Shown in pieces: positions 1 through 64,000 of a stretch of 64,000 nt of DNA. Source of the DNA: an uncultured Alphaproteobacteria bacterium (GTDB lineage Bacteria; Pseudomonadota; Alphaproteobacteria; Bin95); contig CALLKY010000012.1 of NCBI GenBank assembly GCA_938083135.1, forward strand, positions 986-64,985. The letters are read 5' to 3'. The notes under the pieces are model-generated. The model made no database searches. It was not told the origin of the DNA and worked only from the letters and a program-made list of their open reading frames with translations. Within the stretch, counting starts at the first letter, position 1, and the number at the start of each line of letters is the position of its first letter. The position numbers and the translations under genes are program-made.

Positions 1-213
1 TGGCGTTATCCGGAAATCTTCTCCTCGGCATTTGATCAGCTGCATCTGGAAGGTGGGCAGATGATGGGCTTTGGCATCCATCCATGGATATTCGGCCAAG
101 CATTCCGCATTCGCTACCTGGACGAAGCGCTGGCCCGTGTCGGGGACAAACCCGGCGTGTGGCGTGCCACGTCTGACGAAATTGCAGAATGGTCGCTATC
201 CAATTGGCGCTGA
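1..213 (+). CDS. polysaccharide deacetylase-family protein, C-terminal fragment (5' end outside window)
   Basis: Frame 1 is open from base 1 to the TGA at 211-213. The translation ...GFGIHPWIFGQAFRIRYLDEALARV...GVWRATSDEIAEW resembles the C-terminal end of PuuE/polysaccharide-deacetylase-like proteins. It is absent from the ORF track because it has no start codon in the window. Confidence 0.5.
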   Translation, partial: WRYPEIFSSAFDQLHLEGGQMMGFGIHPWIFGQAFRIRYLDEALARVGDKPGVWRATSDEIAEWSLSNWR

Positions 214-234
214 CGGCAGTATAGGCTGGCGGCT

Positions 235-1887
235 ATGGCCCAGGTTTATGAGCATCCGATTTTTCCGTTCACGGCCCCACCTGAACTGCTCGAAGGGCGG
301 GTGGGAGCGGCCCCTGTATGTGTCGTTGGCGCTGGGCCGGTGGGGTTGGCCATCGCGATTGATTTGGCGGCGCGGGGCGTTCAGGTCGTGCTCGTGGATG
401 ATGATGAGACGGTCAGCCACGGATCCCGCCTGATTTGCATTTCCAAACGCACCCTTGAGATTTTTGATCGCCTGGGGGCTGGTGCCGGGTTTGCCGAAAA
501 AGGCGTTGTCTGGAACAAGGGGCGGCTCTTCTTCGGGGAAGATGAGGTCTACAGTTTTGATCTATTGAAGGAGGACGGACATCAATGGCCGGCCTTCGTC
601 AACATCCAGCAATATTACGCTGAAGATTTTCTGGTGCGCGCTGCGGAGCGCCTGCCGAACCTCAACATTCGCTGGAAAAGCGCGGTGGTCGGTGTTGAAC
701 CGTCATCAGATCATGTCCGGCTAACAGTGGAGACGCCGGAGGGGCGGTATGATCTGGATGCGGACTATGTCGTTGCATGCGACGGCGCATCCTCATTCGT
801 GCGCCGTACGCTTGGCCTTGAGTTTGAAGGCCGCGCCTTTCAGGACCGGTTCCTGATCACAGATGTGACGATGCAGGCGGAGTTTCCGTCCGAACGCTGG
901 TTTTGGTTTGAGCCGCCGTTCCATGAAGGCCAATCAGCGCTCCTGCATAAGCAGCCGGACAGCGTGTGGCGAATTGATTTGCAGTTGGACCAATCCGCCG
1001 ACCCTGAAGTCGAAGGCCGGGAAGAAAATGTCAGGCCGCGGATTGAGCGAATGCTGGGGGCCGATGCGGCATTCGAGATTGATTGGATCAGCCTTTATAC
1101 CTTCCGGTGTCGGCGCCTACAGCGGTTTACCGAAGGGCGGATATTCTTTGCGGGCGATAGTGCGCACCAAGTCTCCCCGTTCGGTGCACGGGGCGGTAAT
1201 GGCGGGGTGCAGGACGCAGATAACCTCGCTTGGAAGCTGGCGGCTGTATTGAACGGCGACGCGCCGGATGCATTGCTCGCAAGCTATGATGCTGAGCGCA
1301 TTCCGGCATCCGACGAGAATATCCTGAATTCCTCCCGCTCAACAGATTTCATGACACCGAAGAGCCAAGCGGTGCGTGATATTCGCGATGCCGTTCTAGC
1401 CCTTGCCCGCGACCATGGTTTCGCGCGGCGGATGGTGAATAGCGGGCGATTGTCAGTGCCGGCAGTGTTGGATGGCTCGCCACTGAACACGCCCGACGTC
1501 GGTGCTTTCAATGGCCCGATGCGCCCTGGTGCGGCAGCACTTGATGCGCCCGTGGTCACAGCAGATGGCACGGGCTGGCTTTTGCATCAGTTCAGCGGCG
1601 ATTTCACGGTGCTGATCTATCTTGGTGAGGCTAACGATGGGCCACCTGATGGTTGGCTGAGCACCTTGCCTGCAATGGTCAACACTCTGGTCATCGCACC
1701 GATCTCGGGGGCTGGTGCGCTTGGTGACGCTGAAGGGCAGTTGCGGGAGCGGTACGATCTGAAGCCTGGGACGGTTTATCTCATTCGACCGGACCAACAT
1801 GTAGCGGCCCGGACGCGGGTGTTTTCTAATGTGTGGCTTGAGGGCGCGCTGGCCCGGGCGCTTGGCAACGGGGGAGAGACAGCATGA
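235..1887 (+). CDS. FAD-dependent aromatic-ring monooxygenase (PheA/TfdB, MhpA-like hydroxylase family)
   Basis: 550-aa ORF. It has the dinucleotide fold VCVVGAGPVGLAIAIDLAARGVQVVLVDD, the DG motif VVACDGASSFVR, and the GD motif FFAGDSAHQVSPFGARGGNGGVQDADNLAWKL typical of group A flavin monooxygenases. Confidence 0.9.
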   Translation: MAQVYEHPIFPFTAPPELLEGRVGAAPVCVVGAGPVGLAIAIDLAARGVQVVLVDDDETVSHGSRLICISKRTLEIFDRLGAGAGFAEKGVVWNKGRLFFGEDEVYSFDLLKEDGHQWPAFVNIQQYYAEDFLVRAAERLPNLNIRWKSAVVGVEPSSDHVRLTVETPEGRYDLDADYVVACDGASSFVRRTLGLEFEGRAFQDRFLITDVTMQAEFPSERWFWFEPPFHEGQSALLHKQPDSVWRIDLQLDQSADPEVEGREENVRPRIERMLGADAAFEIDWISLYTFRCRRLQRFTEGRIFFAGDSAHQVSPFGARGGNGGVQDADNLAWKLAAVLNGDAPDALLASYDAERIPASDENILNSSRSTDFMTPKSQAVRDIRDAVLALARDHGFARRMVNSGRLSVPAVLDGSPLNTPDVGAFNGPMRPGAAALDAPVVTADGTGWLLHQFSGDFTVLIYLGEANDGPPDGWLSTLPAMVNTLVIAPISGAGALGDAEGQLRERYDLKPGTVYLIRPDQHVAARTRVFSNVWLEGALARALGNGGETA

Positions 1888-2099
1888 GCGCGCTTGTCAC
1901 CGATGATCAGATCGCAGCACCAGATGATCTGTATCAGGCGCTGGTGGATGCCCATGAAGGATTGGCGGATGCCGAAAGCCGCCAAATGAATGCACGGTTG
2001 ATCCTGTTGCTGGCCAACCATGTTGGTGATCTTGCTGTATTGCAGGAAGCGGCAGCAATGGTGCGGGCGTCGGTGCTGCGCGACCGCCCTGATGCTTGA
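1884..2099 (+). CDS. DUF2783-like small protein
   Basis: 71-aa ORF whose ATG overlaps the monooxygenase stop (ATGA at 1884-1887). From memory, small acidic proteins of this type accompany such monooxygenases. Confidence 0.6.
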   Translation: MSALVTDDQIAAPDDLYQALVDAHEGLADAESRQMNARLILLLANHVGDLAVLQEAAAMVRASVLRDRPDA

Positions 2100-3453
2100 G
2101 AGTGCGCAATCCACAGCGACAGGGGTAGCCAAACCAAAGGTCCTACTTGCGCCCATGAATATGGCTGCAATGCCGGTAACGATTGTGCGCGCACTTCGGG
2201 ATGTGGGGTTTGAGGCAGCGCACATCCAGTACACAACTGGCGGCGATAATCCGCTGAAATATGAGCTGGATAGGACCGCCGATTACGCAAAAGATGGCGG
2301 ACGGATCGGCGCGCAATTCAAGACGCTACAGGAGGCGTTGGCGGAAGAGTTTGATATCTACCATTTCTGGAACCGCAGCCTGACTTTCAGGTTAGATTAT
2401 GGCGGGTTCAGTGGCATTGATTTACCGCTTATCAAGGCGCGCGGAAAGCGTATTGCGCACCGCTTCACGGGCTATGACCTGCGGCTGCCGAGTCGTGATC
2501 TTGCGGTTAATCCACATAGTCCGTTTCGGTATGAGCAGAGGCCGCTATATGACGAAAAATTAGTCGCCGCATATCAGGAGTTTCTGGGCGAATATGTTGA
2601 CGCCTTCATGGTCCAAGATCCGGAGATGGCGCAGTTTCATCCCGACGCTGAGATCATCCCAAGGGCGCTGGACCTCACGAAATGGGGCTATATCGGTGTT
2701 GAGCGCAACGACCGCCCGCTGCTGGTGCATGCGCCGACGAATCCGGCGGCGAAGGGCACTCGGTTCATTCTGGCTGCAATTGAGGCGCTCCGCGATGAAG
2801 GGCTCGCGTTTGACTTCAAGCTATTACGTGGCTTGCCCCATGCTGAGGCGCAGCGGGTTTATGCGGAAGCCGACATCATCATCGATCAAATTCTGATCGG
2901 TGCCACAGGCGTGCTGACGCTGGAGGCCTGGGCGCTTGGTAAGCCAGTTGTTGTCAATCTGCGACCGGACCTATTTGAGCCATTCTACGACACCACAGAC
3001 CTGCCTGTAATTAATGCCAACCCGGATACGATCAAGGATCAACTCCGCCAGGCAATTAAGGATGTGGACCTGCGCCTGGACCTTGCGCCACGGGGGCGGG
3101 CGCTGGTTGAAGACAAGCACGATATAACCAAGGTCATTGGTCAGTATGTGGATTTCTATGAGCGCCTGTTCCGCCAACCGCCAAGCACGCCAACTGGTTT
3201 TGGCGACATCGCCTATATCAAGATGCAGGTAGAGCTTACAGAGCAGAATGAGCGCTTCTGGCCCCGGTGGCGTGCGCGCTACCGCCGGGTCATGGATCGC
3301 ACGCGGGATGCGCATGCTTTTGGCGCCAATGGTCGCCCTACAGGCAAGCTGGCCCAATCGGTTGCAGTGGGTCGTGCCATCGTTCGCTTATTTGCGCACG
3401 ATTATATTTCGTTCTGGCGGATGATTCTCAGGCGTCTGAAAATTCTGCAATAG
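2092..3453 (+). CDS. GT-B fold glycosyltransferase-like protein (start uncertain: 2092 or 2155)
   Basis: The C-terminal half reads LLVHAPTNPAAKGTRFILAAIEAL...AEADIIIDQILIGATGVLTLEAWALGKPVVVNL, which resembles the donor-binding half of GT1/GT4 enzymes. The 5' part of the tracked ORF (2020-2091) overlaps the DUF2783 gene and is probably not translated. Confidence 0.5.
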   Translation: MLESAQSTATGVAKPKVLLAPMNMAAMPVTIVRALRDVGFEAAHIQYTTGGDNPLKYELDRTADYAKDGGRIGAQFKTLQEALAEEFDIYHFWNRSLTFRLDYGGFSGIDLPLIKARGKRIAHRFTGYDLRLPSRDLAVNPHSPFRYEQRPLYDEKLVAAYQEFLGEYVDAFMVQDPEMAQFHPDAEIIPRALDLTKWGYIGVERNDRPLLVHAPTNPAAKGTRFILAAIEALRDEGLAFDFKLLRGLPHAEAQRVYAEADIIIDQILIGATGVLTLEAWALGKPVVVNLRPDLFEPFYDTTDLPVINANPDTIKDQLRQAIKDVDLRLDLAPRGRALVEDKHDITKVIGQYVDFYERLFRQPPSTPTGFGDIAYIKMQVELTEQNERFWPRWRARYRRVMDRTRDAHAFGANGRPTGKLAQSVAVGRAIVRLFAHDYISFWRMILRRLKILQ

Positions 3454-3456
3454 AGG

Positions 3457-3990
3457 TCAGCGCCGGGGCATTTGGATGCCTTCTGCTTGGATACGGGCGA
3501 AGGCGCGCTGACCGGCATCCTGGCCAAGGCGCTGGCCGATTGTTTGGCCGATTTTTGAGGCTTCCAGCATCAGCGGGCTAAGCTCTCGAATCGCCTTTTG
3601 GCCAACGGGTGTTTCATAGAAGGCCGCAATTTCTTGCATTTCCGCTTTCGTGAACCGCTGCGCATAGAGCACGACGACGGCGTCGACGATTTCATCAATC
3701 GCTTGCGGTGCGACGCTTTGCATTTCTTCAACAATAATATCGATAGCGCGATCGGGCATGCGGTTGGGGCCATTTTCCAGCATCTGCACCAACTCGGACA
3801 TTTGTGTTTTCATAAGCTTCAGGCTGGTCTCAGCAATCCGCATGGCTTTCAGCAGGCGACGCGTAATCGCCTCTACTTCTGGATCAATGGCGGCGATTGC
3901 AGTTGGGGCGGGCGCTGGCGCCTGGGCATGGGCAGGCAGACTCATGAATGGCAGTAGGAGCATCAGAGCGACAGTCAGGGCAGCACGCAT
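3457..3990 (-). CDS. DUF2059-like periplasmic protein
   Basis: It has the signal peptide MRAALTVALMLLLPFMSLPAHA and a helical body with ...EMQEIAAFYETPVGQKAI..., as in DUF2059 proteins. Confidence 0.6.
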   Translation of the reverse strand: MRAALTVALMLLLPFMSLPAHAQAPAPAPTAIAAIDPEVEAITRRLLKAMRIAETSLKLMKTQMSELVQMLENGPNRMPDRAIDIIVEEMQSVAPQAIDEIVDAVVVLYAQRFTKAEMQEIAAFYETPVGQKAIRELSPLMLEASKIGQTIGQRLGQDAGQRAFARIQAEGIQMPRR

Positions 3991-4445
3991 TAGGCGTCTC
4001 CGGCGCGGAGCAGGGGCTCTAGCGCGCTTCTAAGATGGGCTGGAAGATCCGTTGGTCGCATGGTGTCACGGTCAACAAACACATGCACGAAAAACCCGAG
4101 TGCAGCGGGCTCCCCGTCGCCAGCCGCGAACATGCCAACTTCGTAGCGCACGCTTGACCGGCCAAGCTTCGTCACCCGCACGCCACAATCGATGATCGCC
4201 GGGAATGCCAATGGTTTGAAATATTTGCAACCGCTTTCAACAACCAGGCCAATGGCCGTCGCCGCGTCCTTGTCATGCCCGCCATGGCTGACGAGATATT
4301 CGGTCACGGCCGTGTCGATATAACTATAGAACTCAGCGTTATTGACATGGCCGTAAGCATCCATATCCGCCCAGCGGGACTGGATGTTCAAGAAATAACC
4401 GAAACTATCCCGGGTCTCTGTCATCATAGAAAGCGTCCTTTGCAT
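3990..4445 (-). CDS. acyl-CoA thioesterase, hotdog fold (YbgC/4HBT family)
   Basis: The motif RWADMDAYGHVNNAEFYSYIDTAVTEYL is typical of 4HBT thioesterases. The start is taken at an internal Met (4445, or alternatively 4427), because the tracked 5' extension runs into a terminator hairpin. Confidence 0.8.
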   Translation of the reverse strand: MQRTLSMMTETRDSFGYFLNIQSRWADMDAYGHVNNAEFYSYIDTAVTEYLVSHGGHDKDAATAIGLVVESGCKYFKPLAFPAIIDCGVRVTKLGRSSVRYEVGMFAAGDGEPAALGFFVHVFVDRDTMRPTDLPAHLRSALEPLLRAGDA

Positions 4446-4530
4446 TTTAGGCAGTGCTTGTAGCAGAGGACCGAGTTGAAATCGAAGCATGTCTGGGTGA
4501 CGGTTGAAGCCGGATCGAAAGGCGGGCGCA

Positions 4531-4560
4531 TAAAACAAGGGCCGCCTCGAAAGGCGGCCC
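4531..4560 (-). terminator. rho-independent terminator-like hairpin
   Basis: The stem GGGCCGCC (4539-4546) pairs with GGCGGCCC (4553-4560) around a 6-nt loop. On the minus strand it is followed by TTGTTTTA. Confidence 0.55.
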
Positions 4561-4716
4561 AGGTCAACAGGGAGGCATCAAAGAAGCATCAGGTGGGATG
4601 AGCACCCGATAAGACTCAATTTAGGCGATAATAGTTAACAAAAAGTAAATACTTTTACGCTATTTCGCCATATTTTGGTGTTCGCAAAGTTAGGCCTAGA
4701 ATGCGGGAAGGGGCTT

Positions 4717-4902
4717 CTAAGATTTGAACAAGGACTCAGCGGCAGACCGGTCACCACGCTTACGATTACATTCCGCTTCAACACGCTTTATCTCAGCTTG
4801 TAGGCGCAGAATGAGGTCTTCTAAGTCACCAACTGACCACACATCTAGATTCTGTCCAATGATGTCTTCTGATTTCGGTTGAACTTCATCTTCATCGAAC
4901 AT
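4717..4902 (-). CDS. DUF1192 family small protein
   Basis: 61 aa with the coiled-coil signature SVGDLEDLILRLQAEIKRVEAE characteristic of alphaproteobacterial DUF1192 proteins. Confidence 0.75.
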   Translation of the reverse strand: MFDEDEVQPKSEDIIGQNLDVWSVGDLEDLILRLQAEIKRVEAECNRKRGDRSAAESLFKS

Positions 4903-4980
4903 GGCAGGCTCGCTTTAAACAGGGGCAGAGCTGGATATTAGCGTCTTATTCACTATTGTCGAAGGGTGTAGGCGCAATCC

Positions 4981-5724
4981 TCAGCCGAACAGGGCCAGCA
5001 GTCCGACTGCAACGAGCAATGCCATTGCAACGCGGCGGTAGAACAATGGCGAAGCTAGGTGAAATACGCTGCGGCCAAGCAGGATGCCGATCACATAGGC
5101 GGGTGCCAGCATCAGCGCGGTCCCCCAAGCGGACCATCCGGCGACGCCGCCCACAAACTCTTCTGCCAGCGCCAGCACAATAAGTTGGCTCAAGACCACG
5201 ACGGAAATATAGATTGCGATGGAAGCGCGCGTTCTCGCCGCCGCTTCCCCACGCGCTAAGAAATGCAGAATGACAGGTGGGCCGATCAGGCTGGTCGCAC
5301 CGCCAAGCACCCCCGCACCGGCACCAATCAACGCTGCCGCCTTCTCACCACCCCGCCAGCCCCATCCAAGCGCCAGTGCTAGAACAAATACCAAAACCCC
5401 CGCCCCTGCGAGTTGTCGTAGCAGTTGGGGGTCTGATGTTTGCAGAATGTATGTGCCCAGCGGCAATAGGAGCGCAGCAGCGCTAGCAGCGATCAACGCC
5501 CGCCGCCGGTCTGCGATCGCCCAAACGCCTTTCAGCATCGCCGGGATCGCGACACTGTCGATTACAGCAACCGAGACAACGGCTGCAGGAAGCCCATAGA
5601 GCAGCGAGAGCGGCGCCATCATAACAAGACCAGCGCCGAACCCGGCAAACCCCCTAACAGCGCCCGCCAAGGCGACAGCCATAGCGGCAAGCCAGAAGTC
5701 AGGGGGAAGGGAGGGACCGATCAA
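4981..5724 (-). CDS. TauE/SafE family sulfite/anion exporter-like membrane protein
   Basis: 247-aa polytopic membrane protein, Gly/Ala-rich, with the two-halves architecture of TauE/SafE. The TTG start at 5724 overlaps the upstream stop (TTGA). An alternative ATG lies at 5682. Confidence 0.75.
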   Translation of the reverse strand: MIGPSLPPDFWLAAMAVALAGAVRGFAGFGAGLVMMAPLSLLYGLPAAVVSVAVIDSVAIPAMLKGVWAIADRRRALIAASAAALLLPLGTYILQTSDPQLLRQLAGAGVLVFVLALALGWGWRGGEKAAALIGAGAGVLGGATSLIGPPVILHFLARGEAAARTRASIAIYISVVVLSQLIVLALAEEFVGGVAGWSAWGTALMLAPAYVIGILLGRSVFHLASPLFYRRVAMALLVAVGLLALFG

Positions 5725-7259
5725 CCGAGGCCCAGTTTCTCTGCCAAGCCAATCCGCTGGAGCTTGCCGGTCGCACCCTTAGGGATTTCATCGAGGAACA
5801 GCACTTTGCGCGGGGCCTTGAAATCTGCGAGGCGGCTGGCAACAAAGTCACGGATTTCCCGCTCTTCCGCCGTCTGGCCTTCTTTAAGCACCACAGCGCA
5901 AGCGACGTCTTCGCCCAAGGACTTGTGTGGCATAGCGAACGTGACGACCTGCGCAATCGCTGGATGGTCCATGATCACGTCATCGACCTCGCGCGGGCTG
6001 ATTTTCTCACCACCACGATTGATGATTTCCTTCAGGCGGCCTGTCAGGCTGAGATAGCCTTCTGCGTCCAGCATGCCCTGGTCGCCTGTGCGGAACCAAC
6101 CGTTAGTGAAAGCGGTCGCGTTGGCGTCCGGATTATTCTCATAGCCCTTCGTCACATTAGGGCCGCGGATGACGATTTCGCCAATCGCACCCTGTGCCAG
6201 CAACTCGCCAGCTTCATCCATGATCGCAACCTCAGGCCCGGCGGCGATGCCAACGGCACCCGGCTTTCGCGGGCGCGGTGGTAGCGGATTGGACGCCATC
6301 TGATGCGCAGCTTCCGTCATGCCATAGCTTTCAATGACGGGGCAGCCGAACGTTTCTTCTAGCGCGAGCATCACCTGGGGCGGCAAGCTGGAGGAGGATG
6401 AGCGAATGAAGCGGAGGCCCGCATTCTTCACGATTTCCTCATTCCGCGCAGCCCGGCCCAGAATGGCCTGATGCATGGTTGGTACGGCGGTGTACCAGGT
6501 TGGCTTGCTTTCCTCTATCCACGCAAATGCCCGAAGCGCGTTGAACCCTGGCGCACACCATACGGACCCGCCGGCAGCAACAGAGGACAACACAGAAGCG
6601 ATCAGGCCGTGAATATGGAAGAGTGGCATAATGTTCAGGCAGCGATCTTCCGGCGTCAGTGCCAGTGTCGCGCCGATATTGCGGGCGGATGCCGTCACAT
6701 TCTCATGGGAAAGCGGCACAATCTTTGGCCGTGATGTCGTGCCAGATGTATGCAGCACAAGTGCGATATCAGCCGGTGCCGCAAATCCGCCGGATGCAGG
6801 GGATGCGAATTCCGTGGCGCTTTCGGCCAATAGGCTGAAGCTGCCAACTGGGCCATTTTCATCTGGCACGAGGCGGAGGATTGGCACATTGGCGGCTTGG
6901 GCTGCCTCAATAGCTGGCGTTTCATCACCGGCCTGCACGATCAGCGCTTTGGCCGAAAGGTCAGCTAGGTAGAAATCAAATTCTTCCCGGCCATAGGCTG
7001 GATTGAGCGGTGCCGTTGTTGCAGAGCAAGCGACGGTGAGAAAGCTTGCTGCCATTTCCGGGCTGTTCGGCAGGACGATAGCGACGCGGTCATTGCGGCC
7101 AACGCCGAAGCCGTTCAACGCCTGTTGCACCGATTGGATCAGCGCTTTCAAATCGCCATAGGTCATAGGTGCACGACCACCCGCTTCGCTTGCGGGCATG
7201 CCGATTGCGAGTTGGTCGTCAGCGTGTGCTTCAATCAGATCATAAATGACGGACGTCAT
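5721..7259 (-). CDS. AMP-dependent acyl-CoA ligase, AAE3/Pcs60 (oxalate-CoA ligase)-like
   Basis: It has the AMP-binding motif LHTSGTTSRPKIV, then YGMTE, then WFRTGDQG...INRGGEKISPREVD...PKGATGKLQR. Overall it resembles plant and yeast oxalyl-CoA synthetases. The start is taken at the ATG at 7259 (MTSVIYDL). Confidence 0.85.
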   Translation of the reverse strand: MTSVIYDLIEAHADDQLAIGMPASEAGGRAPMTYGDLKALIQSVQQALNGFGVGRNDRVAIVLPNSPEMAASFLTVACSATTAPLNPAYGREEFDFYLADLSAKALIVQAGDETPAIEAAQAANVPILRLVPDENGPVGSFSLLAESATEFASPASGGFAAPADIALVLHTSGTTSRPKIVPLSHENVTASARNIGATLALTPEDRCLNIMPLFHIHGLIASVLSSVAAGGSVWCAPGFNALRAFAWIEESKPTWYTAVPTMHQAILGRAARNEEIVKNAGLRFIRSSSSSLPPQVMLALEETFGCPVIESYGMTEAAHQMASNPLPPRPRKPGAVGIAAGPEVAIMDEAGELLAQGAIGEIVIRGPNVTKGYENNPDANATAFTNGWFRTGDQGMLDAEGYLSLTGRLKEIINRGGEKISPREVDDVIMDHPAIAQVVTFAMPHKSLGEDVACAVVLKEGQTAEEREIRDFVASRLADFKAPRKVLFLDEIPKGATGKLQRIGLAEKLGLG

Positions 7260-7271
7260 TAGCGTTTCCCC

Positions 7272-7308
7272 AAAAAAAGAGCGGGCCGCGAACGATGTCG
7301 CGGCCCGC
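7272..7308 (-). terminator. rho-independent terminator after sqdB
   Basis: A perfect 10-bp stem (GCGGGCCGCG at 7281-7290 with CGCGGCCCGC at 7299-7308) encloses an 8-nt loop. On the minus strand it is followed by a T7 run (A7 at 7272-7278 on the plus strand). Confidence 0.8.
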
Positions 7309-7332
7309 CACAAACATACTTCAGATCGGAGT

Positions 7333-8484
7333 TTACTTGTTCCACACAACGCGCGGCAACACGCGGGCGGGGACAATCTGATCTTTGTTCGCGATGATCT
7401 TGTTGAGCATTTCCACCAGCACATCATTGGTGAGGTAGTTTGGCTTCAAGCCAAGCTCCAGCAGGCCAGAGTGTTTTGGATTGTAGTAGTGCTCCTCCAG
7501 CTCCTTGCGTGGATTGGGAATGGATTTGACCTCTACGTCTAGTCCAACACTTGATCCAGCGACGCGAACCAGCTCAGCCAATTCATTGACGCTGAAGGTT
7601 TCGGTGAACTGGTTCATGATCCGCAATTCGCCCTTGCCTGGCGCATTGTTGGCAGCCAGCTCAACACATTGCAGCGTGTCTTTCAGGTTCAAGTAGCCGC
7701 GCGTCTGGCCGCCCTTGCCATAAACCGTCAACGGGATGCCCGCGACAGCCTGCACCAGGAAGCGGTTCACAACGGTGCCGAAGATGTCGTCATAGTGGAA
7801 GTTCGGCAGCAACGCGTCGTCCAGGTCGGCTTCATCCGTCGAGAGACCGTAGACCGGACCCTGCATCAGGTCTGTGACTTCAAGGCCATGGGTGCGGACG
7901 TAGAACCAGATGAGGTCCGTGTCGAGCACTTTGGTCGTGTGATAGAGCGAGCCAGCCTGGCGCGGATACAGGAACTTCTGGTCCCGGCCATTATGGGTGA
8001 TGTCGAGATAGCCTTCCTCGATATCAATGTTTGGCGTGCCGTATTCGCCCATGGTGCCAAGTTTGACGATATGGCAGTTCGGCGCTTGCTCTTTTACAGC
8101 CCAGATGCAGTTGAAGGTCACGTCCAGGTTATTCTTAAGCGTGAGCCGCGCTTCCTCAAAGCCCTTCATGGAATAGGGGGCGGAGGGCTGCTCAGCGTAG
8201 TGGATGCAGGTATCAGGCTGGAAATCCCGGAACAGGCTTTCCATGAAGCGATAGTCGGCCAGATCACCAATCTTCACGTCGATCTTTTTGCCGGTAATGG
8301 CTTCGAAGGCGGCTGCGCGATCTACCAGATTGGGCGCTTCGACCAGCGCTTCGGAACTGGTTTCGCGGGCGATATTCCGACGAAGGTAGTTATCAACCGC
8401 CAGAACCTCCCAGCCGCGTGCTGCAAAGTGCATTGCCGTTGGCCAGCCAAGATAACCGTCGCCGCCTAAAATGATGATACGCAT
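7333..8484 (-). CDS. sqdB: UDP-sulfoquinovose synthase
   Basis: 383 aa. The segments MRIIILGGDGYLGWPTAMHF, YAEQPSAPYSM, GTMGEYGTPNIDIEEGY, SLYHTTKV and NQFTE...PNPRKELEEHYYNP closely follow SQD1/SqdB. Confidence 0.9.
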   Translation of the reverse strand: MRIIILGGDGYLGWPTAMHFAARGWEVLAVDNYLRRNIARETSSEALVEAPNLVDRAAAFEAITGKKIDVKIGDLADYRFMESLFRDFQPDTCIHYAEQPSAPYSMKGFEEARLTLKNNLDVTFNCIWAVKEQAPNCHIVKLGTMGEYGTPNIDIEEGYLDITHNGRDQKFLYPRQAGSLYHTTKVLDTDLIWFYVRTHGLEVTDLMQGPVYGLSTDEADLDDALLPNFHYDDIFGTVVNRFLVQAVAGIPLTVYGKGGQTRGYLNLKDTLQCVELAANNAPGKGELRIMNQFTETFSVNELAELVRVAGSSVGLDVEVKSIPNPRKELEEHYYNPKHSGLLELGLKPNYLTNDVLVEMLNKIIANKDQIVPARVLPRVVWNK

Positions 8485-8586
8485 GCTCTACTCCGATAGA
8501 AGTGGCTCGGGAAATTTGAACAACGGGGATAAGTGGATTTTCAGCTGCGCCCGCGCGCTGAGGCGCTGGGTTTATTCAAGCGCGAG

Positions 8587-8604
8587 TGTTACACGGGTGT
8601 TACG
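8587..8604. promoter_or_regulatory. 7-bp direct repeat GTGTTAC-N4-GTGTTAC upstream of sqdB (candidate response-regulator site)
   Basis: The exact repeat occurs at 8587-8593 and 8598-8604 with an 11-bp period. It lies about 100-120 nt upstream of the sqdB ATG, inside the 200-nt intergenic gap. Confidence 0.3.
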
Positions 8605-8686
8605 ATGCTCGCAATGTCAGCGATCACAAGTTTGGCTGAATTTCTTTAAATGCGCCATTGCAGGAGACGAATTCTGTAATTTGGTT

Positions 8687-9376
8687 TCATTCTAAACGCG
8701 CTTTTCCAAGATTGTCGCTGAATGAGGCAGCTTCGTCGCGCCAAATATCCGCCCATTGGCCGCTCTCGAACCCATCCATATAGGGCGCGCCTTCTGTGAA
8801 ATGCAGGATTGACTGATCTTCGAGCGCGCCGTCCGAATACCCGACGAGATGGTTCCAGCGGGTAGGTAGCGCGCCAATTTCAGACTCATCTGCCAACCAT
8901 CGGAAGCGGTGCAGGTCGAGCCCGCTGGCGGAATTCACATAGTCTGGCGTTAGCGCCCGGCAGCGTTCGGCATTCATGAGCATCACGCTGGACCAGTTCT
9001 TTTTCTCATACTGTGTCTGCTTAGCACCCCAGAACTTGGTTGCGTTCGCTGGCCGATGGTCATGCTGGACGCATTGCACTGCATATTGGCTGTCCCGCAG
9101 CGCCCAGAGTTTGGCGATGTCATCCAGGCAGAGGCAATCGCAGCCCATGAATATGGCCCACCCGGCATAGCCAGCAAGATAGGGTGCAAAGAACCGTGAG
9201 AACGAGAATTCTGTGGATTGCAGCGGGTCAATCTCCCGCTGGTACAGGGTGCCCAGGTTCTGAAGGGCGATTGGCGTGATCGAAACCGGTTCTGATGCGC
9301 GGCTGATGATTGAGTGCGCTAACACTTGAAAGCCAACAGCTTCCCGCCGGTCATATCCAATGAAGATTCGGATCAT
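8687..9376 (-). CDS. GT8-like (glycogenin/LPS glycosyltransferase-like) protein
   Basis: 229 aa. It begins MIRIFIGYDRREAVGF, has FMGCDCLCLDDIAKLW where the GT8 DxD region would sit, and has a late HFTEGAPY motif. The fold assignment is tentative. Confidence 0.55.
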   Translation of the reverse strand: MIRIFIGYDRREAVGFQVLAHSIISRASEPVSITPIALQNLGTLYQREIDPLQSTEFSFSRFFAPYLAGYAGWAIFMGCDCLCLDDIAKLWALRDSQYAVQCVQHDHRPANATKFWGAKQTQYEKKNWSSVMLMNAERCRALTPDYVNSASGLDLHRFRWLADESEIGALPTRWNHLVGYSDGALEDQSILHFTEGAPYMDGFESGQWADIWRDEAASFSDNLGKARLE

Positions 9377-9389
9377 TTGGTGGCTGCCG

Positions 9390-10370
9390 CTACAAATATC
9401 CGGCGCGGAGCAGGTCTTTCATGTGGATGATGCCCTTCAGCACGCCAGCTTCCACGACAAAAATATTGGAGATGCGCCGCTCGGTCATGATCTCAATCGC
9501 GTCCTGCATGCGGACATCGGGTGTGATGTTGACCGGGGTTGGATTCATTATGTCGCGGGCCGTCTTCTGGAAAAACTCAGGCGAGAAGGCGCGGCGTAGA
9601 TCACCATCGGTGATCGATCCAACCAATTTCCCGCCCTCATCCACAATACCAATACAGCCCATACCGCCAACTGCGAGTGCAGAGATAACGCCGCCCGCCT
9701 CCATGTCGGGTGTGGTGGTTGGCGGTACTTCGCCCTCGGTCGCCAGCCAGTCTTTGACATGCTGAAGCTGCAAGCCAAGTTTCCCACCCGGATGGACTTT
9801 GCCGAAATCTTCCCGGCTAAACCCGCGCGCCTCCATAACGGCGACAGCGAGCGCATCGCCAAGGGCCAAGGTTGCCGTGGTGGATGTTGTTGGCGCCAGG
9901 CCATTAGGGCAGGCTTCCGGCATATCCGGCAACTTCAACAGAATATTGGACCTGCGCCCAAGGATACTATCGGCGCGCTTGGTGATGCCGATGATTGGAA
10001 TGCCGACACGCTGGCCATAAGCCAGGATGTCCCGCATTTCGCGCGTATCGCCGGAATTTGATATCGCCAGCAGCACGCCGTCCCGATCCACCATGCCAAG
10101 ATCGCCATGGCTGGCTTCTGTTGGGTGCACGAAGAACGCAGGCGTTCCGGTGGATGCAAATGTCGCAGCGATTTTTGATCCGATATGCCCGGATTTGCCG
10201 ACACCGGTGACGATGCAATAGGTCTTGCAAGCCACTAACGTATCGACGGCGAGCGCAAACGCCGTGTCGAGACTGGCGGAAAGTGCGGCTAGGCCGTCAA
10301 TTTCTGCCTGAATAAGCGTTTGGCCAATGGTGACCGCGGTTGGGACTTTGGGGGATGATGTCTCTGCCAT
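9390..10370 (-). CDS. kpsF: arabinose-5-phosphate isomerase (KpsF/GutQ family; SIS plus tandem CBS domains)
   Basis: The SIS motif is GVGKSGHIGSKIAATFASTGTPAFFVHPTEASHGDLG. The C-terminal CBS pair includes ...IGIVDEGGKLVGSITDGDLRR... and FVVEAGVLKGIIHMKDLL. Confidence 0.9.
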   Translation of the reverse strand: MAETSSPKVPTAVTIGQTLIQAEIDGLAALSASLDTAFALAVDTLVACKTYCIVTGVGKSGHIGSKIAATFASTGTPAFFVHPTEASHGDLGMVDRDGVLLAISNSGDTREMRDILAYGQRVGIPIIGITKRADSILGRRSNILLKLPDMPEACPNGLAPTTSTTATLALGDALAVAVMEARGFSREDFGKVHPGGKLGLQLQHVKDWLATEGEVPPTTTPDMEAGGVISALAVGGMGCIGIVDEGGKLVGSITDGDLRRAFSPEFFQKTARDIMNPTPVNITPDVRMQDAIEIMTERRISNIFVVEAGVLKGIIHMKDLLRAGYL

Positions 10371-10456
10371 AGAGCGGCGGTTAGCAGATATTGATCACAG
10401 CCTGCAAGCATTGCTCTTGACGAGGCGCCCACGCGTATGCGACCCGCTTGGGTGAT

Positions 10457-10861
10457 ATGGAAAACCATCAACGATCATTCTCGCCCACTGCAATAGCGCT
10501 GACGGCTGTCCTGGCGCTGACGCTCAGCGCGTGTGGTGGCCCGCCCAGGCTGACCTATGACGGTACGCGGCCATCCACGCCGTCTGCGAATATTGGCGCA
10601 CGTGCTGGCGTTAATAGTTCAGCGCAGGCAAGCCCTGGATTAGACGCGATTGTGTTTGCCGCTGCTGGCTCCGTGTATTCAGTTGATGAGCCAGGGCTTG
10701 GCGGACCGGTCGAGCTAACGGTACTGCGCGCATACAACGCAGCTAGCGGGCGCCTGTGCAAACAAGTGTCCGTCCGCCGCGTTACCGATGGCGGCACGAG
10801 TGGCCGTGTCGCGTGCCAGGGTGATACCGGTTGGTACTGGTCGCCGGTTACGACCGGCTAG
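10457..10861 (+). CDS. hypothetical lipoprotein
   Basis: It has the lipobox LALTLSAC followed by GG. No family was recognised. The start is the ATG at 10457 (the tracked TTG is at 10448). Confidence 0.5.
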   Translation: MENHQRSFSPTAIALTAVLALTLSACGGPPRLTYDGTRPSTPSANIGARAGVNSSAQASPGLDAIVFAAAGSVYSVDEPGLGGPVELTVLRAYNAASGRLCKQVSVRRVTDGGTSGRVACQGDTGWYWSPVTTG

Positions 10862-10869
10862 GCATCTCC

Positions 10870-11730
10870 ATGCGACTGCCCATGCGCCCTGACCATCAGC
10901 CTAGGCCGCTTGTCAGCCGGGGCGTCTCTGCGCCATCCTTATTGAGTGAGCTGCTGCAAGGCTTGGCCGTGCAGCGACGCGTGATCGTGGCAATTATCCT
11001 GCGTGAAGTACGGACCCGGTTCGGCCAGTATCATTTGGGCTATCTATGGGCCGTGCTTGTGCCGCTGCTGTTGATCATGACGCTGGCCTTCGTATACGCA
11101 GCCCTTGGACGCCGCGCGGCCCACGGCGCATCCGTCGAGTTGCTGTTGCTGTCCGGCATGATGGCATGGCTGACGTTTATAGATACGCAGAACCAGGCAT
11201 CTCGAGCATACCAGACCAATCGGCAGCTTGTGGTTTATCCGATGGTGTCTGTGGTTGATATTGTGATTGCTCGGGCGCTTTTGGAGTTTGGCACCAAGCT
11301 TGCTGCCATGAGTGTCCTGACCGCACTGTTCTGGGCTGCTGGTTATGATGTGGGAATCGCGGACCCACTCGGAGTGGCAGCGGCAATGCTGACGGTGATC
11401 TATTTGGGCGCTATGTTTGGCCATACCATCGGCTGCGTTTTGGTGATCGTGCCATCGTTTCTATTTATTGTCGCGACGAGTAGACGTATCTTGTTTTACA
11501 CGTCCGGCGTGCTGTTCCTACTGTCAGATGTGCCCACCGAATGGCGGACATATGTGCTCTACAACCCTTTGGCCCACGTAATTGACATGATACGCGGCGC
11601 CTGGATTGATTCATATTCCGCCCCCTATGGTGATGTCGTGTACGTTGCTGGATGGGCTGTCGGGCTAACCGCTACTGCAGCCGTTGGTGAACTCGTCGCT
11701 CGCCGCCGCCGCCTTGGCGCGAACCAGTAG
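10870..11730 (+). CDS. kpsM: capsule polysaccharide ABC exporter permease (ABC-2 type)
   Basis: Six-TM ABC-2 permease with the N-terminal segment ILREVRTRFGQYHLGYLWAVL. It sits immediately upstream of the cognate ATPase. Confidence 0.85.
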   Translation: MRLPMRPDHQPRPLVSRGVSAPSLLSELLQGLAVQRRVIVAIILREVRTRFGQYHLGYLWAVLVPLLLIMTLAFVYAALGRRAAHGASVELLLLSGMMAWLTFIDTQNQASRAYQTNRQLVVYPMVSVVDIVIARALLEFGTKLAAMSVLTALFWAAGYDVGIADPLGVAAAMLTVIYLGAMFGHTIGCVLVIVPSFLFIVATSRRILFYTSGVLFLLSDVPTEWRTYVLYNPLAHVIDMIRGAWIDSYSAPYGDVVYVAGWAVGLTATAAVGELVARRRRLGANQ

Positions 11731-11739
11731 GGTGCGCCC

Positions 11740-12390
11740 ATGATCACGCTTGATGGCGTTAGCAAATCGTACCGGACAGCGAATGGATACCGGGTCATTC
11801 TGGATGACGTATCGATTCTGCTGCCGACGGATCGGCACATAGGGGTGCTTGGCCGCAACGGTGCGGGCAAATCGACATTGTTGCGCATGATCTCAGGCGA
11901 AGAAGAGCCGGATACCGGCAAGATTACCCGCCGCGCGCGCGTTTCCTGGCCGCTTGGCTTTACGGGCGGGTTTCACCCGGCGCTGACGGCACGGGAGAAC
12001 CTGCGTTTCATATCGCGCATCTACAACAGCGATATCGAAGAAGTAACCGCCTTCGTGGATGATTTCGCGGAGCTGGGCGACTATTTTGATATGCCGATCT
12101 CTACGCTGTCATCTGGCATGCGCGCCCGGCTGGCATTTGGGCTCAGTCTTGCCATGCGGTTCGATTTTTATCTGATTGATGAGATTGTTTCAGTCGGCGA
12201 CTATTGGTTCCGGGCGAAGGCGCAGGCGGAATTTGACCGTATCCGCAACGAAAGCGGCATGCTTTTAGTCTCGCATAGCCCTGCCACCATCCGTAAATTC
12301 TGTGATACAGGTCTGGTGCTTCGGAATGGCCGTTTGGTTATGTTCGATGCGCTTGAAGACGCAATCGACTTTTATCTTGATGATGATTAG
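11740..12390 (+). CDS. kpsT: capsule polysaccharide ABC exporter ATP-binding protein
   Basis: Walker A is GRNGAGKST, the signature is LSSGMRARL, and Walker B is FYLIDE. At 216 aa it has the typical KpsT size. Confidence 0.9.
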   Translation: MITLDGVSKSYRTANGYRVILDDVSILLPTDRHIGVLGRNGAGKSTLLRMISGEEEPDTGKITRRARVSWPLGFTGGFHPALTARENLRFISRIYNSDIEEVTAFVDDFAELGDYFDMPISTLSSGMRARLAFGLSLAMRFDFYLIDEIVSVGDYWFRAKAQAEFDRIRNESGMLLVSHSPATIRKFCDTGLVLRNGRLVMFDALEDAIDFYLDDD

Positions 12391-12402
12391 GGACAGGCAC
12401 CT

Positions 12403-13605
12403 TTGAACGCGCAGGTCATAGCATCCGGCGGCAGCGCCCCGGCGACGACTGAAAAGCAACAGCCGCCGTCGAAGGTGATCCCAGCTGTGCGCCCATCTGC
12501 GCCTGGGCGCCGGCGGAAACGCAGTGGCGGCCTGCTCGGTGCCTTTGCCATGGTCGTGCTGGCACCAACGCTGCTGGCCGCGATCTATTTCGGCCTGATC
12601 GCATCGCCGCTCTATGTATCCGAAGCCCACGTCACGATCCGCTCAACAAAGCAGCAATCGACATCTTTGATTGAAGCTGTGGTGACACAGGGTGCCGGCG
12701 TCAATCTCGCCACGGAAACAGAATTGGTGGCTGATTATTTGCGATCCCGCGATCTGTTGAACCGGATTGAGAATCAAGTTGGCTTCCGTGAGCGCTATGC
12801 CACATATCAGGCAGACTTTTTCTCCCGCCTAGAACCCGGTGCTTCCCGGGAAGAAGCCCATAAATACTTCCAACAGGTGGTCCAAGTTTCAGACACGGGC
12901 TCCGGGCTTTTGGAAATCAAGGTAAAGGCCTTCACGGCGGCTGATGCACACACGGTCATCCAAGCCGCGATTTCGGCGGCGGAAGTTGTCGTGAACCAGC
13001 TATCAGACCAAGCGCAAGCTGATGCGTTGACAGCTGCTGAAGCAGAAGTAACCCGCGCACTTGACCGCGTTACAGATGCCCTTGGCGCTATCGCGGCTTT
13101 CCAGCAAGCCAAGGGTGATATTGACCCCAGACGATCCGCTGAAGCGATACTGGCCGTTGTCGCCGGGTTGGAAGCAAGTTTGGCAGAGGCGCAGATTGAG
13201 CGCGCAGAGCTGCGGAGCGTCCTCCGCCCGACAGCGCCTGCTGTGAAAGCGCTTAATAGTCGTATTGGCGCGCTACAGCGGGAACTTGCACAAGCCCGTG
13301 CGCGTTTGGCTGACAATCGTGACAGCGATATTGCTGAAGATGTGCAGGCCTTCGACATTGAGCAAAAGAAGCTCCAATTGGCAGAACGCGCCTATGAATC
13401 CGCGCTGATTTCGCAACAGACAGCGCGACAGCAGGCCCAGAATGACCGCAGCTATCTGGTGGCCTATGTGCCGCCGTCGATGCCAGATGTCGCGACGGAG
13501 CCAAAGCGGCTGTATAAGATCACGACGGCATTTGTCGTCTCATTGCTGGCCTTTGGGGTCGGCGCACTCATTATCGGAGCGATCCGCGAACATGCGCGCG
13601 CCTAA
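12403..13605 (+). CDS. kpsE: capsule export inner-membrane/periplasmic adaptor (KpsE, PCP-3/GumC-like)
   Basis: It has an N-terminal TM segment (AMVVLAPTLLAAIYFGLIASPLYVSEA), a long coiled-coil periplasmic region and a C-terminal TM segment. It lies between kpsT and kpsD. The start is TTG. Confidence 0.8.
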   Translation: MNAQVIASGGSAPATTEKQQPPSKVIPAVRPSAPGRRRKRSGGLLGAFAMVVLAPTLLAAIYFGLIASPLYVSEAHVTIRSTKQQSTSLIEAVVTQGAGVNLATETELVADYLRSRDLLNRIENQVGFRERYATYQADFFSRLEPGASREEAHKYFQQVVQVSDTGSGLLEIKVKAFTAADAHTVIQAAISAAEVVVNQLSDQAQADALTAAEAEVTRALDRVTDALGAIAAFQQAKGDIDPRRSAEAILAVVAGLEASLAEAQIERAELRSVLRPTAPAVKALNSRIGALQRELAQARARLADNRDSDIAEDVQAFDIEQKKLQLAERAYESALISQQTARQQAQNDRSYLVAYVPPSMPDVATEPKRLYKITTAFVVSLLAFGVGALIIGAIREHARA

Positions 13606-15352
13606 GTTTCTCCTCGCAGCCCTGGCGGCTTATTTCGCCCTAGCGCTTGCCCCGCCTGCCATCGCCGTTGATGAAGACGCGCTGGACCGTGTGCGCAAGT
13701 TCGCCATTGGCTCAGCTGCTGCTGAAGCTGCCGCCCGCAGCCGCTCTAATGCTGCAGCAGCCAGCGCTGCGCGGTCTGCCGCTGCTGCGCAGAATGAAAC
13801 TGGCCAGGAAGCCGCAGGCATCGCTGGCGAGGCAGATGCGCGCCGTGATGTGGAACGGGCAGAACGCCGGGCCCGACCCTTCGGCTGGAACCTCTTCAAC
13901 GGCCAGTTCGCGACCAATACGGCCAATGGGCTCAATCCTGGCTATCTTATCGCGCCGGGTGATCGGGTTCAGGTCAATCTATTTGGTGCTAAGGCCTACA
14001 ACGAAGTCACGGTGGTAGACGCCCAGGGTAATTTGTTCGTGCCAGAGGTTGGCCCAATCCGGGTCGCAGGCGTATCGAATTCCCGGCTGCAATCGACTGT
14101 GCAGGCCAAAGTCTCCCGGGTCTTCACGGACAATGTGCAGGTCTATGTAAATCTTCTGGGTGCGCAGCCGACTGGAGTGTTCGTGACCGGTGCCGTGATG
14201 CGCCCTGGGCGCTATGGCGGCCTGCCGAACGACTCGCTGCTGTCTTTCATCGACAAAGCTGGCGGGATTGATGTTCGCAGTGGGTCATTCCGGGATGTGC
14301 GTATTCTGCGGGCAGGCCAGGAAATTGAACGGGCGGATTTGTATGAATTCCTGGTCCGGGGTCAATTGCCAACGCCGCAATTTAGGGAAGGCGATACAAT
14401 CCTGATCGGCCCTATCGGCGGATCTGTGACAGTTGACGGTGCTGTTAGAGCGCCCGCAGCGCTGGAATTCCAACGGTTCCCAGTGCTGGGGCAGGAACTT
14501 GTGAGCTACGCCCGCCCAACATCAGACGCTACGCATGTCGCTCTGAGTGGTATCCGGGGCGGACAGCCCTTCAACACCTACATGAGCTATAGCCAGTTTC
14601 TACAAACCAGCCTTGGTGACGGTGATCTGGTGACGTTTCAGGCGGACCTGCGCGCAGGCAAAGTATTTGTGGAAGTGGACGGTGCGCATCTGGGTGCAAG
14701 CCGTTTCGCAGTCCCACGCGGTGCCAGGATTGAGGACGTTCTGGACCTCGTGGAAGTGAACCCGGATGTTGCCGCGACACAGTCAGTCTATCTCCGCCGC
14801 GATAGTGTCGCGCGGGACCAGAAACGGGCGCTCGATCGTTCGCTTGACGCGCTGGAACGTTCGGCACTCGCGGCTCTTAATCAGACGACCAGCCAAGCCG
14901 ATATCCGCGAACGCGAGGCCCGGCTGGTGCTGGACTTCATCAAACGTGCGCGGGATGTGCAGCCCGATGGCCGTGTCGTGATTTCAACAGATGCCGGCCG
15001 TGCGAACGTTATGCTGGAAGCGGGCGATGTGATCATCGTACCGCAGCGCACCGATCTTGTGCTGATTTCAGGCGAAGTGACCTTGCCGCAATCAGTTGCG
15101 CATATCTCCGGCGCGTCGGTTGAGGATTACGTCGCCCGGGCTGGCGGGTATGCCGAACGGGCTGATCCAGAGAAAATTATCATCATCCGGGCGAGCGGCG
15201 AGGCCTTGAACGGTCCTGGCGTTCAGGTTCGCCCGGGTGACCAGATCATGGTGCTACCCGTTGTCGATGTTAAATCCTTTGAAATCGGTAAGGATGTCCT
15301 AGACGTGCTGTTCCGCGTCGCAATTATTGCGGCGACGGTTATTGCGCTGTAA
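13592..15352 (+). CDS. kpsD: polysaccharide export protein (KpsD/Wza-like, Poly_export plus SLBB repeats)
   Basis: It has the signal peptide MRAPKFLLAALAAYFALALAPPAIA. The Poly_export motif is YLIAPGDRVQVNLFG...GNLFVPEVGPIRVAGV, followed by repeated SLBB-like GD.I.VP segments. The ATG at 13592 overlaps the kpsE end by 14 nt. Confidence 0.85.
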   Translation: MRAPKFLLAALAAYFALALAPPAIAVDEDALDRVRKFAIGSAAAEAAARSRSNAAAASAARSAAAAQNETGQEAAGIAGEADARRDVERAERRARPFGWNLFNGQFATNTANGLNPGYLIAPGDRVQVNLFGAKAYNEVTVVDAQGNLFVPEVGPIRVAGVSNSRLQSTVQAKVSRVFTDNVQVYVNLLGAQPTGVFVTGAVMRPGRYGGLPNDSLLSFIDKAGGIDVRSGSFRDVRILRAGQEIERADLYEFLVRGQLPTPQFREGDTILIGPIGGSVTVDGAVRAPAALEFQRFPVLGQELVSYARPTSDATHVALSGIRGGQPFNTYMSYSQFLQTSLGDGDLVTFQADLRAGKVFVEVDGAHLGASRFAVPRGARIEDVLDLVEVNPDVAATQSVYLRRDSVARDQKRALDRSLDALERSALAALNQTTSQADIREREARLVLDFIKRARDVQPDGRVVISTDAGRANVMLEAGDVIIVPQRTDLVLISGEVTLPQSVAHISGASVEDYVARAGGYAERADPEKIIIIRASGEALNGPGVQVRPGDQIMVLPVVDVKSFEIGKDVLDVLFRVAIIAATVIAL

Positions 15353-15367
15353 CGCGCCGTACAGCCC

Positions 15368-16669
15368 GTGCGCGTTCTGATCCTCTCAGCTGCACCTGCA
15401 GTCACGGACGCTCGGGTTCGGGCGACAGCACTTTCGCTTGCGGCACTTGGGCATGATGTTGACGTAGTGTGCCGCACAGCTGCGGCAGAAATTGGAGTAC
15501 CGCAGCAAGAAGACATTGGGAGCGCTCGGCTCGCCCGGATTGCATTTAATGATGTCTCGAAGCTGGATAACAGGTCCGGTCTTGGCGGCTTGGGGCGCGG
15601 TTGGCTGCAGTATCTTTCTTGGCTGCGTCGGATGGCGCTCAAGTTAAAGCGTCCCGGTGCGGCGCGTGCATTGGCGCTGACGCAGGAGTTTTGGGCGATT
15701 GGGCCGCAGGCAGAGCAAGTGCTGGCTGGGGCTGATGTAGATGTCGTGCATGCGGTCGGCCTGCCAGCATTGCCAGGTGCGGGGCGGTTGGCTAAGCGAT
15801 GGGGTGCGGCGCTCGTCTACGACTCTGTTGAGCTGGAGCAAGACCGGAACACCCAGTATTTCGGCCCGTTTGGTTGGTTGCGGATGCGGCTGGAAAAAAC
15901 CTGGATCCGCCGGGCCACCGCTGTGACGACGGTCTCATCGGAGATTTCAAAGCACCTGGCGCGGCTTTACGGCATCACCCCGCCGGAGATCATCCACAAT
16001 ATTGCGGCCAGCCGCGAATCAAAAGAAACGATCCGGGATGTGCTGTCGACGCCTGATGCTGCGCCAATGGCTGTTTATGTCGGTGCTGCGGGATTTGGCC
16101 GTGGGCTTATGCCGTCCCTGGAGATGCTGCTAGCCGCACCGGAGTTTTATTTGGGCATTGTCGGGCCACAGGAAGACCGTTTCCGGCTGCGCTTTCAACT
16201 GGCGGCGGATCGGCTTCAGGTCTCGAAAAGGGTTGGCATGGCCCTGGCGCGCCCGCCGATCGAGGCCGCATCATTCGTAAGTTCAGCCAATGTTGCATTG
16301 GCGTTGATAGAGCCGGTGTGCCTGTCCTATGCCTACGCGCTACCCAACAAATTGTTCCAGGCTGTGCAAGCAGGGCTACCGATTGTGGTTGGGCGCACAC
16401 CATCCCTCGCGCGGCTCGTCACTGCCTGTGGTCTTGGCGAAACCGTGGATGAGCGGGACCCGGTTGGAGTGGCAGCGGCTGTCCGCCGCCAGGCAGCCCG
16501 GCATGGTACAGGTGAGTACAAGGCAGCCCGTGCGCTGTTTCTATCCGAATATGACGAAAATGCGGCGATATCTGCTTGGGCGCGCCTTTATGCGGGCTTA
16601 CTTCCAAGGTTAGGTGATGACCGTCACAGACTCGTTGCAGATGGAACTTCGCAGAGCCGTAATCATTGA
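15368..16669 (+). CDS. glycosyltransferase, GT-B fold (GT4-like)
   Basis: The N-terminus MRVLILSAAP...LGHDVDVV and the C-terminal YALPNKLFQAVQAGLPIVVG are typical of GT4 enzymes. The start is GTG. Confidence 0.7.
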   Translation: MRVLILSAAPAVTDARVRATALSLAALGHDVDVVCRTAAAEIGVPQQEDIGSARLARIAFNDVSKLDNRSGLGGLGRGWLQYLSWLRRMALKLKRPGAARALALTQEFWAIGPQAEQVLAGADVDVVHAVGLPALPGAGRLAKRWGAALVYDSVELEQDRNTQYFGPFGWLRMRLEKTWIRRATAVTTVSSEISKHLARLYGITPPEIIHNIAASRESKETIRDVLSTPDAAPMAVYVGAAGFGRGLMPSLEMLLAAPEFYLGIVGPQEDRFRLRFQLAADRLQVSKRVGMALARPPIEAASFVSSANVALALIEPVCLSYAYALPNKLFQAVQAGLPIVVGRTPSLARLVTACGLGETVDERDPVGVAAAVRRQAARHGTGEYKAARALFLSEYDENAAISAWARLYAGLLPRLGDDRHRLVADGTSQSRNH

Positions 16670-16770
16670 CGGTTCAGTAAGCCAGTGCCATGTAGGTACA
16701 TACCCAACAATGATATTTGGCACGTAAGCTGAATGTTAGGCGGAAAGATCGCCACCAACCGGGGGACGTC

Positions 16771-17835
16771 ATGATTCAGTCTTTTGAAGGCGCAGTAGTC
16801 GCTGTTACCGGCGCTGCCGGTACGGTCGGTAAAGAGCTGGTCCGCCAGCTGCTTAATGAGCCGACAGAACAGGTACGTGCGCTCGATAATAACGAAACAG
16901 GCTTATTTGAGCTTGAGCATGAAATGAACAAGCCGGGCCAGCTGGCCGCGTTCTTGTGCGACATCTCCCGCGAAGAAGGTTTGATGCGCTTCCTCGACGG
17001 TGTGGACTATGTGTTCCATGCCGCTGCGCTGAAGCATGTGCCGCTTTGTGAAAATAGCCCGTTTGAGGCTGTGCGCGTCAATGTGCATGGCATGGAAAAC
17101 GTCATTCGCGCCTCCTTGGCTGGTGGCGTGAAGAAAGTGCTTTTCACTAGCTCCGATAAAGCGGTTAACCCAACCAGCGTGATGGGCACGACCAAGCTGA
17201 TGGGTGAGCGCCTGATTACGGCAGCACAGAACCTTTCCAGCGCACGCCGCCCGACGATCTTTGCATCGACGCGGTTTGGCAATGTGGTAGGCTCACGCGG
17301 CTCGGTCCTGCCACTGTTCATGCAGCAGATTGAGCGCGGCCTGCCAATTACATTGACGCACAATGAGATGACCCGCTTCATGATGACCTTGGAAGAGGCA
17401 TCAGGGCTTGTTATCGACTCGATCCGCTACGCGTCCGGCGGCGAAAACTTCATCACCAAAATGCCAGTAATGCGCATCCGCGATGTTGCTGAAGTCATGG
17501 TGGATATGATGGCCCCATACTATGGTCGCGATCCACGGGATTCTGAGATCAAGATCATTGGCATGCGCCCTGGTGAGAAACTCTATGAAGAGCTTTCAAC
17601 GGCCGAAGAATTGGCACGTATGTGGGATTGCGGGCGTTACTTCGTGGTTGATCCGCTGAATGTGGATGGTGAGCGCACTTACCCCAGTGATAACCCACAA
17701 CCCACGGACCGGGTCTATATCTCATCCACTGAACCAGCGATGAGCCATGAGGGCATCCGCTCCTTCATCGAAGCCGCGCAAGTCCTCCCGGAGGACTACG
17801 AGCCAGCCCCGACACCGCGCGTCGCGCTCGGCTGA
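16771..17835 (+). CDS. nucleotide-sugar 4,6-dehydratase/epimerase (Polysacc_synt_2; CapD/PseB/FlaA1-like)
   Basis: It has the Rossmann motif VTGAAGTVGKELVRQLL, then FHAAALKHVPLCENSP and TSSDKAVNPTSVMGTTKLMGE. The ATG at 16771 is preceded by GGGGGA. Confidence 0.85.
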   Translation: MIQSFEGAVVAVTGAAGTVGKELVRQLLNEPTEQVRALDNNETGLFELEHEMNKPGQLAAFLCDISREEGLMRFLDGVDYVFHAAALKHVPLCENSPFEAVRVNVHGMENVIRASLAGGVKKVLFTSSDKAVNPTSVMGTTKLMGERLITAAQNLSSARRPTIFASTRFGNVVGSRGSVLPLFMQQIERGLPITLTHNEMTRFMMTLEEASGLVIDSIRYASGGENFITKMPVMRIRDVAEVMVDMMAPYYGRDPRDSEIKIIGMRPGEKLYEELSTAEELARMWDCGRYFVVDPLNVDGERTYPSDNPQPTDRVYISSTEPAMSHEGIRSFIEAAQVLPEDYEPAPTPRVALG

Positions 17836-17858
17836 TCCAATCGTTCACTCACTTCTAA

Positions 17859-17898
17859 GAAAAGCCGCGCCTGGCTCAAACCGGGCGCGGCTTTTTCT
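17859..17898. terminator. bidirectional terminator between convergent genes
   Basis: The stem AGCCGCGCC (17863-17871) pairs with GGCGCGGCT (17884-17892). It is flanked by an A-run upstream and TTTTTCTT downstream. Confidence 0.7.
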
Positions 17899-17909
17899 TG
17901 TTCATTTGA

Positions 17910-19067
17910 TCAATAGAAAACAGGTGGCGCTTCGCCAAGTAGGACTTGGCCGACAGCCTGGAAATGTGCGGCACGGGCTTGAATTTGCTGGGATAGCGTG
18001 TGGATATCCCGGAAGCGGCGTTCAAACGGGCTACCGGGGAATATGGCGCTGACGCCCGCCGCCCGATGGGTCCAGTCGGCAACCTCGATGCTGGCTTGAA
18101 TGGCATTGCTGCAGATAAGGCGGACCCGGGCGCGATCCTCGAAATTGATAACCGCCCAATCGTCCGCGCGCTCATATACGTCCGCCAATACTGAAAGCGC
18201 ATAGGCTTCGGCTGAGCTGACCCTGGCTTCTGCGCGCGCGAAATCCGCTTGAGTCAGGCTATCTTCCGCAAGCCGGGGCCGCCCGCGCGGTGTTTTCTCC
18301 GCCGCCAGCGCCTTGAAATCCTCTAGCATTGCCTGGGCCAGGCCGAGTGCTACGCCCGCCATCCCAACGGCATACAGCCCTTGCATGGTGAAGGCATAGA
18401 GCGGTCCAGAGATTTGCCGTTCTTCCGGATACTCGCGTGTGGAGCTGAAATCCTCCGGGACGAACAGATCTCGCACCGTATAGGAGTCAGATGCCGTACC
18501 GCGCAGCCCAATCGGGTTCCAAACATCATGGCGCTCAGCTTCATCCACAGGAAACAGCCAGGTGCGGATCAGCGGCTTGCCTTGTGCGTTTAGGCGAGGA
18601 TTGCCATCAGCCTCGATGACAGGGCCATGAGCGCCCATCCAAGTCGCTTGTCGGCACCCGCTGGCGAAGTCCCATGAGCCATTCACGAGATATCCGCCCT
18701 CAACCCCTTTTGCACCTTGGCCGTTCGGCGGCCCCCAGGCGATCAGCGCTGCCGGGTCATCGAATATCGCGCGGGCCGACGTTTCCGGCAGAAATGGAGC
18801 GATGAGCGCAGCGCTATTGGCGACAAATACATTCCAAGCGACAGATCCATCACCCTTCGCCAACGCGATAATAGCCCCAAGATAGGTTCCAGGATCGACC
18901 TCCCCGCCGCCATAAACCTTTGGCAGGAGCATCCGGAGCATGCCGGAGGCAATAAGTGCATCCGTCAGGGTTGCCGGAAACCGGCGGGTTCGTTCAATCT
19001 CATCTGCTTCTGTTATGAGCTGCCGAGCGACCGAACTTGCTGCATTGACGGTGCCCGCATCAACCAT
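17910..19067 (-). CDS. acyl-CoA dehydrogenase-fold flavin monooxygenase (group D; HsaA/DszC/SfnB-like)
   Basis: 385-aa protein with ACAD architecture. It lacks an obvious acyl-CoA dehydrogenase context and is the last gene of an LLM monooxygenase operon. Confidence 0.7.
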   Translation of the reverse strand: MVDAGTVNAASSVARQLITEADEIERTRRFPATLTDALIASGMLRMLLPKVYGGGEVDPGTYLGAIIALAKGDGSVAWNVFVANSAALIAPFLPETSARAIFDDPAALIAWGPPNGQGAKGVEGGYLVNGSWDFASGCRQATWMGAHGPVIEADGNPRLNAQGKPLIRTWLFPVDEAERHDVWNPIGLRGTASDSYTVRDLFVPEDFSSTREYPEERQISGPLYAFTMQGLYAVGMAGVALGLAQAMLEDFKALAAEKTPRGRPRLAEDSLTQADFARAEARVSSAEAYALSVLADVYERADDWAVINFEDRARVRLICSNAIQASIEVADWTHRAAGVSAIFPGSPFERRFRDIHTLSQQIQARAAHFQAVGQVLLGEAPPVFY

Positions 19068-19069
19068 CG

Positions 19070-19927
19070 TTAGTCCCCAACAGCGCCTTTGAAGGCCTCC
19101 AGCGCTTTGATGTGATCTTCAAACGTGGGCAGTGGGTACATTGGGTACAGCATGGCCATTTGGGCACCGAGTTTGGCCCAGGCGTCTGCTGTGCGAGCCC
19201 ATTTATCCGGGTCGAAAGCATCTGCGCGGAGCCAGGTTTCTAGGCCGAACGTGGATTTGTCGCGGCCGAATTCATCAAGCCAGCCGTTCAGTTTCGCCAC
19301 GCACTCCGCCGCTTTTTCGTTCGGCGGCATGATCGGCATCCAGCCATCGCCAATGCGGGCGGCGCGCTTGATGACGGCGTCTGCGGACCCGCCGAACCAG
19401 ATCGGGATCGGCTTCTGCACTGGCCCTGGCATGATGTTGATTTCGCTAAACTCGTGGAACTCGCCTTTGAAGCTCACAAGTTCCTCAGACCAGAGCATGC
19501 GTAGCACCTCCACCTGTTCAGCCTGTTTGCGGCCACGGGTGCGCCAATCGGCTTCCAGCGCCTCATATTCCACATGGTTCCAGCCAACCCCGATGCCGAG
19601 GCGTAGACGCCCGCCGGAGAGCAAGTCCGCTTCCGCTGCCTGCTTCGCCACAACGCCCGTCTGCCGTTGCGGCAGGATCAGCACGCCACTGGAAAGGCGG
19701 ATGGTTCTGGTGCAGGCCGCCAGGAAGCCAATGGTGACGAAGGTTTCGTGGAAGTCCTCATCCGCTGCATATGTCGGCGTCCAGCCGTCGCGGGGGGACG
19801 CGCCGAATACGTGATCCGGCACTTCAATATAGCTGTAGCCCAGGTCCTCTGCCGCTTGCGCCCAGTCTTTAATCTTGGCGGGATCATTGCCGATGGTGCG
19901 GGTGGGGAATTGCGCGCAGATTTCCAT
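19070..19927 (-). CDS. LLM-class (luciferase-like) flavin/F420-dependent oxidoreductase
   Basis: 285 aa. The segment GRLRLGIGVGWNHVEYEALEADWRTRGRKQAEQVEVLRMLW is typical of the luciferase-like TIM-barrel family. Confidence 0.8.
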   Translation of the reverse strand: MEICAQFPTRTIGNDPAKIKDWAQAAEDLGYSYIEVPDHVFGASPRDGWTPTYAADEDFHETFVTIGFLAACTRTIRLSSGVLILPQRQTGVVAKQAAEADLLSGGRLRLGIGVGWNHVEYEALEADWRTRGRKQAEQVEVLRMLWSEELVSFKGEFHEFSEINIMPGPVQKPIPIWFGGSADAVIKRAARIGDGWMPIMPPNEKAAECVAKLNGWLDEFGRDKSTFGLETWLRADAFDPDKWARTADAWAKLGAQMAMLYPMYPLPTFEDHIKALEAFKGAVGD

Positions 19928-19933
19928 GGGAAG

Positions 19934-21262
19934 TTATCCTTTGGCGAAAAAGCGATTGGATGGGCGCGGTAGGCCCAGATTTTCCCGAAGCGTAGCGCCT
20001 TCATAAGCGGTGCGGTAGACGCCGCGTCGCTGCAGTTCTGGCACGACCTTATCGACGAAATCATCCAGCCCTGCAGGCAAATAGGGAAACATGACGTTGA
20101 ACCCGTCGGATCCGCCTTCCATCACCCAAGTCTCCATTTCCTCCGCGACCGTCTTGGCTGCACCGACAAAGGCGTTGCCAGAATAGCCGCCCAGGCGCCC
20201 GGCGAGTTGGCGAACGGTCAGCCCTTCCTCCCGCGCCAGCTTCTTCACGCGCTCCTGGCCGGATTTGCTGGCATTGGTTTCCGGCACGTCTGGTAAAGGG
20301 CCAGCGGGATCAAACTCTGATGCGTCATGGCCAAGCGCGATGGAAAGGGAGGCAATGCCGCTGTCATAGTGGACCAAGCTATCCAGCAATGCCCGTTTCT
20401 CCCGCGCCTCATCCTCACTATCGCCCACGACTACCAGTGCGCCGGGCAAGATTTTCACATGCTCCGGGTCCCGGCCTGCGGCTTTGGCACGGGCCTTCAC
20501 GTCGCCATAGAACGCTTGGCCATCTGCCAGGTTGCGGTGGGAACAGAACACCATTTCTGCCGTCTCAGCCGCCAGTTGCTTGCCCGCTTCAGAAGCGCCG
20601 GCTTGCACGATCAAAGGCCAGCCTTGAACGGGGCGCCCAATATTCAAAGGCCCGCGAACTTCAAAAAACTCGCCCTTGTGGTCAAGCGTGTGGAGCCTGT
20701 CTGGATCAAAGAACACGCCGCTCTCAACATCCCGGGTGAAAGCATCATCGGCCCAGCTGTCCCAAAGTCCGGTAACGACGTCATAGGCTTCCCGTGCCAG
20801 GCGATATCGCTCGGCATGGTCCATCTGGTCGGTCATGCCGAAGTTCTTGGCAGCATCGGGGTTGGAAGTCGTGACGATATTCCACCCGGCCCGGCCATTG
20901 GAGATATGGTCCAGCGACGCGAACCGCCGCGCGATCATGTAAGGCGGCTCAAACGTCGTGGAGGCCGTTGCGATCAGCCCCAGATGCTTGGTGTGCATTG
21001 CCAGCGCTGGCAGCAGGGTCAGCGGGTCGAAGGATGTGACCGTGGCGGAGCGTTTCAGCGCGTCCATGGGCATGTTCAGCACGGCCAGATGATCAGCCAT
21101 GAAGAAGGCGTCGAACAGGCCTTCCTCCAGCTTCTTGGCATAGCTGATGAGCGCTTCCAGATTAAAATTCGCATCCGGTGTGCCGCCCGGATAGCGCCAA
21201 GCGGCAGTGTGAATGCTGACGGGCCGCATAAAGGCACCGAGTTTCATATGCCGCTTGGCCAT
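19934..21262 (-). CDS. FMN-dependent monooxygenase, NtaA/SnaA/DszA family
   Basis: 442 aa. The N-terminus is KLGAFMRPVSIHTAAWRYPG, followed by FFMADHLAV and HAERYRLAREAYDVVTGLWDSW, as in nitrilotriacetate monooxygenase component A-type enzymes. Confidence 0.85.
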   Translation of the reverse strand: MAKRHMKLGAFMRPVSIHTAAWRYPGGTPDANFNLEALISYAKKLEEGLFDAFFMADHLAVLNMPMDALKRSATVTSFDPLTLLPALAMHTKHLGLIATASTTFEPPYMIARRFASLDHISNGRAGWNIVTTSNPDAAKNFGMTDQMDHAERYRLAREAYDVVTGLWDSWADDAFTRDVESGVFFDPDRLHTLDHKGEFFEVRGPLNIGRPVQGWPLIVQAGASEAGKQLAAETAEMVFCSHRNLADGQAFYGDVKARAKAAGRDPEHVKILPGALVVVGDSEDEAREKRALLDSLVHYDSGIASLSIALGHDASEFDPAGPLPDVPETNASKSGQERVKKLAREEGLTVRQLAGRLGGYSGNAFVGAAKTVAEEMETWVMEGGSDGFNVMFPYLPAGLDDFVDKVVPELQRRGVYRTAYEGATLRENLGLPRPSNRFFAKG

Positions 21263-21266
21263 GGTG

Positions 21267-22127
21267 TCAGCCTTTCACACGGTCAGCGATGGCGAGGATG
21301 CGGTCCATCTCACGCAGGACGGGGCGCTCAATGAGTTTGCCGTCAATGACAACAAGGCCCGTATCGGCTTCGCGGAATGTATCGACGATGCGGCGGGCGC
21401 GTGCGACAGTGGCGTCATCGGGTGTGAACACTTCGTTCAGGGCCGCGATCTGCTTTGGATGGATGGAGCCTTTGCCAGAAAACCCAAGGTCTCGCGCCAG
21501 TGTAGCCGCTTCCACCATGCCCTCAGGGTCTTCCAGGTCCAGGAACGGTACGTCTATCGCATCTACGCCAATGCTGGCGGCTGCGTGCACAATGCGTGAG
21601 CGGGCATAGAGCAGCGGTTCCCATGCATTGGCGCAGCGCAGTTCCGCCGCCATATCCACACCGCCGAAGAACAGCGCATCAATCCGGTCGCTAGAGCGGG
21701 CGATGTCATGCACAGCTTCGAGTGCTGGATTGGTTTCGATGATGACATGGAGGCGTGTGTCATGGCCGCGCTCAGTCAGGAGATCATCCAGCCATTTCAC
21801 CTCATCTGGTGAGCGGACTTTGGGCAGCATCAGGGCAGGCGGCGGGGTATCAGTCGCCAGGACGGCTTGAACATCCAACAGGCCGAACTGCTCACGTAAG
21901 CAGTTAATCCGAACGATGCGTTCAACGTCATCATCCGCCTGCGGTTCTTCAAAAAGCTTGATGGCGTTGGCGCGAGCGGCGGCTTTGTCCTTAGGTGCAA
22001 TGCCGTCTTCTAATTCGACACAGACGATATCGGCACCAGAGGCCAGCGCTTTCGGATACATGGCCGGATTAAGGCCAGGGGAGAAGATAAAGCTGCGGCG
22101 GGGCCGGACACTTGCAGTCGTGGTCAT
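21267..22127 (-). CDS. HpcH/HpaI aldolase / citrate lyase beta (CitE)-like acyl-CoA lyase
   Basis: RRSFIFSPGLNP...ASGADIVCVELEDGIAP and ...GKGSIHPKQIAALNEVF match the CitE/malyl-CoA lyase family layout. Confidence 0.8.
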   Translation of the reverse strand: MTTTASVRPRRSFIFSPGLNPAMYPKALASGADIVCVELEDGIAPKDKAAARANAIKLFEEPQADDDVERIVRINCLREQFGLLDVQAVLATDTPPPALMLPKVRSPDEVKWLDDLLTERGHDTRLHVIIETNPALEAVHDIARSSDRIDALFFGGVDMAAELRCANAWEPLLYARSRIVHAAASIGVDAIDVPFLDLEDPEGMVEAATLARDLGFSGKGSIHPKQIAALNEVFTPDDATVARARRIVDTFREADTGLVVIDGKLIERPVLREMDRILAIADRVKG

Positions 22128-22204
22128 GGGAGAGCGCGTTCCTAAATTGAGTGGTGAATACCCTCAATCTAGCGGCATAGGTTAGCGCTGGCGACAGGTT
22201 CAGA

Positions 22205-22852
22205 TTACTTCAGCAGTTTCAGCACCGCTTTTGCAGCAGCGCGAACTTCTTCAGCGCCAACGCTTTTGGGCTTCGTCTCAAGCACTGTCAGCCCTTCACC
22301 CATAGCAGCGGCAAAGGCGACGCGAGCACCGATGCGCGGCTTGAGGAGTGTGCCGCCAAGTTCGCTCGCTCCCTTGGCAATGGCGTCTGTCAGTCGGGCG
22401 CGGGGCGGTGTGCGGTTTAGCAGGAACGCGAGCGGGCAATTGGCGGCCTCTGCCAGATCCGCGACCGGTTTGGATGCCCAAAGGTCCAGCGGGCTCGGTT
22501 GGATCGGCGCGATGGTCAGATGGGCGGCGCGTAGGGCTTGGCGCGTATCTGTGTCGGAATGGGGCGGGGCGTCGATCAACACGAAATCCACGGCGTCCGC
22601 ACCGCGCAATAGGCGCTCTGCGGCTTCGCGGACCCGGTGGCCGGGTATCGCTTCCACAGACAAGGCGAACTTCGGGGCAGGTGCCAGGGCGCTGCGAATG
22701 CCGCCCCAGGCGATAAGCGTGCCTTGCGGGTCTATATCGAGGAGGGCGACACGTTTGCCTGTTTCGGCGAAGGCGGCGGCTAGGTGAGCGGTGACAGTTG
22801 TTTTGCCGACGCCGCCTTTTTGTTGCGCTATAGCGATAATGCGGCCCGGCAT
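22205..22852 (-). CDS. ParA/MinD-family P-loop ATPase (orphan, small type Ib-like)
   Basis: It has the deviant Walker A segment IAQQKGGVGKTT, then LLDIDPQG and VLIDAPPH. There is no parB-like partner gene nearby. Confidence 0.8.
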   Translation of the reverse strand: MPGRIIAIAQQKGGVGKTTVTAHLAAAFAETGKRVALLDIDPQGTLIAWGGIRSALAPAPKFALSVEAIPGHRVREAAERLLRGADAVDFVLIDAPPHSDTDTRQALRAAHLTIAPIQPSPLDLWASKPVADLAEAANCPLAFLLNRTPPRARLTDAIAKGASELGGTLLKPRIGARVAFAAAMGEGLTVLETKPKSVGAEEVRAAAKAVLKLLK

Positions 22853-22880
22853 GCTTTGTCCTCGCCTCTAAAAAGAGTGC

Positions 22881-23231
22881 CTAGTGAAGTCGTCCGCCAA
22901 GTGGTGTGTCGTAGGTGGGCTGAATCAGAACAACGGCACCGTCTGCATCTGGAAAACCAAGAAGCAGGAACTGGCTTTGGAACTTGCCGATCTGCTTGTT
23001 CGGGAAATTGACGACGCCAGCAACCAGCTTACCGATTAGCCCTTCAGGTGTGTAATGCACCGTAATCTGAGCGGATGTTTTTAGCTCGCCAATTTCTGGC
23101 CCGAAATCCACCCAGACTTTGAAGGCGGGCTTGCGCGCTTCAGGATATGGCTCCGCATTAACAATGCGGCCAACGCGGATATCGACATTCAGGAATTCAT
23201 CGAAGGTCAGATTGGACTCAGGCTTTGGCAT
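22881..23231 (-). CDS. csaA: tRNA-binding domain protein CsaA
   Basis: FDEFLNVDIRVGRIVNAEPYPEARKPAFKVWVDFGPEIGELKTSAQIT is the classic CsaA/OB-fold sequence. The start is taken at the internal ATG at 23231. Confidence 0.8.
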   Translation of the reverse strand: MPKPESNLTFDEFLNVDIRVGRIVNAEPYPEARKPAFKVWVDFGPEIGELKTSAQITVHYTPEGLIGKLVAGVVNFPNKQIGKFQSQFLLLGFPDADGAVVLIQPTYDTPLGGRLH

Positions 23232-23235
23232 GGCT

Positions 23236-23727
23236 TCAACTCTGTAGGCGGAGCATATGGTAGCGACCGTCCGCCACCATTCCCGGCAAAGGGAATACAT
23301 CGCCGCCAGCCAGGGTCAACCGTTGATCGGAAACAATCATACAGCCGGGTGCTGCCAGGGGCTGCAGCATCGGCCCTAGCCATTCTGCGAGAGCCAGTGT
23401 GTCAGCCTTGTCGCCACTGCCGATATCGCCGTGCATCAGTGCGGCCTGTTCGCCAAGCTTCGCTGCAATACCGGGAATAGTGTCGCGGAAATCGCCTTCG
23501 ATCAGGTTTTCAGCGGGCGGCATGCTGTCTGGATGCGCCATGGCTTTGCGTTCGAACACAACGATGCGCCGATCAGGCAGCAATTCTTTGAGGTGGTCAT
23601 AGGTGCGGCCATTGCCAAGGCCAAGCTCCAGGACGATGCCGGGAACATCCTTGATCATGGCTGCAGCACGGTTCAGGCAGGCGCGCTGCGCTTCCAGCCG
23701 GCGGATGGCGCTGTCTAGGCGGCTCAC
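23236..23727 (-). CDS. small class I SAM-dependent methyltransferase-like protein
   Basis: Motif I-like segment VLELGLGNGRTYDHL. It is 163 aa, and its start overlaps the upstream stop by 4 nt. Confidence 0.55.
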   Translation of the reverse strand: MSRLDSAIRRLEAQRACLNRAAAMIKDVPGIVLELGLGNGRTYDHLKELLPDRRIVVFERKAMAHPDSMPPAENLIEGDFRDTIPGIAAKLGEQAALMHGDIGSGDKADTLALAEWLGPMLQPLAAPGCMIVSDQRLTLAGGDVFPLPGMVADGRYHMLRLQS

Positions 23728-24179
23728 TTCGGTATTTTCGCGATCGCTTCGCGGAGTTGGTTGGTCGTATTTTCGAGGCGGCTTGCCAGCACGCGGATAA
23801 TTTCGATCCCGACCTGGGGTGAGTTATTCAGCAGGCGCAGGAAATTATCTTTGGAGATTTTCAGCGCGACCAATTCGTCCTGCGCTTCAACCGTCGCCGT
23901 ACGCGGGATATCAACCAGAATGGCGATTTCACCGACGATTTGGCCTGCACCCAGTTCGGCCACCTTAAGTGGGCCATTGGGTGTATTGACCAGCACATTG
24001 GCACCACCCGTGATCACGACATAAGCGGCGTCACCATCGTCGCCTTGGCGCATCATGGTGCCGCCAGGTCTAAAGGTGACCCGGTCACTGGTCATGGCTA
24101 ACAGTTTCAGTTTCGCTGGCTCCATCCGCTCAAACAGAGCGATCTGGCGCAGCACATCGACTTCTTCCGCCAAAGACAT
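23724..24179 (-). CDS. stand-alone cyclic nucleotide-binding domain protein
   Basis: 151 aa. It has the cNMP beta-barrel with the phosphate-binding cassette GEIAILVDIPRTATVEA and no attached effector or DNA-binding domain. Confidence 0.85.
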   Translation of the reverse strand: MSLAEEVDVLRQIALFERMEPAKLKLLAMTSDRVTFRPGGTMMRQGDDGDAAYVVITGGANVLVNTPNGPLKVAELGAGQIVGEIAILVDIPRTATVEAQDELVALKISKDNFLRLLNNSPQVGIEIIRVLASRLENTTNQLREAIAKIPK

Positions 24180-24190
24180 CGATAGCTTCC

Positions 24191-26821
24191 TTAACTCGCT
24201 GGTTCGGCCGCAGCCGAATCTAGCGTTTCTACGTTAACGACCTTACCGCCAGCCACCTCAGCCGCACGGTCAAATCCTTTCAAATACTCGCCATCGCCTA
24301 CGGCCCAAACGACACCGCCAGGGGCTGCCGCCAGCACGCGATCAACGAGCGCATGCCGTGTCCGTGTGTCCATGCCATCTGTCGCGGCATTCAAGATCAG
24401 GATATCTGGCTGCTTGGCGAGCGCGCGCGCAATGGCGATCTTCTGGCGCTGTGTGCCAGATAGCCTGGACCCACCGATGCCAACCTGGAACTCCAGACCC
24501 GCGCCGACGATATCCCGGCGCAAGCCAAGCTCGTCCACGGTTTCGTCAATCAGGCGACCAACTGTTTCAGGACCTTCAGCTTGGCCATAAGCGATTTTAC
24601 CGAACAGGATATTATCCTGCACGGACGCCACGGCGTTGAACTCAGCAGGGTCAAAGAACTCGACAGCACCCGCCAGGTCTTCCGGCATATGCTCACGGAA
24701 GTGCTTGCGGGCCTCGATGACGCGTTCACGGATTTCGTCAGTGATAAGGCCTAAACGGTGACGGGCCGGGATGAGCTTGAACGGCAATGTCAGCAACATG
24801 GACCGTTCACGGTCATTCAGGGCTTCAGCGCCGCCGCGATCAAACTTCGCCACAATGATCTGATATTCCGGCAGATCTTCGGCCTTAATGAAGCTGTATT
24901 GCTCGAACAATGCGTCACCGGGCTCTACATCCGCGAACAATTCGAGCATCAGGGCGGCAGTTTCGCGACCAATGCCGAGTAAGTCTTCGGTCAGACCAAC
25001 TTCCTTGATCGTTGCAAGCACATAGGCGTGGTCGCCAAGCGCATCGACGTTCAGCTTGTCGGAGATCACCGTGCCGAACAGCAGGTTCTCTGCCAATGAG
25101 GCATTGTCGTTGTATTTTTCTGGGTCATAGGGCTCGACCAAATCTTCCAAGCTTTGCTCAGCGAGCAGTGCGCTCAATCGTGCCCGGGCCTCAAGAATGC
25201 GGTCGCTCAGGCCATCCCTGCCTGTCAGATCAACGGCACTGCGGAGGCCGTAGTCATAAACGGCACGAGTCAGATCGACCTCTTCCAGAAGGGCGATCAG
25301 GCGATCATCAGTCGTTGCGGTTTCGTCGACGCCAAGGGTTTTGTAATCGACCCAATCATCGTTGAAGTCTTCGTCAGTGTTACCCGCACGAGCGTTCTCC
25401 GCCATTTTTTCGGTACGGGCGGCGGTCTCTTCCTCATCAATTTCTGGCGTCGCCAAGGGGCGATGTTTCAGCCCGAATAGCAGGTTCGCTCGTACGCTAT
25501 CGGAGAAGAGATATGCGGCGGGGCCGACATAGGCCAAGCGTCGCCCTGTGCGAGCTTCCGTGAAGTCTGCCAGATCTTCGCCCGCAATCGCGACGCGGCC
25601 ACCTGTGGGTATCAGCAAGCGCGCGAGGAGGGCGGCGAGCTCGTCCTTGCCGCCGCCGGATGGGCCAGTCAGTGCCAAGCGTTCGCCTGCCTTGAATTCC
25701 AGGTTCAAGTTCTGGACAGGCGTCGAGGTTTCGTCTTCCTGATAGGTCAGGCTCTGCGCTGCGACTGTTGCATCCTTCGGGATGGGGCTGACGGACTCGG
25801 GCTCTTCCAGCTGCAGGCTTTCGTCCAGCATGCCGGGCGGATCGAACTGCTCGACGACCTGCTCGTATTTGATCCTGGCGTCCATGTATTGCTGATAGAA
25901 GGCCAGCAATTCTTTCCAGGGCGAGTTCATGTCTTTATGGGCGCTGATAACGCCGATAAGCGCGCCGATGGAAAGATTGCCCTCGATCACCAGATAACCG
26001 CCTATGAGATAGAACAGAAACGGCGTGAACTGGGCCAGCGTATTGTTGATGAACTTGATGATGAATTTACGCTGATAAATCTCAAAGCGAATGTCGTAGA
26101 TGCGGCCAAGGTGCATCGCGAATTCAGCGCGCATCAGGTTAGATGCATCGTTGGAATGCACTTCCTGGATGCCATTGATGCTTTCGCTGATGCGCTCAGA
26201 AACGCGCCGAACAGCTTGCACACGCCGCTTGCCGAGGGCGTTCACCTTCTTTTGCAGCTTTGGAATGATGTAGCCCTGGATCGGGAACATCGCCATTGCC
26301 GCACAGCCCATCATCCAATCCTGGACAATGATGAAGATCAGGAACGTGATCAGCATCCCAGCCTGGAAAACCGGCTGGGCAATCGCGTCACCAATGAAGC
26401 CGCCTAACGGCTCAACTTCCTGGGTGATCATCGGGATCACTTCACCCTGGGATACACGCTTGAAATGGGGCAGCGGGAACCTGAGCACCCGGCCATAAAG
26501 CGTATAGCGCAGGCGGCGCAGCATACGCTCACCCAGGCGGCCCTTGGATGAATTGATAAAGAACTTGAACCCGCCATTGATGATGACGAGCAGCAAAAAG
26601 CCGAAGCACATGAGTATGAGGAACGGTATCTGCTCGAACTCGAAACCAAGCACTTCCTTGGGGAAATCGCTCACACTGCCGCGAATCGCATCATTGACGA
26701 TGCGCTTCACAATATCCGGCTGGAGATAAATGAATGGGAATGCCGAACAGGTGACGATCAACAGAAATATCTGCTGCGCCTTGCTGTAGCGGAATATGAA
26801 GCCGTATATCGTGCGGTCCAT
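24191..26821 (-). CDS. ABC exporter-like protein: type I transmembrane domain plus an expanded, motif-degenerate nucleotide-binding domain
   Basis: 876 aa. The N-terminal ~330 aa look like an ABC_membrane domain. The NBD landmarks are GPSGGGKD (Walker A-like, aa 385-392), LSGTQRQKIAIARAL (signature, aa 787 onward) and ILILNAATDGMD (Walker B position). Confidence 0.8.
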   Translation of the reverse strand: MDRTIYGFIFRYSKAQQIFLLIVTCSAFPFIYLQPDIVKRIVNDAIRGSVSDFPKEVLGFEFEQIPFLILMCFGFLLLVIINGGFKFFINSSKGRLGERMLRRLRYTLYGRVLRFPLPHFKRVSQGEVIPMITQEVEPLGGFIGDAIAQPVFQAGMLITFLIFIIVQDWMMGCAAMAMFPIQGYIIPKLQKKVNALGKRRVQAVRRVSERISESINGIQEVHSNDASNLMRAEFAMHLGRIYDIRFEIYQRKFIIKFINNTLAQFTPFLFYLIGGYLVIEGNLSIGALIGVISAHKDMNSPWKELLAFYQQYMDARIKYEQVVEQFDPPGMLDESLQLEEPESVSPIPKDATVAAQSLTYQEDETSTPVQNLNLEFKAGERLALTGPSGGGKDELAALLARLLIPTGGRVAIAGEDLADFTEARTGRRLAYVGPAAYLFSDSVRANLLFGLKHRPLATPEIDEEETAARTEKMAENARAGNTDEDFNDDWVDYKTLGVDETATTDDRLIALLEEVDLTRAVYDYGLRSAVDLTGRDGLSDRILEARARLSALLAEQSLEDLVEPYDPEKYNDNASLAENLLFGTVISDKLNVDALGDHAYVLATIKEVGLTEDLLGIGRETAALMLELFADVEPGDALFEQYSFIKAEDLPEYQIIVAKFDRGGAEALNDRERSMLLTLPFKLIPARHRLGLITDEIRERVIEARKHFREHMPEDLAGAVEFFDPAEFNAVASVQDNILFGKIAYGQAEGPETVGRLIDETVDELGLRRDIVGAGLEFQVGIGGSRLSGTQRQKIAIARALAKQPDILILNAATDGMDTRTRHALVDRVLAAAPGGVVWAVGDGEYLKGFDRAAEVAGGKVVNVETLDSAAAEPAS
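24599..25543 (-). repeat. three tandem copies (protein level) of the Q-loop/helical-subdomain module inside the ABC-like NBD
   Basis: The motif N(L/I)LFG occurs at aa 446, 579 and 737. VEPYDPEKYNDNASLAENLLFG (aa 562-583) parallels VEFFDPAEFNAVASVQDNILFG (aa 720-741). Each copy is followed by an (E/D)(V/E)xL...GL segment. Confidence 0.6.
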
Positions 26822-27001
26822 ACCGACCCTGTTCGATGTCCCCCCGGACGACGCCGCGCGCCGTCAGCCGGGGTGAATCTAGCGGACTAAGTTCCCCGGG
26901 TAAACGTTTAACCTTATGGCGCTATTGAAGTTCACACGATTGACGGCCAATAGTGTGATCGAGGCCCGGTTCTCAACCCTGACACAAACGCGAGCGGCGC
27001 A

Positions 27002-28402
27002 ATGTCTGAAGCCAACAAACCGCACAAAGAAGCTGCCTCACCGGCGGATGCGGACGGCGTTTCAAAGGATGATACGCCTCTCCCGATTACAGAGGGGCCA
27101 GCGGAGCTAGATGAAGCTGCACCGGTTGAAGCAAAGCCTCTGCTGCGCCGCCGGGTCGCCCGAACAGCAAAGCGATCCTTGGCCGACACACCGGCGTTTT
27201 TGCGATACGTGATTCAGCGATTTATTGAAGATAGAGGGCTGCAAACGGCTTCATCCCTGACATACACGTCTTTGTTGGGGCTTGTGCCGATCATTGCCGT
27301 GTTCCTGGCAATTCTATCTGCCTTCCCGGCGCTTGAGGGTGCCAGGGACCAAGTGAAGGAGATGATTTTAGCGCCCTTGGCCCCTGGGGCTGGCGAGACC
27401 GTCCGTAACGCGCTGGAGACTTTCCTCGACAATGCCAAGGGCCTTGGGACCATGGGCGTGATCGGCATTGCCGTTACGTCTATCCTGATGCTGAACACGA
27501 TTGAAAGCACACTGAATGGCATCTGGCGGGTTGTGCTGCGACGACCACTCGGCTTGAAGTTGATCGTGTTCTGGGCGCTCTTGACACTGCCGCCGCTTTT
27601 GATCGCCGCCAGCCTGTCTCTCTCCAGCTACTTCTTTGATGTGGCAAGCCGGGTGGATGTCTTCGGCATTGCTGACATTATGGAGCAGGTGACGCCGTTC
27701 TTGATGCAAGCGGTGGCGTTTACATTCTTATTTGCTGCCACACCGAATCGTCGTGTCCGAATCCGGGACGCAATGCGCGGTGGATTGGTGGCATCCCTGC
27801 TATTCGGGTGCCTGAAGGCAGGGTTCGGATTTTACGTGGCGTCCGCCACCAGCAACCAAACGATTTATGGCGCACTTGCTGCTGTTCCGGTCTTCCTATT
27901 GTGGATTTATCTGTCCTGGATGGTGATCCTGATCGGTGCGGAGGTTGCTGCCGCCCTGCCGGAATGGCGTGGTGTGCTTGCGGCAGAGCAACGCCGCCGG
28001 CTGACCTCTGGCGAGCGGCTCGTCGCTGCCGTCGGTATATTGAAGGTGTTGTGGCGGGCGAGCCTGGAGGGCAGGGCTGTCGATCGGGATGATATTGAAA
28101 GCGTCTTGCCGGGAAGTACAGCCGATCTCGGCGCCGTTGTCGGGCGCTTGATCCAACTTAATCACGTCGTCGTCACGGAAAATGGCGGCTTGGCATTAGC
28201 GTCTGACCTGGATGAGGTCTCGCTCTACGCCCTTCAGCGGGAACTCGGACTGGCGCTAGAGGAAACTGAGCAATTCCATGATGCCATCGCCAATGAGGCA
28301 CCAGATCTGAACGTCCCAGAACTGGCGGCCCTCATGGCTGAAGCTGAAGCCGCCAAGGCCAAGATTATGGCGCGGTCAATTAAGCGCTTAGCCGACCATT
28401 AG
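27002..28402 (+). CDS. YihY/BrkB family membrane protein with N- and C-terminal extensions
   Basis: The core has LTYTSLLGLVPIIAV..., multiple TM segments and IYGALAAVPVFLLWIYLSWMVILIGAEV. There is an acidic N-terminal tail of about 60 aa and a soluble C-terminal tail of about 130 aa. Confidence 0.8.
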   Translation: MSEANKPHKEAASPADADGVSKDDTPLPITEGPAELDEAAPVEAKPLLRRRVARTAKRSLADTPAFLRYVIQRFIEDRGLQTASSLTYTSLLGLVPIIAVFLAILSAFPALEGARDQVKEMILAPLAPGAGETVRNALETFLDNAKGLGTMGVIGIAVTSILMLNTIESTLNGIWRVVLRRPLGLKLIVFWALLTLPPLLIAASLSLSSYFFDVASRVDVFGIADIMEQVTPFLMQAVAFTFLFAATPNRRVRIRDAMRGGLVASLLFGCLKAGFGFYVASATSNQTIYGALAAVPVFLLWIYLSWMVILIGAEVAAALPEWRGVLAAEQRRRLTSGERLVAAVGILKVLWRASLEGRAVDRDDIESVLPGSTADLGAVVGRLIQLNHVVVTENGGLALASDLDEVSLYALQRELGLALEETEQFHDAIANEAPDLNVPELAALMAEAEAAKAKIMARSIKRLADH

Positions 28403-28412
28403 TCACCTGTCG

Positions 28413-29477
28413 TTAGTCACCAGTCACGAACGGCCAAAGTTCATCGGCACCGCGGGCGGCGACCATGCGGCCGAGCATGATGGCCCAATGGCTTTCATTG
28501 CCGAACTCATCCCGCCATGCCCAAAGGCGGCGGGTGGCGTGGTGTAAGCTGTGCTCATAGGTGAAGCCCATAGCGCCGTGGGTTTGGTGGGCGATGGCGG
28601 CACCGCGGGTGGCGGCCTCACCGACACGGGTTTTGGCGGCGGCGATTTCAGCCAGTGCGCCGGTGCCCAATCCGCCTTTGCGCGATACGGCTTCCGCTGC
28701 AGCATCTGCGGCAGCGCCGGCAGCAGCTGCTTCGCCAGCAAGTTCGGCGAGGCCATGTTGAACCGCCTGGAACTTACCGATAGGGCGGCCAAACTGGCTG
28801 CGTTCCAGCGAATATTGCACCGATTGATCTAGAATTTTCTCAAGCCCGCCTGCCATCTGCATGGACCGGACGGCAGCACCCATGGCGACCAATGCGGCTT
28901 CATCCAAGCCATCTGGCGCGGAGGCAGTCGCGATGGCTTTTGCGCCATCAAAGGATACTTCGTCCGCTGGCTCGCCAGCCAGATTGATGTTCTCGCGGAT
29001 CGCGCAATCAGCCCGTTTCACAAGTGCGACGACTGCCTTATCGCCGTCGCGCGCCAGAACGGCGATATGGTCGGCATTGCGCCCAAAAGGAATGTGCCGT
29101 GCGGTCCCAGTAAGCACACCATCCGCCGAAATCGCGATCCGGGCCTCCGCCTGGGTAGGTGCAATGGTCATTGGGCCGGTGGGCATTTGCAGTTTGGCGT
29201 GGCTCAACATCCAGGCTGCCAGCAAGGTGTCTGCCATGGGGGCTGGAACGGAAAACCGGCCTGCGGTTTTCAGCAGCGCAAACCCGTCCAGCATATCAAC
29301 GCCAGCGCCGCCAAGCGCTTCGTCGCCCCAAGCTAGGGTGAGGCCGGATTCTTCCAGCGTGTTCCACAGGTCCGTCGGCCATTCGCCAGCTTCAGCGGCG
29401 TTGATAACGCCGGGTTCCGACATGTCCTGGAAAATCCGGGTTGCGGCGTCGACGATCAGATTGTCTTCGTTGCTCAT
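28413..29477 (-). CDS. acyl-CoA dehydrogenase family protein (short, possible beta-type subunit)
   Basis: 354-aa protein with the ACAD fold, including ...RSQFGRPIGKFQAVQHGLAE.... It is adjacent to a longer ACAD paralog. Confidence 0.8.
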   Translation of the reverse strand: MSNEDNLIVDAATRIFQDMSEPGVINAAEAGEWPTDLWNTLEESGLTLAWGDEALGGAGVDMLDGFALLKTAGRFSVPAPMADTLLAAWMLSHAKLQMPTGPMTIAPTQAEARIAISADGVLTGTARHIPFGRNADHIAVLARDGDKAVVALVKRADCAIRENINLAGEPADEVSFDGAKAIATASAPDGLDEAALVAMGAAVRSMQMAGGLEKILDQSVQYSLERSQFGRPIGKFQAVQHGLAELAGEAAAAGAAADAAAEAVSRKGGLGTGALAEIAAAKTRVGEAATRGAAIAHQTHGAMGFTYEHSLHHATRRLWAWRDEFGNESHWAIMLGRMVAARGADELWPFVTGD

Positions 29478-29501
29478 GATATTTGCCTGAATCTTAATAT
29501 G

Positions 29502-30674
29502 TTAGCGAAGGCCAAGCTGGCGCGCGACGATGCCGCGCAGCACTTCATTAGTGCCGCCGCGAATGGTGGAGGAGGGAACGCGCAACAGGCCTTCAGCCAT
29601 GGTGCGGGCGAAATCATCTGTCGATTGCCCAAGCGGCTCAGTCGGTTGGACCTGCCGGATATCATTCAGCAGCGTGCTTTCGTAGCGGGTGCCGATATCT
29701 TTCACGAGTGCGGCTTCCACGGTGGGGGACCCGCCTTCCTGTAATAGCCCAGACACCCCAAGCGACATGCGCCGCAGTGATTTCAGTCGCGCAACGGATT
29801 GGCCAAGCATTAGGGCTTCGCGATCATCGGGCTCATTGCCGATTTTGCGCGCAGCTTCAGTTAACACGATTGCGGAAGACAGGAAGCGTTCGGGGCCAGA
29901 GCGTTCCAGCCCAAGCTCACTTGTGACCTGGTGCCAACCGTCGCCCTCTTCGCCAAGCAGGCAGTCGTCTGGAACGAAAGCGTCCGTGAAGTGGGTTTCG
30001 TTGAAATGCTCATCGCCGGCCATGTTTTTGATGCTGCGAATTTCGATGCCGGGAATGGACAGATCAATCAGGAACTGGCTCAAGCCTTCATGACGGTTCT
30101 TTTCGTCCCGGGTGCCGCCGGTGCGGACCGTTGCGATCATGTAGTGGCAGAAATGCGCGCCGGAGGACCATATTTTTGTGCCGTTGATCTTGTAACCGCC
30201 ATCCACTTTTGTCGCTGTTGTTCGGAGTGATGCCAGATCGGACCCAGAGCCCGGCTCACTCATACCAATGGCAAAGTGGCACTCGCCAGCGGCGATACGT
30301 GGCAGGATGGTTTTCTTCTGCTCTTCCGTGCCGTTCTTCAGGATCATGGGGCCGGACTGACGGTCTGCCACCCAGTGGGCGGAGACCGGGGCACCTGCAG
30401 CGAGCAATTCTTCCGTCACCACATAGCGCTCCATGCTGGAACGCTCATGGCCGCCATATTGCTTCGGCCAGGTCATGCCAAGCCAGCCTTTTTGGCCAAG
30501 TTTCCGACTGAACTCCAGATCGACGCCGAAGCCCCAACCATCTGCGACAGGCACGAACCCGCCAGAGGCTTTTTCAGCCGCCAGAAAGTCACGCACTTCC
30601 TGCTGTAGAGCCTTCAGTTCAGGCGTGAATTCCACATCTGGAAAGCGAAAGGCGTTGCTAGACATATCGGGCAT
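29502..30674 (-). CDS. acyl-CoA dehydrogenase
   Basis: FAIGMSEPGSGSDLASL, KINGTKIWSSGAH and IRGGTNEVLRGIVAR are canonical ACAD motifs. The start is the ATG at 30674 (alternative 30665). Confidence 0.85.
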   Translation of the reverse strand: MPDMSSNAFRFPDVEFTPELKALQQEVRDFLAAEKASGGFVPVADGWGFGVDLEFSRKLGQKGWLGMTWPKQYGGHERSSMERYVVTEELLAAGAPVSAHWVADRQSGPMILKNGTEEQKKTILPRIAAGECHFAIGMSEPGSGSDLASLRTTATKVDGGYKINGTKIWSSGAHFCHYMIATVRTGGTRDEKNRHEGLSQFLIDLSIPGIEIRSIKNMAGDEHFNETHFTDAFVPDDCLLGEEGDGWHQVTSELGLERSGPERFLSSAIVLTEAARKIGNEPDDREALMLGQSVARLKSLRRMSLGVSGLLQEGGSPTVEAALVKDIGTRYESTLLNDIRQVQPTEPLGQSTDDFARTMAEGLLRVPSSTIRGGTNEVLRGIVARQLGLR

Positions 30675-30736
30675 GCTCCAAAGGTAAACGATCAAATAGA
30701 GATTAGGCGAAGCCCGCGCGCTGTCCAAGGGGTGCG

Positions 30737-31672
30737 TTATTGCGTCCGGGGTGCTGCCCGGCCGCCGCCGGCTGCTTCGTCGGCCATTTCAAGTAGCCAG
30801 TCGCGGAACGTCGTTGCCGCGCGGGTTTCTGCCGTGCTTGGGGTCATGATGATCCAGTAGGCGTAGTCTGCCGGGCGGACGATTTCGAATGGTCGCACCA
30901 GCAGGCCTTGTGTCAATGCGTCATCAACCAGTGCGCTCCTCCCAATTGCGATGCCCTGGCCCTGAATGGCGGCCTGGTTGATCAGGATGGTTTCGGTGTA
31001 ACTGGGCCCTGGCGGTGGGGGGCGGTCAATCCCGGCAAGTGCAAACCAAGGTGCCCATGCATTCCAAGGCTCCCCCGGATGGTTCAGCAGATCATGGATC
31101 AGCGGATGATCATCAATGTCCTTCAACCGGCGGAGCGGGGTGGGGCCGTTGACCAACGCTGGGCTGCATACGGGATACAGGTCTTCTTCCAGGAAGGGTT
31201 CTGATTGCAGGCCATCAATCACAGCGCCAACTCCATAGCGGATCGCCATATCAGCCTCCCCCCTACGGATATCGGCATTGCGGGGATTGGCGTCGACCAG
31301 GATGTCGATGTCGGGGTAGCGGCGGCGGAAGTCTGGCAGGCGCGTGTTCAGCCAGCCGAACGCGAACGACGCCAGCATTGATACGCGCAGGCGGGAGCGC
31401 GGCTGCATTCCAGCACGGGCGTTCGCTGTGGCCTCCAGGATGCGCGCAAACCCGTCAGCCAGACCAGGCGCGTAAGCGGAGCCGATATCTGTCAGCGCCA
31501 AATTACGCCCGGCGCGGCGGAACAATTCCTCGCCTAAATCATCCTCCAGCGCCCGAATTTGCTGGCTGACAGCGGCAGGCGTGACGGAAAGTTCCTCTGC
31601 GGCTCGCTTGAAGGACCCAAGGCGTGCTGCGGCTTCGAAGGCGCGCAGGGAGGTAAGAGATGGTAGTCGCAT
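30737..31672 (-). CDS. LysR-family transcriptional regulator (GcvA-like)
   Basis: It has the N-terminal HTH LRAFEAAARLGSFKRAAEELSVTPAAVSQQIRALE and is 311 aa. Confidence 0.9.
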   Translation of the reverse strand: MRLPSLTSLRAFEAAARLGSFKRAAEELSVTPAAVSQQIRALEDDLGEELFRRAGRNLALTDIGSAYAPGLADGFARILEATANARAGMQPRSRLRVSMLASFAFGWLNTRLPDFRRRYPDIDILVDANPRNADIRRGEADMAIRYGVGAVIDGLQSEPFLEEDLYPVCSPALVNGPTPLRRLKDIDDHPLIHDLLNHPGEPWNAWAPWFALAGIDRPPPPGPSYTETILINQAAIQGQGIAIGRSALVDDALTQGLLVRPFEIVRPADYAYWIIMTPSTAETRAATTFRDWLLEMADEAAGGGRAAPRTQ

Positions 31673-31807
31673 GTTCCACTCATTAGAAAAACTACACCAA
31701 TATATAAGAACATATCGTTTTTCATGGGCAATATCTAATGCTAAATGTTATCTCCAAGCAGGGTTCCCTACTTGGCACGTTCAATCAGCCTTAAGGAGGC
31801 GCTTCTC

Positions 31808-32065
31808 ATGTCTATCGTGCTTTCATTCCGTGGACCATCTTCACCCGCAAGCCCAGCAGCTGCAACGCAGGTTACAGCGAAGCGTCCGGGCATTCGTATT
31901 GGGCAGAAGGCTGTCAGCGCGCTTTGGGCTTGGAAAACGCGCCTTCGCAACCGTGCCGAACTCCGCGCCTTGATGGAGCGGGCCGATGACCGCATGCTTG
32001 CTGATGTTGGCCTAACCCGTGCTCAAGTGGCGGATGAGGCCGGGCGTCCATTCTGGCAGGGCTGA
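31808..32065 (+). CDS. DUF1127 domain small protein
   Basis: The C-terminal signature is LRALMERADDRMLADVGLTRAQV. The ATG at 31808 is preceded by AAGGAGG. Confidence 0.8.
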   Translation: MSIVLSFRGPSSPASPAAATQVTAKRPGIRIGQKAVSALWAWKTRLRNRAELRALMERADDRMLADVGLTRAQVADEAGRPFWQG

Positions 32066-32069
32066 TTCC

Positions 32070-32738
32070 ATGGCTGAATTTCTGCTGCATATCGGCAATC
32101 GCAACTACTCCAGCTGGTCACTTCGCGGCTGGCTGGCCTGCCGCCTTGCCGGTATCGATTTCGACGAACACATAATCCCGCTTGATTTGGCCAGTACGGC
32201 AAAAAACATTGCTGCTGTCAGTCCAAACCAGCGCGTGCCATGCCTGTTTCACAACGATATTGTTGTTTGGGATAGCTTGGCGATCGCGGAATATCTGGCG
32301 GAATTGAACCTGGACGTCGCGATGTGGCCGAAAGATCAGGCGGCCCGGGCGATGGCGCGCAGTATGGCCGCGGAAATGCATTCCTCATACATGGGCATCC
32401 GTAACCGTTGCCCGATGGATATGCGCGGCAAGGTCGATCCAATCCAGATGCCCGATGACGTCGCCCGTGATGTGGCACGCCTTGATGCGGCGTGGAGCAA
32501 TGCACGCGCAAAGTTTGGTGCTGGCGGGCCGTATCTCTTTGGCGAGTGGAGCCTGGCGGATTGTTTCTTTGCGCCCGCGGTCAGCCGTTGCCGAACCTAT
32601 GGCTTGCCGCTGAGTGATGTTTCTGCAGCATATGTGAAGGCGGTTCTGGCGCATCCTGATGTTTCCTGGTGGGCCGCGCGCGGCGCAGAGGAGACGTGGA
32701 CGATCCCCCATGAAGATGCGTCCGAGCAGAAATTCTAA
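32070..32738 (+). CDS. glutathione S-transferase family protein
   Basis: It has the thioredoxin-like N-terminus LHIGNRNYSSWSLRGWL...VPCLFHNDIVVWDSLAIAEYL and a helical C-terminal domain. Confidence 0.85.
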   Translation: MAEFLLHIGNRNYSSWSLRGWLACRLAGIDFDEHIIPLDLASTAKNIAAVSPNQRVPCLFHNDIVVWDSLAIAEYLAELNLDVAMWPKDQAARAMARSMAAEMHSSYMGIRNRCPMDMRGKVDPIQMPDDVARDVARLDAAWSNARAKFGAGGPYLFGEWSLADCFFAPAVSRCRTYGLPLSDVSAAYVKAVLAHPDVSWWAARGAEETWTIPHEDASEQKF

Positions 32739-32831
32739 GTAAACGCCTCTGATCTCCCTCTCGCCTTTTTAGGTGATCTGCGCGAAAGTGTGGATCATCT
32801 GAACGATCAAACTTTGAGGGGGAAAAAGCCC

Positions 32832-33686
32832 ATGCGTTTTGTAACATTCCAGGATGGCGGGGCCGAGAAAATCGGCGTGCGCCAAGGCGATAGCATCATT
32901 GATGTCTCCGCCGCCGCCGCTGCATTCGGTGGCGACATGATCGGCGTGATCAAAGGCGGTGACGCCGCTAAAGCTGCACTCGCCAAAGCCGCTGAAGGTG
33001 GTGCTGGCAAGCCGATGGCAGACGTCAAATTGCTGCCGCCGATCCCGAATCCTGGCAAGATCCTGTGCATTGGCCGCAACTACGCTGCCCATGCTGCTGA
33101 AGGTGGGGCAGCCCCCCCGACATATCCTGAAGTTTTCGTGCGTTTCCCATCATCATTGGTTGCCCATGGCGAGCCGCTGGTGGTGCCGAACGCATCTGAC
33201 AAGTTCGATTTTGAAGGCGAGCTGGTTCTGGTTGTCGGCAAAACGGGCCGCCATGTTTCAGAAGCTGACGCACTTTCGATGGTCTACGGCTGGTCGCTCT
33301 TCAACGATGGCAGCGTGCGCGACTATCAGCGCAAAGCCAGCCAGTGGACGATGGGCAAGAATTATGACGGCACGGGCGGGTTCGGCCCCGATATTGTGAC
33401 GGCCGATGAAGTCTCCCCAGGTGCCATGGAATTGCAGCTGAAGACGACCGTATCTGGCGACGTTATGCAAAACGCCAATACCCGTGATCTGCTCTTCCCG
33501 GTCGCTAAAATGATCTACCACTTGACCGAAGTGATGACGCTACATGCTGGCGATATTATCGCGACCGGCACGCCAGAAGGCGTTGGTTACGCGCGCAAGC
33601 CGCCGCGCTTCCTCGTCGCCGGTGATACGGTTGACGTTGAGGTCGAGCAGGTTGGCGTTCTGACCAACCCTGTCGTCCACGAATAG
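32832..33686 (+). CDS. fumarylacetoacetate hydrolase (FAH) family protein
   Basis: The motifs are KILCIGRNYAAHAAE, FEGELVLVVGK and GDIIATGTPEGVG. Confidence 0.9.
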   Translation: MRFVTFQDGGAEKIGVRQGDSIIDVSAAAAAFGGDMIGVIKGGDAAKAALAKAAEGGAGKPMADVKLLPPIPNPGKILCIGRNYAAHAAEGGAAPPTYPEVFVRFPSSLVAHGEPLVVPNASDKFDFEGELVLVVGKTGRHVSEADALSMVYGWSLFNDGSVRDYQRKASQWTMGKNYDGTGGFGPDIVTADEVSPGAMELQLKTTVSGDVMQNANTRDLLFPVAKMIYHLTEVMTLHAGDIIATGTPEGVGYARKPPRFLVAGDTVDVEVEQVGVLTNPVVHE

Positions 33687-33691
33687 AGCCT

Positions 33692-33746
33692 GAGAGACGG
33701 AGAGGGCGGGCAGATTATGCTCTGCTCTCTCCCCCCTTTTTTTACG
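33692..33746 (+). terminator. imperfect hairpin followed by a T7 run
   Basis: GAGAGACGGAGAG pairs imperfectly with CTCTGCTCTCTC and is followed by CCCCCC TTTTTTT (33739-33745). It lies right after the FAH stop codon. Confidence 0.45.
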
Positions 33747-34131
33747 CGTCGCGGCTAAGGCCTTGTTCATCCAGAGCGTCCAAATAATCCGCCATCAGGC
33801 CTTCCTGGTTCTCGCCGACAAATCGGAGATAGCGCCAGGAGAAAATGCCGGTGCCGTGGCCATCATCAAAGCCAAGCCGGATCGCGTAATTGCCGTTTGG
33901 CGCGATGGTTAGAATTTTTACATCGCGCTTACCTGGCACGATCTGCTTCTGGCCAGGGCCATGGCCCATCACTTCGGCTGATGGGCTTTCAACCCGCAGA
34001 ATCTCCGCCGCCAGAACATATTTCGGCCCGTCATCGAATGCGACGGTTAGGGTGCGCTTGTCTTGTGATAGGCGGATTTCAGTCGGCTGTGGGGCCGGGG
34101 CCGCATCTATTTCTTGCATGCTACGCGTCAT
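33742..34131 (-). CDS. DUF971 (gamma-butyrobetaine hydroxylase N-terminal-like) protein
   Basis: LTVAFDDGPKYVLAAEILRVESPSAEV...YAIRLGFDDGHGTGIFSWRYL is the typical DUF971 pattern. Confidence 0.8.
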   Translation of the reverse strand: MTRSMQEIDAAPAPQPTEIRLSQDKRTLTVAFDDGPKYVLAAEILRVESPSAEVMGHGPGQKQIVPGKRDVKILTIAPNGNYAIRLGFDDGHGTGIFSWRYLRFVGENQEGLMADYLDALDEQGLSRDA

Positions 34132-34134
34132 GGC

Positions 34135-34332
34135 TCACTTGGTCTCCGGCGTATCATCAAGCTGTCGAGCGTCTTCTGGGAGCATGACCGGAATGCCGTC
34201 CAAAATAGGATAAGCAAGGCCCGCTGCGCGGCTGATGAGCTCCTGCGCCTCAGCGTCATATTCCAGCGCTTCCTTGGTCACAGGGCAGACGAGGAGGTCC
34301 AGCAATTTAGGATCGACCGGGGCGGCGCTCAT
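34135..34332 (-). CDS. Trm112 family protein
   Basis: 65 aa with [14 protein letters not shown]...[16 protein letters not shown]. Confidence 0.85.
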
Positions 34333-34396
34333 TGGCGGCTACCTTGCGTTACGGAAAAGCGTGGTGCCACGTTTAGCACACCCGCCCGGTGCGCGC

Positions 34397-36646
34397 CTAC
34401 AGCCCACTGATGGTCAGAATGACTGTGTCGGCGGCCTCAATCTCCACGACCGTATATTCACCGACATTCTTGGTGGAATGCGCGCGGATAGGCCGCCCTG
34501 CCAAATCATCCAGCCGGAAGTTTGAACCGTTCGGCGTGTAGATCCACACAGTCATCCGGGTATCGTTGGGCGCATCTTTTGGCCCCCGCCGCGTTTCTTG
34601 CGCTGCCTCAACCCTTGGTGCGGCCGCGATCTGGAATTGAGCTGCACTTGGGCCTGGAACAGTGGGTGGTGCTGTAATGTAGAAATCACCCGCGATGTAG
34701 GCGTCCGGGTTGAGATAAGCGAACCCTTCTGCTGCCCAACGCCATCCACCGGCACCGTCCATATCAGCTGGGATATAGGTTTCATTTGCCGCCAGCTGGT
34801 ATGTATGGCTGATCTCACCAAGCGCCCGCCAATTCTTGACACGCAGCAAAGGTGCAGCACGGGAAAACCAAATGCGCGCTGCTTGGTCCTCAAATTTGAT
34901 TTGCGATACGCCGACACCAATCAAGGGCTTATTGCCATCCGTGCGGGTGACGTAAACCCCACCTTTGCGATAGATGGCGTCAACCAACCCGCCAGCAATC
35001 TCACTGTCGTGAATGTCCCAATCGCCACTGTCGTAGTAGAAACCATCGTGCGGCACGTCGATATTTTGGCGGCATGAGCGCACTAAGACCGGGTTCGGTC
35101 CCTTGCAGGCGAAGAACACAGGCGTTGTGGCTAAGCGACCATATCGGGCATGCCAGCCCTTCTGTGCTTTCCCTCTTGGATCATATTTTACAGTGCGGAG
35201 ATGGGGCGCTGCACGGACATTGTGCCAGCGGATGGAGGTACCTTCTCGCACTACATAGTCGGCATAGTGCATGTATTCCATATAGCGATTAGCCAGTAGA
35301 CCCAGCCGCGCACGGGGGTTTACGGCGCGCATTGCGGCTTTCATATCCCGGAGCAGGATGTGCCGCGCGTGGTTGTGGGAAATCGTAGCATTCGGATTAT
35401 CACCGCCGACATGGCCGTTCGGCATGTTCCAAAGAAACGCGCCATCCATGAAGATGCCCTCATAGCCGTTCTGCAACGCTTCAACGGCGCGGGCGATGAA
35501 GACGTCACGGGCGGTCTTCTTGGTGATGTCCAGCAGGTGCCAATGGCCTTTAGATTTATGACTATAGGGGGCCAAGTGCTGTTTGCCGGCAGAGTCCGTC
35601 AGCATCAAGTTTGAAAGCTGGCGCGCGTCGCCGTCCCGGGTCGATACAGCACCCATGAAGAGATAGTACTCGGGCGATGCGCCGCCCTCCCGGATAGATT
35701 GCGCAGCCGCCGCAAGGGGCAGGGCGATCCGGGCGATTGCAATGCTATTCTCGCGTGGCATGGCGGATGCGAATGCACGCATTTCGGAATCTGTTGCAAA
35801 GCACGTGCGTTTGCGGGCTTTGCTGGCACCGCCGCAATGCTTGCCACGGGCATCTTGAATGAGGCCACGACGGCTGATGGAGCCGACCACAGGTGCCCAT
35901 TGGTTGGGCACAAACTGCGCAATTTCAGCATTCTGCATGCCGCGTCGATCAGGTGCGCCGAAGCGTTTGTCCTGGATGCGGGCAAGCGATACGTCCACGT
36001 AGAACCGCATGGCTTTTTGTTCGCCACGGCGCACATCCATGCGCGAACGGGCTTTGTCGCCATTGCGGTTGAACTCAGTGAAATAGGGGAAGAAGGCGCT
36101 GATCCGGCCTGGCTTTGCTTCATAGGCGATGCCACCAAGCTTCGGTGTGTCGTACACGACGAAATGCTGGCCGGTCTTGAAGCCTGGAACAATGCTGTCG
36201 CCATCGCGAACGGGGCGTTTGACAGCCTTGTTCCAATTATAGGGGTAGAACGTGGAGATGCCTTTGCCCGAATCAGCCGCAAGCTTCGTCGCGGTCAAGT
36301 TCAGCAATTCAATCCGCTGTGTCCGCGCCACGGCAACGGCACCAATTTCCGCAGCAGCCAGGGCCTGATTGAATCGGAAGTTGAGATCAACCCGGCCATT
36401 CTGATGGCTGATCCTTACGGTCGCTAGTGTAGCGCCATTTGCACCAGTAAAATTGAAGTCGCCCGCGCCGCCAGCGCAATCGCCGCCAGCGAGGGTGATC
36501 TTCTGGCTTTTCGACAGGACGAACGGCTTGAACGCGATGCCCTGGCCAATGCCCAAGCTGTTGCAAGATGCGGCGAGGACGCTGGCGGGTGCGGAAAAGC
36601 CCGCCAGCATGACACCTAGAACAAAGGCGATTCCGCACTTAGTCAT
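34397..36646 (-). CDS. large secreted hypothetical protein with a possible glycoside-hydrolase-like (GH114/GHL-type TIM barrel) core
   Basis: 749 aa from the ATG at 36646. It has the signal peptide MTKCGIAFVLGVMLAGFSAPASVLAAS. The central segment WHLLDITKKTARDVFIARAVEALQNGYEGIFMDGAF resembles the ...G.DG.F.D strand of GH114-like hydrolases. The family assignment is weak. Confidence 0.55.
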   Translation of the reverse strand: MTKCGIAFVLGVMLAGFSAPASVLAASCNSLGIGQGIAFKPFVLSKSQKITLAGGDCAGGAGDFNFTGANGATLATVRISHQNGRVDLNFRFNQALAAAEIGAVAVARTQRIELLNLTATKLAADSGKGISTFYPYNWNKAVKRPVRDGDSIVPGFKTGQHFVVYDTPKLGGIAYEAKPGRISAFFPYFTEFNRNGDKARSRMDVRRGEQKAMRFYVDVSLARIQDKRFGAPDRRGMQNAEIAQFVPNQWAPVVGSISRRGLIQDARGKHCGGASKARKRTCFATDSEMRAFASAMPRENSIAIARIALPLAAAAQSIREGGASPEYYLFMGAVSTRDGDARQLSNLMLTDSAGKQHLAPYSHKSKGHWHLLDITKKTARDVFIARAVEALQNGYEGIFMDGAFLWNMPNGHVGGDNPNATISHNHARHILLRDMKAAMRAVNPRARLGLLANRYMEYMHYADYVVREGTSIRWHNVRAAPHLRTVKYDPRGKAQKGWHARYGRLATTPVFFACKGPNPVLVRSCRQNIDVPHDGFYYDSGDWDIHDSEIAGGLVDAIYRKGGVYVTRTDGNKPLIGVGVSQIKFEDQAARIWFSRAAPLLRVKNWRALGEISHTYQLAANETYIPADMDGAGGWRWAAEGFAYLNPDAYIAGDFYITAPPTVPGPSAAQFQIAAAPRVEAAQETRRGPKDAPNDTRMTVWIYTPNGSNFRLDDLAGRPIRAHSTKNVGEYTVVEIEAADTVILTISGL

Positions 36647-37562
36647 GAATGTAGTAATAAACGCGGCGGAGCGATGCGGACATGTCACCAGCTGCAACCA
36701 CAAGGCTGTTATAGGCCCCTTTGTAGGTGCCATCGTTCACATCAATCAGCGGCTTTTTGTTGACGCTGACGCGGATACGGCCATCTGGGCGGGGCTGGGC
36801 CTGAACCCGAACTTGGTCGCCATCACGAACCGCACTATCGAGGCTCGCAACCGCAAGCCGTTTGACGCCGCTACGAGAGATCACATGCAAAGATACGCTA
36901 GGGGCGGCACCTGGGATCACGGTGATCCAATAACCAGCCCGGCGGTTTGTGCCTTGTGTCAGGCCAATTCGGATATTGGCGTCTTGTGCGTTCGCGACAG
37001 TGCCAGCGTAAAGAATGACATCAAGCGCGAAGGCGTTTGGCAGCGAGCGATCCAGTGTTAGACCAGCATTGTCTGATGGATTGCCATTGCCTGCAGCACC
37101 GCCACCGCCGCCGCCTAGGATCGCGCTGAGGACGCTAGAGGCATTGCCGCCACCGCCAGCCATGCTGGACGGCGTCATGGAAAGACCGGTTTTCTTGTCA
37201 TAGCCAAACCGGCCAAACAGCGCCGTCCAGCGCGGATTGTTTGAATACTCGCCGTCCACGAATTGCTCTTCGATGAGCCGGTTGTTCCAGTAAGGCTTAT
37301 TGGTGCCAAGTGCCGCGCGCAGGTCTTTCAGGAACTTGGGATCAGCGGCTTTCGCTTTTTCTGCTTTGTCGACCAATGCGCCAATTTCATCTTTCAGCGC
37401 CTTAAGCTCTGCCTTTGAATTCGTGGATTTTTTGGCGGCGACAGGCTTGGTATCGGCGTCAGGGTCGCTCCAGCGGTTATAATTGCTCTGAGACATGGCG
37501 GGTGAAGCGGCCATAGCAACGGCGAGCGCCGTCGCTGCGATGGACAGTGTTAAGTGGCGCAT
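36639..37562 (-). CDS. secreted hypothetical protein (coiled-coil, Gly-rich linker, beta-sandwich-like C-terminal domain)
   Basis: It has the signal peptide MRHLTLSIAATALAVAMAASPAMS and a strong RBS (GGGAGGA). Its stop overlaps the downstream ATG region by 8 nt. Confidence 0.6.
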   Translation of the reverse strand: MRHLTLSIAATALAVAMAASPAMSQSNYNRWSDPDADTKPVAAKKSTNSKAELKALKDEIGALVDKAEKAKAADPKFLKDLRAALGTNKPYWNNRLIEEQFVDGEYSNNPRWTALFGRFGYDKKTGLSMTPSSMAGGGGNASSVLSAILGGGGGGAAGNGNPSDNAGLTLDRSLPNAFALDVILYAGTVANAQDANIRIGLTQGTNRRAGYWITVIPGAAPSVSLHVISRSGVKRLAVASLDSAVRDGDQVRVQAQPRPDGRIRVSVNKKPLIDVNDGTYKGAYNSLVVAAGDMSASLRRVYYYIHD

Positions 37563-37649
37563 TCTTGTATCCTCCCTAGATTTTTATTGCCTTACGCTAG
37601 TCTATATGGCTGAAGAGCGCCAATTTTGTGGCACTGGTTGCATATCGAC

Positions 37650-39374
37650 CTAAAAAATCTTCGGTTCGGGCGTTGGCGCCCCGGCGTGAAGGAAATCGAA
37701 ATCGCATCCTTGGTCGGCTTGGGTGACGTGTTGCATGAAGAGCGCACCATATCCGCGGGCATAGGGGTTTTCAGGCGGTGCCCAGGATTCTTTGCGTTTG
37801 GCTAGCGTCGCTTCATCAACATGCAGCTCAAGTTTCCGGCCTGCTACATCCAGCGTGATTTCATCGCCGGATTGTACGAAGGCCAGCGGTCCCCCGACTG
37901 CGGCTTCCGGCGTGACATGCAGCACGCAGGCACCGTAGCTCGTGCCGCTCATCCGACAGTCTGAGATACGCACCATATCGCGCACGCCCTGCTTTAGAAG
38001 CTTCTGCGGGATTGGCAATTGGCCCCATTCCGGCATGCCGGGCGCACCCTTTGGACCAGCGTTCTTCAGCACCAGAACGCTATCCGCCGTCACATCCAGA
38101 TCAGGGTCATCAATCCGGGCATACATATCGTCTACGTTTTCAAACACGACTGCTATGCCGGTGTGCTGCAGCAGCCGTTCTTCTGCCGCTGTCGGCTTTA
38201 TGATCGCGCCAGTGGGGGCAAGATTGCCGGAGAGTGCGGCCGTTCCGCCGGTTGGCGACAGCGGTTTGTCGCGGCTGAAAATAACCTCATCATTGTAGAC
38301 TTCCGCCGTCTCAATGTTCTCACCAAGCGTGCGTCCATTGCAAACCACGCGGTCTAGGTTCAGGAGATCATCAATCTGCTTTAGCAGCGCGCGCAGGCCG
38401 CCTGCATAATAGAAATCCTCCATCAGATAGATGCCCGATGGCTTCAAGTTCAGCAGGGTCGGCGTGGTCTTGGAAATTTCATCGAAACGCGCCAAGTCCA
38501 GCTTGATGCCAGCCCGGCCCGCCATGGCCGTCAGGTGGATAATGGCGTTGGTGGAGCCTCCAAGGGCCATATCCGCTGTAATAGCGTCATCGAATGCAGC
38601 TTCTGACAGAATGTCCGAAGGCTTCATGTCCTCCCAGACCATATCAACAATCCTGCGCCCAGACCGGCTCGCCATCATCTGATGGGTGGAATCCACGGCG
38701 GGAATAGAGGATGCGCCCGGCAGCGAGAAGCCAAGCACTTCGGCAATTGAGGTCATGGTGGAGGCCGTGCCCATTGTCATACACGTGCCGGCAGAGCGAG
38801 CCATGCCTTCTTCCAGCTCACCCCATTGCTCGTCTGTCACGTTGCCCGCGCGGCGTTCCGCCCAGTATTTGAAGACGTCGGTGCCAGACCCAAGCGTCTT
38901 TCCGCGCCAGTTCCCACGCAGCATTGGCCCCGCAGGCACATAGATCGCGGGCAAGTTCATGGAGATGGCACCCATAAGCAAGGCTGGGGTGGTCTTATCG
39001 CAGCCGCCCATCAGCACAACACCGTCAATGGGTTGGGAGCGCAGCAGCTCCTCCGTCTCCATCGCCAGGAAGTTCCGGTACATCATGGAGGTTGGCTTCG
39101 TCATCTGCTCGCCGACGGACATGGCGGGCATTTCCATGGGGTAGCCGCCAGCCTGCCACACACCGCGTTTTACTTCTTCAGCCCGCTGTCGCATGTGGCT
39201 GTGGCACGTATTGCTATCGGCCCAGGTATTGATGATGCCGATGACAGGCTTGCCCGCAAAATCTTCTCGCGAAATGCCCATTTCCATGGTGCGGCTGCGA
39301 TGGCCGAAGGCGCGCATTGTATCAACGCCAAACCAACGATGGCTGCGAAGGTCTTCAGGCATTTTCTTGGTCAT
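37650..39374 (-). CDS. IlvD/Edd family dehydratase (sugar-acid/dihydroxy-acid dehydratase)
   Basis: 574 aa with the motifs GIINTWADSNTCHSH, GGCDKTTPALLMGA and SDCRMSGTSYG. The N-terminus LRSHRWFG resembles the aldonate dehydratase subgroup more than canonical IlvD. Confidence 0.85.
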   Translation of the reverse strand: MTKKMPEDLRSHRWFGVDTMRAFGHRSRTMEMGISREDFAGKPVIGIINTWADSNTCHSHMRQRAEEVKRGVWQAGGYPMEMPAMSVGEQMTKPTSMMYRNFLAMETEELLRSQPIDGVVLMGGCDKTTPALLMGAISMNLPAIYVPAGPMLRGNWRGKTLGSGTDVFKYWAERRAGNVTDEQWGELEEGMARSAGTCMTMGTASTMTSIAEVLGFSLPGASSIPAVDSTHQMMASRSGRRIVDMVWEDMKPSDILSEAAFDDAITADMALGGSTNAIIHLTAMAGRAGIKLDLARFDEISKTTPTLLNLKPSGIYLMEDFYYAGGLRALLKQIDDLLNLDRVVCNGRTLGENIETAEVYNDEVIFSRDKPLSPTGGTAALSGNLAPTGAIIKPTAAEERLLQHTGIAVVFENVDDMYARIDDPDLDVTADSVLVLKNAGPKGAPGMPEWGQLPIPQKLLKQGVRDMVRISDCRMSGTSYGACVLHVTPEAAVGGPLAFVQSGDEITLDVAGRKLELHVDEATLAKRKESWAPPENPYARGYGALFMQHVTQADQGCDFDFLHAGAPTPEPKIF

Positions 39375-39381
39375 GGGTCAG

Positions 39382-39417
39382 GCTATCCGGCTGCAGGTTT
39401 CAATGTCGCCGGATAGC
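39382..39417 (-). other. perfect 10-bp stem-loop immediately upstream of the dehydratase start
   Basis: GCTATCCGGC (39382-39391) pairs with GCCGGATAGC (39408-39417) around a 16-nt loop. On the minus strand the stem ends 7 nt before the ATG at 39374. Confidence 0.5.
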
Positions 39418-39451
39418 ATGCCGTTAGATCATACGCGTGTCACGCGGGCGA

Positions 39452-39919
39452 TTACCGCTTGATCAGCACAATCGCTTCGATCTCAACGGTAATGCTGCGG
39501 GGCAGGCTGCCCATGCCAACGGCAGAGCGGGCGGGGCGGCCAGCATCGCCGAACACATCGACGAATAGGTCCGTGCAGCCATCAATAACTTTGGGGTGCT
39601 CCATGAAGTCTGGGACAGCGTTGACCATGCCAAAGACCTTTAGAACGCCTGCAACGCGATCCAAGTCACCATCGAGCGCATGCTGCATGATGGAAAGCAG
39701 GTTCAGACCACAAAGGCGCGCGTGACCGGCTGCATCTGCAGTGCTGACATCGCCGCCAACCTTGCCGGTTTCAATGCGTCCATCATTGTGGCGCGGCCCA
39801 ACGCCGGAGGTATAGAGCGTATCCCCGCCAATCCGGAAAGCGCCGTAATTGCCAATGGGGGCGGGCAGGGGCGGCAGGTCTAGGTTCAGGGCTTTCAGGC
39901 GTTCACTGGCGCTTGGCAT
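39452..39919 (-). CDS. RidA/YjgF family protein
   Basis: It has ...YTSGVGPR... and a C-terminal ARSAVGMGSLPRSITVEIEAIV. The ATG at 39919 has a GGAG sequence 8 nt upstream. Confidence 0.8.
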   Translation of the reverse strand: MPSASERLKALNLDLPPLPAPIGNYGAFRIGGDTLYTSGVGPRHNDGRIETGKVGGDVSTADAAGHARLCGLNLLSIMQHALDGDLDRVAGVLKVFGMVNAVPDFMEHPKVIDGCTDLFVDVFGDAGRPARSAVGMGSLPRSITVEIEAIVLIKR

Positions 39920-39933
39920 TAGGGGTCTCCTGT

Positions 39934-41025
39934 TCATTCAGCTATGGGGCGAAGCTTGGCTAGGCCATGGGCGCTGGCTTCGACAACGCCGCGTTCTGTG
40001 ATGAGACCGGTGACGAGGCGGGCGGGCGTTACGTCAAACGCATCATTCCGGGCGGGACTGGCCGCTGGCGTGATGCGGACCCGTGCTTGCCTGCCAGAAT
40101 CAGTAACGCCGTTGATATGCGTTACTTCGTCTGGTGCGCGCTGCTCGATCGGAACCTCGGCAATGCCGTCATAGATGGTCCAGTCGATGGTGGGGGTCGG
40201 CAGGGCAACATAAAACGGCACGTCGTTATCCTGGGCGGCAAGGGCCTTCAGATATGTGCCGATCTTGTTGCAAACATCACCGTTCGCTGTCGTTCGGTCC
40301 GTTCCAGTGATGCAAAGATCAACAAGGCCGTGTTGCATGAGGTGCCCCCCAGCATTGTCGACGATTACATGATGGGGGACGCCATGGGCGCCAAGCTCCC
40401 AGGCAGTCAGCGCAGCGCCTTGGTTACGGGGGCGGGTTTCGTCCACCCAAACATGCACAGGAATACCAGCATCATGGGCTTTGTAGATGGGGGCCAAGGC
40501 TGTGCCCCAGTCCACGGTCGCGATCCATCCGGCATTACAGTGGGTCAAGATGTTGATGGTGGCACCGGGTGGTTGGGTATCCGCAATGGCTTGAATGACC
40601 GCCAGGCCATGGCCGCCTATGGCCGCATTGATCGCGATGTCTTCCTCTGCGATGGCGTCTGCTTCGGCCATCGCGGCGGCGGCGCGGGCTTCTACTGGCA
40701 ACGGCCGCAGTACGGTGGACACACGATCCAAAGCCCAGCGCAGGTTGATTGCCGTCGGGCGCGTCGCGCTCAACGTGGTGAAAGCGTTGACGAGGCTGGC
40801 GTCACTGGCATCTGCCGCCATAGCAATAGCAAGGCCGTAAGCAGCTGTGGCACCGATCAAAGGCGCGCCACGCACCTGCATCGCTTTAATGGCATGGGCG
40901 GCGGCGGGCATGTCTGACAGTGGAATGACGCGAAACTCGTGCGGTAGCACCGTTTGGTCAATGATCTGCACCGTGCCCGCCGTGTCGCGCCAAATCGAAC
41001 GGTAGGGCTGTCCGTCGATACGCAT
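39934..41025 (-). CDS. mtnA: S-methyl-5-thioribose-1-phosphate isomerase
   Basis: It belongs to the eIF-2B alpha/beta/delta family, with [26 protein letters not shown] and RPRNQGA.LTAWEL. The ATG overlaps the mtnP stop (ATGA at 41025). Confidence 0.85.
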
Positions 41026-41915
41026 CAGAGCACCCGCCCAGCAACGGCGTCGAGCATTGCCACAGTGGCAGGATCGCGGGAGTCGGGGGCCGTGATGACT
41101 GCAACGTCGAGGGCGTTGTGGCACCCCGCATGGCACAGGCCTTGCCGCCTGGCGAGCAGCGGCACAGTTCGGCGTACAATGTCCCGCGCCTTAGCCGCAT
41201 TCTCCTGCAATACGCGGATGACGGCCTCTACGGTGACGGCGTCGTGGTCTTCATGCCAGCAGTCAAAATCTGTCACCATGGCGACAGTGGCGTAGCAAAG
41301 CTCAGCCTCACGGGCGAGCTTCGCTTCAGGCATATTGGTCATGCCGATCACGCTGCAATCCCAGCTGCGATACAAATTCGATTCAGCGCGGGTGGAAAAT
41401 TGTGGGCCTTCCATCGCTAAGTAAGTCCCACCCCGTGTGAAGGCGATGTCTGCTGCTTTGGCGGCTGCCGCCAGCGCATCGCCGAGGCGGGAGCAAACCG
41501 GTTCCGCCATTGAAACATGGGCGACGCAGCCTGGACCAAAGAAGCTTTTCTCCCGGGCGAAGGTGCGGTCAATAAACTGGTCGACCAGGACAAAATGGCC
41601 CGGCGGCAATTCTTCCTTGAGGGAGCCGACAGCGGACAGTGAGAGAATTTCAGTGGCACCCAAGCGCTTCAGCGCATCAATATTGGCGCGGTAATTCAGG
41701 GCTGTTGGGCTGGTTTTGTGGCCTCGGCCGTGGCGCGGCAGAAACAGCACGCGCTGGCCGTCCAGCACGCCTTCCATGATGTCGTCTGATGGCGTGCCGA
41801 ATGGGCTCTCCACCGTGATCCAACGGCGGTCTTCCAGGCCATCGATATCATAAACGCCGCTGCCGCCAATTACGGCGATGACCGGTGTTTCGGCGGGGTG
41901 TGGCTGGTTGCTCAT
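41025..41915 (-). CDS. mtnP: S-methyl-5'-thioadenosine phosphorylase
   Basis: The motifs are [18 protein letters not shown], and [10 protein letters not shown]...[17 protein letters not shown]. Confidence 0.9.
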
Positions 41916-41931
41916 GAACTTCGTGCGCTCC

Positions 41932-41969
41932 AAAAAATAAGGGCCGCGTCCCTATTCAGGACGCGGCCC
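41932..41969 (-). terminator. rho-independent terminator after petC
   Basis: A perfect 11-bp stem (GGGCCGCGTCC at 41941-41951 with GGACGCGGCCC at 41959-41969) encloses a 7-nt loop. On the minus strand it is followed by TTATTTTTTGG. Confidence 0.8.
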
Positions 41970-41996
41970 CACTTGAACCGTTTTGGCGGCTTCAGG

Positions 41997-42830
41997 TCAA
42001 TGCAGTTTGCGCCAGACCTGCTTCTTGGTCAGATACAGCAGAACCGTCAGGATCAGCAGGAAGATCACGATCTTGAAGCCCATGCTCTTGCGTTCTTCAA
42101 GCTTCGGCTCTGCGACATAGGCGAGGAACTCGCTCACGTCCTTGATCATCTGTTCCTTGGTCGCCTTGGTGCCATCTTTGTATTCGATCGCATCATCAGC
42201 CAGCGGCGGCGCCATGCTAATGATGTAGCCTGGATAGTGGGCGTTATAGTATTTGCCTTCTGGCACTTCACAGCCTTCCGGCGCGTCCATGTAGCCGTCC
42301 AGGATGTTCGGCACATGATTTTCAAAGCTCGCGCGCGCCTTGACCATCAAGCTGAGATCAGGCGGCACTGCACCGCCATTCACGGAGGCGGCAGCTTTTT
42401 CATTCGCGAACGGGGACGGGAAGTAGTCCGAAGGGATTGCTGTGCGTGGCAGGACTTCGCCGTCGTCGTTAGGCTCCGCCATAACTTCATATTCGGCGGC
42501 GATGCCTTTGATCGCGTCTTCCGGCACGTCTAAGTCCGCCAGATTACGGAACGTGAAATACTTCAGCGAGTGGCATGCAGCGCAGGTGCCCCGAAAGACT
42601 TCGAAACCACGGAACGCGGCTTTCTTGTCATAGTGGCCAAAGACGCCCTGGAAGCCCCAATGGCGGTCATTATGCGGCACATCTTTCGGCGTGCAAACCG
42701 TTGGCTCACCACCGCCAGCAGCAAGCGCGATGCTCGTACCGATCAGGAGTGCTGCACCGGCTTGAACCGTGCGCTTAGCGACAAGCGCCGGAACTGCGAG
42801 AAGGTGTTGAAAGCGACTTTGAGTGCCCAT
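41997..42830 (-). CDS. petC: cytochrome c1
   Basis: It has the heme-binding site CAACHS, a signal/anchor N-terminus and a C-terminal TM helix. It follows petB. Confidence 0.9.
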   Translation of the reverse strand: MGTQSRFQHLLAVPALVAKRTVQAGAALLIGTSIALAAGGGEPTVCTPKDVPHNDRHWGFQGVFGHYDKKAAFRGFEVFRGTCAACHSLKYFTFRNLADLDVPEDAIKGIAAEYEVMAEPNDDGEVLPRTAIPSDYFPSPFANEKAAASVNGGAVPPDLSLMVKARASFENHVPNILDGYMDAPEGCEVPEGKYYNAHYPGYIISMAPPLADDAIEYKDGTKATKEQMIKDVSEFLAYVAEPKLEERKSMGFKIVIFLLILTVLLYLTKKQVWRKLH

Positions 42831-42841
42831 ATCCGTTACTC

Positions 42842-44080
42842 CTACTCTGCGGCTTGCGCAGCGGGCGCATCATCGTCAGGTGAGCCCCCGGATATACTCA
42901 AAGGCAAATCCACGGGTCTCTCATACAGGCCGAGTATCGGCAGGATCACTAGGAAGTGCGCGAAGTAGTAGGCTGTCGCAAGCTGGGAGATCAGCACCCA
43001 TGGCGGTTCCGCCGGCATCGCGCCGCAATACCCCAGCAAAATGCAATCTGCCAGGAACACCCAGAAGAAGATGAAATAGACGGGGCGGAATTTGGCGGAG
43101 CGGATCGGCGACCGATCAAGCCATGGCAGCACGAACAGCACCGCAATAGCTGCGAACATGGCAAGCACGCCAAACAGCTTATCGGGTACGGCCCGCAGAA
43201 TTGCGTAGAACGGCAGGAAGTACCATTCCGGCACAATGTGCGATGGCGTTACTAGTGGGTTGGCCGGAATATAGTTATCCGGGTGCCCCATATAGTTCGG
43301 CGCATAAGCGATAACCGCGACAAAGATTGTCAGGAATACGCCGAGGCCGAACAGATCCTTGATTGTGTAGTACGGGTGGAAGGGGATGGTGTCGCCCTTC
43401 TTCTTGATGTCGATACCCAGCGGATTGTTGGAGCCATGCTGATGCAAGGCTGCCAAATGCAGGATCACGACGCCCGCAATCGCGAATGGCAGCAGGTAAT
43501 GCAAGGAGAAGAAGCGGTTTAGTGTCGGGTTATCAACACCGAAGCCACCCCATAGCCATGTCACGATGTACTCACCAATGATCGGCAGGGCCGAGAACAG
43601 GTTGGTGATAACGGTCGCGCCCCAGAAGCTCATTTGGCCCCAAGGCAGCACGTAGCCCATGAATGCGGTCGCCATCATCAGCAGCATGATGACAACGCCC
43701 AGGATCCACAGAATCTCGCGCGGCGCTTTGTATGAGCCATAGTAGAGACCGCGGAACATATGGATGTAGACCACGATGAAGAAGAACGACGCGCCGTTCA
43801 TATGGATATAGCGGATCAGCCAACCGAAGTTCACGTCGCGCATGATGCGTTCAACGGAATCGAAGGCATAATCGATGTGCGCGGTGTAGTTCATTGCCAG
43901 CACGATGCCGGAAACGATCATGATGCCCAGCACGATGCCTGCGAGACTACCGAAGTTCCACCAGTAATTCAGGTTCTTCGGTGTCGGGTATTCATGCAGC
44001 TCGTGGTGCATCATGGAGAAGATCGGCAGGCGGTAATCTACCCACTTGACGATCGGATTGCTGAATTCAGGATTGCTCAT
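42842..44080 (-). CDS. petB: cytochrome b
   Basis: [13 protein letters not shown]...[12 protein letters not shown]...[13 protein letters not shown] are canonical cytochrome b segments. Confidence 0.95.
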
Positions 44081-44091
44081 CTGTTTCCGCC

Positions 44092-44655
44092 TCAGCCGAT
44101 CTTAATTTGCGTGTCGGACAGGAATTCGTATGGCGGCACCGGCAGGTTCAGTGGGGCCGGGCCTTTGCGAATGCGTCCTGACGTATCGTAGTGCGAGCCA
44201 TGGCAAGGGCAGAACCAACCGCCATATTCGCCTTTTGCGTCACCAGCCTTCTGGCCAAGCGGGATGCAGCCCAAATGGGTGCAAACGCCAACCAGAACGA
44301 GCCATTCGTCTTTGCCGTCCTTGACGCGCTCATCATCTGCTTCTGGATCAATCAGGTCATCCATCGGCACAGCGCGGGCTTCAGCGATCTCTGCTGCCGT
44401 ACGCCGGCGGACAAAAACAGGCTTGCCGCGCCATTTGAACGTGACGGACTGGCCTTCCTCGATGGGCGCAAGGCTCACCTCAATGGAAGACAGCGCCAGC
44501 GTATCTGCGGCTGGGTTCATTGAATCAATGAACGGCCAGACCGCCGCTGCAGCGCCAACGGCACCCATTGCGCCGGTCGCCATGTATAAAAAGTCACGAC
44601 GACCTTCATCGACATCGCCATGGCTATCGTTTGTTTCGTGCGCCGTATCGGGCAT
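44092..44655 (-). CDS. petA: ubiquinol-cytochrome c reductase Rieske iron-sulfur subunit
   Basis: It has a Tat-like RRDFLY motif and the Rieske boxes CTHLGC and CPCHGSHY. Confidence 0.95.
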
Positions 44656-44835
44656 GCGCGCAAATCCCCACACTCTAATAAGATGTCTCTGGGATAGACC
44701 AAAACAATGCCCAAACCCAAGGCAGCCATTGACTTAAGCGTCAATATGACGCGCAACTTCACTGGGCGCTAGAGGCGGCGATTTTGCTGTAGTTTCGCAG
44801 GCCTGACACGGACTGATTCTGGAGCTTAATCCACA

Positions 44836-45300
44836 ATGCGCATCGCCCTTTGCCAGCCTGATATTCCGCAGAACGCGGGGACGATCTTGCGGCTAGGGGC
44901 CTGCTTTGGCGTTGGCGTTGATCTGATCGGGCCAATGGGATTTGTGGTGACAGACAAGCGTCTGCGCCGTGCCGGTATGGATTACCTGGACCTTGCTGAT
45001 ATGCGCCAGTTTCCAAGCTTCGATGCCTACCTGGCCCAAGTTGAGGGCCGGATGGTGCTGTTGACGACCAAGGCCGAGGCCACCGCGCACGAATTCCTTT
45101 TTCAGGCAGATGATGTGCTGGTCCTGGGCAGCGAATCGTCCGGTGCGCCACCAGAGGTGCATGCTGCAGTGGATGCTGCGATTCGTTTGCCGATGCGCCC
45201 GGGCGCTCGCTCGCTGAATGTCGCCTTGGCAGCGGCCATGACACTGGGGGAGGCGCTTCGGCAAACTGGCGGCTTGCCGCTTAGCCCGCCCGTTGATTGA
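44836..45300 (+). CDS. trmL: tRNA (cytidine/uridine-2'-O-)-methyltransferase TrmL (SpoU family)
   Basis: 154 aa with MRIALCQPDIPQNAGTILRL, LVLGSESSGAP and RSLNVALAAAM. Confidence 0.85.
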   Translation: MRIALCQPDIPQNAGTILRLGACFGVGVDLIGPMGFVVTDKRLRRAGMDYLDLADMRQFPSFDAYLAQVEGRMVLLTTKAEATAHEFLFQADDVLVLGSESSGAPPEVHAAVDAAIRLPMRPGARSLNVALAAAMTLGEALRQTGGLPLSPPVD

Positions 45301-45374
45301 TCCAGATCATGACGCGGGCGGCATATCCCGCGTACAACAAGTGCAGCCTGATACCGAATCGGAGTTGACTCCCA

Positions 45375-46274
45375 ATGTCTCTGCCTGACGCCGAAACCGT
45401 CGCCCAACATAAATCTGCCGCCAGCCAATGGTTTGAGGCGTTGCGCACGCGCATCTGTGCGGAATTTGAAGCGATTGAGGATAGTCTTGCGACCGGTCCG
45501 CATCAGGACCTGGCACCCGGCCGGTTTTCCCGCAAAGCCTGGGAACGGACTGCGGTCAACGATGATGCGAGTTCCGGTTCCGGCGGCGGCGGTGTCATGG
45601 CGACCATGCGCGGGCGTGTATTTGAGAAGGTTGGCGTCAACGTATCCACGGTGCATGGCCAGTTCTCGGATCAGTTTCGCGGGCAAATTCCTGGTACTGA
45701 GGATGACGCTAGTTTCTGGGCAAGTGGCGTATCGCTGGTGGCGCATATGCGGAACCCACATGTTCCCGCAGTACACATGAACACCCGCCATATCGTGACG
45801 GGCCAAGCCTGGTTCGGCGGTGGGGCTGATCTAACCCCGATATTCCCGGAAAATCATGCGGACGATGCCGCAAGCTTCCACGCAGCACTGCAATCTGCAT
45901 GCGATAGCGCGAATCCTAGCTACTATCCGCGCTTCAAAGAATGGTGCGATGAGTATTTCTACCTGCCGCATCGCGATGAGCCGCGCGGCATGGGCGGCAT
46001 TTTCTATGACAAGCTGGACACCGGCGACTGGCACGCAGATTTCGCCTTCACAAAATCCGTGGGCGAGGCATTCTTGGATATTTACCCACGCATTGTCCGC
46101 TCCCGGATGGATCAGCCATGGACTGATGCGGACAGGGAAGGGCAGCTCATCAAGCGTGGGCGGTATGTTGAATTCAATTTGCTGCATGACCGGGGCACTA
46201 AGTTCGGCCTTATGACCGGGGGCAACACGGAAGCGATTTTGATGTCCATGCCGCCGGAAGCGAAGTGGCCGTAA
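45375..46274 (+). CDS. hemF: oxygen-dependent coproporphyrinogen III oxidase
   Basis: The matching segments are [45 protein letters not shown] and [18 protein letters not shown]. Confidence 0.95.
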
Positions 46275-46311
46275 CTGGCTGTAGCTGTGGATAACTTGAA
46301 AGATCGGCCAT

Positions 46312-46341
46312 AGACCCCGAATCGGGAGATTCGTAGGGTCT
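46312..46341 (+). other. extended stem-loop downstream of hemF
   Basis: AGACCC-CGAATC-GGGA-GATTCG-TA-GGGTCT forms a 12-bp stem with a 2-nt bulge and a GGGA loop. No T-tract follows. Confidence 0.4.
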
Positions 46342-46401
46342 GCCGCATTCGATTCGGGCGCAGATGCACATGCCTCTGCCTTCAAGGACGCTAAACGCTC
46401 C

Positions 46402-47352
46402 ATGGCTGAACGCACGCCTTCTTTTGAGGCCCTGTCCCCCCGCTTTCAGGGGTTTGACGCCTATTTCGCGACAGAGATCGCCCCAGATGCTCCCGCACTG
46501 GCGCCGCGCGCGTCTGAGAAGCGGCGCCTGTCTTGGCGGCTGAGGGCATTGTTGGCGGTTGCTGTGGTGTATCTAGCGACAGCGCCGTTCGTGTTGATTT
46601 TCATGCCGGAAGGCGCGGCCCAATTCAGGCCCTGGGTTATCGTCAGCTACTTCATTGTACTGCCGGGCGTATTGTTTGGGCTGCTGTCGCCTGCTGATGC
46701 CGAAACACAATTGGCCGTCGCTGCAGATGTATGGGGTGCCGCCCGCCGCCGGATTGCAGCATTCTTTGGCTTTGAGCACGCCCCACCGCCTGAAGCAGAA
46801 GCCTTACGCAAGTTTGTTGAGCTTTGCCCCGCCCCTCCCGCCGCCAGCGCCTTCGTCGCCCATGAGCGGATTGTCGGCCGGATCAAGGCCGGTCCTGCTG
46901 CTGGCGTCGTGGTTGAACTGGTTGAGGGTGTGATTGGCGATAAACCGGCAGCCATGGCGGCGCTTCGGTTTGGCGGCCCGGCATATGGCGTTGGCGCATT
47001 GCTTGATGACCGGATCGATGGCGTCGATAGGCGGGGGCTAGAGAGCCTGCGCTGTGACTTGCCACCGGGCTGGCGGCACCTGACAGCATATGCCGATGGT
47101 GCGACAGTTTCTGAGCGGCTGACTGCAACGGAAACGCTGTCTGCGTTCGCTGAAATTCGGGATGCGACGGCGGCAGAAGCCGTCAATCTGGCACTGGTGG
47201 ACGATTCGGCAAAGATGTACCTGGCCCTGACAGCCCCCGTTTTCGTGACGGGAGAGGCCACACCGAACGCAATGTCTGTTAGTCACGCGTTGCACGACTA
47301 TGATGCGCTCGTGCGGATGGCTGAAGCGCTTCGGCCCATGTTTGCGCATTAA
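46402..47352 (+). CDS. hypothetical membrane protein (possibly DUF3137-like)
   Basis: 316 aa. It has two predicted TM helices (LRALLAVAVVYLATAPFVLIF and WVIVSYFIVLPGVLFGLL) followed by a soluble Ala-rich domain. The family call is from memory only. Confidence 0.45.
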   Translation: MAERTPSFEALSPRFQGFDAYFATEIAPDAPALAPRASEKRRLSWRLRALLAVAVVYLATAPFVLIFMPEGAAQFRPWVIVSYFIVLPGVLFGLLSPADAETQLAVAADVWGAARRRIAAFFGFEHAPPPEAEALRKFVELCPAPPAASAFVAHERIVGRIKAGPAAGVVVELVEGVIGDKPAAMAALRFGGPAYGVGALLDDRIDGVDRRGLESLRCDLPPGWRHLTAYADGATVSERLTATETLSAFAEIRDATAAEAVNLALVDDSAKMYLALTAPVFVTGEATPNAMSVSHALHDYDALVRMAEALRPMFAH

Positions 47353-47517
47353 ATCTTTGTAATATCGCGAATAAGTGAGCCGCTAGGGATTGCATCCGTA
47401 GCCCGATGCCCGAATTTTGACGCATTGTCCCCAGATGACCTGGGGGCAAGCGCGATTCAATGGTTGCGGATACCGGGGACGCCCCCGTAAATTACAACAT
47501 CTAGGATGTGAGGACGT

Positions 47518-48156
47518 TTGATGCGGAATATGTTGAAGGCTGTCGCAGGCGCTGCCACGCTTTTTGCGGGCGTAATGTTCGCCGTGAGCCCAGCTCTCGC
47601 GGAGCCGCCCCCGGGCGAAGCGACCACGGCTGTCGAGATTAGCGATCAGGACGTTTTCTACGGCAGCGCTGATGCGCCTGTCACAATCGTAGAATTCGCG
47701 TCCCTGACTTGCCCGCACTGCATGCGCTTCCACACAGAAGTGATGCCGAAGCTGAAAGAAGGCGTGATCGGTGAAGGCAAAGTGCGCCTGATCTATCGCG
47801 ACTTCCCGCTGGACGGTTTGGCGCTTCGGGCGTCGGCCCTAGCACGTTGTGGCGGCCCGGAACGTCGTTTGGCAATTTTGGACCTGCTGTTTGAATCACA
47901 GCCCGTATGGCGCAATTCCCAGGACCCGCTGACGTCCCTGGCGCAGATCGGCAAATTGGCTGGTCTTAAGGAAGAAACATCCCGCGCCTGCATGGAAGAT
48001 AGGGGCATGTTCGATCAGATCATCGCTGAAGCCCAGATTGGCGAAACTCAGCATGGCGTGCGCTCCACGCCAACGCTGATCATTGGCGAAACCCGCTATG
48101 GCGGCGGTCTGACGGCGGAAGACATCACCGACATCGCCAACCAGATCGCAAAGTAA
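47518..48156 (+). CDS. DsbA family thiol:disulfide oxidoreductase
   Basis: It has a signal peptide and the active site CPHC within EFASLTCPHCMRFH. Confidence 0.85.
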   Translation: MMRNMLKAVAGAATLFAGVMFAVSPALAEPPPGEATTAVEISDQDVFYGSADAPVTIVEFASLTCPHCMRFHTEVMPKLKEGVIGEGKVRLIYRDFPLDGLALRASALARCGGPERRLAILDLLFESQPVWRNSQDPLTSLAQIGKLAGLKEETSRACMEDRGMFDQIIAEAQIGETQHGVRSTPTLIIGETRYGGGLTAEDITDIANQIAK

Positions 48157-48184
48157 CAGGGGCCGGTCAGGCGAAGGGGGCTGA

Positions 48185-51100
48185 ATGGCGAATATCGTCA
48201 AGCTGCGGATGGCCGGCTTCAAATCCTTCATGGAGGCGGCGGAGTTTGGGATCGACACCGGTTTAACCGGCGTTGTCGGCCCAAACGGCTGCGGCAAGTC
48301 TAATGTCGTTGAAGCCTTTCGCTGGGCGATGGGGGAGACCTCGGCCAAGCAATTGCGCGGCGGCGGCATGGACGATGTGATCTTCGCCGGTGCGGCTGGC
48401 CGCCCTTCGCGGAACCATGCCGAAGTCTCCATCAGCATGAGCGATCCTGACGGTGAATTCCCCATGCCGTGGGTTGGCCAGACCGAAATTGAGATATCCC
48501 GAAAGATCGAACGCGGCGGTGGATCCACCTACCGGGTGAATGGCCGCGAAACCCGTGCGCGGGACGTGCAGACACTGTTTGCAGATCTGGCGTCTGGTGC
48601 GCGATCAGCGGCGATTGTCAGCCAGGGCCAGATCGGTGCGTTCGTTATTGCGAAGCCTGAACAGCGCCGGGCTATCTTGGAGGAAGCGGCTGGCGTTGCC
48701 GGTCTCCGCGCACGCCGCCATGAAGCGACGCTGCGGTTGAATGCAGCGGAAGCGAATCTCGAGCGGCTGGAAGACGTGCTGTTGGGGTTTGATAACCAGT
48801 TAGATGCCCTGCGCAAGCAGGCGCGACAGGCGGGCCGGTTCCGCAGGCTCTCTGATCTCATTCGCGCGGCAGAGGCATCCGCATTCATTGCCCGGTGGCG
48901 CATTGGCGAATCGGCGCTGGCTGAAGCGGCAGAGGGCGCAAAGGCGGCAGAACGCGCGGTTGCAGAGGCCGTGGCTGCGTCCGCCGCTGCTGAGCGCTTG
49001 GCGACTGAGGCGGCGGCTGCTCTCCCTGCTGCTCGCAAAGAAGAAGCTGAAGCCGCCGCCGGGCAACAGAGATTGCGGATCGAGCTTGAACGTATCGAGG
49101 CCGAGCGCCGCCGCCGGGCAGACGCCCGCGCCGCCGCCAAGGACCGTTTGTCTGACGTCGCGCGGGACAAAGAGCGTGAGGAAGCGCGCAAACTCAACGC
49201 CAAGTCTGCTCTTGAACGATTGGCCGAGGAATCTGTCGCGTTGGATGCAGCCGCTGCGGAATTGGCCGATCCCACTGGTCTGGACGCCCGTATCGCAGCA
49301 CAAAGCGAAGACGTAACGGCGAAAACCCGCGCCGCCAATGCTGCTGCCGATGCAGCGGCATCCTTAGAGGCCGTCCTGCGTGCCGCGCAAAACGCGCGTC
49401 AGGATGCTGCGACCCGTGCTGCGCGCGCCGCTCATGCCGTATCAGAAGCTGAGCGCGCCCACGCTAAGGCCTTGGCTGCTGCGCCCTCAGAAGATGCGAC
49501 CAAAGCCGCCGCGGAGGCTGAAGCTGCTGCCCGCGCCACGGTCGAACGTCTACAGACCGCAACCGAACAAGCCCGCGCTGCCGCTGAAGCTGCACGCGCT
49601 CTGGCGGCTGATGCGCGGGACGCCCGTGCAACGGCTGATCAAGCCCGTGCTGGCCTCGCCGCTGAAGTGAAGACACTCTCAACCCTGCTCGCCAAAGGCA
49701 AGGCCGCTGCATTTGCCCCTGCGGTGGATCACATGCGCGCTGCATCGGGATATGAAACTGCACTCGGTGCAGCCCTTGGTGATGATCTTGAAGCAGCGCT
49801 TGACCCCGCCGCGCAGGAGTTCTGGGTAGAACGGAAGGCTGCCGGGACCGATGCGTCGCTTCCGCCAGGTGGGGACCCATTGTCTCAATTTGTCGATGGG
49901 CCAGCGGCCCTGAAAGCCAGGCTGGATCAAACCGGTGTGGTGGCCGACCAAGCGGCTGGCGCAGCACTCGCGGATAGGCTGGCTATGGGGCAGCGGCTTG
50001 TTTCCAAGGATGGTGCCGTGTGGCGGTGGGACGGGTTTACCCGTCAGGCTGGTGCCGAAACATCCGCCGCGCGCCGCCTGGCGCTGCAGAACCAATTGAA
50101 AGCGGCTGAGGCCAGCTTGGCAGAAGCTGCCGCCAGCGCTGACGCTAGCGGTGCCAAGGCGAGTGAAGCCATTCAGGCTGCGAAATCTGCTGAAGCACTG
50201 GAACGTGAGGCATCTGAGAAGATTCGCTCCGCACGCCGGGATGCGGAAACCAGAGCAGCTGAACGCGGACGGCTTGAACGTGCGGCCTCTAGCCATGCTG
50301 CTGGCCTGGCCGCAAAAACAGAAGCGCTCGCCCGTGACCGGCAACAGGCCGAAGAAGCGCAGGAAGCAGCAGCTGCGATTGAGGCTAGAGCAGCGGTCGC
50401 AGAAGACCCCACCGCAGCAAAAGCCGAGGCCGAACGCCTGCGCGGTGAGGCCGGTGCCGCCCAAATCGCGCTTGCCGAAGCCCGAGCAGAACGCCAGCGC
50501 TTGGAATCGGCGAAGAATGCAAACGCATCCCGTCGCCAAGCCGTCGCTGCAGAAGTCCGCCAATGGCGCGAAGCAGAATCTGCTGCGTCCGATATGATTC
50601 AGGCACTTTTGAAGCGTGCGGAAGATGCCGAGGCCGCAATCGCCAACGCCGCTGAAGGTGACGCTGGCGAAGATCAAAAGCGGGCTGGACTACTGGACGC
50701 GCTTGAGCTTGCAGATGCCCGCCGACGCACCCTGGCGGATGCGCTGGCGAAAGCGGAAGCTGACGCAGTGACTAAGGCGGCAGGTGCGCGCGCGGCGGAG
50801 TCTGCTGCGGGCTCAGCGCGGGAAGCGCGGGTTGGTGCCAATGCCCTGGTCGAGCAGGCGCGCAAGGCCGTTCAGGCGTTGAAAGAACGTATCGAGGAGC
50901 GGCTCGATGCAACCCCGGAAGACCTCGCCGAGATCGCAGGCACGGACCCGGAAGCCGTGAGCGGCGATTTGGATGCGCTGGACCGCAAGGTAGAGCGCCT
51001 GCGTCGTGAACGCGAAACCATGGGTGCGGTTAATCTGCGCGCCGAAACAGAAATTGAAGAGATCGAATCGCAATCCGGAACCATCCGAACCGAGCGCGAG

Positions 51101-51646
51101 GACCTAACCGCTGCTATCGCCAAATTGCGCCGGGGCGTGGCGGAGCTCAGTGGTGAAGCGCGCCAACGTATCCGTGCAGCGTTCGATCAAATCGACGCCG
51201 AATTCTCAACCCTGTTTGTGCGCCTGTTTGGCGGCGGCAAGGCGCGGTTGGCGCTGGTCGGGTCTGATGACCCGCTGGAAGCTGGGCTTGAGATCATGGC
51301 CAGTCCACCCGGTAAGTCACTGCAAACCCTATCACTGCTTTCCGGTGGTGAGCGCGCTTTGACGGCGCTGGCGCTGGTGTTTGCCGCGTTCAAAGTGAAC
51401 CCAAGCCCAATTTGCGTGCTTGATGAGGTTGATGCGCCGTTGGACGATTCGAACGTCGACAGGCTCTGCACCCTTCTGGAGGAGATGGCGGAGAGCGGGC
51501 ACACGCGATTCTTGGTCGTCACCCATCACCGCATGACCATGGCGCGTATGCACCGGCTCTATGGCGTTACCATGCCTGAGCGGGGCGTTTCGCAGCTTGT
51601 TTCGGTTGATTTTGACGCTGCCCAGGCGATGCGCGAAGCAGTCTGA
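48185..51646 (+). CDS. smc: chromosome segregation protein SMC
   Basis: Walker A is GPNGCGKSN. It has very long Ala/Glu/Arg coiled coils and a hinge. The C-terminus carries LSGGERALTALAL and CVLDEVDAPLD. Confidence 0.95.
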   Translation: MANIVKLRMAGFKSFMEAAEFGIDTGLTGVVGPNGCGKSNVVEAFRWAMGETSAKQLRGGGMDDVIFAGAAGRPSRNHAEVSISMSDPDGEFPMPWVGQTEIEISRKIERGGGSTYRVNGRETRARDVQTLFADLASGARSAAIVSQGQIGAFVIAKPEQRRAILEEAAGVAGLRARRHEATLRLNAAEANLERLEDVLLGFDNQLDALRKQARQAGRFRRLSDLIRAAEASAFIARWRIGESALAEAAEGAKAAERAVAEAVAASAAAERLATEAAAALPAARKEEAEAAAGQQRLRIELERIEAERRRRADARAAAKDRLSDVARDKEREEARKLNAKSALERLAEESVALDAAAAELADPTGLDARIAAQSEDVTAKTRAANAAADAAASLEAVLRAAQNARQDAATRAARAAHAVSEAERAHAKALAAAPSEDATKAAAEAEAAARATVERLQTATEQARAAAEAARALAADARDARATADQARAGLAAEVKTLSTLLAKGKAAAFAPAVDHMRAASGYETALGAALGDDLEAALDPAAQEFWVERKAAGTDASLPPGGDPLSQFVDGPAALKARLDQTGVVADQAAGAALADRLAMGQRLVSKDGAVWRWDGFTRQAGAETSAARRLALQNQLKAAEASLAEAAASADASGAKASEAIQAAKSAEALEREASEKIRSARRDAETRAAERGRLERAASSHAAGLAAKTEALARDRQQAEEAQEAAAAIEARAAVAEDPTAAKAEAERLRGEAGAAQIALAEARAERQRLESAKNANASRRQAVAAEVRQWREAESAASDMIQALLKRAEDAEAAIANAAEGDAGEDQKRAGLLDALELADARRRTLADALAKAEADAVTKAAGARAAESAAGSAREARVGANALVEQARKAVQALKERIEERLDATPEDLAEIAGTDPEAVSGDLDALDRKVERLRRERETMGAVNLRAETEIEEIESQSGTIRTEREDLTAAIAKLRRGVAELSGEARQRIRAAFDQIDAEFSTLFVRLFGGGKARLALVGSDDPLEAGLEIMASPPGKSLQTLSLLSGGERALTALALVFAAFKVNPSPICVLDEVDAPLDDSNVDRLCTLLEEMAESGHTRFLVVTHHRMTMARMHRLYGVTMPERGVSQLVSVDFDAAQAMREAV

Positions 51647-51713
51647 GTTACAGGCGGGAATCACATGCGACAACAGGGCGCCCCATGAACCGCCTTAGAA
51701 GTGTTCCAGAAGC

Positions 51714-51743
51714 TTGACACTCCTTCGGCTCGCTGCCTAATGT
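51714..51743 (+). promoter_or_regulatory. sigma70-like promoter candidate for the atp F0 operon
   Basis: TTGACA (51714-51719), an 18-nt spacer and TAATGT (51738-51743) lie about 75 nt upstream of atpI. Confidence 0.35.
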
Positions 51744-51818
51744 CCGCCCGCTTGGCCGCAATAGTGGCTATTTGCGCGTGCTTATGTATTTAAGGCCTTC
51801 CACAGGGATGATCGGGCC

Positions 51819-52172
51819 ATGGTCGATGACCAGCTTGATAAACGCCTTAAAGACCTGGGCAAGCGCGTAAAAACAGCCCAAGCGAAACGGGCAGAGCGAA
51901 CCGGGGCGAGCGGCGGTGGTCGTGGCAAACCGGCAGAAGGCATGGCGGTTGGTGTTCGTATCACCGTCGAGATGATTGCGGGATTGGCTGTCGGCGTCTG
52001 CATTGGGCTGTACGCGGATAAGCAATTGGGCACGGCACCGTGGCTTCTGATACTGGGCTTTTTGCTCGGGGCAGGCGCTTCGTTCGCCAATGTGTTGAGA
52101 ACGGCGCGGGAGTTGGACGCGCGGCAGGCGAGAGAACGCCAGGCCGCCATCGACCGCGCAAGAGATGAATGA
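51819..52172 (+). CDS. atpI: ATP synthase protein I (AtpI/AtpZ family)
   Basis: Small two-TM protein (VEMIAGLAVGVCIGLY...WLLILGFLLGAGASF) directly upstream of atpB. Confidence 0.75.
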   Translation: MVDDQLDKRLKDLGKRVKTAQAKRAERTGASGGGRGKPAEGMAVGVRITVEMIAGLAVGVCIGLYADKQLGTAPWLLILGFLLGAGASFANVLRTARELDARQARERQAAIDRARDE

Positions 52173-52185
52173 GTGAGGGGCGACA

Positions 52186-52944
52186 GTGGCGGCAGCAGCA
52201 GACGGACACGGCGGCGGCGGCGGACTTGATCCGCTCCACCAGTTCGAAATCTACCCGATCCTGTCGATCAATATCGGCGGATACGATGTCTCGTTCACCA
52301 ATTCCTCTTTGTGGATGGTGATTGCGGCAGTCGTTGCCTATTTGATTATCAGCCGCGGTGTCGGTGCTGGATCGCTTGTACCAACGCGCATGCAAGTCGT
52401 TGCTGAAACACTCTATTCCACCGTCGCCAACATGGTGCGGGACAATGTCGGCGATGCTGGCAAGAAGTATTTCCCATTCGTCTTCACACTCTTCATGTTT
52501 GTGCTCTTCGGCAATCTGCTGGGCATGATCCCGTATTCATTCACGTTCACGAGCCATCTGGCCGTGACGTTCGCTATGGCTGCAACGATCTTCGTGACGA
52601 TCACGATCATCGGTATTATGCGCCACGGCCTGCACTTCTTCAGCCTGTTCTTCCCAGCTGGTGCGCCTCTGGCGACTGCGCCGATCCTGATCCCGATTGA
52701 GATCATCTCGTATCTCTCGCGTCCGGTCAGCCTTTCGGTGCGTCTCTTCGCCAATATGATGGTTGGCCATACGCTGTTGAAGGTTCTCGGCAGTTTTGCC
52801 CTGATGATGGGGGCTGCTGGCATCCTGCCGCTCGGCCTTCTGGTCGGCATTACGGCGCTAGAGTTCCTTGTGGCCGCACTGCAGGCCTACGTGTTCACGA
52901 TCCTGACGTGCATTTATCTGCACGATGCGATCCACCTTCACTAA
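52186..52944 (+). CDS. atpB: F0F1 ATP synthase subunit a
   Basis: It has PVSLSVRLFANMMVGH, with the essential Arg, and the C-terminal QAYVFTILTCIYL. The start is GTG. Confidence 0.95.
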   Translation: MAAAADGHGGGGGLDPLHQFEIYPILSINIGGYDVSFTNSSLWMVIAAVVAYLIISRGVGAGSLVPTRMQVVAETLYSTVANMVRDNVGDAGKKYFPFVFTLFMFVLFGNLLGMIPYSFTFTSHLAVTFAMAATIFVTITIIGIMRHGLHFFSLFFPAGAPLATAPILIPIEIISYLSRPVSLSVRLFANMMVGHTLLKVLGSFALMMGAAGILPLGLLVGITALEFLVAALQAYVFTILTCIYLHDAIHLH

Positions 52945-52984
52945 ACCCTTTCTCAAAAATAACGTTTAATTAGGAGTAGATGAC

Positions 52985-53209
52985 ATGGAAGCAGAAGCTG
53001 CAAAGCTGATTGGCGCGGGCTTGGCCGCGATTGGCATGATCGGTGCTGGTATCGGTGTCGGTAACGTTTGGGCGAGCTACATCACCGCCCTCGCTCGGAA
53101 CCCAGCCTCTAAAGCCGAAATTGGCGCAAACATCTGGATCGGCTTTGCCGTGACGGAAGCTATTGCGTTGTTCGCGCTCATCGTCGCGCTAATTGCGCTG
53201 TTTGCTTGA
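52985..53209 (+). CDS. atpE: F0F1 ATP synthase subunit c
   Basis: 74-aa hairpin protein with GAGIGVGNV...ARNP...FAVTEAIALFAL, which carries the essential carboxylate. Confidence 0.95.
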   Translation: MEAEAAKLIGAGLAAIGMIGAGIGVGNVWASYITALARNPASKAEIGANIWIGFAVTEAIALFALIVALIALFA

Positions 53210-53392
53210 TTGAATGACGGCCCGCTTAGCCGGATGTGCTTTGTCGCCTCCGGCCAAGTGGTCGATTGTTCTTTCCGCCTTGTAGGGTGGCCCGCTTTTG
53301 CGGTCTGCCTAATCCAAAGCGTTTGCGACTAAAGCAATGGCGTGTAATGGGCGAAACAGCTCGTTGCCAGCCATGCTGATAGGGGACCCGCG

Positions 53393-53890
53393 ATGCCTCA
53401 GTTTGATCCCACTTGGTTCGTTAGCCAGATATTCTGGCTCGTTCTGGTGTTTGGCGCGCTCTATTGGCTCATGGTCAAGCGCGCGCTTCCTAAGGTCTCC
53501 AAGGCTTTAGATGCCCGTGCAGAGCGGATTCAGGGCGATCTTGATCGTGCTGCAAAGCTTCAGCGCGATGCGGAGATCACGGCGGAGACCTATGAAGCCG
53601 CTATCGCCAAGGCGCGTGATGAAGCCCGGGAGGCTATTCGCGCCGCCCAGGTCGCAACCGTCGCTGATCTTGATGCACGTCAGGATGTGCTGTCCAAAGA
53701 ACTGGCGGCTCAAGCCAGCGCTGCGGAAGCACGCATTGCAGAAGCAAGCAAAGATGCGATGGCCAGCGTGCGCGAAATCGCCGTTGGAACAGCACAGGCT
53801 GCTGCCGGTCACTTGATCGGCGGCAATGTTGATGAAGCCAAGGCCGCATCCGCGGTTGATGGCATCCTCAACCGCCAGACCACCCACTAG
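53393..53890 (+). CDS. F0F1 ATP synthase subunit b'
   Basis: The N-terminus MPQFDPTWFVSQIFWLVLVFGALYWLM is typical of alphaproteobacterial b' subunits. It is followed by a long charged helix. Confidence 0.85.
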   Translation: MPQFDPTWFVSQIFWLVLVFGALYWLMVKRALPKVSKALDARAERIQGDLDRAAKLQRDAEITAETYEAAIAKARDEAREAIRAAQVATVADLDARQDVLSKELAAQASAAEARIAEASKDAMASVREIAVGTAQAAAGHLIGGNVDEAKAASAVDGILNRQTTH

Positions 53891-53911
53891 GCGCGGCTGG
53901 GAGCCGAACCG

Positions 53912-54388
53912 ATGACAGAGACACATATCGTCGCCATCGCGCTGGTAATCTTCCTGGCGCTCGTGTGGTGGAAGGGCCGTCACGCCATTCTAGGCGGGAT
54001 CGATAAAAAGATCGCGCAAATCCGCACAGAAATCGATGACGCCGGCAGGCTCCGTGAGGAGGCCGAGCGCCTCTATGCAGAGAATGCCAAAAAGGCTGAA
54101 AATTCTGATGCAGAGTCTGCTGCAATCGTGGCCCAGGCAAAAGCCGAAGCAGAACGGATGCAAGCGGACGCCATCGCCAACTTTGAGGCGATGACAGAAC
54201 GTCGGCGTGAACAGGCTAAAGCCAAGATCGCGCAAGCCGAAGCTGAAGCCATTCGCGCGGTTCGAATTGAAGCGACGCGGGTTGCGATGCAAGCTGCCCG
54301 TGAGATCATCCGGGATGAACTTTCCGGTGATCAGGCTGATGCGTTGCTGAACCAAGCTATTGAAGACTTGCCGCGCCGCCTTAGCTAA
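53912..54388 (+). CDS. atpF: F0F1 ATP synthase subunit b
   Basis: It has a single N-terminal TM segment (IVAIALVIFLALVWW) and a long Ala/Glu/Arg helix. It is the second b-type gene in the operon. Confidence 0.85.
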   Translation: MTETHIVAIALVIFLALVWWKGRHAILGGIDKKIAQIRTEIDDAGRLREEAERLYAENAKKAENSDAESAAIVAQAKAEAERMQADAIANFEAMTERRREQAKAKIAQAEAEAIRAVRIEATRVAMQAAREIIRDELSGDQADALLNQAIEDLPRRLS

Positions 54389-54420
54389 GCGCGCCCAACC
54401 CATCGCTTTCAGGAAAAACC

Positions 54421-54633
54421 ATGGCCAAGCTTCAGATCGTTCTTAAAGACTCGGTCCACCCGATTGAGATCGAAACGAGCAGCATTGCAGCGACCCGGAT
54501 CCTGAACCGCTACACGCTGTTCATGCAGAATGGCAAACAGGCGAGCTATAAGTTCCCGCTGGACGCACCGATGGCCGGGTTCTTATCTGTGTCATTTGAG
54601 AATGTTCTGTCCGTTATGCTGCAGACGGACTGA
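54421..54633 (+). CDS. hypothetical small protein (70 aa)
   Basis: The ORF has an AGGAAAAACC leader. It starts 32 nt after atpF and ends 14 nt before the epimerase gene. No family was recognised. Confidence 0.4.
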   Translation: MAKLQIVLKDSVHPIEIETSSIAATRILNRYTLFMQNGKQASYKFPLDAPMAGFLSVSFENVLSVMLQTD

Positions 54634-54647
54634 TCGTCCGGTCCGGC

Positions 54648-55661
54648 ATGCCGGAGACTCGGAAACTCCTCGTAACCGGTGCTGCCGGATTTATCGGTTT
54701 TCATGTCGCCAGTGCACTTCTGCGCCGCGGTGACACAGTTATCGGCCTCGACAACGTCAATACATACTATGACCCGAAGCTAAAGCGGGATCGCTTGGCG
54801 CTGCTGAATGCGACGCCAGGTTTTTCATTTGTCGAAGCGGACATTGCCAATCCAGGCACATTTGATCGCCTGCCTGATGATGTTGCTGGCGTGATCCACT
54901 TGGCGGCGCAAGCCGGGGTCCGGCACAGCTATGAGCATCCGGAAGAGTTTATCCCAAGCAATCTGGTCGGGTTTTACAATGCTGCTGCCTTCGCGGTTGC
55001 ACGCAAAGTGGGCCATTTCGTATTTGCTTCCACAAGTTCGGTTTACGGCCCTGGCCCAGAGCGACCTTCAACAGAAGCCATGGCAGCGAACCATCCGCTT
55101 AGCCTGTATGCCGCTACGAAAAAGTCCAATGAAGCGATGGCGCACGCGCTCTCTCACATTAACCGTCTGCCAGTAACGGGGCTGCGCTTCTTTACGGTTT
55201 ACGGGCCATGGGGCCGGCCTGATATGAGCTTCTTCCGCTTCGCTAAGGCGATCATCGCAGGCGAGCCAATTGATCTGCATAACCATGGCCAGATGACGCG
55301 GGATTTCACCTTTGTGGACGACATTGTTGCGGGCGTACTGGCTGCATATGACAAGCCCCCTCACGTGGATGCAGCATGGGCAGACGCACCGTCATCGGGC
55401 ACGAGTGGGGCGGCACCCTATCGGATTTTCAACATTGGCTCCGGTCGACCGGTCGACCTCGCCACATATGTCGCCGCATTTGAGCGCGCTATAGGCAAAA
55501 AGGTGATCACGCGGAATGTGCCCATGCATCCTGGCGAGGCCCTGGATACCCATGCGGACGCTTCGGCATTGGCCGCCTGGACGGGCGCTTCTCCTGAAAC
55601 ATCATTGGATGATGGCGTCGCACGTTTTGTCGCGTGGTATCGTGACTACTACAGCGTCTAA
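54648..55661 (+). CDS. NAD-dependent nucleotide-sugar epimerase (UDP-glucuronate 4-epimerase-like SDR)
   Basis: It has the Rossmann motif VTGAAGFIGFHV, the catalytic YAATKKSNE, and RFFTVYGPWGRPDM. Confidence 0.85.
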   Translation: MPETRKLLVTGAAGFIGFHVASALLRRGDTVIGLDNVNTYYDPKLKRDRLALLNATPGFSFVEADIANPGTFDRLPDDVAGVIHLAAQAGVRHSYEHPEEFIPSNLVGFYNAAAFAVARKVGHFVFASTSSVYGPGPERPSTEAMAANHPLSLYAATKKSNEAMAHALSHINRLPVTGLRFFTVYGPWGRPDMSFFRFAKAIIAGEPIDLHNHGQMTRDFTFVDDIVAGVLAAYDKPPHVDAAWADAPSSGTSGAAPYRIFNIGSGRPVDLATYVAAFERAIGKKVITRNVPMHPGEALDTHADASALAAWTGASPETSLDDGVARFVAWYRDYYSV

Positions 55662-55681
55662 CCGGCTGATATGATGCTGCC

Positions 55682-55972
55682 ATGTTGTTGATCCCTTGCC
55701 CATATTGTGGTGATCGCCCTGAAACGGAATTCTCGTTTGGTGGCGAAGCGCACCTGCACCGTCCTGACCCGGGCTCTGCTGATGATGCTGCGTGGGCGGA
55801 GCTATTATTCCTCCGCGAGAATACCAAAGGCTGGACGCGGGAACGCTGGCGTCACGGCGCTGGCTGTGGGCGCTGGTTCAACTTGACCCGGAATACGGCC
55901 ACGAACATCGTCGGGGATTCCTATCCCATGGGCGCGCCAAAGCCTGCATTTCCAAAGGCATCGGGCTCGTGA
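55682..55972 (+). CDS. soxD: sarcosine oxidase delta subunit family protein
   Basis: It begins MLLIPCPYCGDRPETEFSFGGEAH with a zinc-ribbon-like CxxC, and has ...HGAGCGRWFN. Confidence 0.85.
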   Translation: MLLIPCPYCGDRPETEFSFGGEAHLHRPDPGSADDAAWAELLFLRENTKGWTRERWRHGAGCGRWFNLTRNTATNIVGDSYPMGAPKPAFPKASGS

Positions 55973-58899
55973 AGAACAGGCGGATGTCTACTGGCGGGCG
56001 GATCGATCGATCTCGGCCCCTTTCGTTCAAATTTGGTAGGCACGCCTATAGCGGTTTTGCTGGTGATACAGTCGCGTCTGCCCTGCTTGCCAATGGTGTT
56101 GATGTCATCGGGCGCTCTTTCAAGCGCCACCGCCCGCGCGGATTGCTGTCCCTTGGGATCGAGGAGCCGAATGCGGTTCTCAATATTGGGCAGGGGCGGA
56201 ATGGCCTGCCAAATAGGATCGCCAGTGAAGTTCCGCTGACGCCCGGATTGGAAGCCTGGCCGACAAGGGGGTGGCCATCTCCACAGTTTGATTTGGCCGC
56301 AATCCTGGGTACGTGGCCGGCACCGCTCGCTGCTGGGTTCTATTACAAGACATTCATGGGGCCAGGCCTGCCGCGCGCACTGCTTGGCGGACGAGATGCC
56401 TGGAACGGCCTTTGGGAACCTGTGCTGCGACGGATGGCCGGGCAAGGCACAGCGCCGGATGGGATTGACCCGGACGCCTATGAGCACATGAACATCTACG
56501 TCGATGTCGCCGTTGTCGGCGCAGGCCTGGCAGGCCTTGCAGCGGCAGATACAGCGGTGCAGGCCGGTGCTTCGGTCGCCATTGTCGAGCGTGACACTGT
56601 TCCCGGTGGGCGTACGCTTAGTGCTGCGCGCCAGTCGATGATCGATGGTCGTCCGGCAGATGCGTGGGCCAGTGAAACGTTTGCTGCCGTCGCGTCCAAT
56701 CCTGGGGCTTATGCGCTGCTGCGCACAACAGCCTTCGGGCTTTATGACCAAGGCTATCTGGCCGCTGTCGAACTACCGGCAGATGGCAAAACGGCAGGCC
56801 GGATTTGGCATATTCGGGCGCGCAAAATCGTTCTGGCGACGGGCGCTATGGAGCGTCCCATGGTGTGTCCAGGCAATGACCGCCCCGGCGTCATGCTGGC
56901 AGGTGCCATGGAATCCGCCATTGCCCGCTATGCCGTGAGACCTGGCGACAGGGCCGTTATCTTTGCCAATCACCGGGGGATGGATGGTCTGGAAGCTGCG
57001 TTTGCAGACGCGGACATCCACGTCGCTGCCCGGGTTGCCATTGATGAAACGGTGACAGGCGTGCAGGCATCCCGTGGGCGTTTGCTCAGTGTTGATATCG
57101 CGCCCGTGCGGGATGGCGCGCCGGATATGACCCAGCGTCGCCGCGTTTCAGCGGACATCATGGCGACATCTGGCGGATGGACCCCTGCATTGCAATTGCA
57201 TGTGATGACCGGTGGCCGCCAACGCTGGGATGAGACGCTGGGGTGCTTCCTAGCAGATGGCGGTGGACAGGATGGCATCCTAATCGCCGGTGCCGCCGCT
57301 GGAAACTTTACGGCCGCAGCGGCTATTGCAGATGGCCTTGCCAGGGGGGCGGATGCTGCGGGCGTCGATGCGGGACCGATCCCGCCCGTGCAAGACTTCG
57401 CTGGCCCACCGGAAGGCCAGGGCATTCCTATTGCGCCTATGACCCATGGCAGCGCCCGCAAGCGCGCCTTCGTTGATATGCAGCATGACGTGACGGTCGC
57501 AGATTTAGAATTGGCCGCCCGCGAAGGCTTCACCGCCATCGAACACGCTAAGCGCTACACCACTGCTGGCATGGCGACGGATCAGGGGCGGACGGCGCAA
57601 GTCGCAACGGCTGCCGTAGTCGCGGCTGCGACAGGTCGGACGATTGGCGATGTCGGCGTTTCAGGCCTCCGCCCGCCGGTGACGCCAGTGCCGTTTGGTG
57701 CCCTTGGCGGCAGGCGTGTTGGGCCATTGTTTGATCTCGTCCGTAAAACACCGACCCATGCACGGCAGAAAGCGCTCGGCGCTGTCTTCGAAGATGTCGG
57801 CCAATGGAAGCGGGCGCGCTATTACCCGCACCCTGATGAAAGCATGCGGGATGCTGTGGCACGAGAATGCGCTGCCGTTAGGGCGCGCGCTGGGGCTTTG
57901 GATGTCTCGACCCTTGGCAAGATAGATGTGCAAGGGCCGGATGCTGCGGAGTTCATGAACCGCCTCTATACCAATCGCATGGATACGCTGAAGCCCGGCC
58001 GCTGCCGTTATGGCTTGATGCTGAAAGACGACGGTATGGTGTTTGATGATGGTGTCGTCGCCCGGATAACGGCGGACCACTATCACCTCACCACAACGTC
58101 AGGGAATGCAGCCGCGGTCATGGACTGGCTGGAAGACTGGCTACAAACGGAATGGCCGCATCTCCGCGTTCGGTTAACCTCCGTCACTGAGCAATGGGCG
58201 GGCGTCGCAGTGGCCGGGCCAGATGCGCGGCAGATTGTTTCACGGTTAGCGCCAGAGGCTGATTTATCCAATGAAGCGTTGCCGCATCTCGCCTGGACGG
58301 ATGCCGAAGTCTCCACAGGGCAGGCGCGGATATACCGGGTTAGTTTTTCTGGCGAGATGGGCTTTGAAATCAATGTGCCCTGGCGTCAGGGCCAGGCGCT
58401 TTGGGATGCGGTAACGGCTGCAGGTGCGGTGCCATATGGTACGGAAGCAATGCATGTGCTGCGTGCAGAAAAGGGCTTCATCGTCGTTGGCCATGAAACC
58501 GACGGCACTGTGACGCCGCATGACCTTGGCATGAGCTGGATCGTCTCCGCTAAGAAGGCGGATTTCATTGGCAAGCGTGGTTTGGCCAGGCCTGCACTTG
58601 TTGCTAAGGGGCGCAAGCAGCTTGTTGGCCTGGAACCAGAAGACGCATCTGTCGTACTGGATGAAGGCGCGCAGATTATTACTGATCCCAATGCACCGCC
58701 GCCCACGCCGATGCTGGGCCACGTGACCTCTAGTTACTGGAGTGAGGCCATGGGGCTTGGAATCGCCATGGCGCTCATCAAGGATGGCGCAGACCGACAT
58801 GGTGAGCGTCTGTGGGCCTGGAGCCTGGGTCAGGCCCATTCTGTGCGGGTTCGCGATCCAATTTTCTATGATGTCGAAGGAGTGCGGATGCATGGCTGA
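55969..58899 (+). CDS. soxA: sarcosine oxidase alpha subunit family protein
   Basis: It has an N-terminal 2Fe-2S-like/SoxA_A3 region, the dinucleotide fold VAVVGAGLAGLAAA, and a C-terminal GcvT-like folate-binding domain (FSGEMGFEINVP). The GTG at 55969 overlaps the soxD stop (alternative ATG at 55984). Confidence 0.9.
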   Translation: MKNRRMSTGGRIDRSRPLSFKFGRHAYSGFAGDTVASALLANGVDVIGRSFKRHRPRGLLSLGIEEPNAVLNIGQGRNGLPNRIASEVPLTPGLEAWPTRGWPSPQFDLAAILGTWPAPLAAGFYYKTFMGPGLPRALLGGRDAWNGLWEPVLRRMAGQGTAPDGIDPDAYEHMNIYVDVAVVGAGLAGLAAADTAVQAGASVAIVERDTVPGGRTLSAARQSMIDGRPADAWASETFAAVASNPGAYALLRTTAFGLYDQGYLAAVELPADGKTAGRIWHIRARKIVLATGAMERPMVCPGNDRPGVMLAGAMESAIARYAVRPGDRAVIFANHRGMDGLEAAFADADIHVAARVAIDETVTGVQASRGRLLSVDIAPVRDGAPDMTQRRRVSADIMATSGGWTPALQLHVMTGGRQRWDETLGCFLADGGGQDGILIAGAAAGNFTAAAAIADGLARGADAAGVDAGPIPPVQDFAGPPEGQGIPIAPMTHGSARKRAFVDMQHDVTVADLELAAREGFTAIEHAKRYTTAGMATDQGRTAQVATAAVVAAATGRTIGDVGVSGLRPPVTPVPFGALGGRRVGPLFDLVRKTPTHARQKALGAVFEDVGQWKRARYYPHPDESMRDAVARECAAVRARAGALDVSTLGKIDVQGPDAAEFMNRLYTNRMDTLKPGRCRYGLMLKDDGMVFDDGVVARITADHYHLTTTSGNAAAVMDWLEDWLQTEWPHLRVRLTSVTEQWAGVAVAGPDARQIVSRLAPEADLSNEALPHLAWTDAEVSTGQARIYRVSFSGEMGFEINVPWRQGQALWDAVTAAGAVPYGTEAMHVLRAEKGFIVVGHETDGTVTPHDLGMSWIVSAKKADFIGKRGLARPALVAKGRKQLVGLEPEDASVVLDEGAQIITDPNAPPPTPMLGHVTSSYWSEAMGLGIAMALIKDGADRHGERLWAWSLGQAHSVRVRDPIFYDVEGVRMHG

Positions 58900-59470
58900 A
58901 GCCGCCGCAAACTGGTCCCCGTTTGGTGATAGTGGCAGAGACCTGCCGATGACCCGCGCTGGCACGACTGTTTCCATTGCTGAGACGCCCGCGACGTTCG
59001 TTCTACAAGGTAATTGTAGCGACGGGCCTTTCTATAAGGCCGGGGAGAAAGCGCTTGGCCTCTCACTGCCGAAAGTCGTCAGCGAGGTGTCACGGTCCAA
59101 CACCTGCCGTGCATTTTGGCTGGGGCCTGATATGTGGCTGGTGCTCGCATCTGAGGCAGAGGCCGTTGAAACATCGCAACGCTTGTCCGTTTTGACGGCA
59201 CGATTCCTCCATGCCAGCTTTATTGAAACGACAGAGACCCGCGCCTGGCTTAGGCTTGAAGGGCCGTCCGCGCGGCAAACATTGATGAAATTGACGGCGC
59301 GTGACTTCCGTGACGACGCTTTTCCTGTGGGCGCTTGCGTTGGTGCCTTGCTTGGGCCGCTGCATGTCCTGGTGGAGCGGTCTGGCGAGGACGCTTATCT
59401 CATTGCGGGACCAACCTCATCCGCAGAATTTTTGGCCACTATGATGCGTGATGCATTGGCCTACGCATAA
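58892..59470 (+). CDS. soxG: sarcosine oxidase gamma subunit family protein
   Basis: 192-aa ORF overlapping the soxA end by 8 nt. Its position and size fit SoxG. Confidence 0.7.
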   Translation: MAEAAANWSPFGDSGRDLPMTRAGTTVSIAETPATFVLQGNCSDGPFYKAGEKALGLSLPKVVSEVSRSNTCRAFWLGPDMWLVLASEAEAVETSQRLSVLTARFLHASFIETTETRAWLRLEGPSARQTLMKLTARDFRDDAFPVGACVGALLGPLHVLVERSGEDAYLIAGPTSSAEFLATMMRDALAYA

Positions 59471-59482
59471 GGACCGATACGT

Positions 59483-60259
59483 ATGTCTGAAATGATTGAG
59501 CGCCCGCTTGCGAGCGACACGACGGAAACCTTGCTGAATCGGGTTAGCGTTCGCAGCTACACCGATGAGCCGGTGACAGATGAGCAGGTCAACGCTGTGC
59601 TCGGTGCAGCATTTCGAGCACCGACATCCTCTAACATCCAGTCCTACAGCGTCGTTGTGGTGCGGGACCCGGATAGGTTGGCGAAACTTGCTGTCGTCAC
59701 CTCAGGACAGAAGCACGTGGCGAACGCACCGGTATTCCTGGCGTTCTGTGCGGACCTGACGCGGATTGATGCTGCTGTTCGGTCCAATGGCGGCAATATT
59801 GAAGGCAATAACCTGGAGACTGGGCTTGTATCTTCGGTTGATGCGGCGCTTGTTGGGATGTCGGCCTACTTGGCTGCAGACTCGCTTGGGATGAAGGGTG
59901 TCATGATTGGTGCCGTTCGCAATAACGCCAAGGAAACGGCAGAGATTTTAGGCCTGCCGCGCCGGGTGTTCTGCGTCTTTGGCATGGTACTTGGCTGGCC
60001 GGATAAAGTGCCGCCACAGAAGCCTCGCATGGCGTTCGACAGCGTGGTCCATTACGAGCAATACGGCAAAACGAAAAGTGGTGCCGAGCTCGACCCCGGC
60101 GTGGCGGCATATGACAAGGCGCTGGCCGCGCATTATGAATCCATTGGCGTTAAAACGACCCCGGATTCCTGGTCGCACGATGCTGCGAAGAAGTTCATTC
60201 CAGAGCCACGGCAGAATCTGCGTAAGGAACTGGCAGACCTAGGGTTCGATTTCCTCTGA
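59483..60259 (+). CDS. NfsA-like NADPH-dependent nitroreductase family protein
   Basis: The nitroreductase fold is indicated by RVSVRSYTDEPVTDEQVNAVLGAAFRAPTSSNIQSYSVVVV. It is 258 aa. Confidence 0.8.
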   Translation: MSEMIERPLASDTTETLLNRVSVRSYTDEPVTDEQVNAVLGAAFRAPTSSNIQSYSVVVVRDPDRLAKLAVVTSGQKHVANAPVFLAFCADLTRIDAAVRSNGGNIEGNNLETGLVSSVDAALVGMSAYLAADSLGMKGVMIGAVRNNAKETAEILGLPRRVFCVFGMVLGWPDKVPPQKPRMAFDSVVHYEQYGKTKSGAELDPGVAAYDKALAAHYESIGVKTTPDSWSHDAAKKFIPEPRQNLRKELADLGFDFL

Positions 60260-61480
60260 TTGCCCGAACAGCGCTGATCGCCATGTGAAGGCGATTAGCG
60301 CCGTAAGGGCCAGGCCTGATCCGGCGAAAATCCATGTGGTCGCCTGAAAGCCGAAGTTGTCGATGAGTTGCCCTGCAATGGCGAGGCCGATGGGCAAGCC
60401 ATAGACCGCGAGCATGCGCACGCCCATCACCCGGCCCCGGAAACGGGCATCGGTGAAGCGCAGTAGGGCCACCGCCATGGAAATCATGGCCAGGCCTTGG
60501 GCGACGCCGATTAAAAACAGAATGACCATGCCCTGCGTCTGGGTTTCCGTGAACCCATAAGCGACGAGCAGCACATACCAGACAGCAATGCCGCCAAAGA
60601 CCAGCCGGACCGGCCGCCGCGCCCCGCCCATGGCCGCCAAGCCAATGGACGCCAGCAGCGCCCCCACGCCATAGCTTGCCGCTAAGACAGAGAGACCGGT
60701 TGCATCAAGATTGTAGATGTCATGGGCGACATAGGGCAGCAGCCCACTGTTTGAGACCATGGGAAATCCGGTCAGGTTGGCCAAAAACGCCAGCCACATA
60801 AGCGCCAGCGTCGCCGGCGACCGACGGACAGCAGCAAGGCCATCAAGCACGGATCGAACCGGCGACGGGCGTGGGCCGGGCTCCTCCTCCGCTTGGACAT
60901 GCTCTACGCCAAGCGTTAGCGCCAAGCTGACCAGATACATCAGCGACACCACACCATATGCCACGCCTAGGCCAAGGCTGACGAGCAAGCCTGCGCCGAC
61001 CAGCGGCCCTAATGTGCGGGCAGAATCCATGGTTGTCCGCGAAAGGCTCATGGCATTGGTTAGGCGGGCCGTGGGCATGGTATCGCCGATCAGTGCGTTC
61101 CTCATGACAAGGTCGGACGGGCGCACGAGCCCCGCGAAAGCAGCGATGGCGAACACGAAGATTGGCTCGATCGCGCCGGTGAAATCCAGCGTCATGATCA
61201 AGAGCGCTAACGCGGCATAGGTCGCGCGCAGGCCACACAAAACGCGGCGGCGACCAACCCGGTCCGCCAATGCACCGACACCAGGGGCGATCAGTGATCC
61301 CAGGTATTGCAGGCCCGCAAACAGGCTGAGCAGCACGACGGATTCCGTTTCCAGCAGCACATACCAGTTCAGAATCAGCAGCTCCATCTCCAACGCCCAG
61401 GATGTCAGCAGGTCTGACGGCCATTGGAAGCGGAAGCTGCGGACTGAAAATGCGGCAAGGAATTTAGTGCGCTCTCTCAT
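60239..61480 (-). CDS. MFS transporter
   Basis: 413 aa, about 12 TM segments, with the loop motif GALADRVGRRRVL. Its 3' end overlaps the convergent nitroreductase gene by 21 nt. Confidence 0.85.
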   Translation of the reverse strand: MRERTKFLAAFSVRSFRFQWPSDLLTSWALEMELLILNWYVLLETESVVLLSLFAGLQYLGSLIAPGVGALADRVGRRRVLCGLRATYAALALLIMTLDFTGAIEPIFVFAIAAFAGLVRPSDLVMRNALIGDTMPTARLTNAMSLSRTTMDSARTLGPLVGAGLLVSLGLGVAYGVVSLMYLVSLALTLGVEHVQAEEEPGPRPSPVRSVLDGLAAVRRSPATLALMWLAFLANLTGFPMVSNSGLLPYVAHDIYNLDATGLSVLAASYGVGALLASIGLAAMGGARRPVRLVFGGIAVWYVLLVAYGFTETQTQGMVILFLIGVAQGLAMISMAVALLRFTDARFRGRVMGVRMLAVYGLPIGLAIAGQLIDNFGFQATTWIFAGSGLALTALIAFTWRSALFGQSEEIEP

Positions 61481-61561
61481 ATACGCATTAGCTTACAGAA
61501 AGCGTTGTCGCCGTCGACTGCCCTGTTTCGCAGCGTTTCCTAGCGTGCCAGACTTGGGGCT

Positions 61562-62677
61562 ATGAATGATGCACCGAATCCCTTTCTAGAAGCCCTCGCG
61601 GGTGCCGTATTGCCGTTGCTGTATGCAATGGATGCGTTGAGTTTCGCCCGCCAGCGGGTTGATCCTTTCACGATGCCGCAGCTGCACGATGCCGTTGGCC
61701 ATACGGCTGAACCGCTAGAGGAGGCGCTGCCCGCGTTCCGTGCGGCGGAGTGGCCGGAGGGCGAAGGCCTCGCTGATTTCCGCGAGCGGGTTGAAACGGC
61801 GGCGGCCGGTGTCGCCCAAGCCTTTGCTGGATTGAAAGCGGCTGCAGAGATTGAAGGCTTTGACGCCCTCCGCCTTGCCCGGCGCGGCTTTAAAGGATTG
61901 CTGGAGGCTGAACGCGCGCTCTATCCGATGGCTGCATTGTCGCCACCGATCAGCACCTATTTTTTGAGCGATGATGCCCGCGCGAATGCAGCCCTTGCTG
62001 CGCAATTGGAGGCGGCGGCAGATAATCCGCACCCATCGGGCGGCATTCTGGAGCAACCGGGGCCGGATGGTCCAAACGGCGGATATGCACGCTATATCCC
62101 GGAATACCTGGACGCATCTGTAGCTGCACCTGTCATCATTGCGCTGCATGGTGGACGCGGAAATGGCCCAGAATTTCTGTGGTCCTGGCTACAGGCGGCC
62201 CGGGCGCGCGGATGCGTCTTGCTGGCACCAACGGCGCTTGGCGATACTTGGGCGATCAGCAGTGATGATGTGGATAGCCCAAATATTGACCGCATCCTGG
62301 CTGAGACAGAGACCGCCCAGCCGCTTGACCGCTCCCGCGTGTTGCTAACGGGCATGAGCGACGGCGGCACGTTTTCCTATGTTTTGGGTTTAATGGATGG
62401 CTCCCCCGCGACGCATCTAGCCCCCTTCGCCGCCAGTTTCCATCCCATGCTGCTGGAATTTGTTTCACCGGCGCGCGTTGCCGGCCTCCCAATCCGCCTG
62501 ACCCATGGCGGACGGGACTGGATGTTTGCTATCGACATGGCGCGCACGGCTGCGGCTGCATTCCAGTCAAAATCTGCCCAGATCGAATTCCATGAATTAC
62601 CAGACCGGGCGCACGTATTCCCAGCAGACCAAACAGCGGCGACGCTGGACTGGTTCTTGGGCGAAGCAACTGCCTGA
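61562..62677 (+). CDS. alpha/beta hydrolase (carboxylesterase/PHB-depolymerase-like) with an N-terminal domain of unknown function
   Basis: The C-terminal half has VIIALHGGRGNG, the nucleophile elbow GMSDGG and a late HG.RD segment. The N-terminal ~190 aa are helical and unassigned. Confidence 0.65.
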   Translation: MNDAPNPFLEALAGAVLPLLYAMDALSFARQRVDPFTMPQLHDAVGHTAEPLEEALPAFRAAEWPEGEGLADFRERVETAAAGVAQAFAGLKAAAEIEGFDALRLARRGFKGLLEAERALYPMAALSPPISTYFLSDDARANAALAAQLEAAADNPHPSGGILEQPGPDGPNGGYARYIPEYLDASVAAPVIIALHGGRGNGPEFLWSWLQAARARGCVLLAPTALGDTWAISSDDVDSPNIDRILAETETAQPLDRSRVLLTGMSDGGTFSYVLGLMDGSPATHLAPFAASFHPMLLEFVSPARVAGLPIRLTHGGRDWMFAIDMARTAAAAFQSKSAQIEFHELPDRAHVFPADQTAATLDWFLGEATA

Positions 62678-62705
62678 CTTGAATAATGTTTAGGAGCGAC
62701 CTCAC

Positions 62706-63590
62706 ATGAAATCCGCAGAGCTTGGTATTTGGCAGTCCTTAGACCGCCTTGGTTATGAGAATGCGTTCCGGATCGCGAATGAGGCTGAGGGCCTTGGTTT
62801 CGACACGATCTGGTACCCGGAATCTGCGATTTCTGAAAGCATGGCCCTTGGCTCTGCGCTGCTGCACCGAACAAAGCGGATCAATGTGGGCAGCTCTATC
62901 GCGAATATCTATGCCCGGGACCCGATGTCTGCCGGGAATGGCGTTCGCACCTTGAATGAACTGTTTCCCGGACGGTTCACATTGGGGTTGGGGGTATCCC
63001 ATGCGCCCGTGGTGCAGGGCATGCGCGGGCATGTGTATGAAAAGCCTTTGCCAGCCATGCGCATGTATTTGGAAGCGATTTATGCGGGCCAGCACAAGCT
63101 TGGGAAATCAACCAGCCTGCCGATCATGCTGGGCGCGCTTGGCCCGTTGATGCTGAAACTATCCGGCGAATTATCCCAGGGCGCGCTGCCGTATAACGTA
63201 ATCCCAGAGCACACAGCCTATGCCCGCGCCAAAATTGGCCCGGAACGACGCCTTGTCGTCGAACAGAAGGTCACTCTTACAAGCGATCCAGCGGAGGCCC
63301 GTCGTATCGCGCGGATGGAGCTTGCGCGCTACATGACATTGCCCAACTACCGCAATAACTGGCTGCGATCCGGCTATTCTGAGGATGATGTTGCGGGCGA
63401 AGGCTCCGACAGGTTCATGGATGGCATGGTCGCTTGGGGGTCTGAGGATGACATTCGCACGCGCATTCAAGCGCATCTGGACGCTGGCGCCGACCAAGTC
63501 GCCATCCAGCCCATTATCGATCACGCACTGATTGACGCTGGTGATTTCAGCGGAATTTCAGACGCCCTGAAGGCACTTGCCCCGGAATAG
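62706..63590 (+). CDS. LLM-class (luciferase-like) F420/flavin-dependent oxidoreductase
   Basis: 294 aa. FDTIWYPE...GRFTLGLGVSHAPVV fits the luciferase-like TIM-barrel family. Confidence 0.75.
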   Translation: MKSAELGIWQSLDRLGYENAFRIANEAEGLGFDTIWYPESAISESMALGSALLHRTKRINVGSSIANIYARDPMSAGNGVRTLNELFPGRFTLGLGVSHAPVVQGMRGHVYEKPLPAMRMYLEAIYAGQHKLGKSTSLPIMLGALGPLMLKLSGELSQGALPYNVIPEHTAYARAKIGPERRLVVEQKVTLTSDPAEARRIARMELARYMTLPNYRNNWLRSGYSEDDVAGEGSDRFMDGMVAWGSEDDIRTRIQAHLDAGADQVAIQPIIDHALIDAGDFSGISDALKALAPE

Positions 63591-63685
63591 CCGAGCGCCA
63601 CGAGAAAGGCGTAAATCTGCTGCCCATTCGGCTTTAAGCGCAGTTTTGCGTAAATTCTACGCTGTATTGCGGCTAGGAGCAGACT

Positions 63686-63994
63686 ATGGCGAAGCGTGGA
63701 TTCATAACGATTTTGGGCATGACGGCTGCGCTATCTACTGTTGATGCTGCAGCGTTCACCCGCGAGGCGGGCGATAGCCTGGTCCGCGATCCTGAGCGGC
63801 GCCAGGTCTCCGTCAGCGCTAGCCGTGACGGTAGCCAGATCCGCCCGAGCCGCGCCCTTACCCGTCGCGATGGCTCATTGCACCTGGATAGCTTGACTGT
63901 TGTTGAGCAAGCGCCAAGTGCGACGGTAGGTGGCAGTCTTTCCCAGAAGGACACAGGAACCCAACGTGCCCTCAATGGCGACTTGGACCTGTAG
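63686..63994 (+). CDS. hypothetical secreted protein
   Basis: 102-aa ORF with a signal-like N-terminus (MAKRGFITILGMTAALSTVDAAAF). No family was recognised, so its coding status is uncertain. Confidence 0.3.
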   Translation: MAKRGFITILGMTAALSTVDAAAFTREAGDSLVRDPERRQVSVSASRDGSQIRPSRALTRRDGSLHLDSLTVVEQAPSATVGGSLSQKDTGTQRALNGDLDL

Positions 63995-64000
63995 GAGAAA

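Follow-up and report, generated by a model that had tools for sequence, protein, structure and literature searches.

An ABC-exporter-like gene with a degenerate nucleotide-binding domain

The window, by which we mean the whole 64-kb stretch of DNA analyzed, carries on its reverse strand a gene for an 876-aa ABC-exporter-like protein together with genes for a small cyclic-nucleotide-binding (CNB) protein, a methyltransferase, and a tRNA_bind protein (Table 1). Pfam assigned ABC_membrane (PF00664; 89.8 bits, cut-off 28) to aa 33-293 of the 876-aa product. ABC_tran (PF00005; 68.4 bits, cut-off 25) was split into two pieces, the stronger of which, aa 369-481, covered profile positions 1-96 of 137. 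The AlphaFold model (pLDDT 84) showed long membrane helices, and Foldseek matched the protein to P-gp, PCAT1, Atm1, MsbA, and TmrAB, with E ~1e-15 for the last four. The protein has the six-helix transmembrane domain of ABC exporters and, within an NBD-like part of ~530 aa, both a Walker A P-loop (GPSGGGK at 386) and an LSGGQ-type signature (LSGTQ at 787).

Table 1. Genes and protein features at the locus, with window coordinates and the basis of each assignment.
Feature	Coordinates	Strand	Basis
ABC-exporter-like protein gene, 876 aa	24191..26821	-	ORF list, Pfam, homologs, dN/dS
Transmembrane domain, aa 1-330, six long helices, type-IV exporter fold	25832..26821	-	Pfam, AlphaFold, Foldseek
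Deviant Walker A GPSGGGKD, aa 386-393; Lys392 kept, Asp393 replaces Ser/Thr	25643..25666	-	
Module A, aa 429-555: canonical-position Q-loop strand, NLLFG at 446, helices	25157..25537	-	ABCB4 alignment, hhalign
Module B, aa 556-715: second copy (VEPYDPEKYNDNASLAENLLFG...), NLLFG at 579	24677..25156	-	hhalign
Module C, aa 716-786: third copy (VEFFDPAEFNAVASVQDNILFG...), NILFG at 737	24464..24676	-	hhalign, Ste6 match
Signature LSGTQRQK (787), degenerate Walker B ILILNA (807-812), D-loop DGMD	24368..24463	-	ABCB4 alignment
H-loop region GVVWAVGDGEY, aa 836-846; Gly842 at expected His	24284..24316	-	
Stand-alone CNB protein gene, 151 aa, putative partner	23724..24179	-	Pfam cNMP_binding E 4e-18
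SAM-dependent methyltransferase gene (Methyltransf_17), 163 aa	23236..23727	-	Pfam E 1.7e-50
tRNA_bind (CsaA-like) gene	22881..23300	-	Pfam tRNA_bind E 8e-12

The original prediction, made for the span 24386-25669 (aa 385-812, Walker A to Walker B), held that the NBD had lost every catalytic motif. All motif strings quoted in it are present at the residues given: GPSGGGKD at 386, AYVGPAAYLF at 430, NLLFG at 446 and 579, NILFG at 737, LSGTQRQKIAIARAL at 787, ILILNA at 807, TDGMD at 814, and WAVGDGE at 839. We used phmmer against PDB chains to place the canonical motif positions on the protein. ABCB4, ABCB1, and MsbA aligned solely to aa ~74-469 and ~777-829, with ~300 residues lacking a match between the post-Q-loop helix and the signature. 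In the ABCB4 alignment, the Q-loop Gln pairs with Gly433, so that Gly433/Pro434 occupy the Q-loop site; the Walker B Asp and catalytic Glu pair with Asn811 and Ala812; and SALD pairs with D815-G-M-D818. The H-loop column was assigned to Gly842 because relatives still read ...LHR... or ...ALHR... there. No canonical Walker B, Q-loop, or H-loop residues were found at other positions in the Pfam and phmmer profile alignments.

As read from the ABCB4 and family alignments, the residues expected of a catalytically competent ABC ATPase are missing from the NBD: the Ser/Thr of Walker A, the Q-loop Gln, the Walker B Asp, the catalytic Glu, and the H-loop His. These losses agree with the substitutions predicted at these four motifs. 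The count of five substituted motifs needs some narrowing, as Walker A deviates only at its Ser/Thr site, with Lys392 present, and the D-loop, although altered, retains its final Asp. The loss of every catalytic motif was therefore slightly overstated: the hydrolytic residues are gone, but the P-loop glycines, the Lys, and the signature, which had been described as nearly intact, are highly conserved in the subfamily. The overall observation on this ORF was otherwise confirmed.

The helical module of the NBD is triplicated

The large spacing between Walker A and signature had been ascribed to three tandem copies of a Q-loop/NxLFG/helical module. Module A contains an acidic insertion of ~45 aa within its helices, while Module B carries a helical extension of ~75 aa with a near-invariant LPFKLIPARHRLGL. 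Module C corresponds to the canonical-position helical subdomain, because it is contiguous with an X-loop-like QVGIGGS and the signature; the best stretch of the Ste6 match (7qkr; phmmer against PDB chains) spans aa 733-836.

The triplication was not detected by single-sequence self-BLASTP of the 876-aa protein, and the 22-mer repeat pair quoted in the original prediction is, by our count, identical at 11 of 22 positions. We compared the modules profile to profile with hhalign, using modules made from the broad family alignment (A3, see below). Modules B and C matched with a probability of 98.8% and E 1.3e-16 over 73 columns, Modules A and C with 95.8% and E 8e-9, and Modules A and B with 87.6% and E 3.5e-6. 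All controls (reversed modules, membrane-domain or RecA segments) stayed below 5% probability, with E of at least 0.009. Thus, the modules are significantly similar at the profile level. The structural model repeats a strand / short helix / strand / helices pattern three times, with first strands at 429-432, 562-564, and 720-722, short helices at 443-451, 576-581, and 734-739, and second strands at 452-457, 583-585, and 741-743. Searching PDB sequences with the Module B profile gave no ABC match, and Foldseek of the isolated insert against PDB gave no significant match (best E 0.39). The module is truly triplicated within the NBD, which gives ~300 extra residues.

A widespread family under strong purifying selection

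More than 120 full-length homologs of the 876-aa protein were found; at least 570 species genomes across Alphaproteobacteria carry full-length relatives, and the insert matches 826 50%-identity clusters. We worked with two alignments, one of the window's subfamily (A2, 120 sequences) and one of the broad family (A3, 65 sequences), together 185 sequences including the window protein. Orthologs with normal motifs had been named as a sign of strain-specific decay, and none of the 185 sequences has five or more of the six canonical catalytic residues. The Walker B Asn is present in 108/120 of the subfamily, and the insert is shared family-wide. With a dN/dS of 0.018-0.057, and below 0.1 in each region, the gene is under strong purifying selection. 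It is a functional member of an uncharacterized, Alphaproteobacteria-wide family of membrane proteins with the type-IV ABC-exporter fold.

Conservation, measured as mean top-residue frequency, is highest in the membrane domain (0.75 in A2 and 0.57 in A3) and lowest in the RecA core (0.52-0.58 and 0.36-0.43), the reverse of the pattern known to us from ordinary ABC exporters. Of the cytoplasmic columns in the broad alignment, only G408, N579, G583, and G741 show no variation. Within Module B, N579 and G583 are invariant in 185/185 sequences, and H688 and R689 are found in 119/120 and 118/120 of A2 and in 59/65 and 63/65 of A3. Within Module C, N737 is Asn in 120/120 and 63/65, respectively, and G741 is invariant in both alignments.

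In the subfamily, the Walker A glycines G386 and G391 are invariant (120/120 each), Lys is kept in 111/120, and the Ser/Thr site is Asp or Glu in 114/120. The signature is highly conserved as well (L 118, S/T 114, Q 118, R 120, and Q 120 of 120). The catalytic-Glu column is variable (M33/E30/G15/D15/Q13/A10), and the H-loop His is retained in only 24/120. Only 28/65 sequences of the broad family still have the Walker A Lys; 15/65 have Arg there, and about one-third a non-basic residue such as Ala, Gln, or Ser. Their signature has Ser/Thr in only 34/65 and Gln in 41/65. An acidic Walker A site tends to co-occur with the Walker B Asn in A3 (18:3 versus 8:8, Fisher p = 0.03, uncorrected for phylogeny), which hints weakly at covariation of the two residues.

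A CNB domain accompanies every family member

The CNB gene starts 11 nt past the stop codon of the ABC-like gene, behind an AAGGAAG ribosome-binding site, a spacing of the translational-coupling type. Its product matched PF00027 with 65.5 bits (cut-off 27.5), and its phosphate-binding cassette (G-E-x-A...R-[ST]-A) is intact (GEIAILVDIPRTA); the cassette is retained in 71/82 orthologous partners. A CNB gene lies directly downstream of the ABC-like gene in 82/82 loci, and in 8/8 long members tested (P0133, P0141, P0152, P0160, P0173, P0181, P0195, and P0216), a CNB domain is fused to the C terminus of the ABC-like protein. A CNB domain of this kind is thus a constant companion of the ABC-like protein, encoded beside it or fused to it. 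The fused genes adjoin class III nucleotidyl cyclases in 3/4 loci and Apyc1-like metallo-β-lactamase-fold (MBL) hydrolases in 2/4. The CNB gene, the fusions, and the adjoining cyclases lend support to the earlier guess of a ligand-gated or regulatory membrane protein. Our searches returned no description of a CNB domain with such a regulatory role and on an inactive NBD; the link to the CNB protein is added by the present analysis. One family member has an extra GGDEF-like C terminus (weak Pfam match).

The methyltransferase gene, whose GTG start overlaps the TGA stop of the CNB gene (GTGA), is found downstream in 62/82 loci. The tRNA_bind gene is present in only 6/82 and follows the methyltransferase solely in the window's own clade, which makes its membership in the unit doubtful. 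A glycosyltransferase cluster adjoins the ABC-like gene in 63-71 of the 82 loci, glycosyltransferases also lie beside three distant members (L084, L089, and L090), and an Opp/Yej-like importer recurs next to family members.

Comparison with known ABC systems

Like MsbA, Sav1866, PglK, NdvA/ChvA, and HepA, the protein has a six-helix membrane domain ahead of the NBD and falls into the size class of half-transporters; its best NCBIfam matches were MsbA and HepA. We tested it against the curated NCBIfam cut-offs of exporter equivalogs (MsbA, HepA, CydDC, NdvA, PglK, and HlyB-type). The named equivalogs were rejected, with 184.7 versus 602 bits for MsbA (TIGR02203), 162 versus 725 for HepA, 146 versus 435 for CydD, 134 versus 733 for NdvA (PRK13657), and 91 versus 1000 for PglK. 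Many homodimeric type-IV exporters move glycolipids or glycans, which fits the glycosyltransferase neighborhood of most relatives. In contrast to these exporters, the family lacks the hydrolytic residues, has the helical subdomain in triplicate (~300 aa more), conserves its membrane domain more than its NBD, and has an obligatory CNB partner.

As far as is known, heterodimeric exporters and ABCC proteins with a degenerate ATP site invariably retain one consensus site, and the gene for the partner mostly lies next door. TM287/288, TmrAB, BmrCD, TAP1/2, and CFTR site 1 carry similar substitutions (Walker B Glu, H-loop His, Q-loop) with P-loop and signature kept, and such degenerate sites bind ATP but hydrolyze it poorly (PMC7756269). 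A homodimer of the protein described here would, however, have two degenerate sites; moreover, the Walker B Asp itself is lost and there is no conserved nearby partner gene. CFTR and SUR use the ABC exporter fold for gating or regulation rather than pumping, and CFTR is under cAMP signaling via PKA. Both are full-length ABCC proteins of eukaryotes, still dependent on ATP binding and hydrolysis at one consensus site, and cAMP does not act on them via a CNB domain.

The CNB domain of the fused relatives occupies the same position as the C-terminal regulatory domains of MalK, MetN, ModC, and OpuA-CBS, which control NBD dimerization; unlike this family, those proteins are active importer ATPases. 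A precedent for a CNB protein paired with a type-IV exporter is provided by the NHLP-type bacteriocin exporters, annotated in NCBIfam as "permease/ATPase subunit", and the cNMP "transport-associated" proteins (TIGR03797 / TIGR03896). The 151-aa protein matched TIGR03896 weakly (E 5.6e-11), and membership in this pair was rejected (TIGR03797, 107 versus 709 bits; TIGR03896, 42 versus 161 bits). Large insertions between Walker A and signature are known from Rad50/SMC, UvrA, and ABCF, soluble and active ATPases whose inserts consist of coiled coils, Zn modules, or arm/linker elements instead of tandem helical subdomains. The membrane domain of SbmA/BacA (SLiPT) resembles that of ABC exporters yet operates without ATP hydrolysis, which shows that the fold can be driven by a non-ATPase (PMC8442886, PMC13316013). 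SbmA is proton-driven and has no NBD, whereas this family keeps and enlarges its NBD-like domain and adds a CNB sensor; membership in that group was rejected on account of this ~530-aa domain.

A candidate cyclic-nucleotide-controlled gate or transporter

ABC exporters are mechanistically defined by ATP-driven NBD dimerization, and to our knowledge, one consensus site remains in every exporter with a degenerate site that has been studied. On balance, we lean toward a non-hydrolytic ABC-fold gate or facilitator/transporter controlled by a cyclic nucleotide, not an ATP pump. The family, unstudied so far, is probably signal-controlled because the ATP-burning residues are lost, a subdomain is tripled, and a CNB sensor is always adjacent or fused. 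Judged by its residues, the protein would run no ATP-hydrolysis cycle. Nucleotide binding is likely retained because the P-loop glycines, Lys, and signature are so conserved in the subfamily; the P-loop (GxxGGGK[D/E]) and the signature of the opposite subunit would form a non-catalytic nucleotide-binding site, much like CFTR site 1 or the degenerate site in heterodimeric exporters. The CNB partner may dock on the enlarged NBD, by analogy with the C-terminal domains of MalK, MetN, and ModC, and couple the level of cAMP or cGMP to closure or opening of the NBD-like dimer. The state of this dimer would then set the conformation of the highly conserved membrane domain, so that the protein could act as a gate or facilitator under cyclic-nucleotide control.

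For most relatives, a glycoconjugate from the adjacent glycosyltransferase cluster is the probable cargo. This proposal is borrowed from the relatives, since no glycosyltransferase cluster, cyclase, or phosphodiesterase is found within the window. A more specific version, which we offer tentatively and would not expect to hold in full, is that a cyclic nucleotide serves as the switch in place of ATP hydrolysis: the CNB domain, bound to the triplicated modules, would move in response to cAMP/cGMP and so drive or gate dimerization of two dead NBDs, making the type-IV exporter a second-messenger-gated channel or facilitator for a glycoconjugate or small solute. If true, no homodimeric protein with the ABC exporter fold before it would have combined two dead sites with a non-ATP trigger.

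Against the absence of hydrolysis stands the conservation of the subfamily P-loop and signature, which matches that of active ATPases. The protein could still be an ATP-driven exporter with non-canonical catalysis in place of the Walker B Asp and catalytic Glu, the CNB protein merely modulating an active pump. The replacement could come from the Asp/Glu beside the Walker A Lys together with residues of the duplicated modules, and the acidic residue could conceivably coordinate Mg2+ in place of the missing Walker B Asp. The co-occurrence of that residue with the Walker B Asn fits such a scheme, as do the invariant P-loop glycines, the near-invariant Q-R-Q of the signature, and the roughly one-quarter of the subfamily that keep Glu or His. 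We nevertheless consider an active pump unlikely, as the broad family frequently lacks the Walker A Lys and shows no constraint at the catalytic-Glu and H-loop columns, and the RecA core is the least conserved region. No active ABC ATPase is known to us in which the Walker B Asp, the catalytic Glu, the Q-loop Gln, and the H-loop His are all missing. A phrase search of a 2020 review on degenerate sites, which treats ATP hydrolysis as the energy source, found no mention of a transporter with two degenerate sites (PMC7756269).

Rather than transporting anything, the protein might be a membrane-anchored signaling or scaffold protein whose ABC fold relays conformational changes in answer to a cyclic nucleotide and so regulates the neighboring glycosyltransferases, Opp/Yej-like importer, or cyclases. 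SUR is a precedent for a regulatory ABC protein, the family recurs beside all three kinds of gene, and the single GGDEF-like extension would suit this role. The high conservation of the six-helix membrane domain, however, fits a translocation or ligand cavity better than a passive anchor, and none of these neighbors is present in the window's clade, which still has the ABC-CNB pair; we therefore regard a pure scaffold as improbable.

Similarly improbable is a non-catalytic half of a heterodimeric exporter, with a canonical half encoded elsewhere in the genome, as in TM287/288, TmrAB, and BmrCD. The intact signature would complete one consensus ATP site, and a degenerate Walker B and H-loop with a kept signature is the pattern of a degenerate subunit (PMC7756269). 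Three Azospirillum loci (L054, L066, and L069) do have a canonical ORF (~640 aa, Walker A near residue 365) 2-3 kb downstream. However, a canonical ABC ATPase ORF (Walker A plus signature) lies within 6 kb in only 7/82 loci; none was found in the window. Partners of heterodimeric exporters are normally encoded adjacently, and here the conserved neighbor is the CNB protein. In addition, the broad family loses signature residues as well. Finally, the motif losses in a single sequence are the sole support for strain-specific decay of an MsbA-type exporter gene, a reading rejected as next to impossible given the breadth of the family, a dN/dS of about 0.02-0.06 in all regions, and motif changes and an insert common to the family.

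The family is a candidate direct membrane effector for cAMP/cGMP signaling in Alphaproteobacteria (Azospirillum, Methylobacterium, Thalassospira, Nisaea, and others). It would also make a useful natural experiment on the capabilities of the ABC scaffold in the absence of hydrolysis: widespread and strongly selected, it keeps the ABC fold without the hydrolytic residues, conserves its membrane domain above its NBD, triples the subdomain that normally receives the coupling helices, and invariably comes with a cyclic-nucleotide sensor. Current annotations call these proteins "multidrug transporter" or "ABC transporter ATP-binding protein", which is probably misleading.

Catalytic residues of an exporter-type NBD are substituted

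The sequence under study, which runs from Walker A to Walker B, is contained entirely within a single ORF encoding an ABC-like protein (see the feature table). By fold, this protein is a member of the ABC exporter superfamily. Pfam detected ABC_membrane at aa 33-293 (89.8 bits) and an ABC_tran match split in two, the first piece of which (aa 369-481) corresponds to profile positions 1-96 of 137. In phmmer searches against PDB chains, ABCB4, ABCB1, and MsbA aligned to aa ~74-469 and then to ~777-829, leaving ~300 aa after the post-Q-loop helix and before the signature without counterpart. The distance from Walker A (386) to the signature (787) is ~400 aa, as compared to the ~100 aa quoted for ordinary NBDs in the original prediction, which had pointed out this spacing; in the ABCB4 match, the unmatched stretch between the two motifs is ~300 aa longer in the query than in the chain.

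The original prediction had also held that every catalytic motif was lost. All the strings it quoted lie at the residues it named, and the substitutions are correct as judged by the ABCB4 alignment and, for the H-loop column, by relatives reading ...ALHR...; however, the Walker A lysine and the last aspartate of the D-loop are retained. Judged by its catalytic motifs, the protein does not qualify as an ABC ATPase, and it falls outside every named equivalog.

Features of the window and of relatives' loci
Feature	Location	Strand	Length	Remarks
Same-strand ORF run	10831-17835	+		~9 kb from the sequence under study
Small ABC-ATPase-like ORF	11740..12390	+		Weak tblastn match
Wza-like polysaccharide export protein	13442..15352	+		Poly_export + SLBB
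ParA/MinD-type ATPase gene	22205-22852	-		
CsaA-like tRNA_bind gene	22881-23300	-		
CNB-domain gene	23724..24179		151 aa	Cyclic-nucleotide-binding domain, PF00027, E 4e-18
ABC-like gene	24191..26821	-	876 aa	One ORF
Sequence under study	24386-25669			aa 385-812
Conserved segment	25916-25933			aa 297-302
Conserved segment	26351-26416			aa 136-157
ORF	34397-36733	-	778 aa	No Pfam family at E <= 1e-5
MBL gene	L083:5192-5971			Matches Anti-Pycsar_Apyc1
MBL gene	L086:5803-6573			Matches Anti-Pycsar_Apyc1
MBL gene	L088:9627-10487			

The substitutions are a property of the family

We compared the motifs across two alignments, one of the window's subfamily (120 sequences) and one of the broad family (65 sequences). 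Each of the 185 aligned sequences lacks at least two of the six canonical residues, so orthologs with normal motifs are absent from both sets.

Nucleotide-binding domain motifs and their conservation (number of sequences)
Element	ABCB4	Window protein	Subfamily (120)	Broad family (65)
P-loop glycines		Gly386, Gly391	Invariant	53 and 52
Walker A Lys	GSSGCGKS	GPSGGGKD, Lys392 kept	111 (+7 Arg)	28 (Arg 15, Ala 14)
Walker A Ser/Thr		Asp393	Asp/Glu 114	Asp/Glu 27, Ser/Thr 16
Q-loop Gln	Gln	Gly433, then Pro434		
Signature		LSGTQRQK, intact	L118, S/T114, Q118, R120, Q120	Less conserved, S/T 34, Q 41
Walker B Asp	LLLDEA	LILNAA, Asn811	Asn 108, Asp 3	Asn 36, Asp 19
Catalytic Glu		Ala812	M33, E30, G15, D15, Q13, A10	Glu 19
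D-loop	SALD	DGMD, last Asp kept		
H-loop		Gly842	E35, H24, D21, G13, Q13	His about 5

Within the window's subfamily, nucleotide-binding elements are thus kept and catalytic elements lost. The same pattern has been described for non-hydrolytic degenerate ABC sites (PMC7756269), but in the ABC-like subfamily both sites would be affected if the protein forms a homodimer. The conserved P-loop and signature would also suit a pump that is still active through a non-canonical site, as would the tendency of the Walker A acid to covary with the Walker B asparagine. Because this covariation is weak (p = 0.03, uncorrected for phylogeny), we treat a "charge swap" between the two positions as a lead rather than a finding. 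As the Walker A lysine has been lost in much of the family, we regard an active pump as unlikely.

In ordinary ABC exporters, the NBD is the conserved part. Here, the order is reversed: conservation is highest in the membrane domain (mean top-residue frequency 0.75 in the subfamily and 0.57 in the broad family), lowest in the RecA core (0.52-0.58 and 0.36-0.43, respectively), and intermediate in the inserted modules. So well conserved a membrane domain points to a specific cavity, and we consider a non-transporting scaffold unlikely.

Two segments that are very conserved in sequence, aa 136-157 (EVEPLGGFIGDA...) and aa 297-302 (KDMNSPWKE), are the sole internal regions with pLDDT < 50 in an AlphaFold monomer model built from the 120-sequence alignment (pLDDT 84.2, pTM 0.77; cytoplasmic part mostly > 85). 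Judging from this model, they may be hinge or interface segments whose ordering requires dimerization or a partner.

The insert derives from a triplicated module

Self-BLASTP of the single sequence gave no internal match, and the repeat became visible only with profiles. Profile-profile comparison of sub-alignments of the broad family (24-48% identical to the query) matched module B (aa 545-712) to module C (705-790) with a probability of 98.8% (E 1.3e-16, 73 columns), module A (420-555) to C with 95.8% (E 8e-9, 69 columns), and A to B with 87.6% (E 3.5e-6, 59 columns). The controls, namely, reversed modules, a membrane-domain segment, and a C-terminal RecA segment, all remained below 5% with E >= 0.009. 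Thus, the triplication of the Q-loop/NxLFG/helical module, initially proposed by eye, holds statistically.

The repeat unit consists of a helix that ends in (E)AR, a strand (VExxD in B and C), the motif AS/DS-hxxN-[LI]-LFG, another strand, and helices that end in GLxxD...GL; the strand/short helix/strand/helices pattern occurs three times in the AlphaFold model. Among the family's best-conserved columns are the Asn and Gly of the three NxLFG motifs, with N579, G583, and G741 invariant in all 185 sequences and N446 and N737 present in 120/120 subfamily members. In canonical exporters, the coupling helices fit into a groove lined by the NxLFG segment; the extra copies might, speculatively, provide sites at which the CNB protein or another partner docks.

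Module A occupies the canonical Q-loop position and module C adjoins the X-loop-like QVGIGGS and the signature, with the extra material made up of module B and extensions of A and B. A Pfam scan found no ABC_tran match in isolated modules A or B, and for module C plus the C terminus the match was limited to the signature region. Because the module B profile retrieved no ABC match from PDB sequences (the best, E 0.088, being an unrelated aminomutase), the only tie between module B and the ABC helical subdomain is the likeness of B to module C. The isolated insert was modeled confidently (pLDDT 88, pTM 0.81); however, Foldseek found nothing in the PDB better than E 0.39. Therefore, the assembled insert cannot be equated with any known domain, and it has no solved counterpart in this search.

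The ABC-like gene is invariably coupled to a CNB partner

The ABC-like gene ends with TAA, followed by 11 nt containing AAGGAAG and then by the CNB-domain gene, whose product carries a canonical phosphate-binding cassette, GEIAILVDIPRTA. The TGA stop of the CNB gene overlaps the GTG start (GTGA) of a gene encoding a 163-aa Methyltransf_17 protein. A cNMP gene lies directly downstream of the ABC-like gene in 82/82 loci of relatives, with the cassette motif kept in 71 and the methyltransferase following in 62.

The two proteins also occur fused. All eight tested members of ~1030-1156 aa are ABC-like proteins with C-terminal cNMP_binding, one of them with an additional weak GGDEF match. Thalassospira WP_102784181 exemplifies such a natural fusion. 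Fused genes adjoin class III nucleotidyl cyclases in three of the four loci examined (L085, L086, and L087). Metallo-beta-lactamase-fold (MBL) genes sit directly beside family members in three loci, and those next to fused members (L083 and L086) match a cyclic-nucleotide hydrolase family. Together with the adjacent cyclases, this suggests a local module for cNMP synthesis and degradation.

We infer that the ABC-like protein would not cycle by ATP hydrolysis. With the P-loop and signature kept in the subfamily, nucleotide is probably still bound, as a structural ligand. The CNB partner would occupy the position that C-terminal regulatory domains have in MalK, MetN, and ModC and could relay cAMP/cGMP occupancy to the NBD-like dimer and thence to the membrane domain, the outcome being a putative second-messenger-controlled gate or facilitator. 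That an exporter-type membrane-domain fold can operate without ATP is exemplified by SbmA (PMC8442886, PMC13316013).

In the window's clade only (6/82 loci), a CsaA-like tRNA_bind gene comes after the ABC-like, cNMP, and methyltransferase genes; a ParA/MinD-type ATPase gene also follows in four of the 82 loci, again confined to this clade. The true start of tRNA_bind is probably further downstream, since the listed ORF extends 65 nt into the methyltransferase gene.

Wider neighbourhood

A divergent glycosyltransferase cluster lies upstream in 51-71 of the 82 loci, depending on the gene. It comprises a GT28-C-like (409 aa), a GT4 EpsE-like (421 aa), and a GT4 MshA-like protein (358 aa), together with a His_Phos_1 phosphatase and a MurG-like protein of 386 aa. 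Because most relatives are linked to glycosyltransferases, a glycoconjugate cargo is suggested. In the window's clade (L003-L007 and L013), BrkB/YihY replaces the cluster upstream in 4/6 loci.

In distant Alphaproteobacteria, an Opp/Yej-like ABC importer (an SBP_bac_5 binding protein, two permeases, and a fused double ATPase with oligo_HPY) adjoins the ABC-like gene or its glycosyltransferase cluster. Three distant, unfused loci (L084, L089, and L090) combine glycosyltransferases, this importer, and the ABC-like gene, and in Paenirhodobacter (L089) all are collinear. The CNB gene is present in L084 and L089; the downstream ORF of L090 has no Pfam match. At least part of the importer was seen in each of these three loci and in L001, L002, and L086. 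The 64-kb window lacks a glycosyltransferase cluster, an Opp/Yej-like importer, a cyclase, and an Apyc1-like MBL gene.

The motif pattern would fit the dead half of a heterodimer as well, but a conserved partner gene is missing nearby: just seven of the 82 loci have a canonical ABC ATPase ORF within 6 kb. We detected no second ABC exporter or canonical ABC ATPase ORF elsewhere in the window, and we consider such a heterodimer unlikely. The sole hint of a possible partner comes from three Azospirillum loci with a canonical ORF ~2-3 kb downstream of the ABC-like gene, of a kind present in these loci only. This ORF is ~640 aa with Walker A near residue 365 in L054 and L069, and 828 aa with Walker A at 553 in L066; in all three, the signature follows Walker A by ~110 aa.

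Separately, the same-strand ORF run that includes the Wza-like protein may be an exopolysaccharide export cluster.

A widespread family under purifying selection

We found more than 120 full-length homologs (868-938 aa, 49-98% identity) in Nisaea, Thalassobaculum, and uncultured Alphaproteobacteria. Among 1.84 billion 50%-identity representatives, the insert alone matched 826 clusters (E <= 1e-3), 550 of them with E <= 1e-10. With one genome per species scanned, at least 570 genomes carry a relative. The best 80 of these are almost all Alphaproteobacteria, including Nisaea, Thalassobaculum, Azospirillum, Stellaceae, Sneathiella, Defluviicoccus, and Geminicoccaceae; remoter members come from Thalassospira, Bosea, Chelatococcus, Methylobacterium, and Paenirhodobacter.

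Compared with its closest relatives (L003, L004, and L005), the ABC-like gene has dN/dS values of 0.018, 0.041, and 0.057, and dN/dS is below 0.1 in every region, the degenerate RecA core included. These values and the distribution across genomes rule out a pseudogene; the protein belongs to a family and is not a case of strain-specific decay, which the original prediction had named among the readings that would undo it.

Source names are generic ("multidrug transporter" and "ABC transporter transmembrane domain-containing protein"), and we found no description of the family in the literature on CNB-associated or doubly degenerate ABC exporters. The family should be of interest to specialists in ABC transporters and in bacterial cNMP signalling.

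Three relatives come from MAGs with unexpected labels. L013, labelled Fluviibacter, shares 100% identity with the window over aa 436-876, and the ABC-like gene is also present on contigs of a Gammaproteobacteria-labelled MAG (L007) and an Anaerolineae MAG (L025). These labels probably reflect binning errors rather than lateral transfer.
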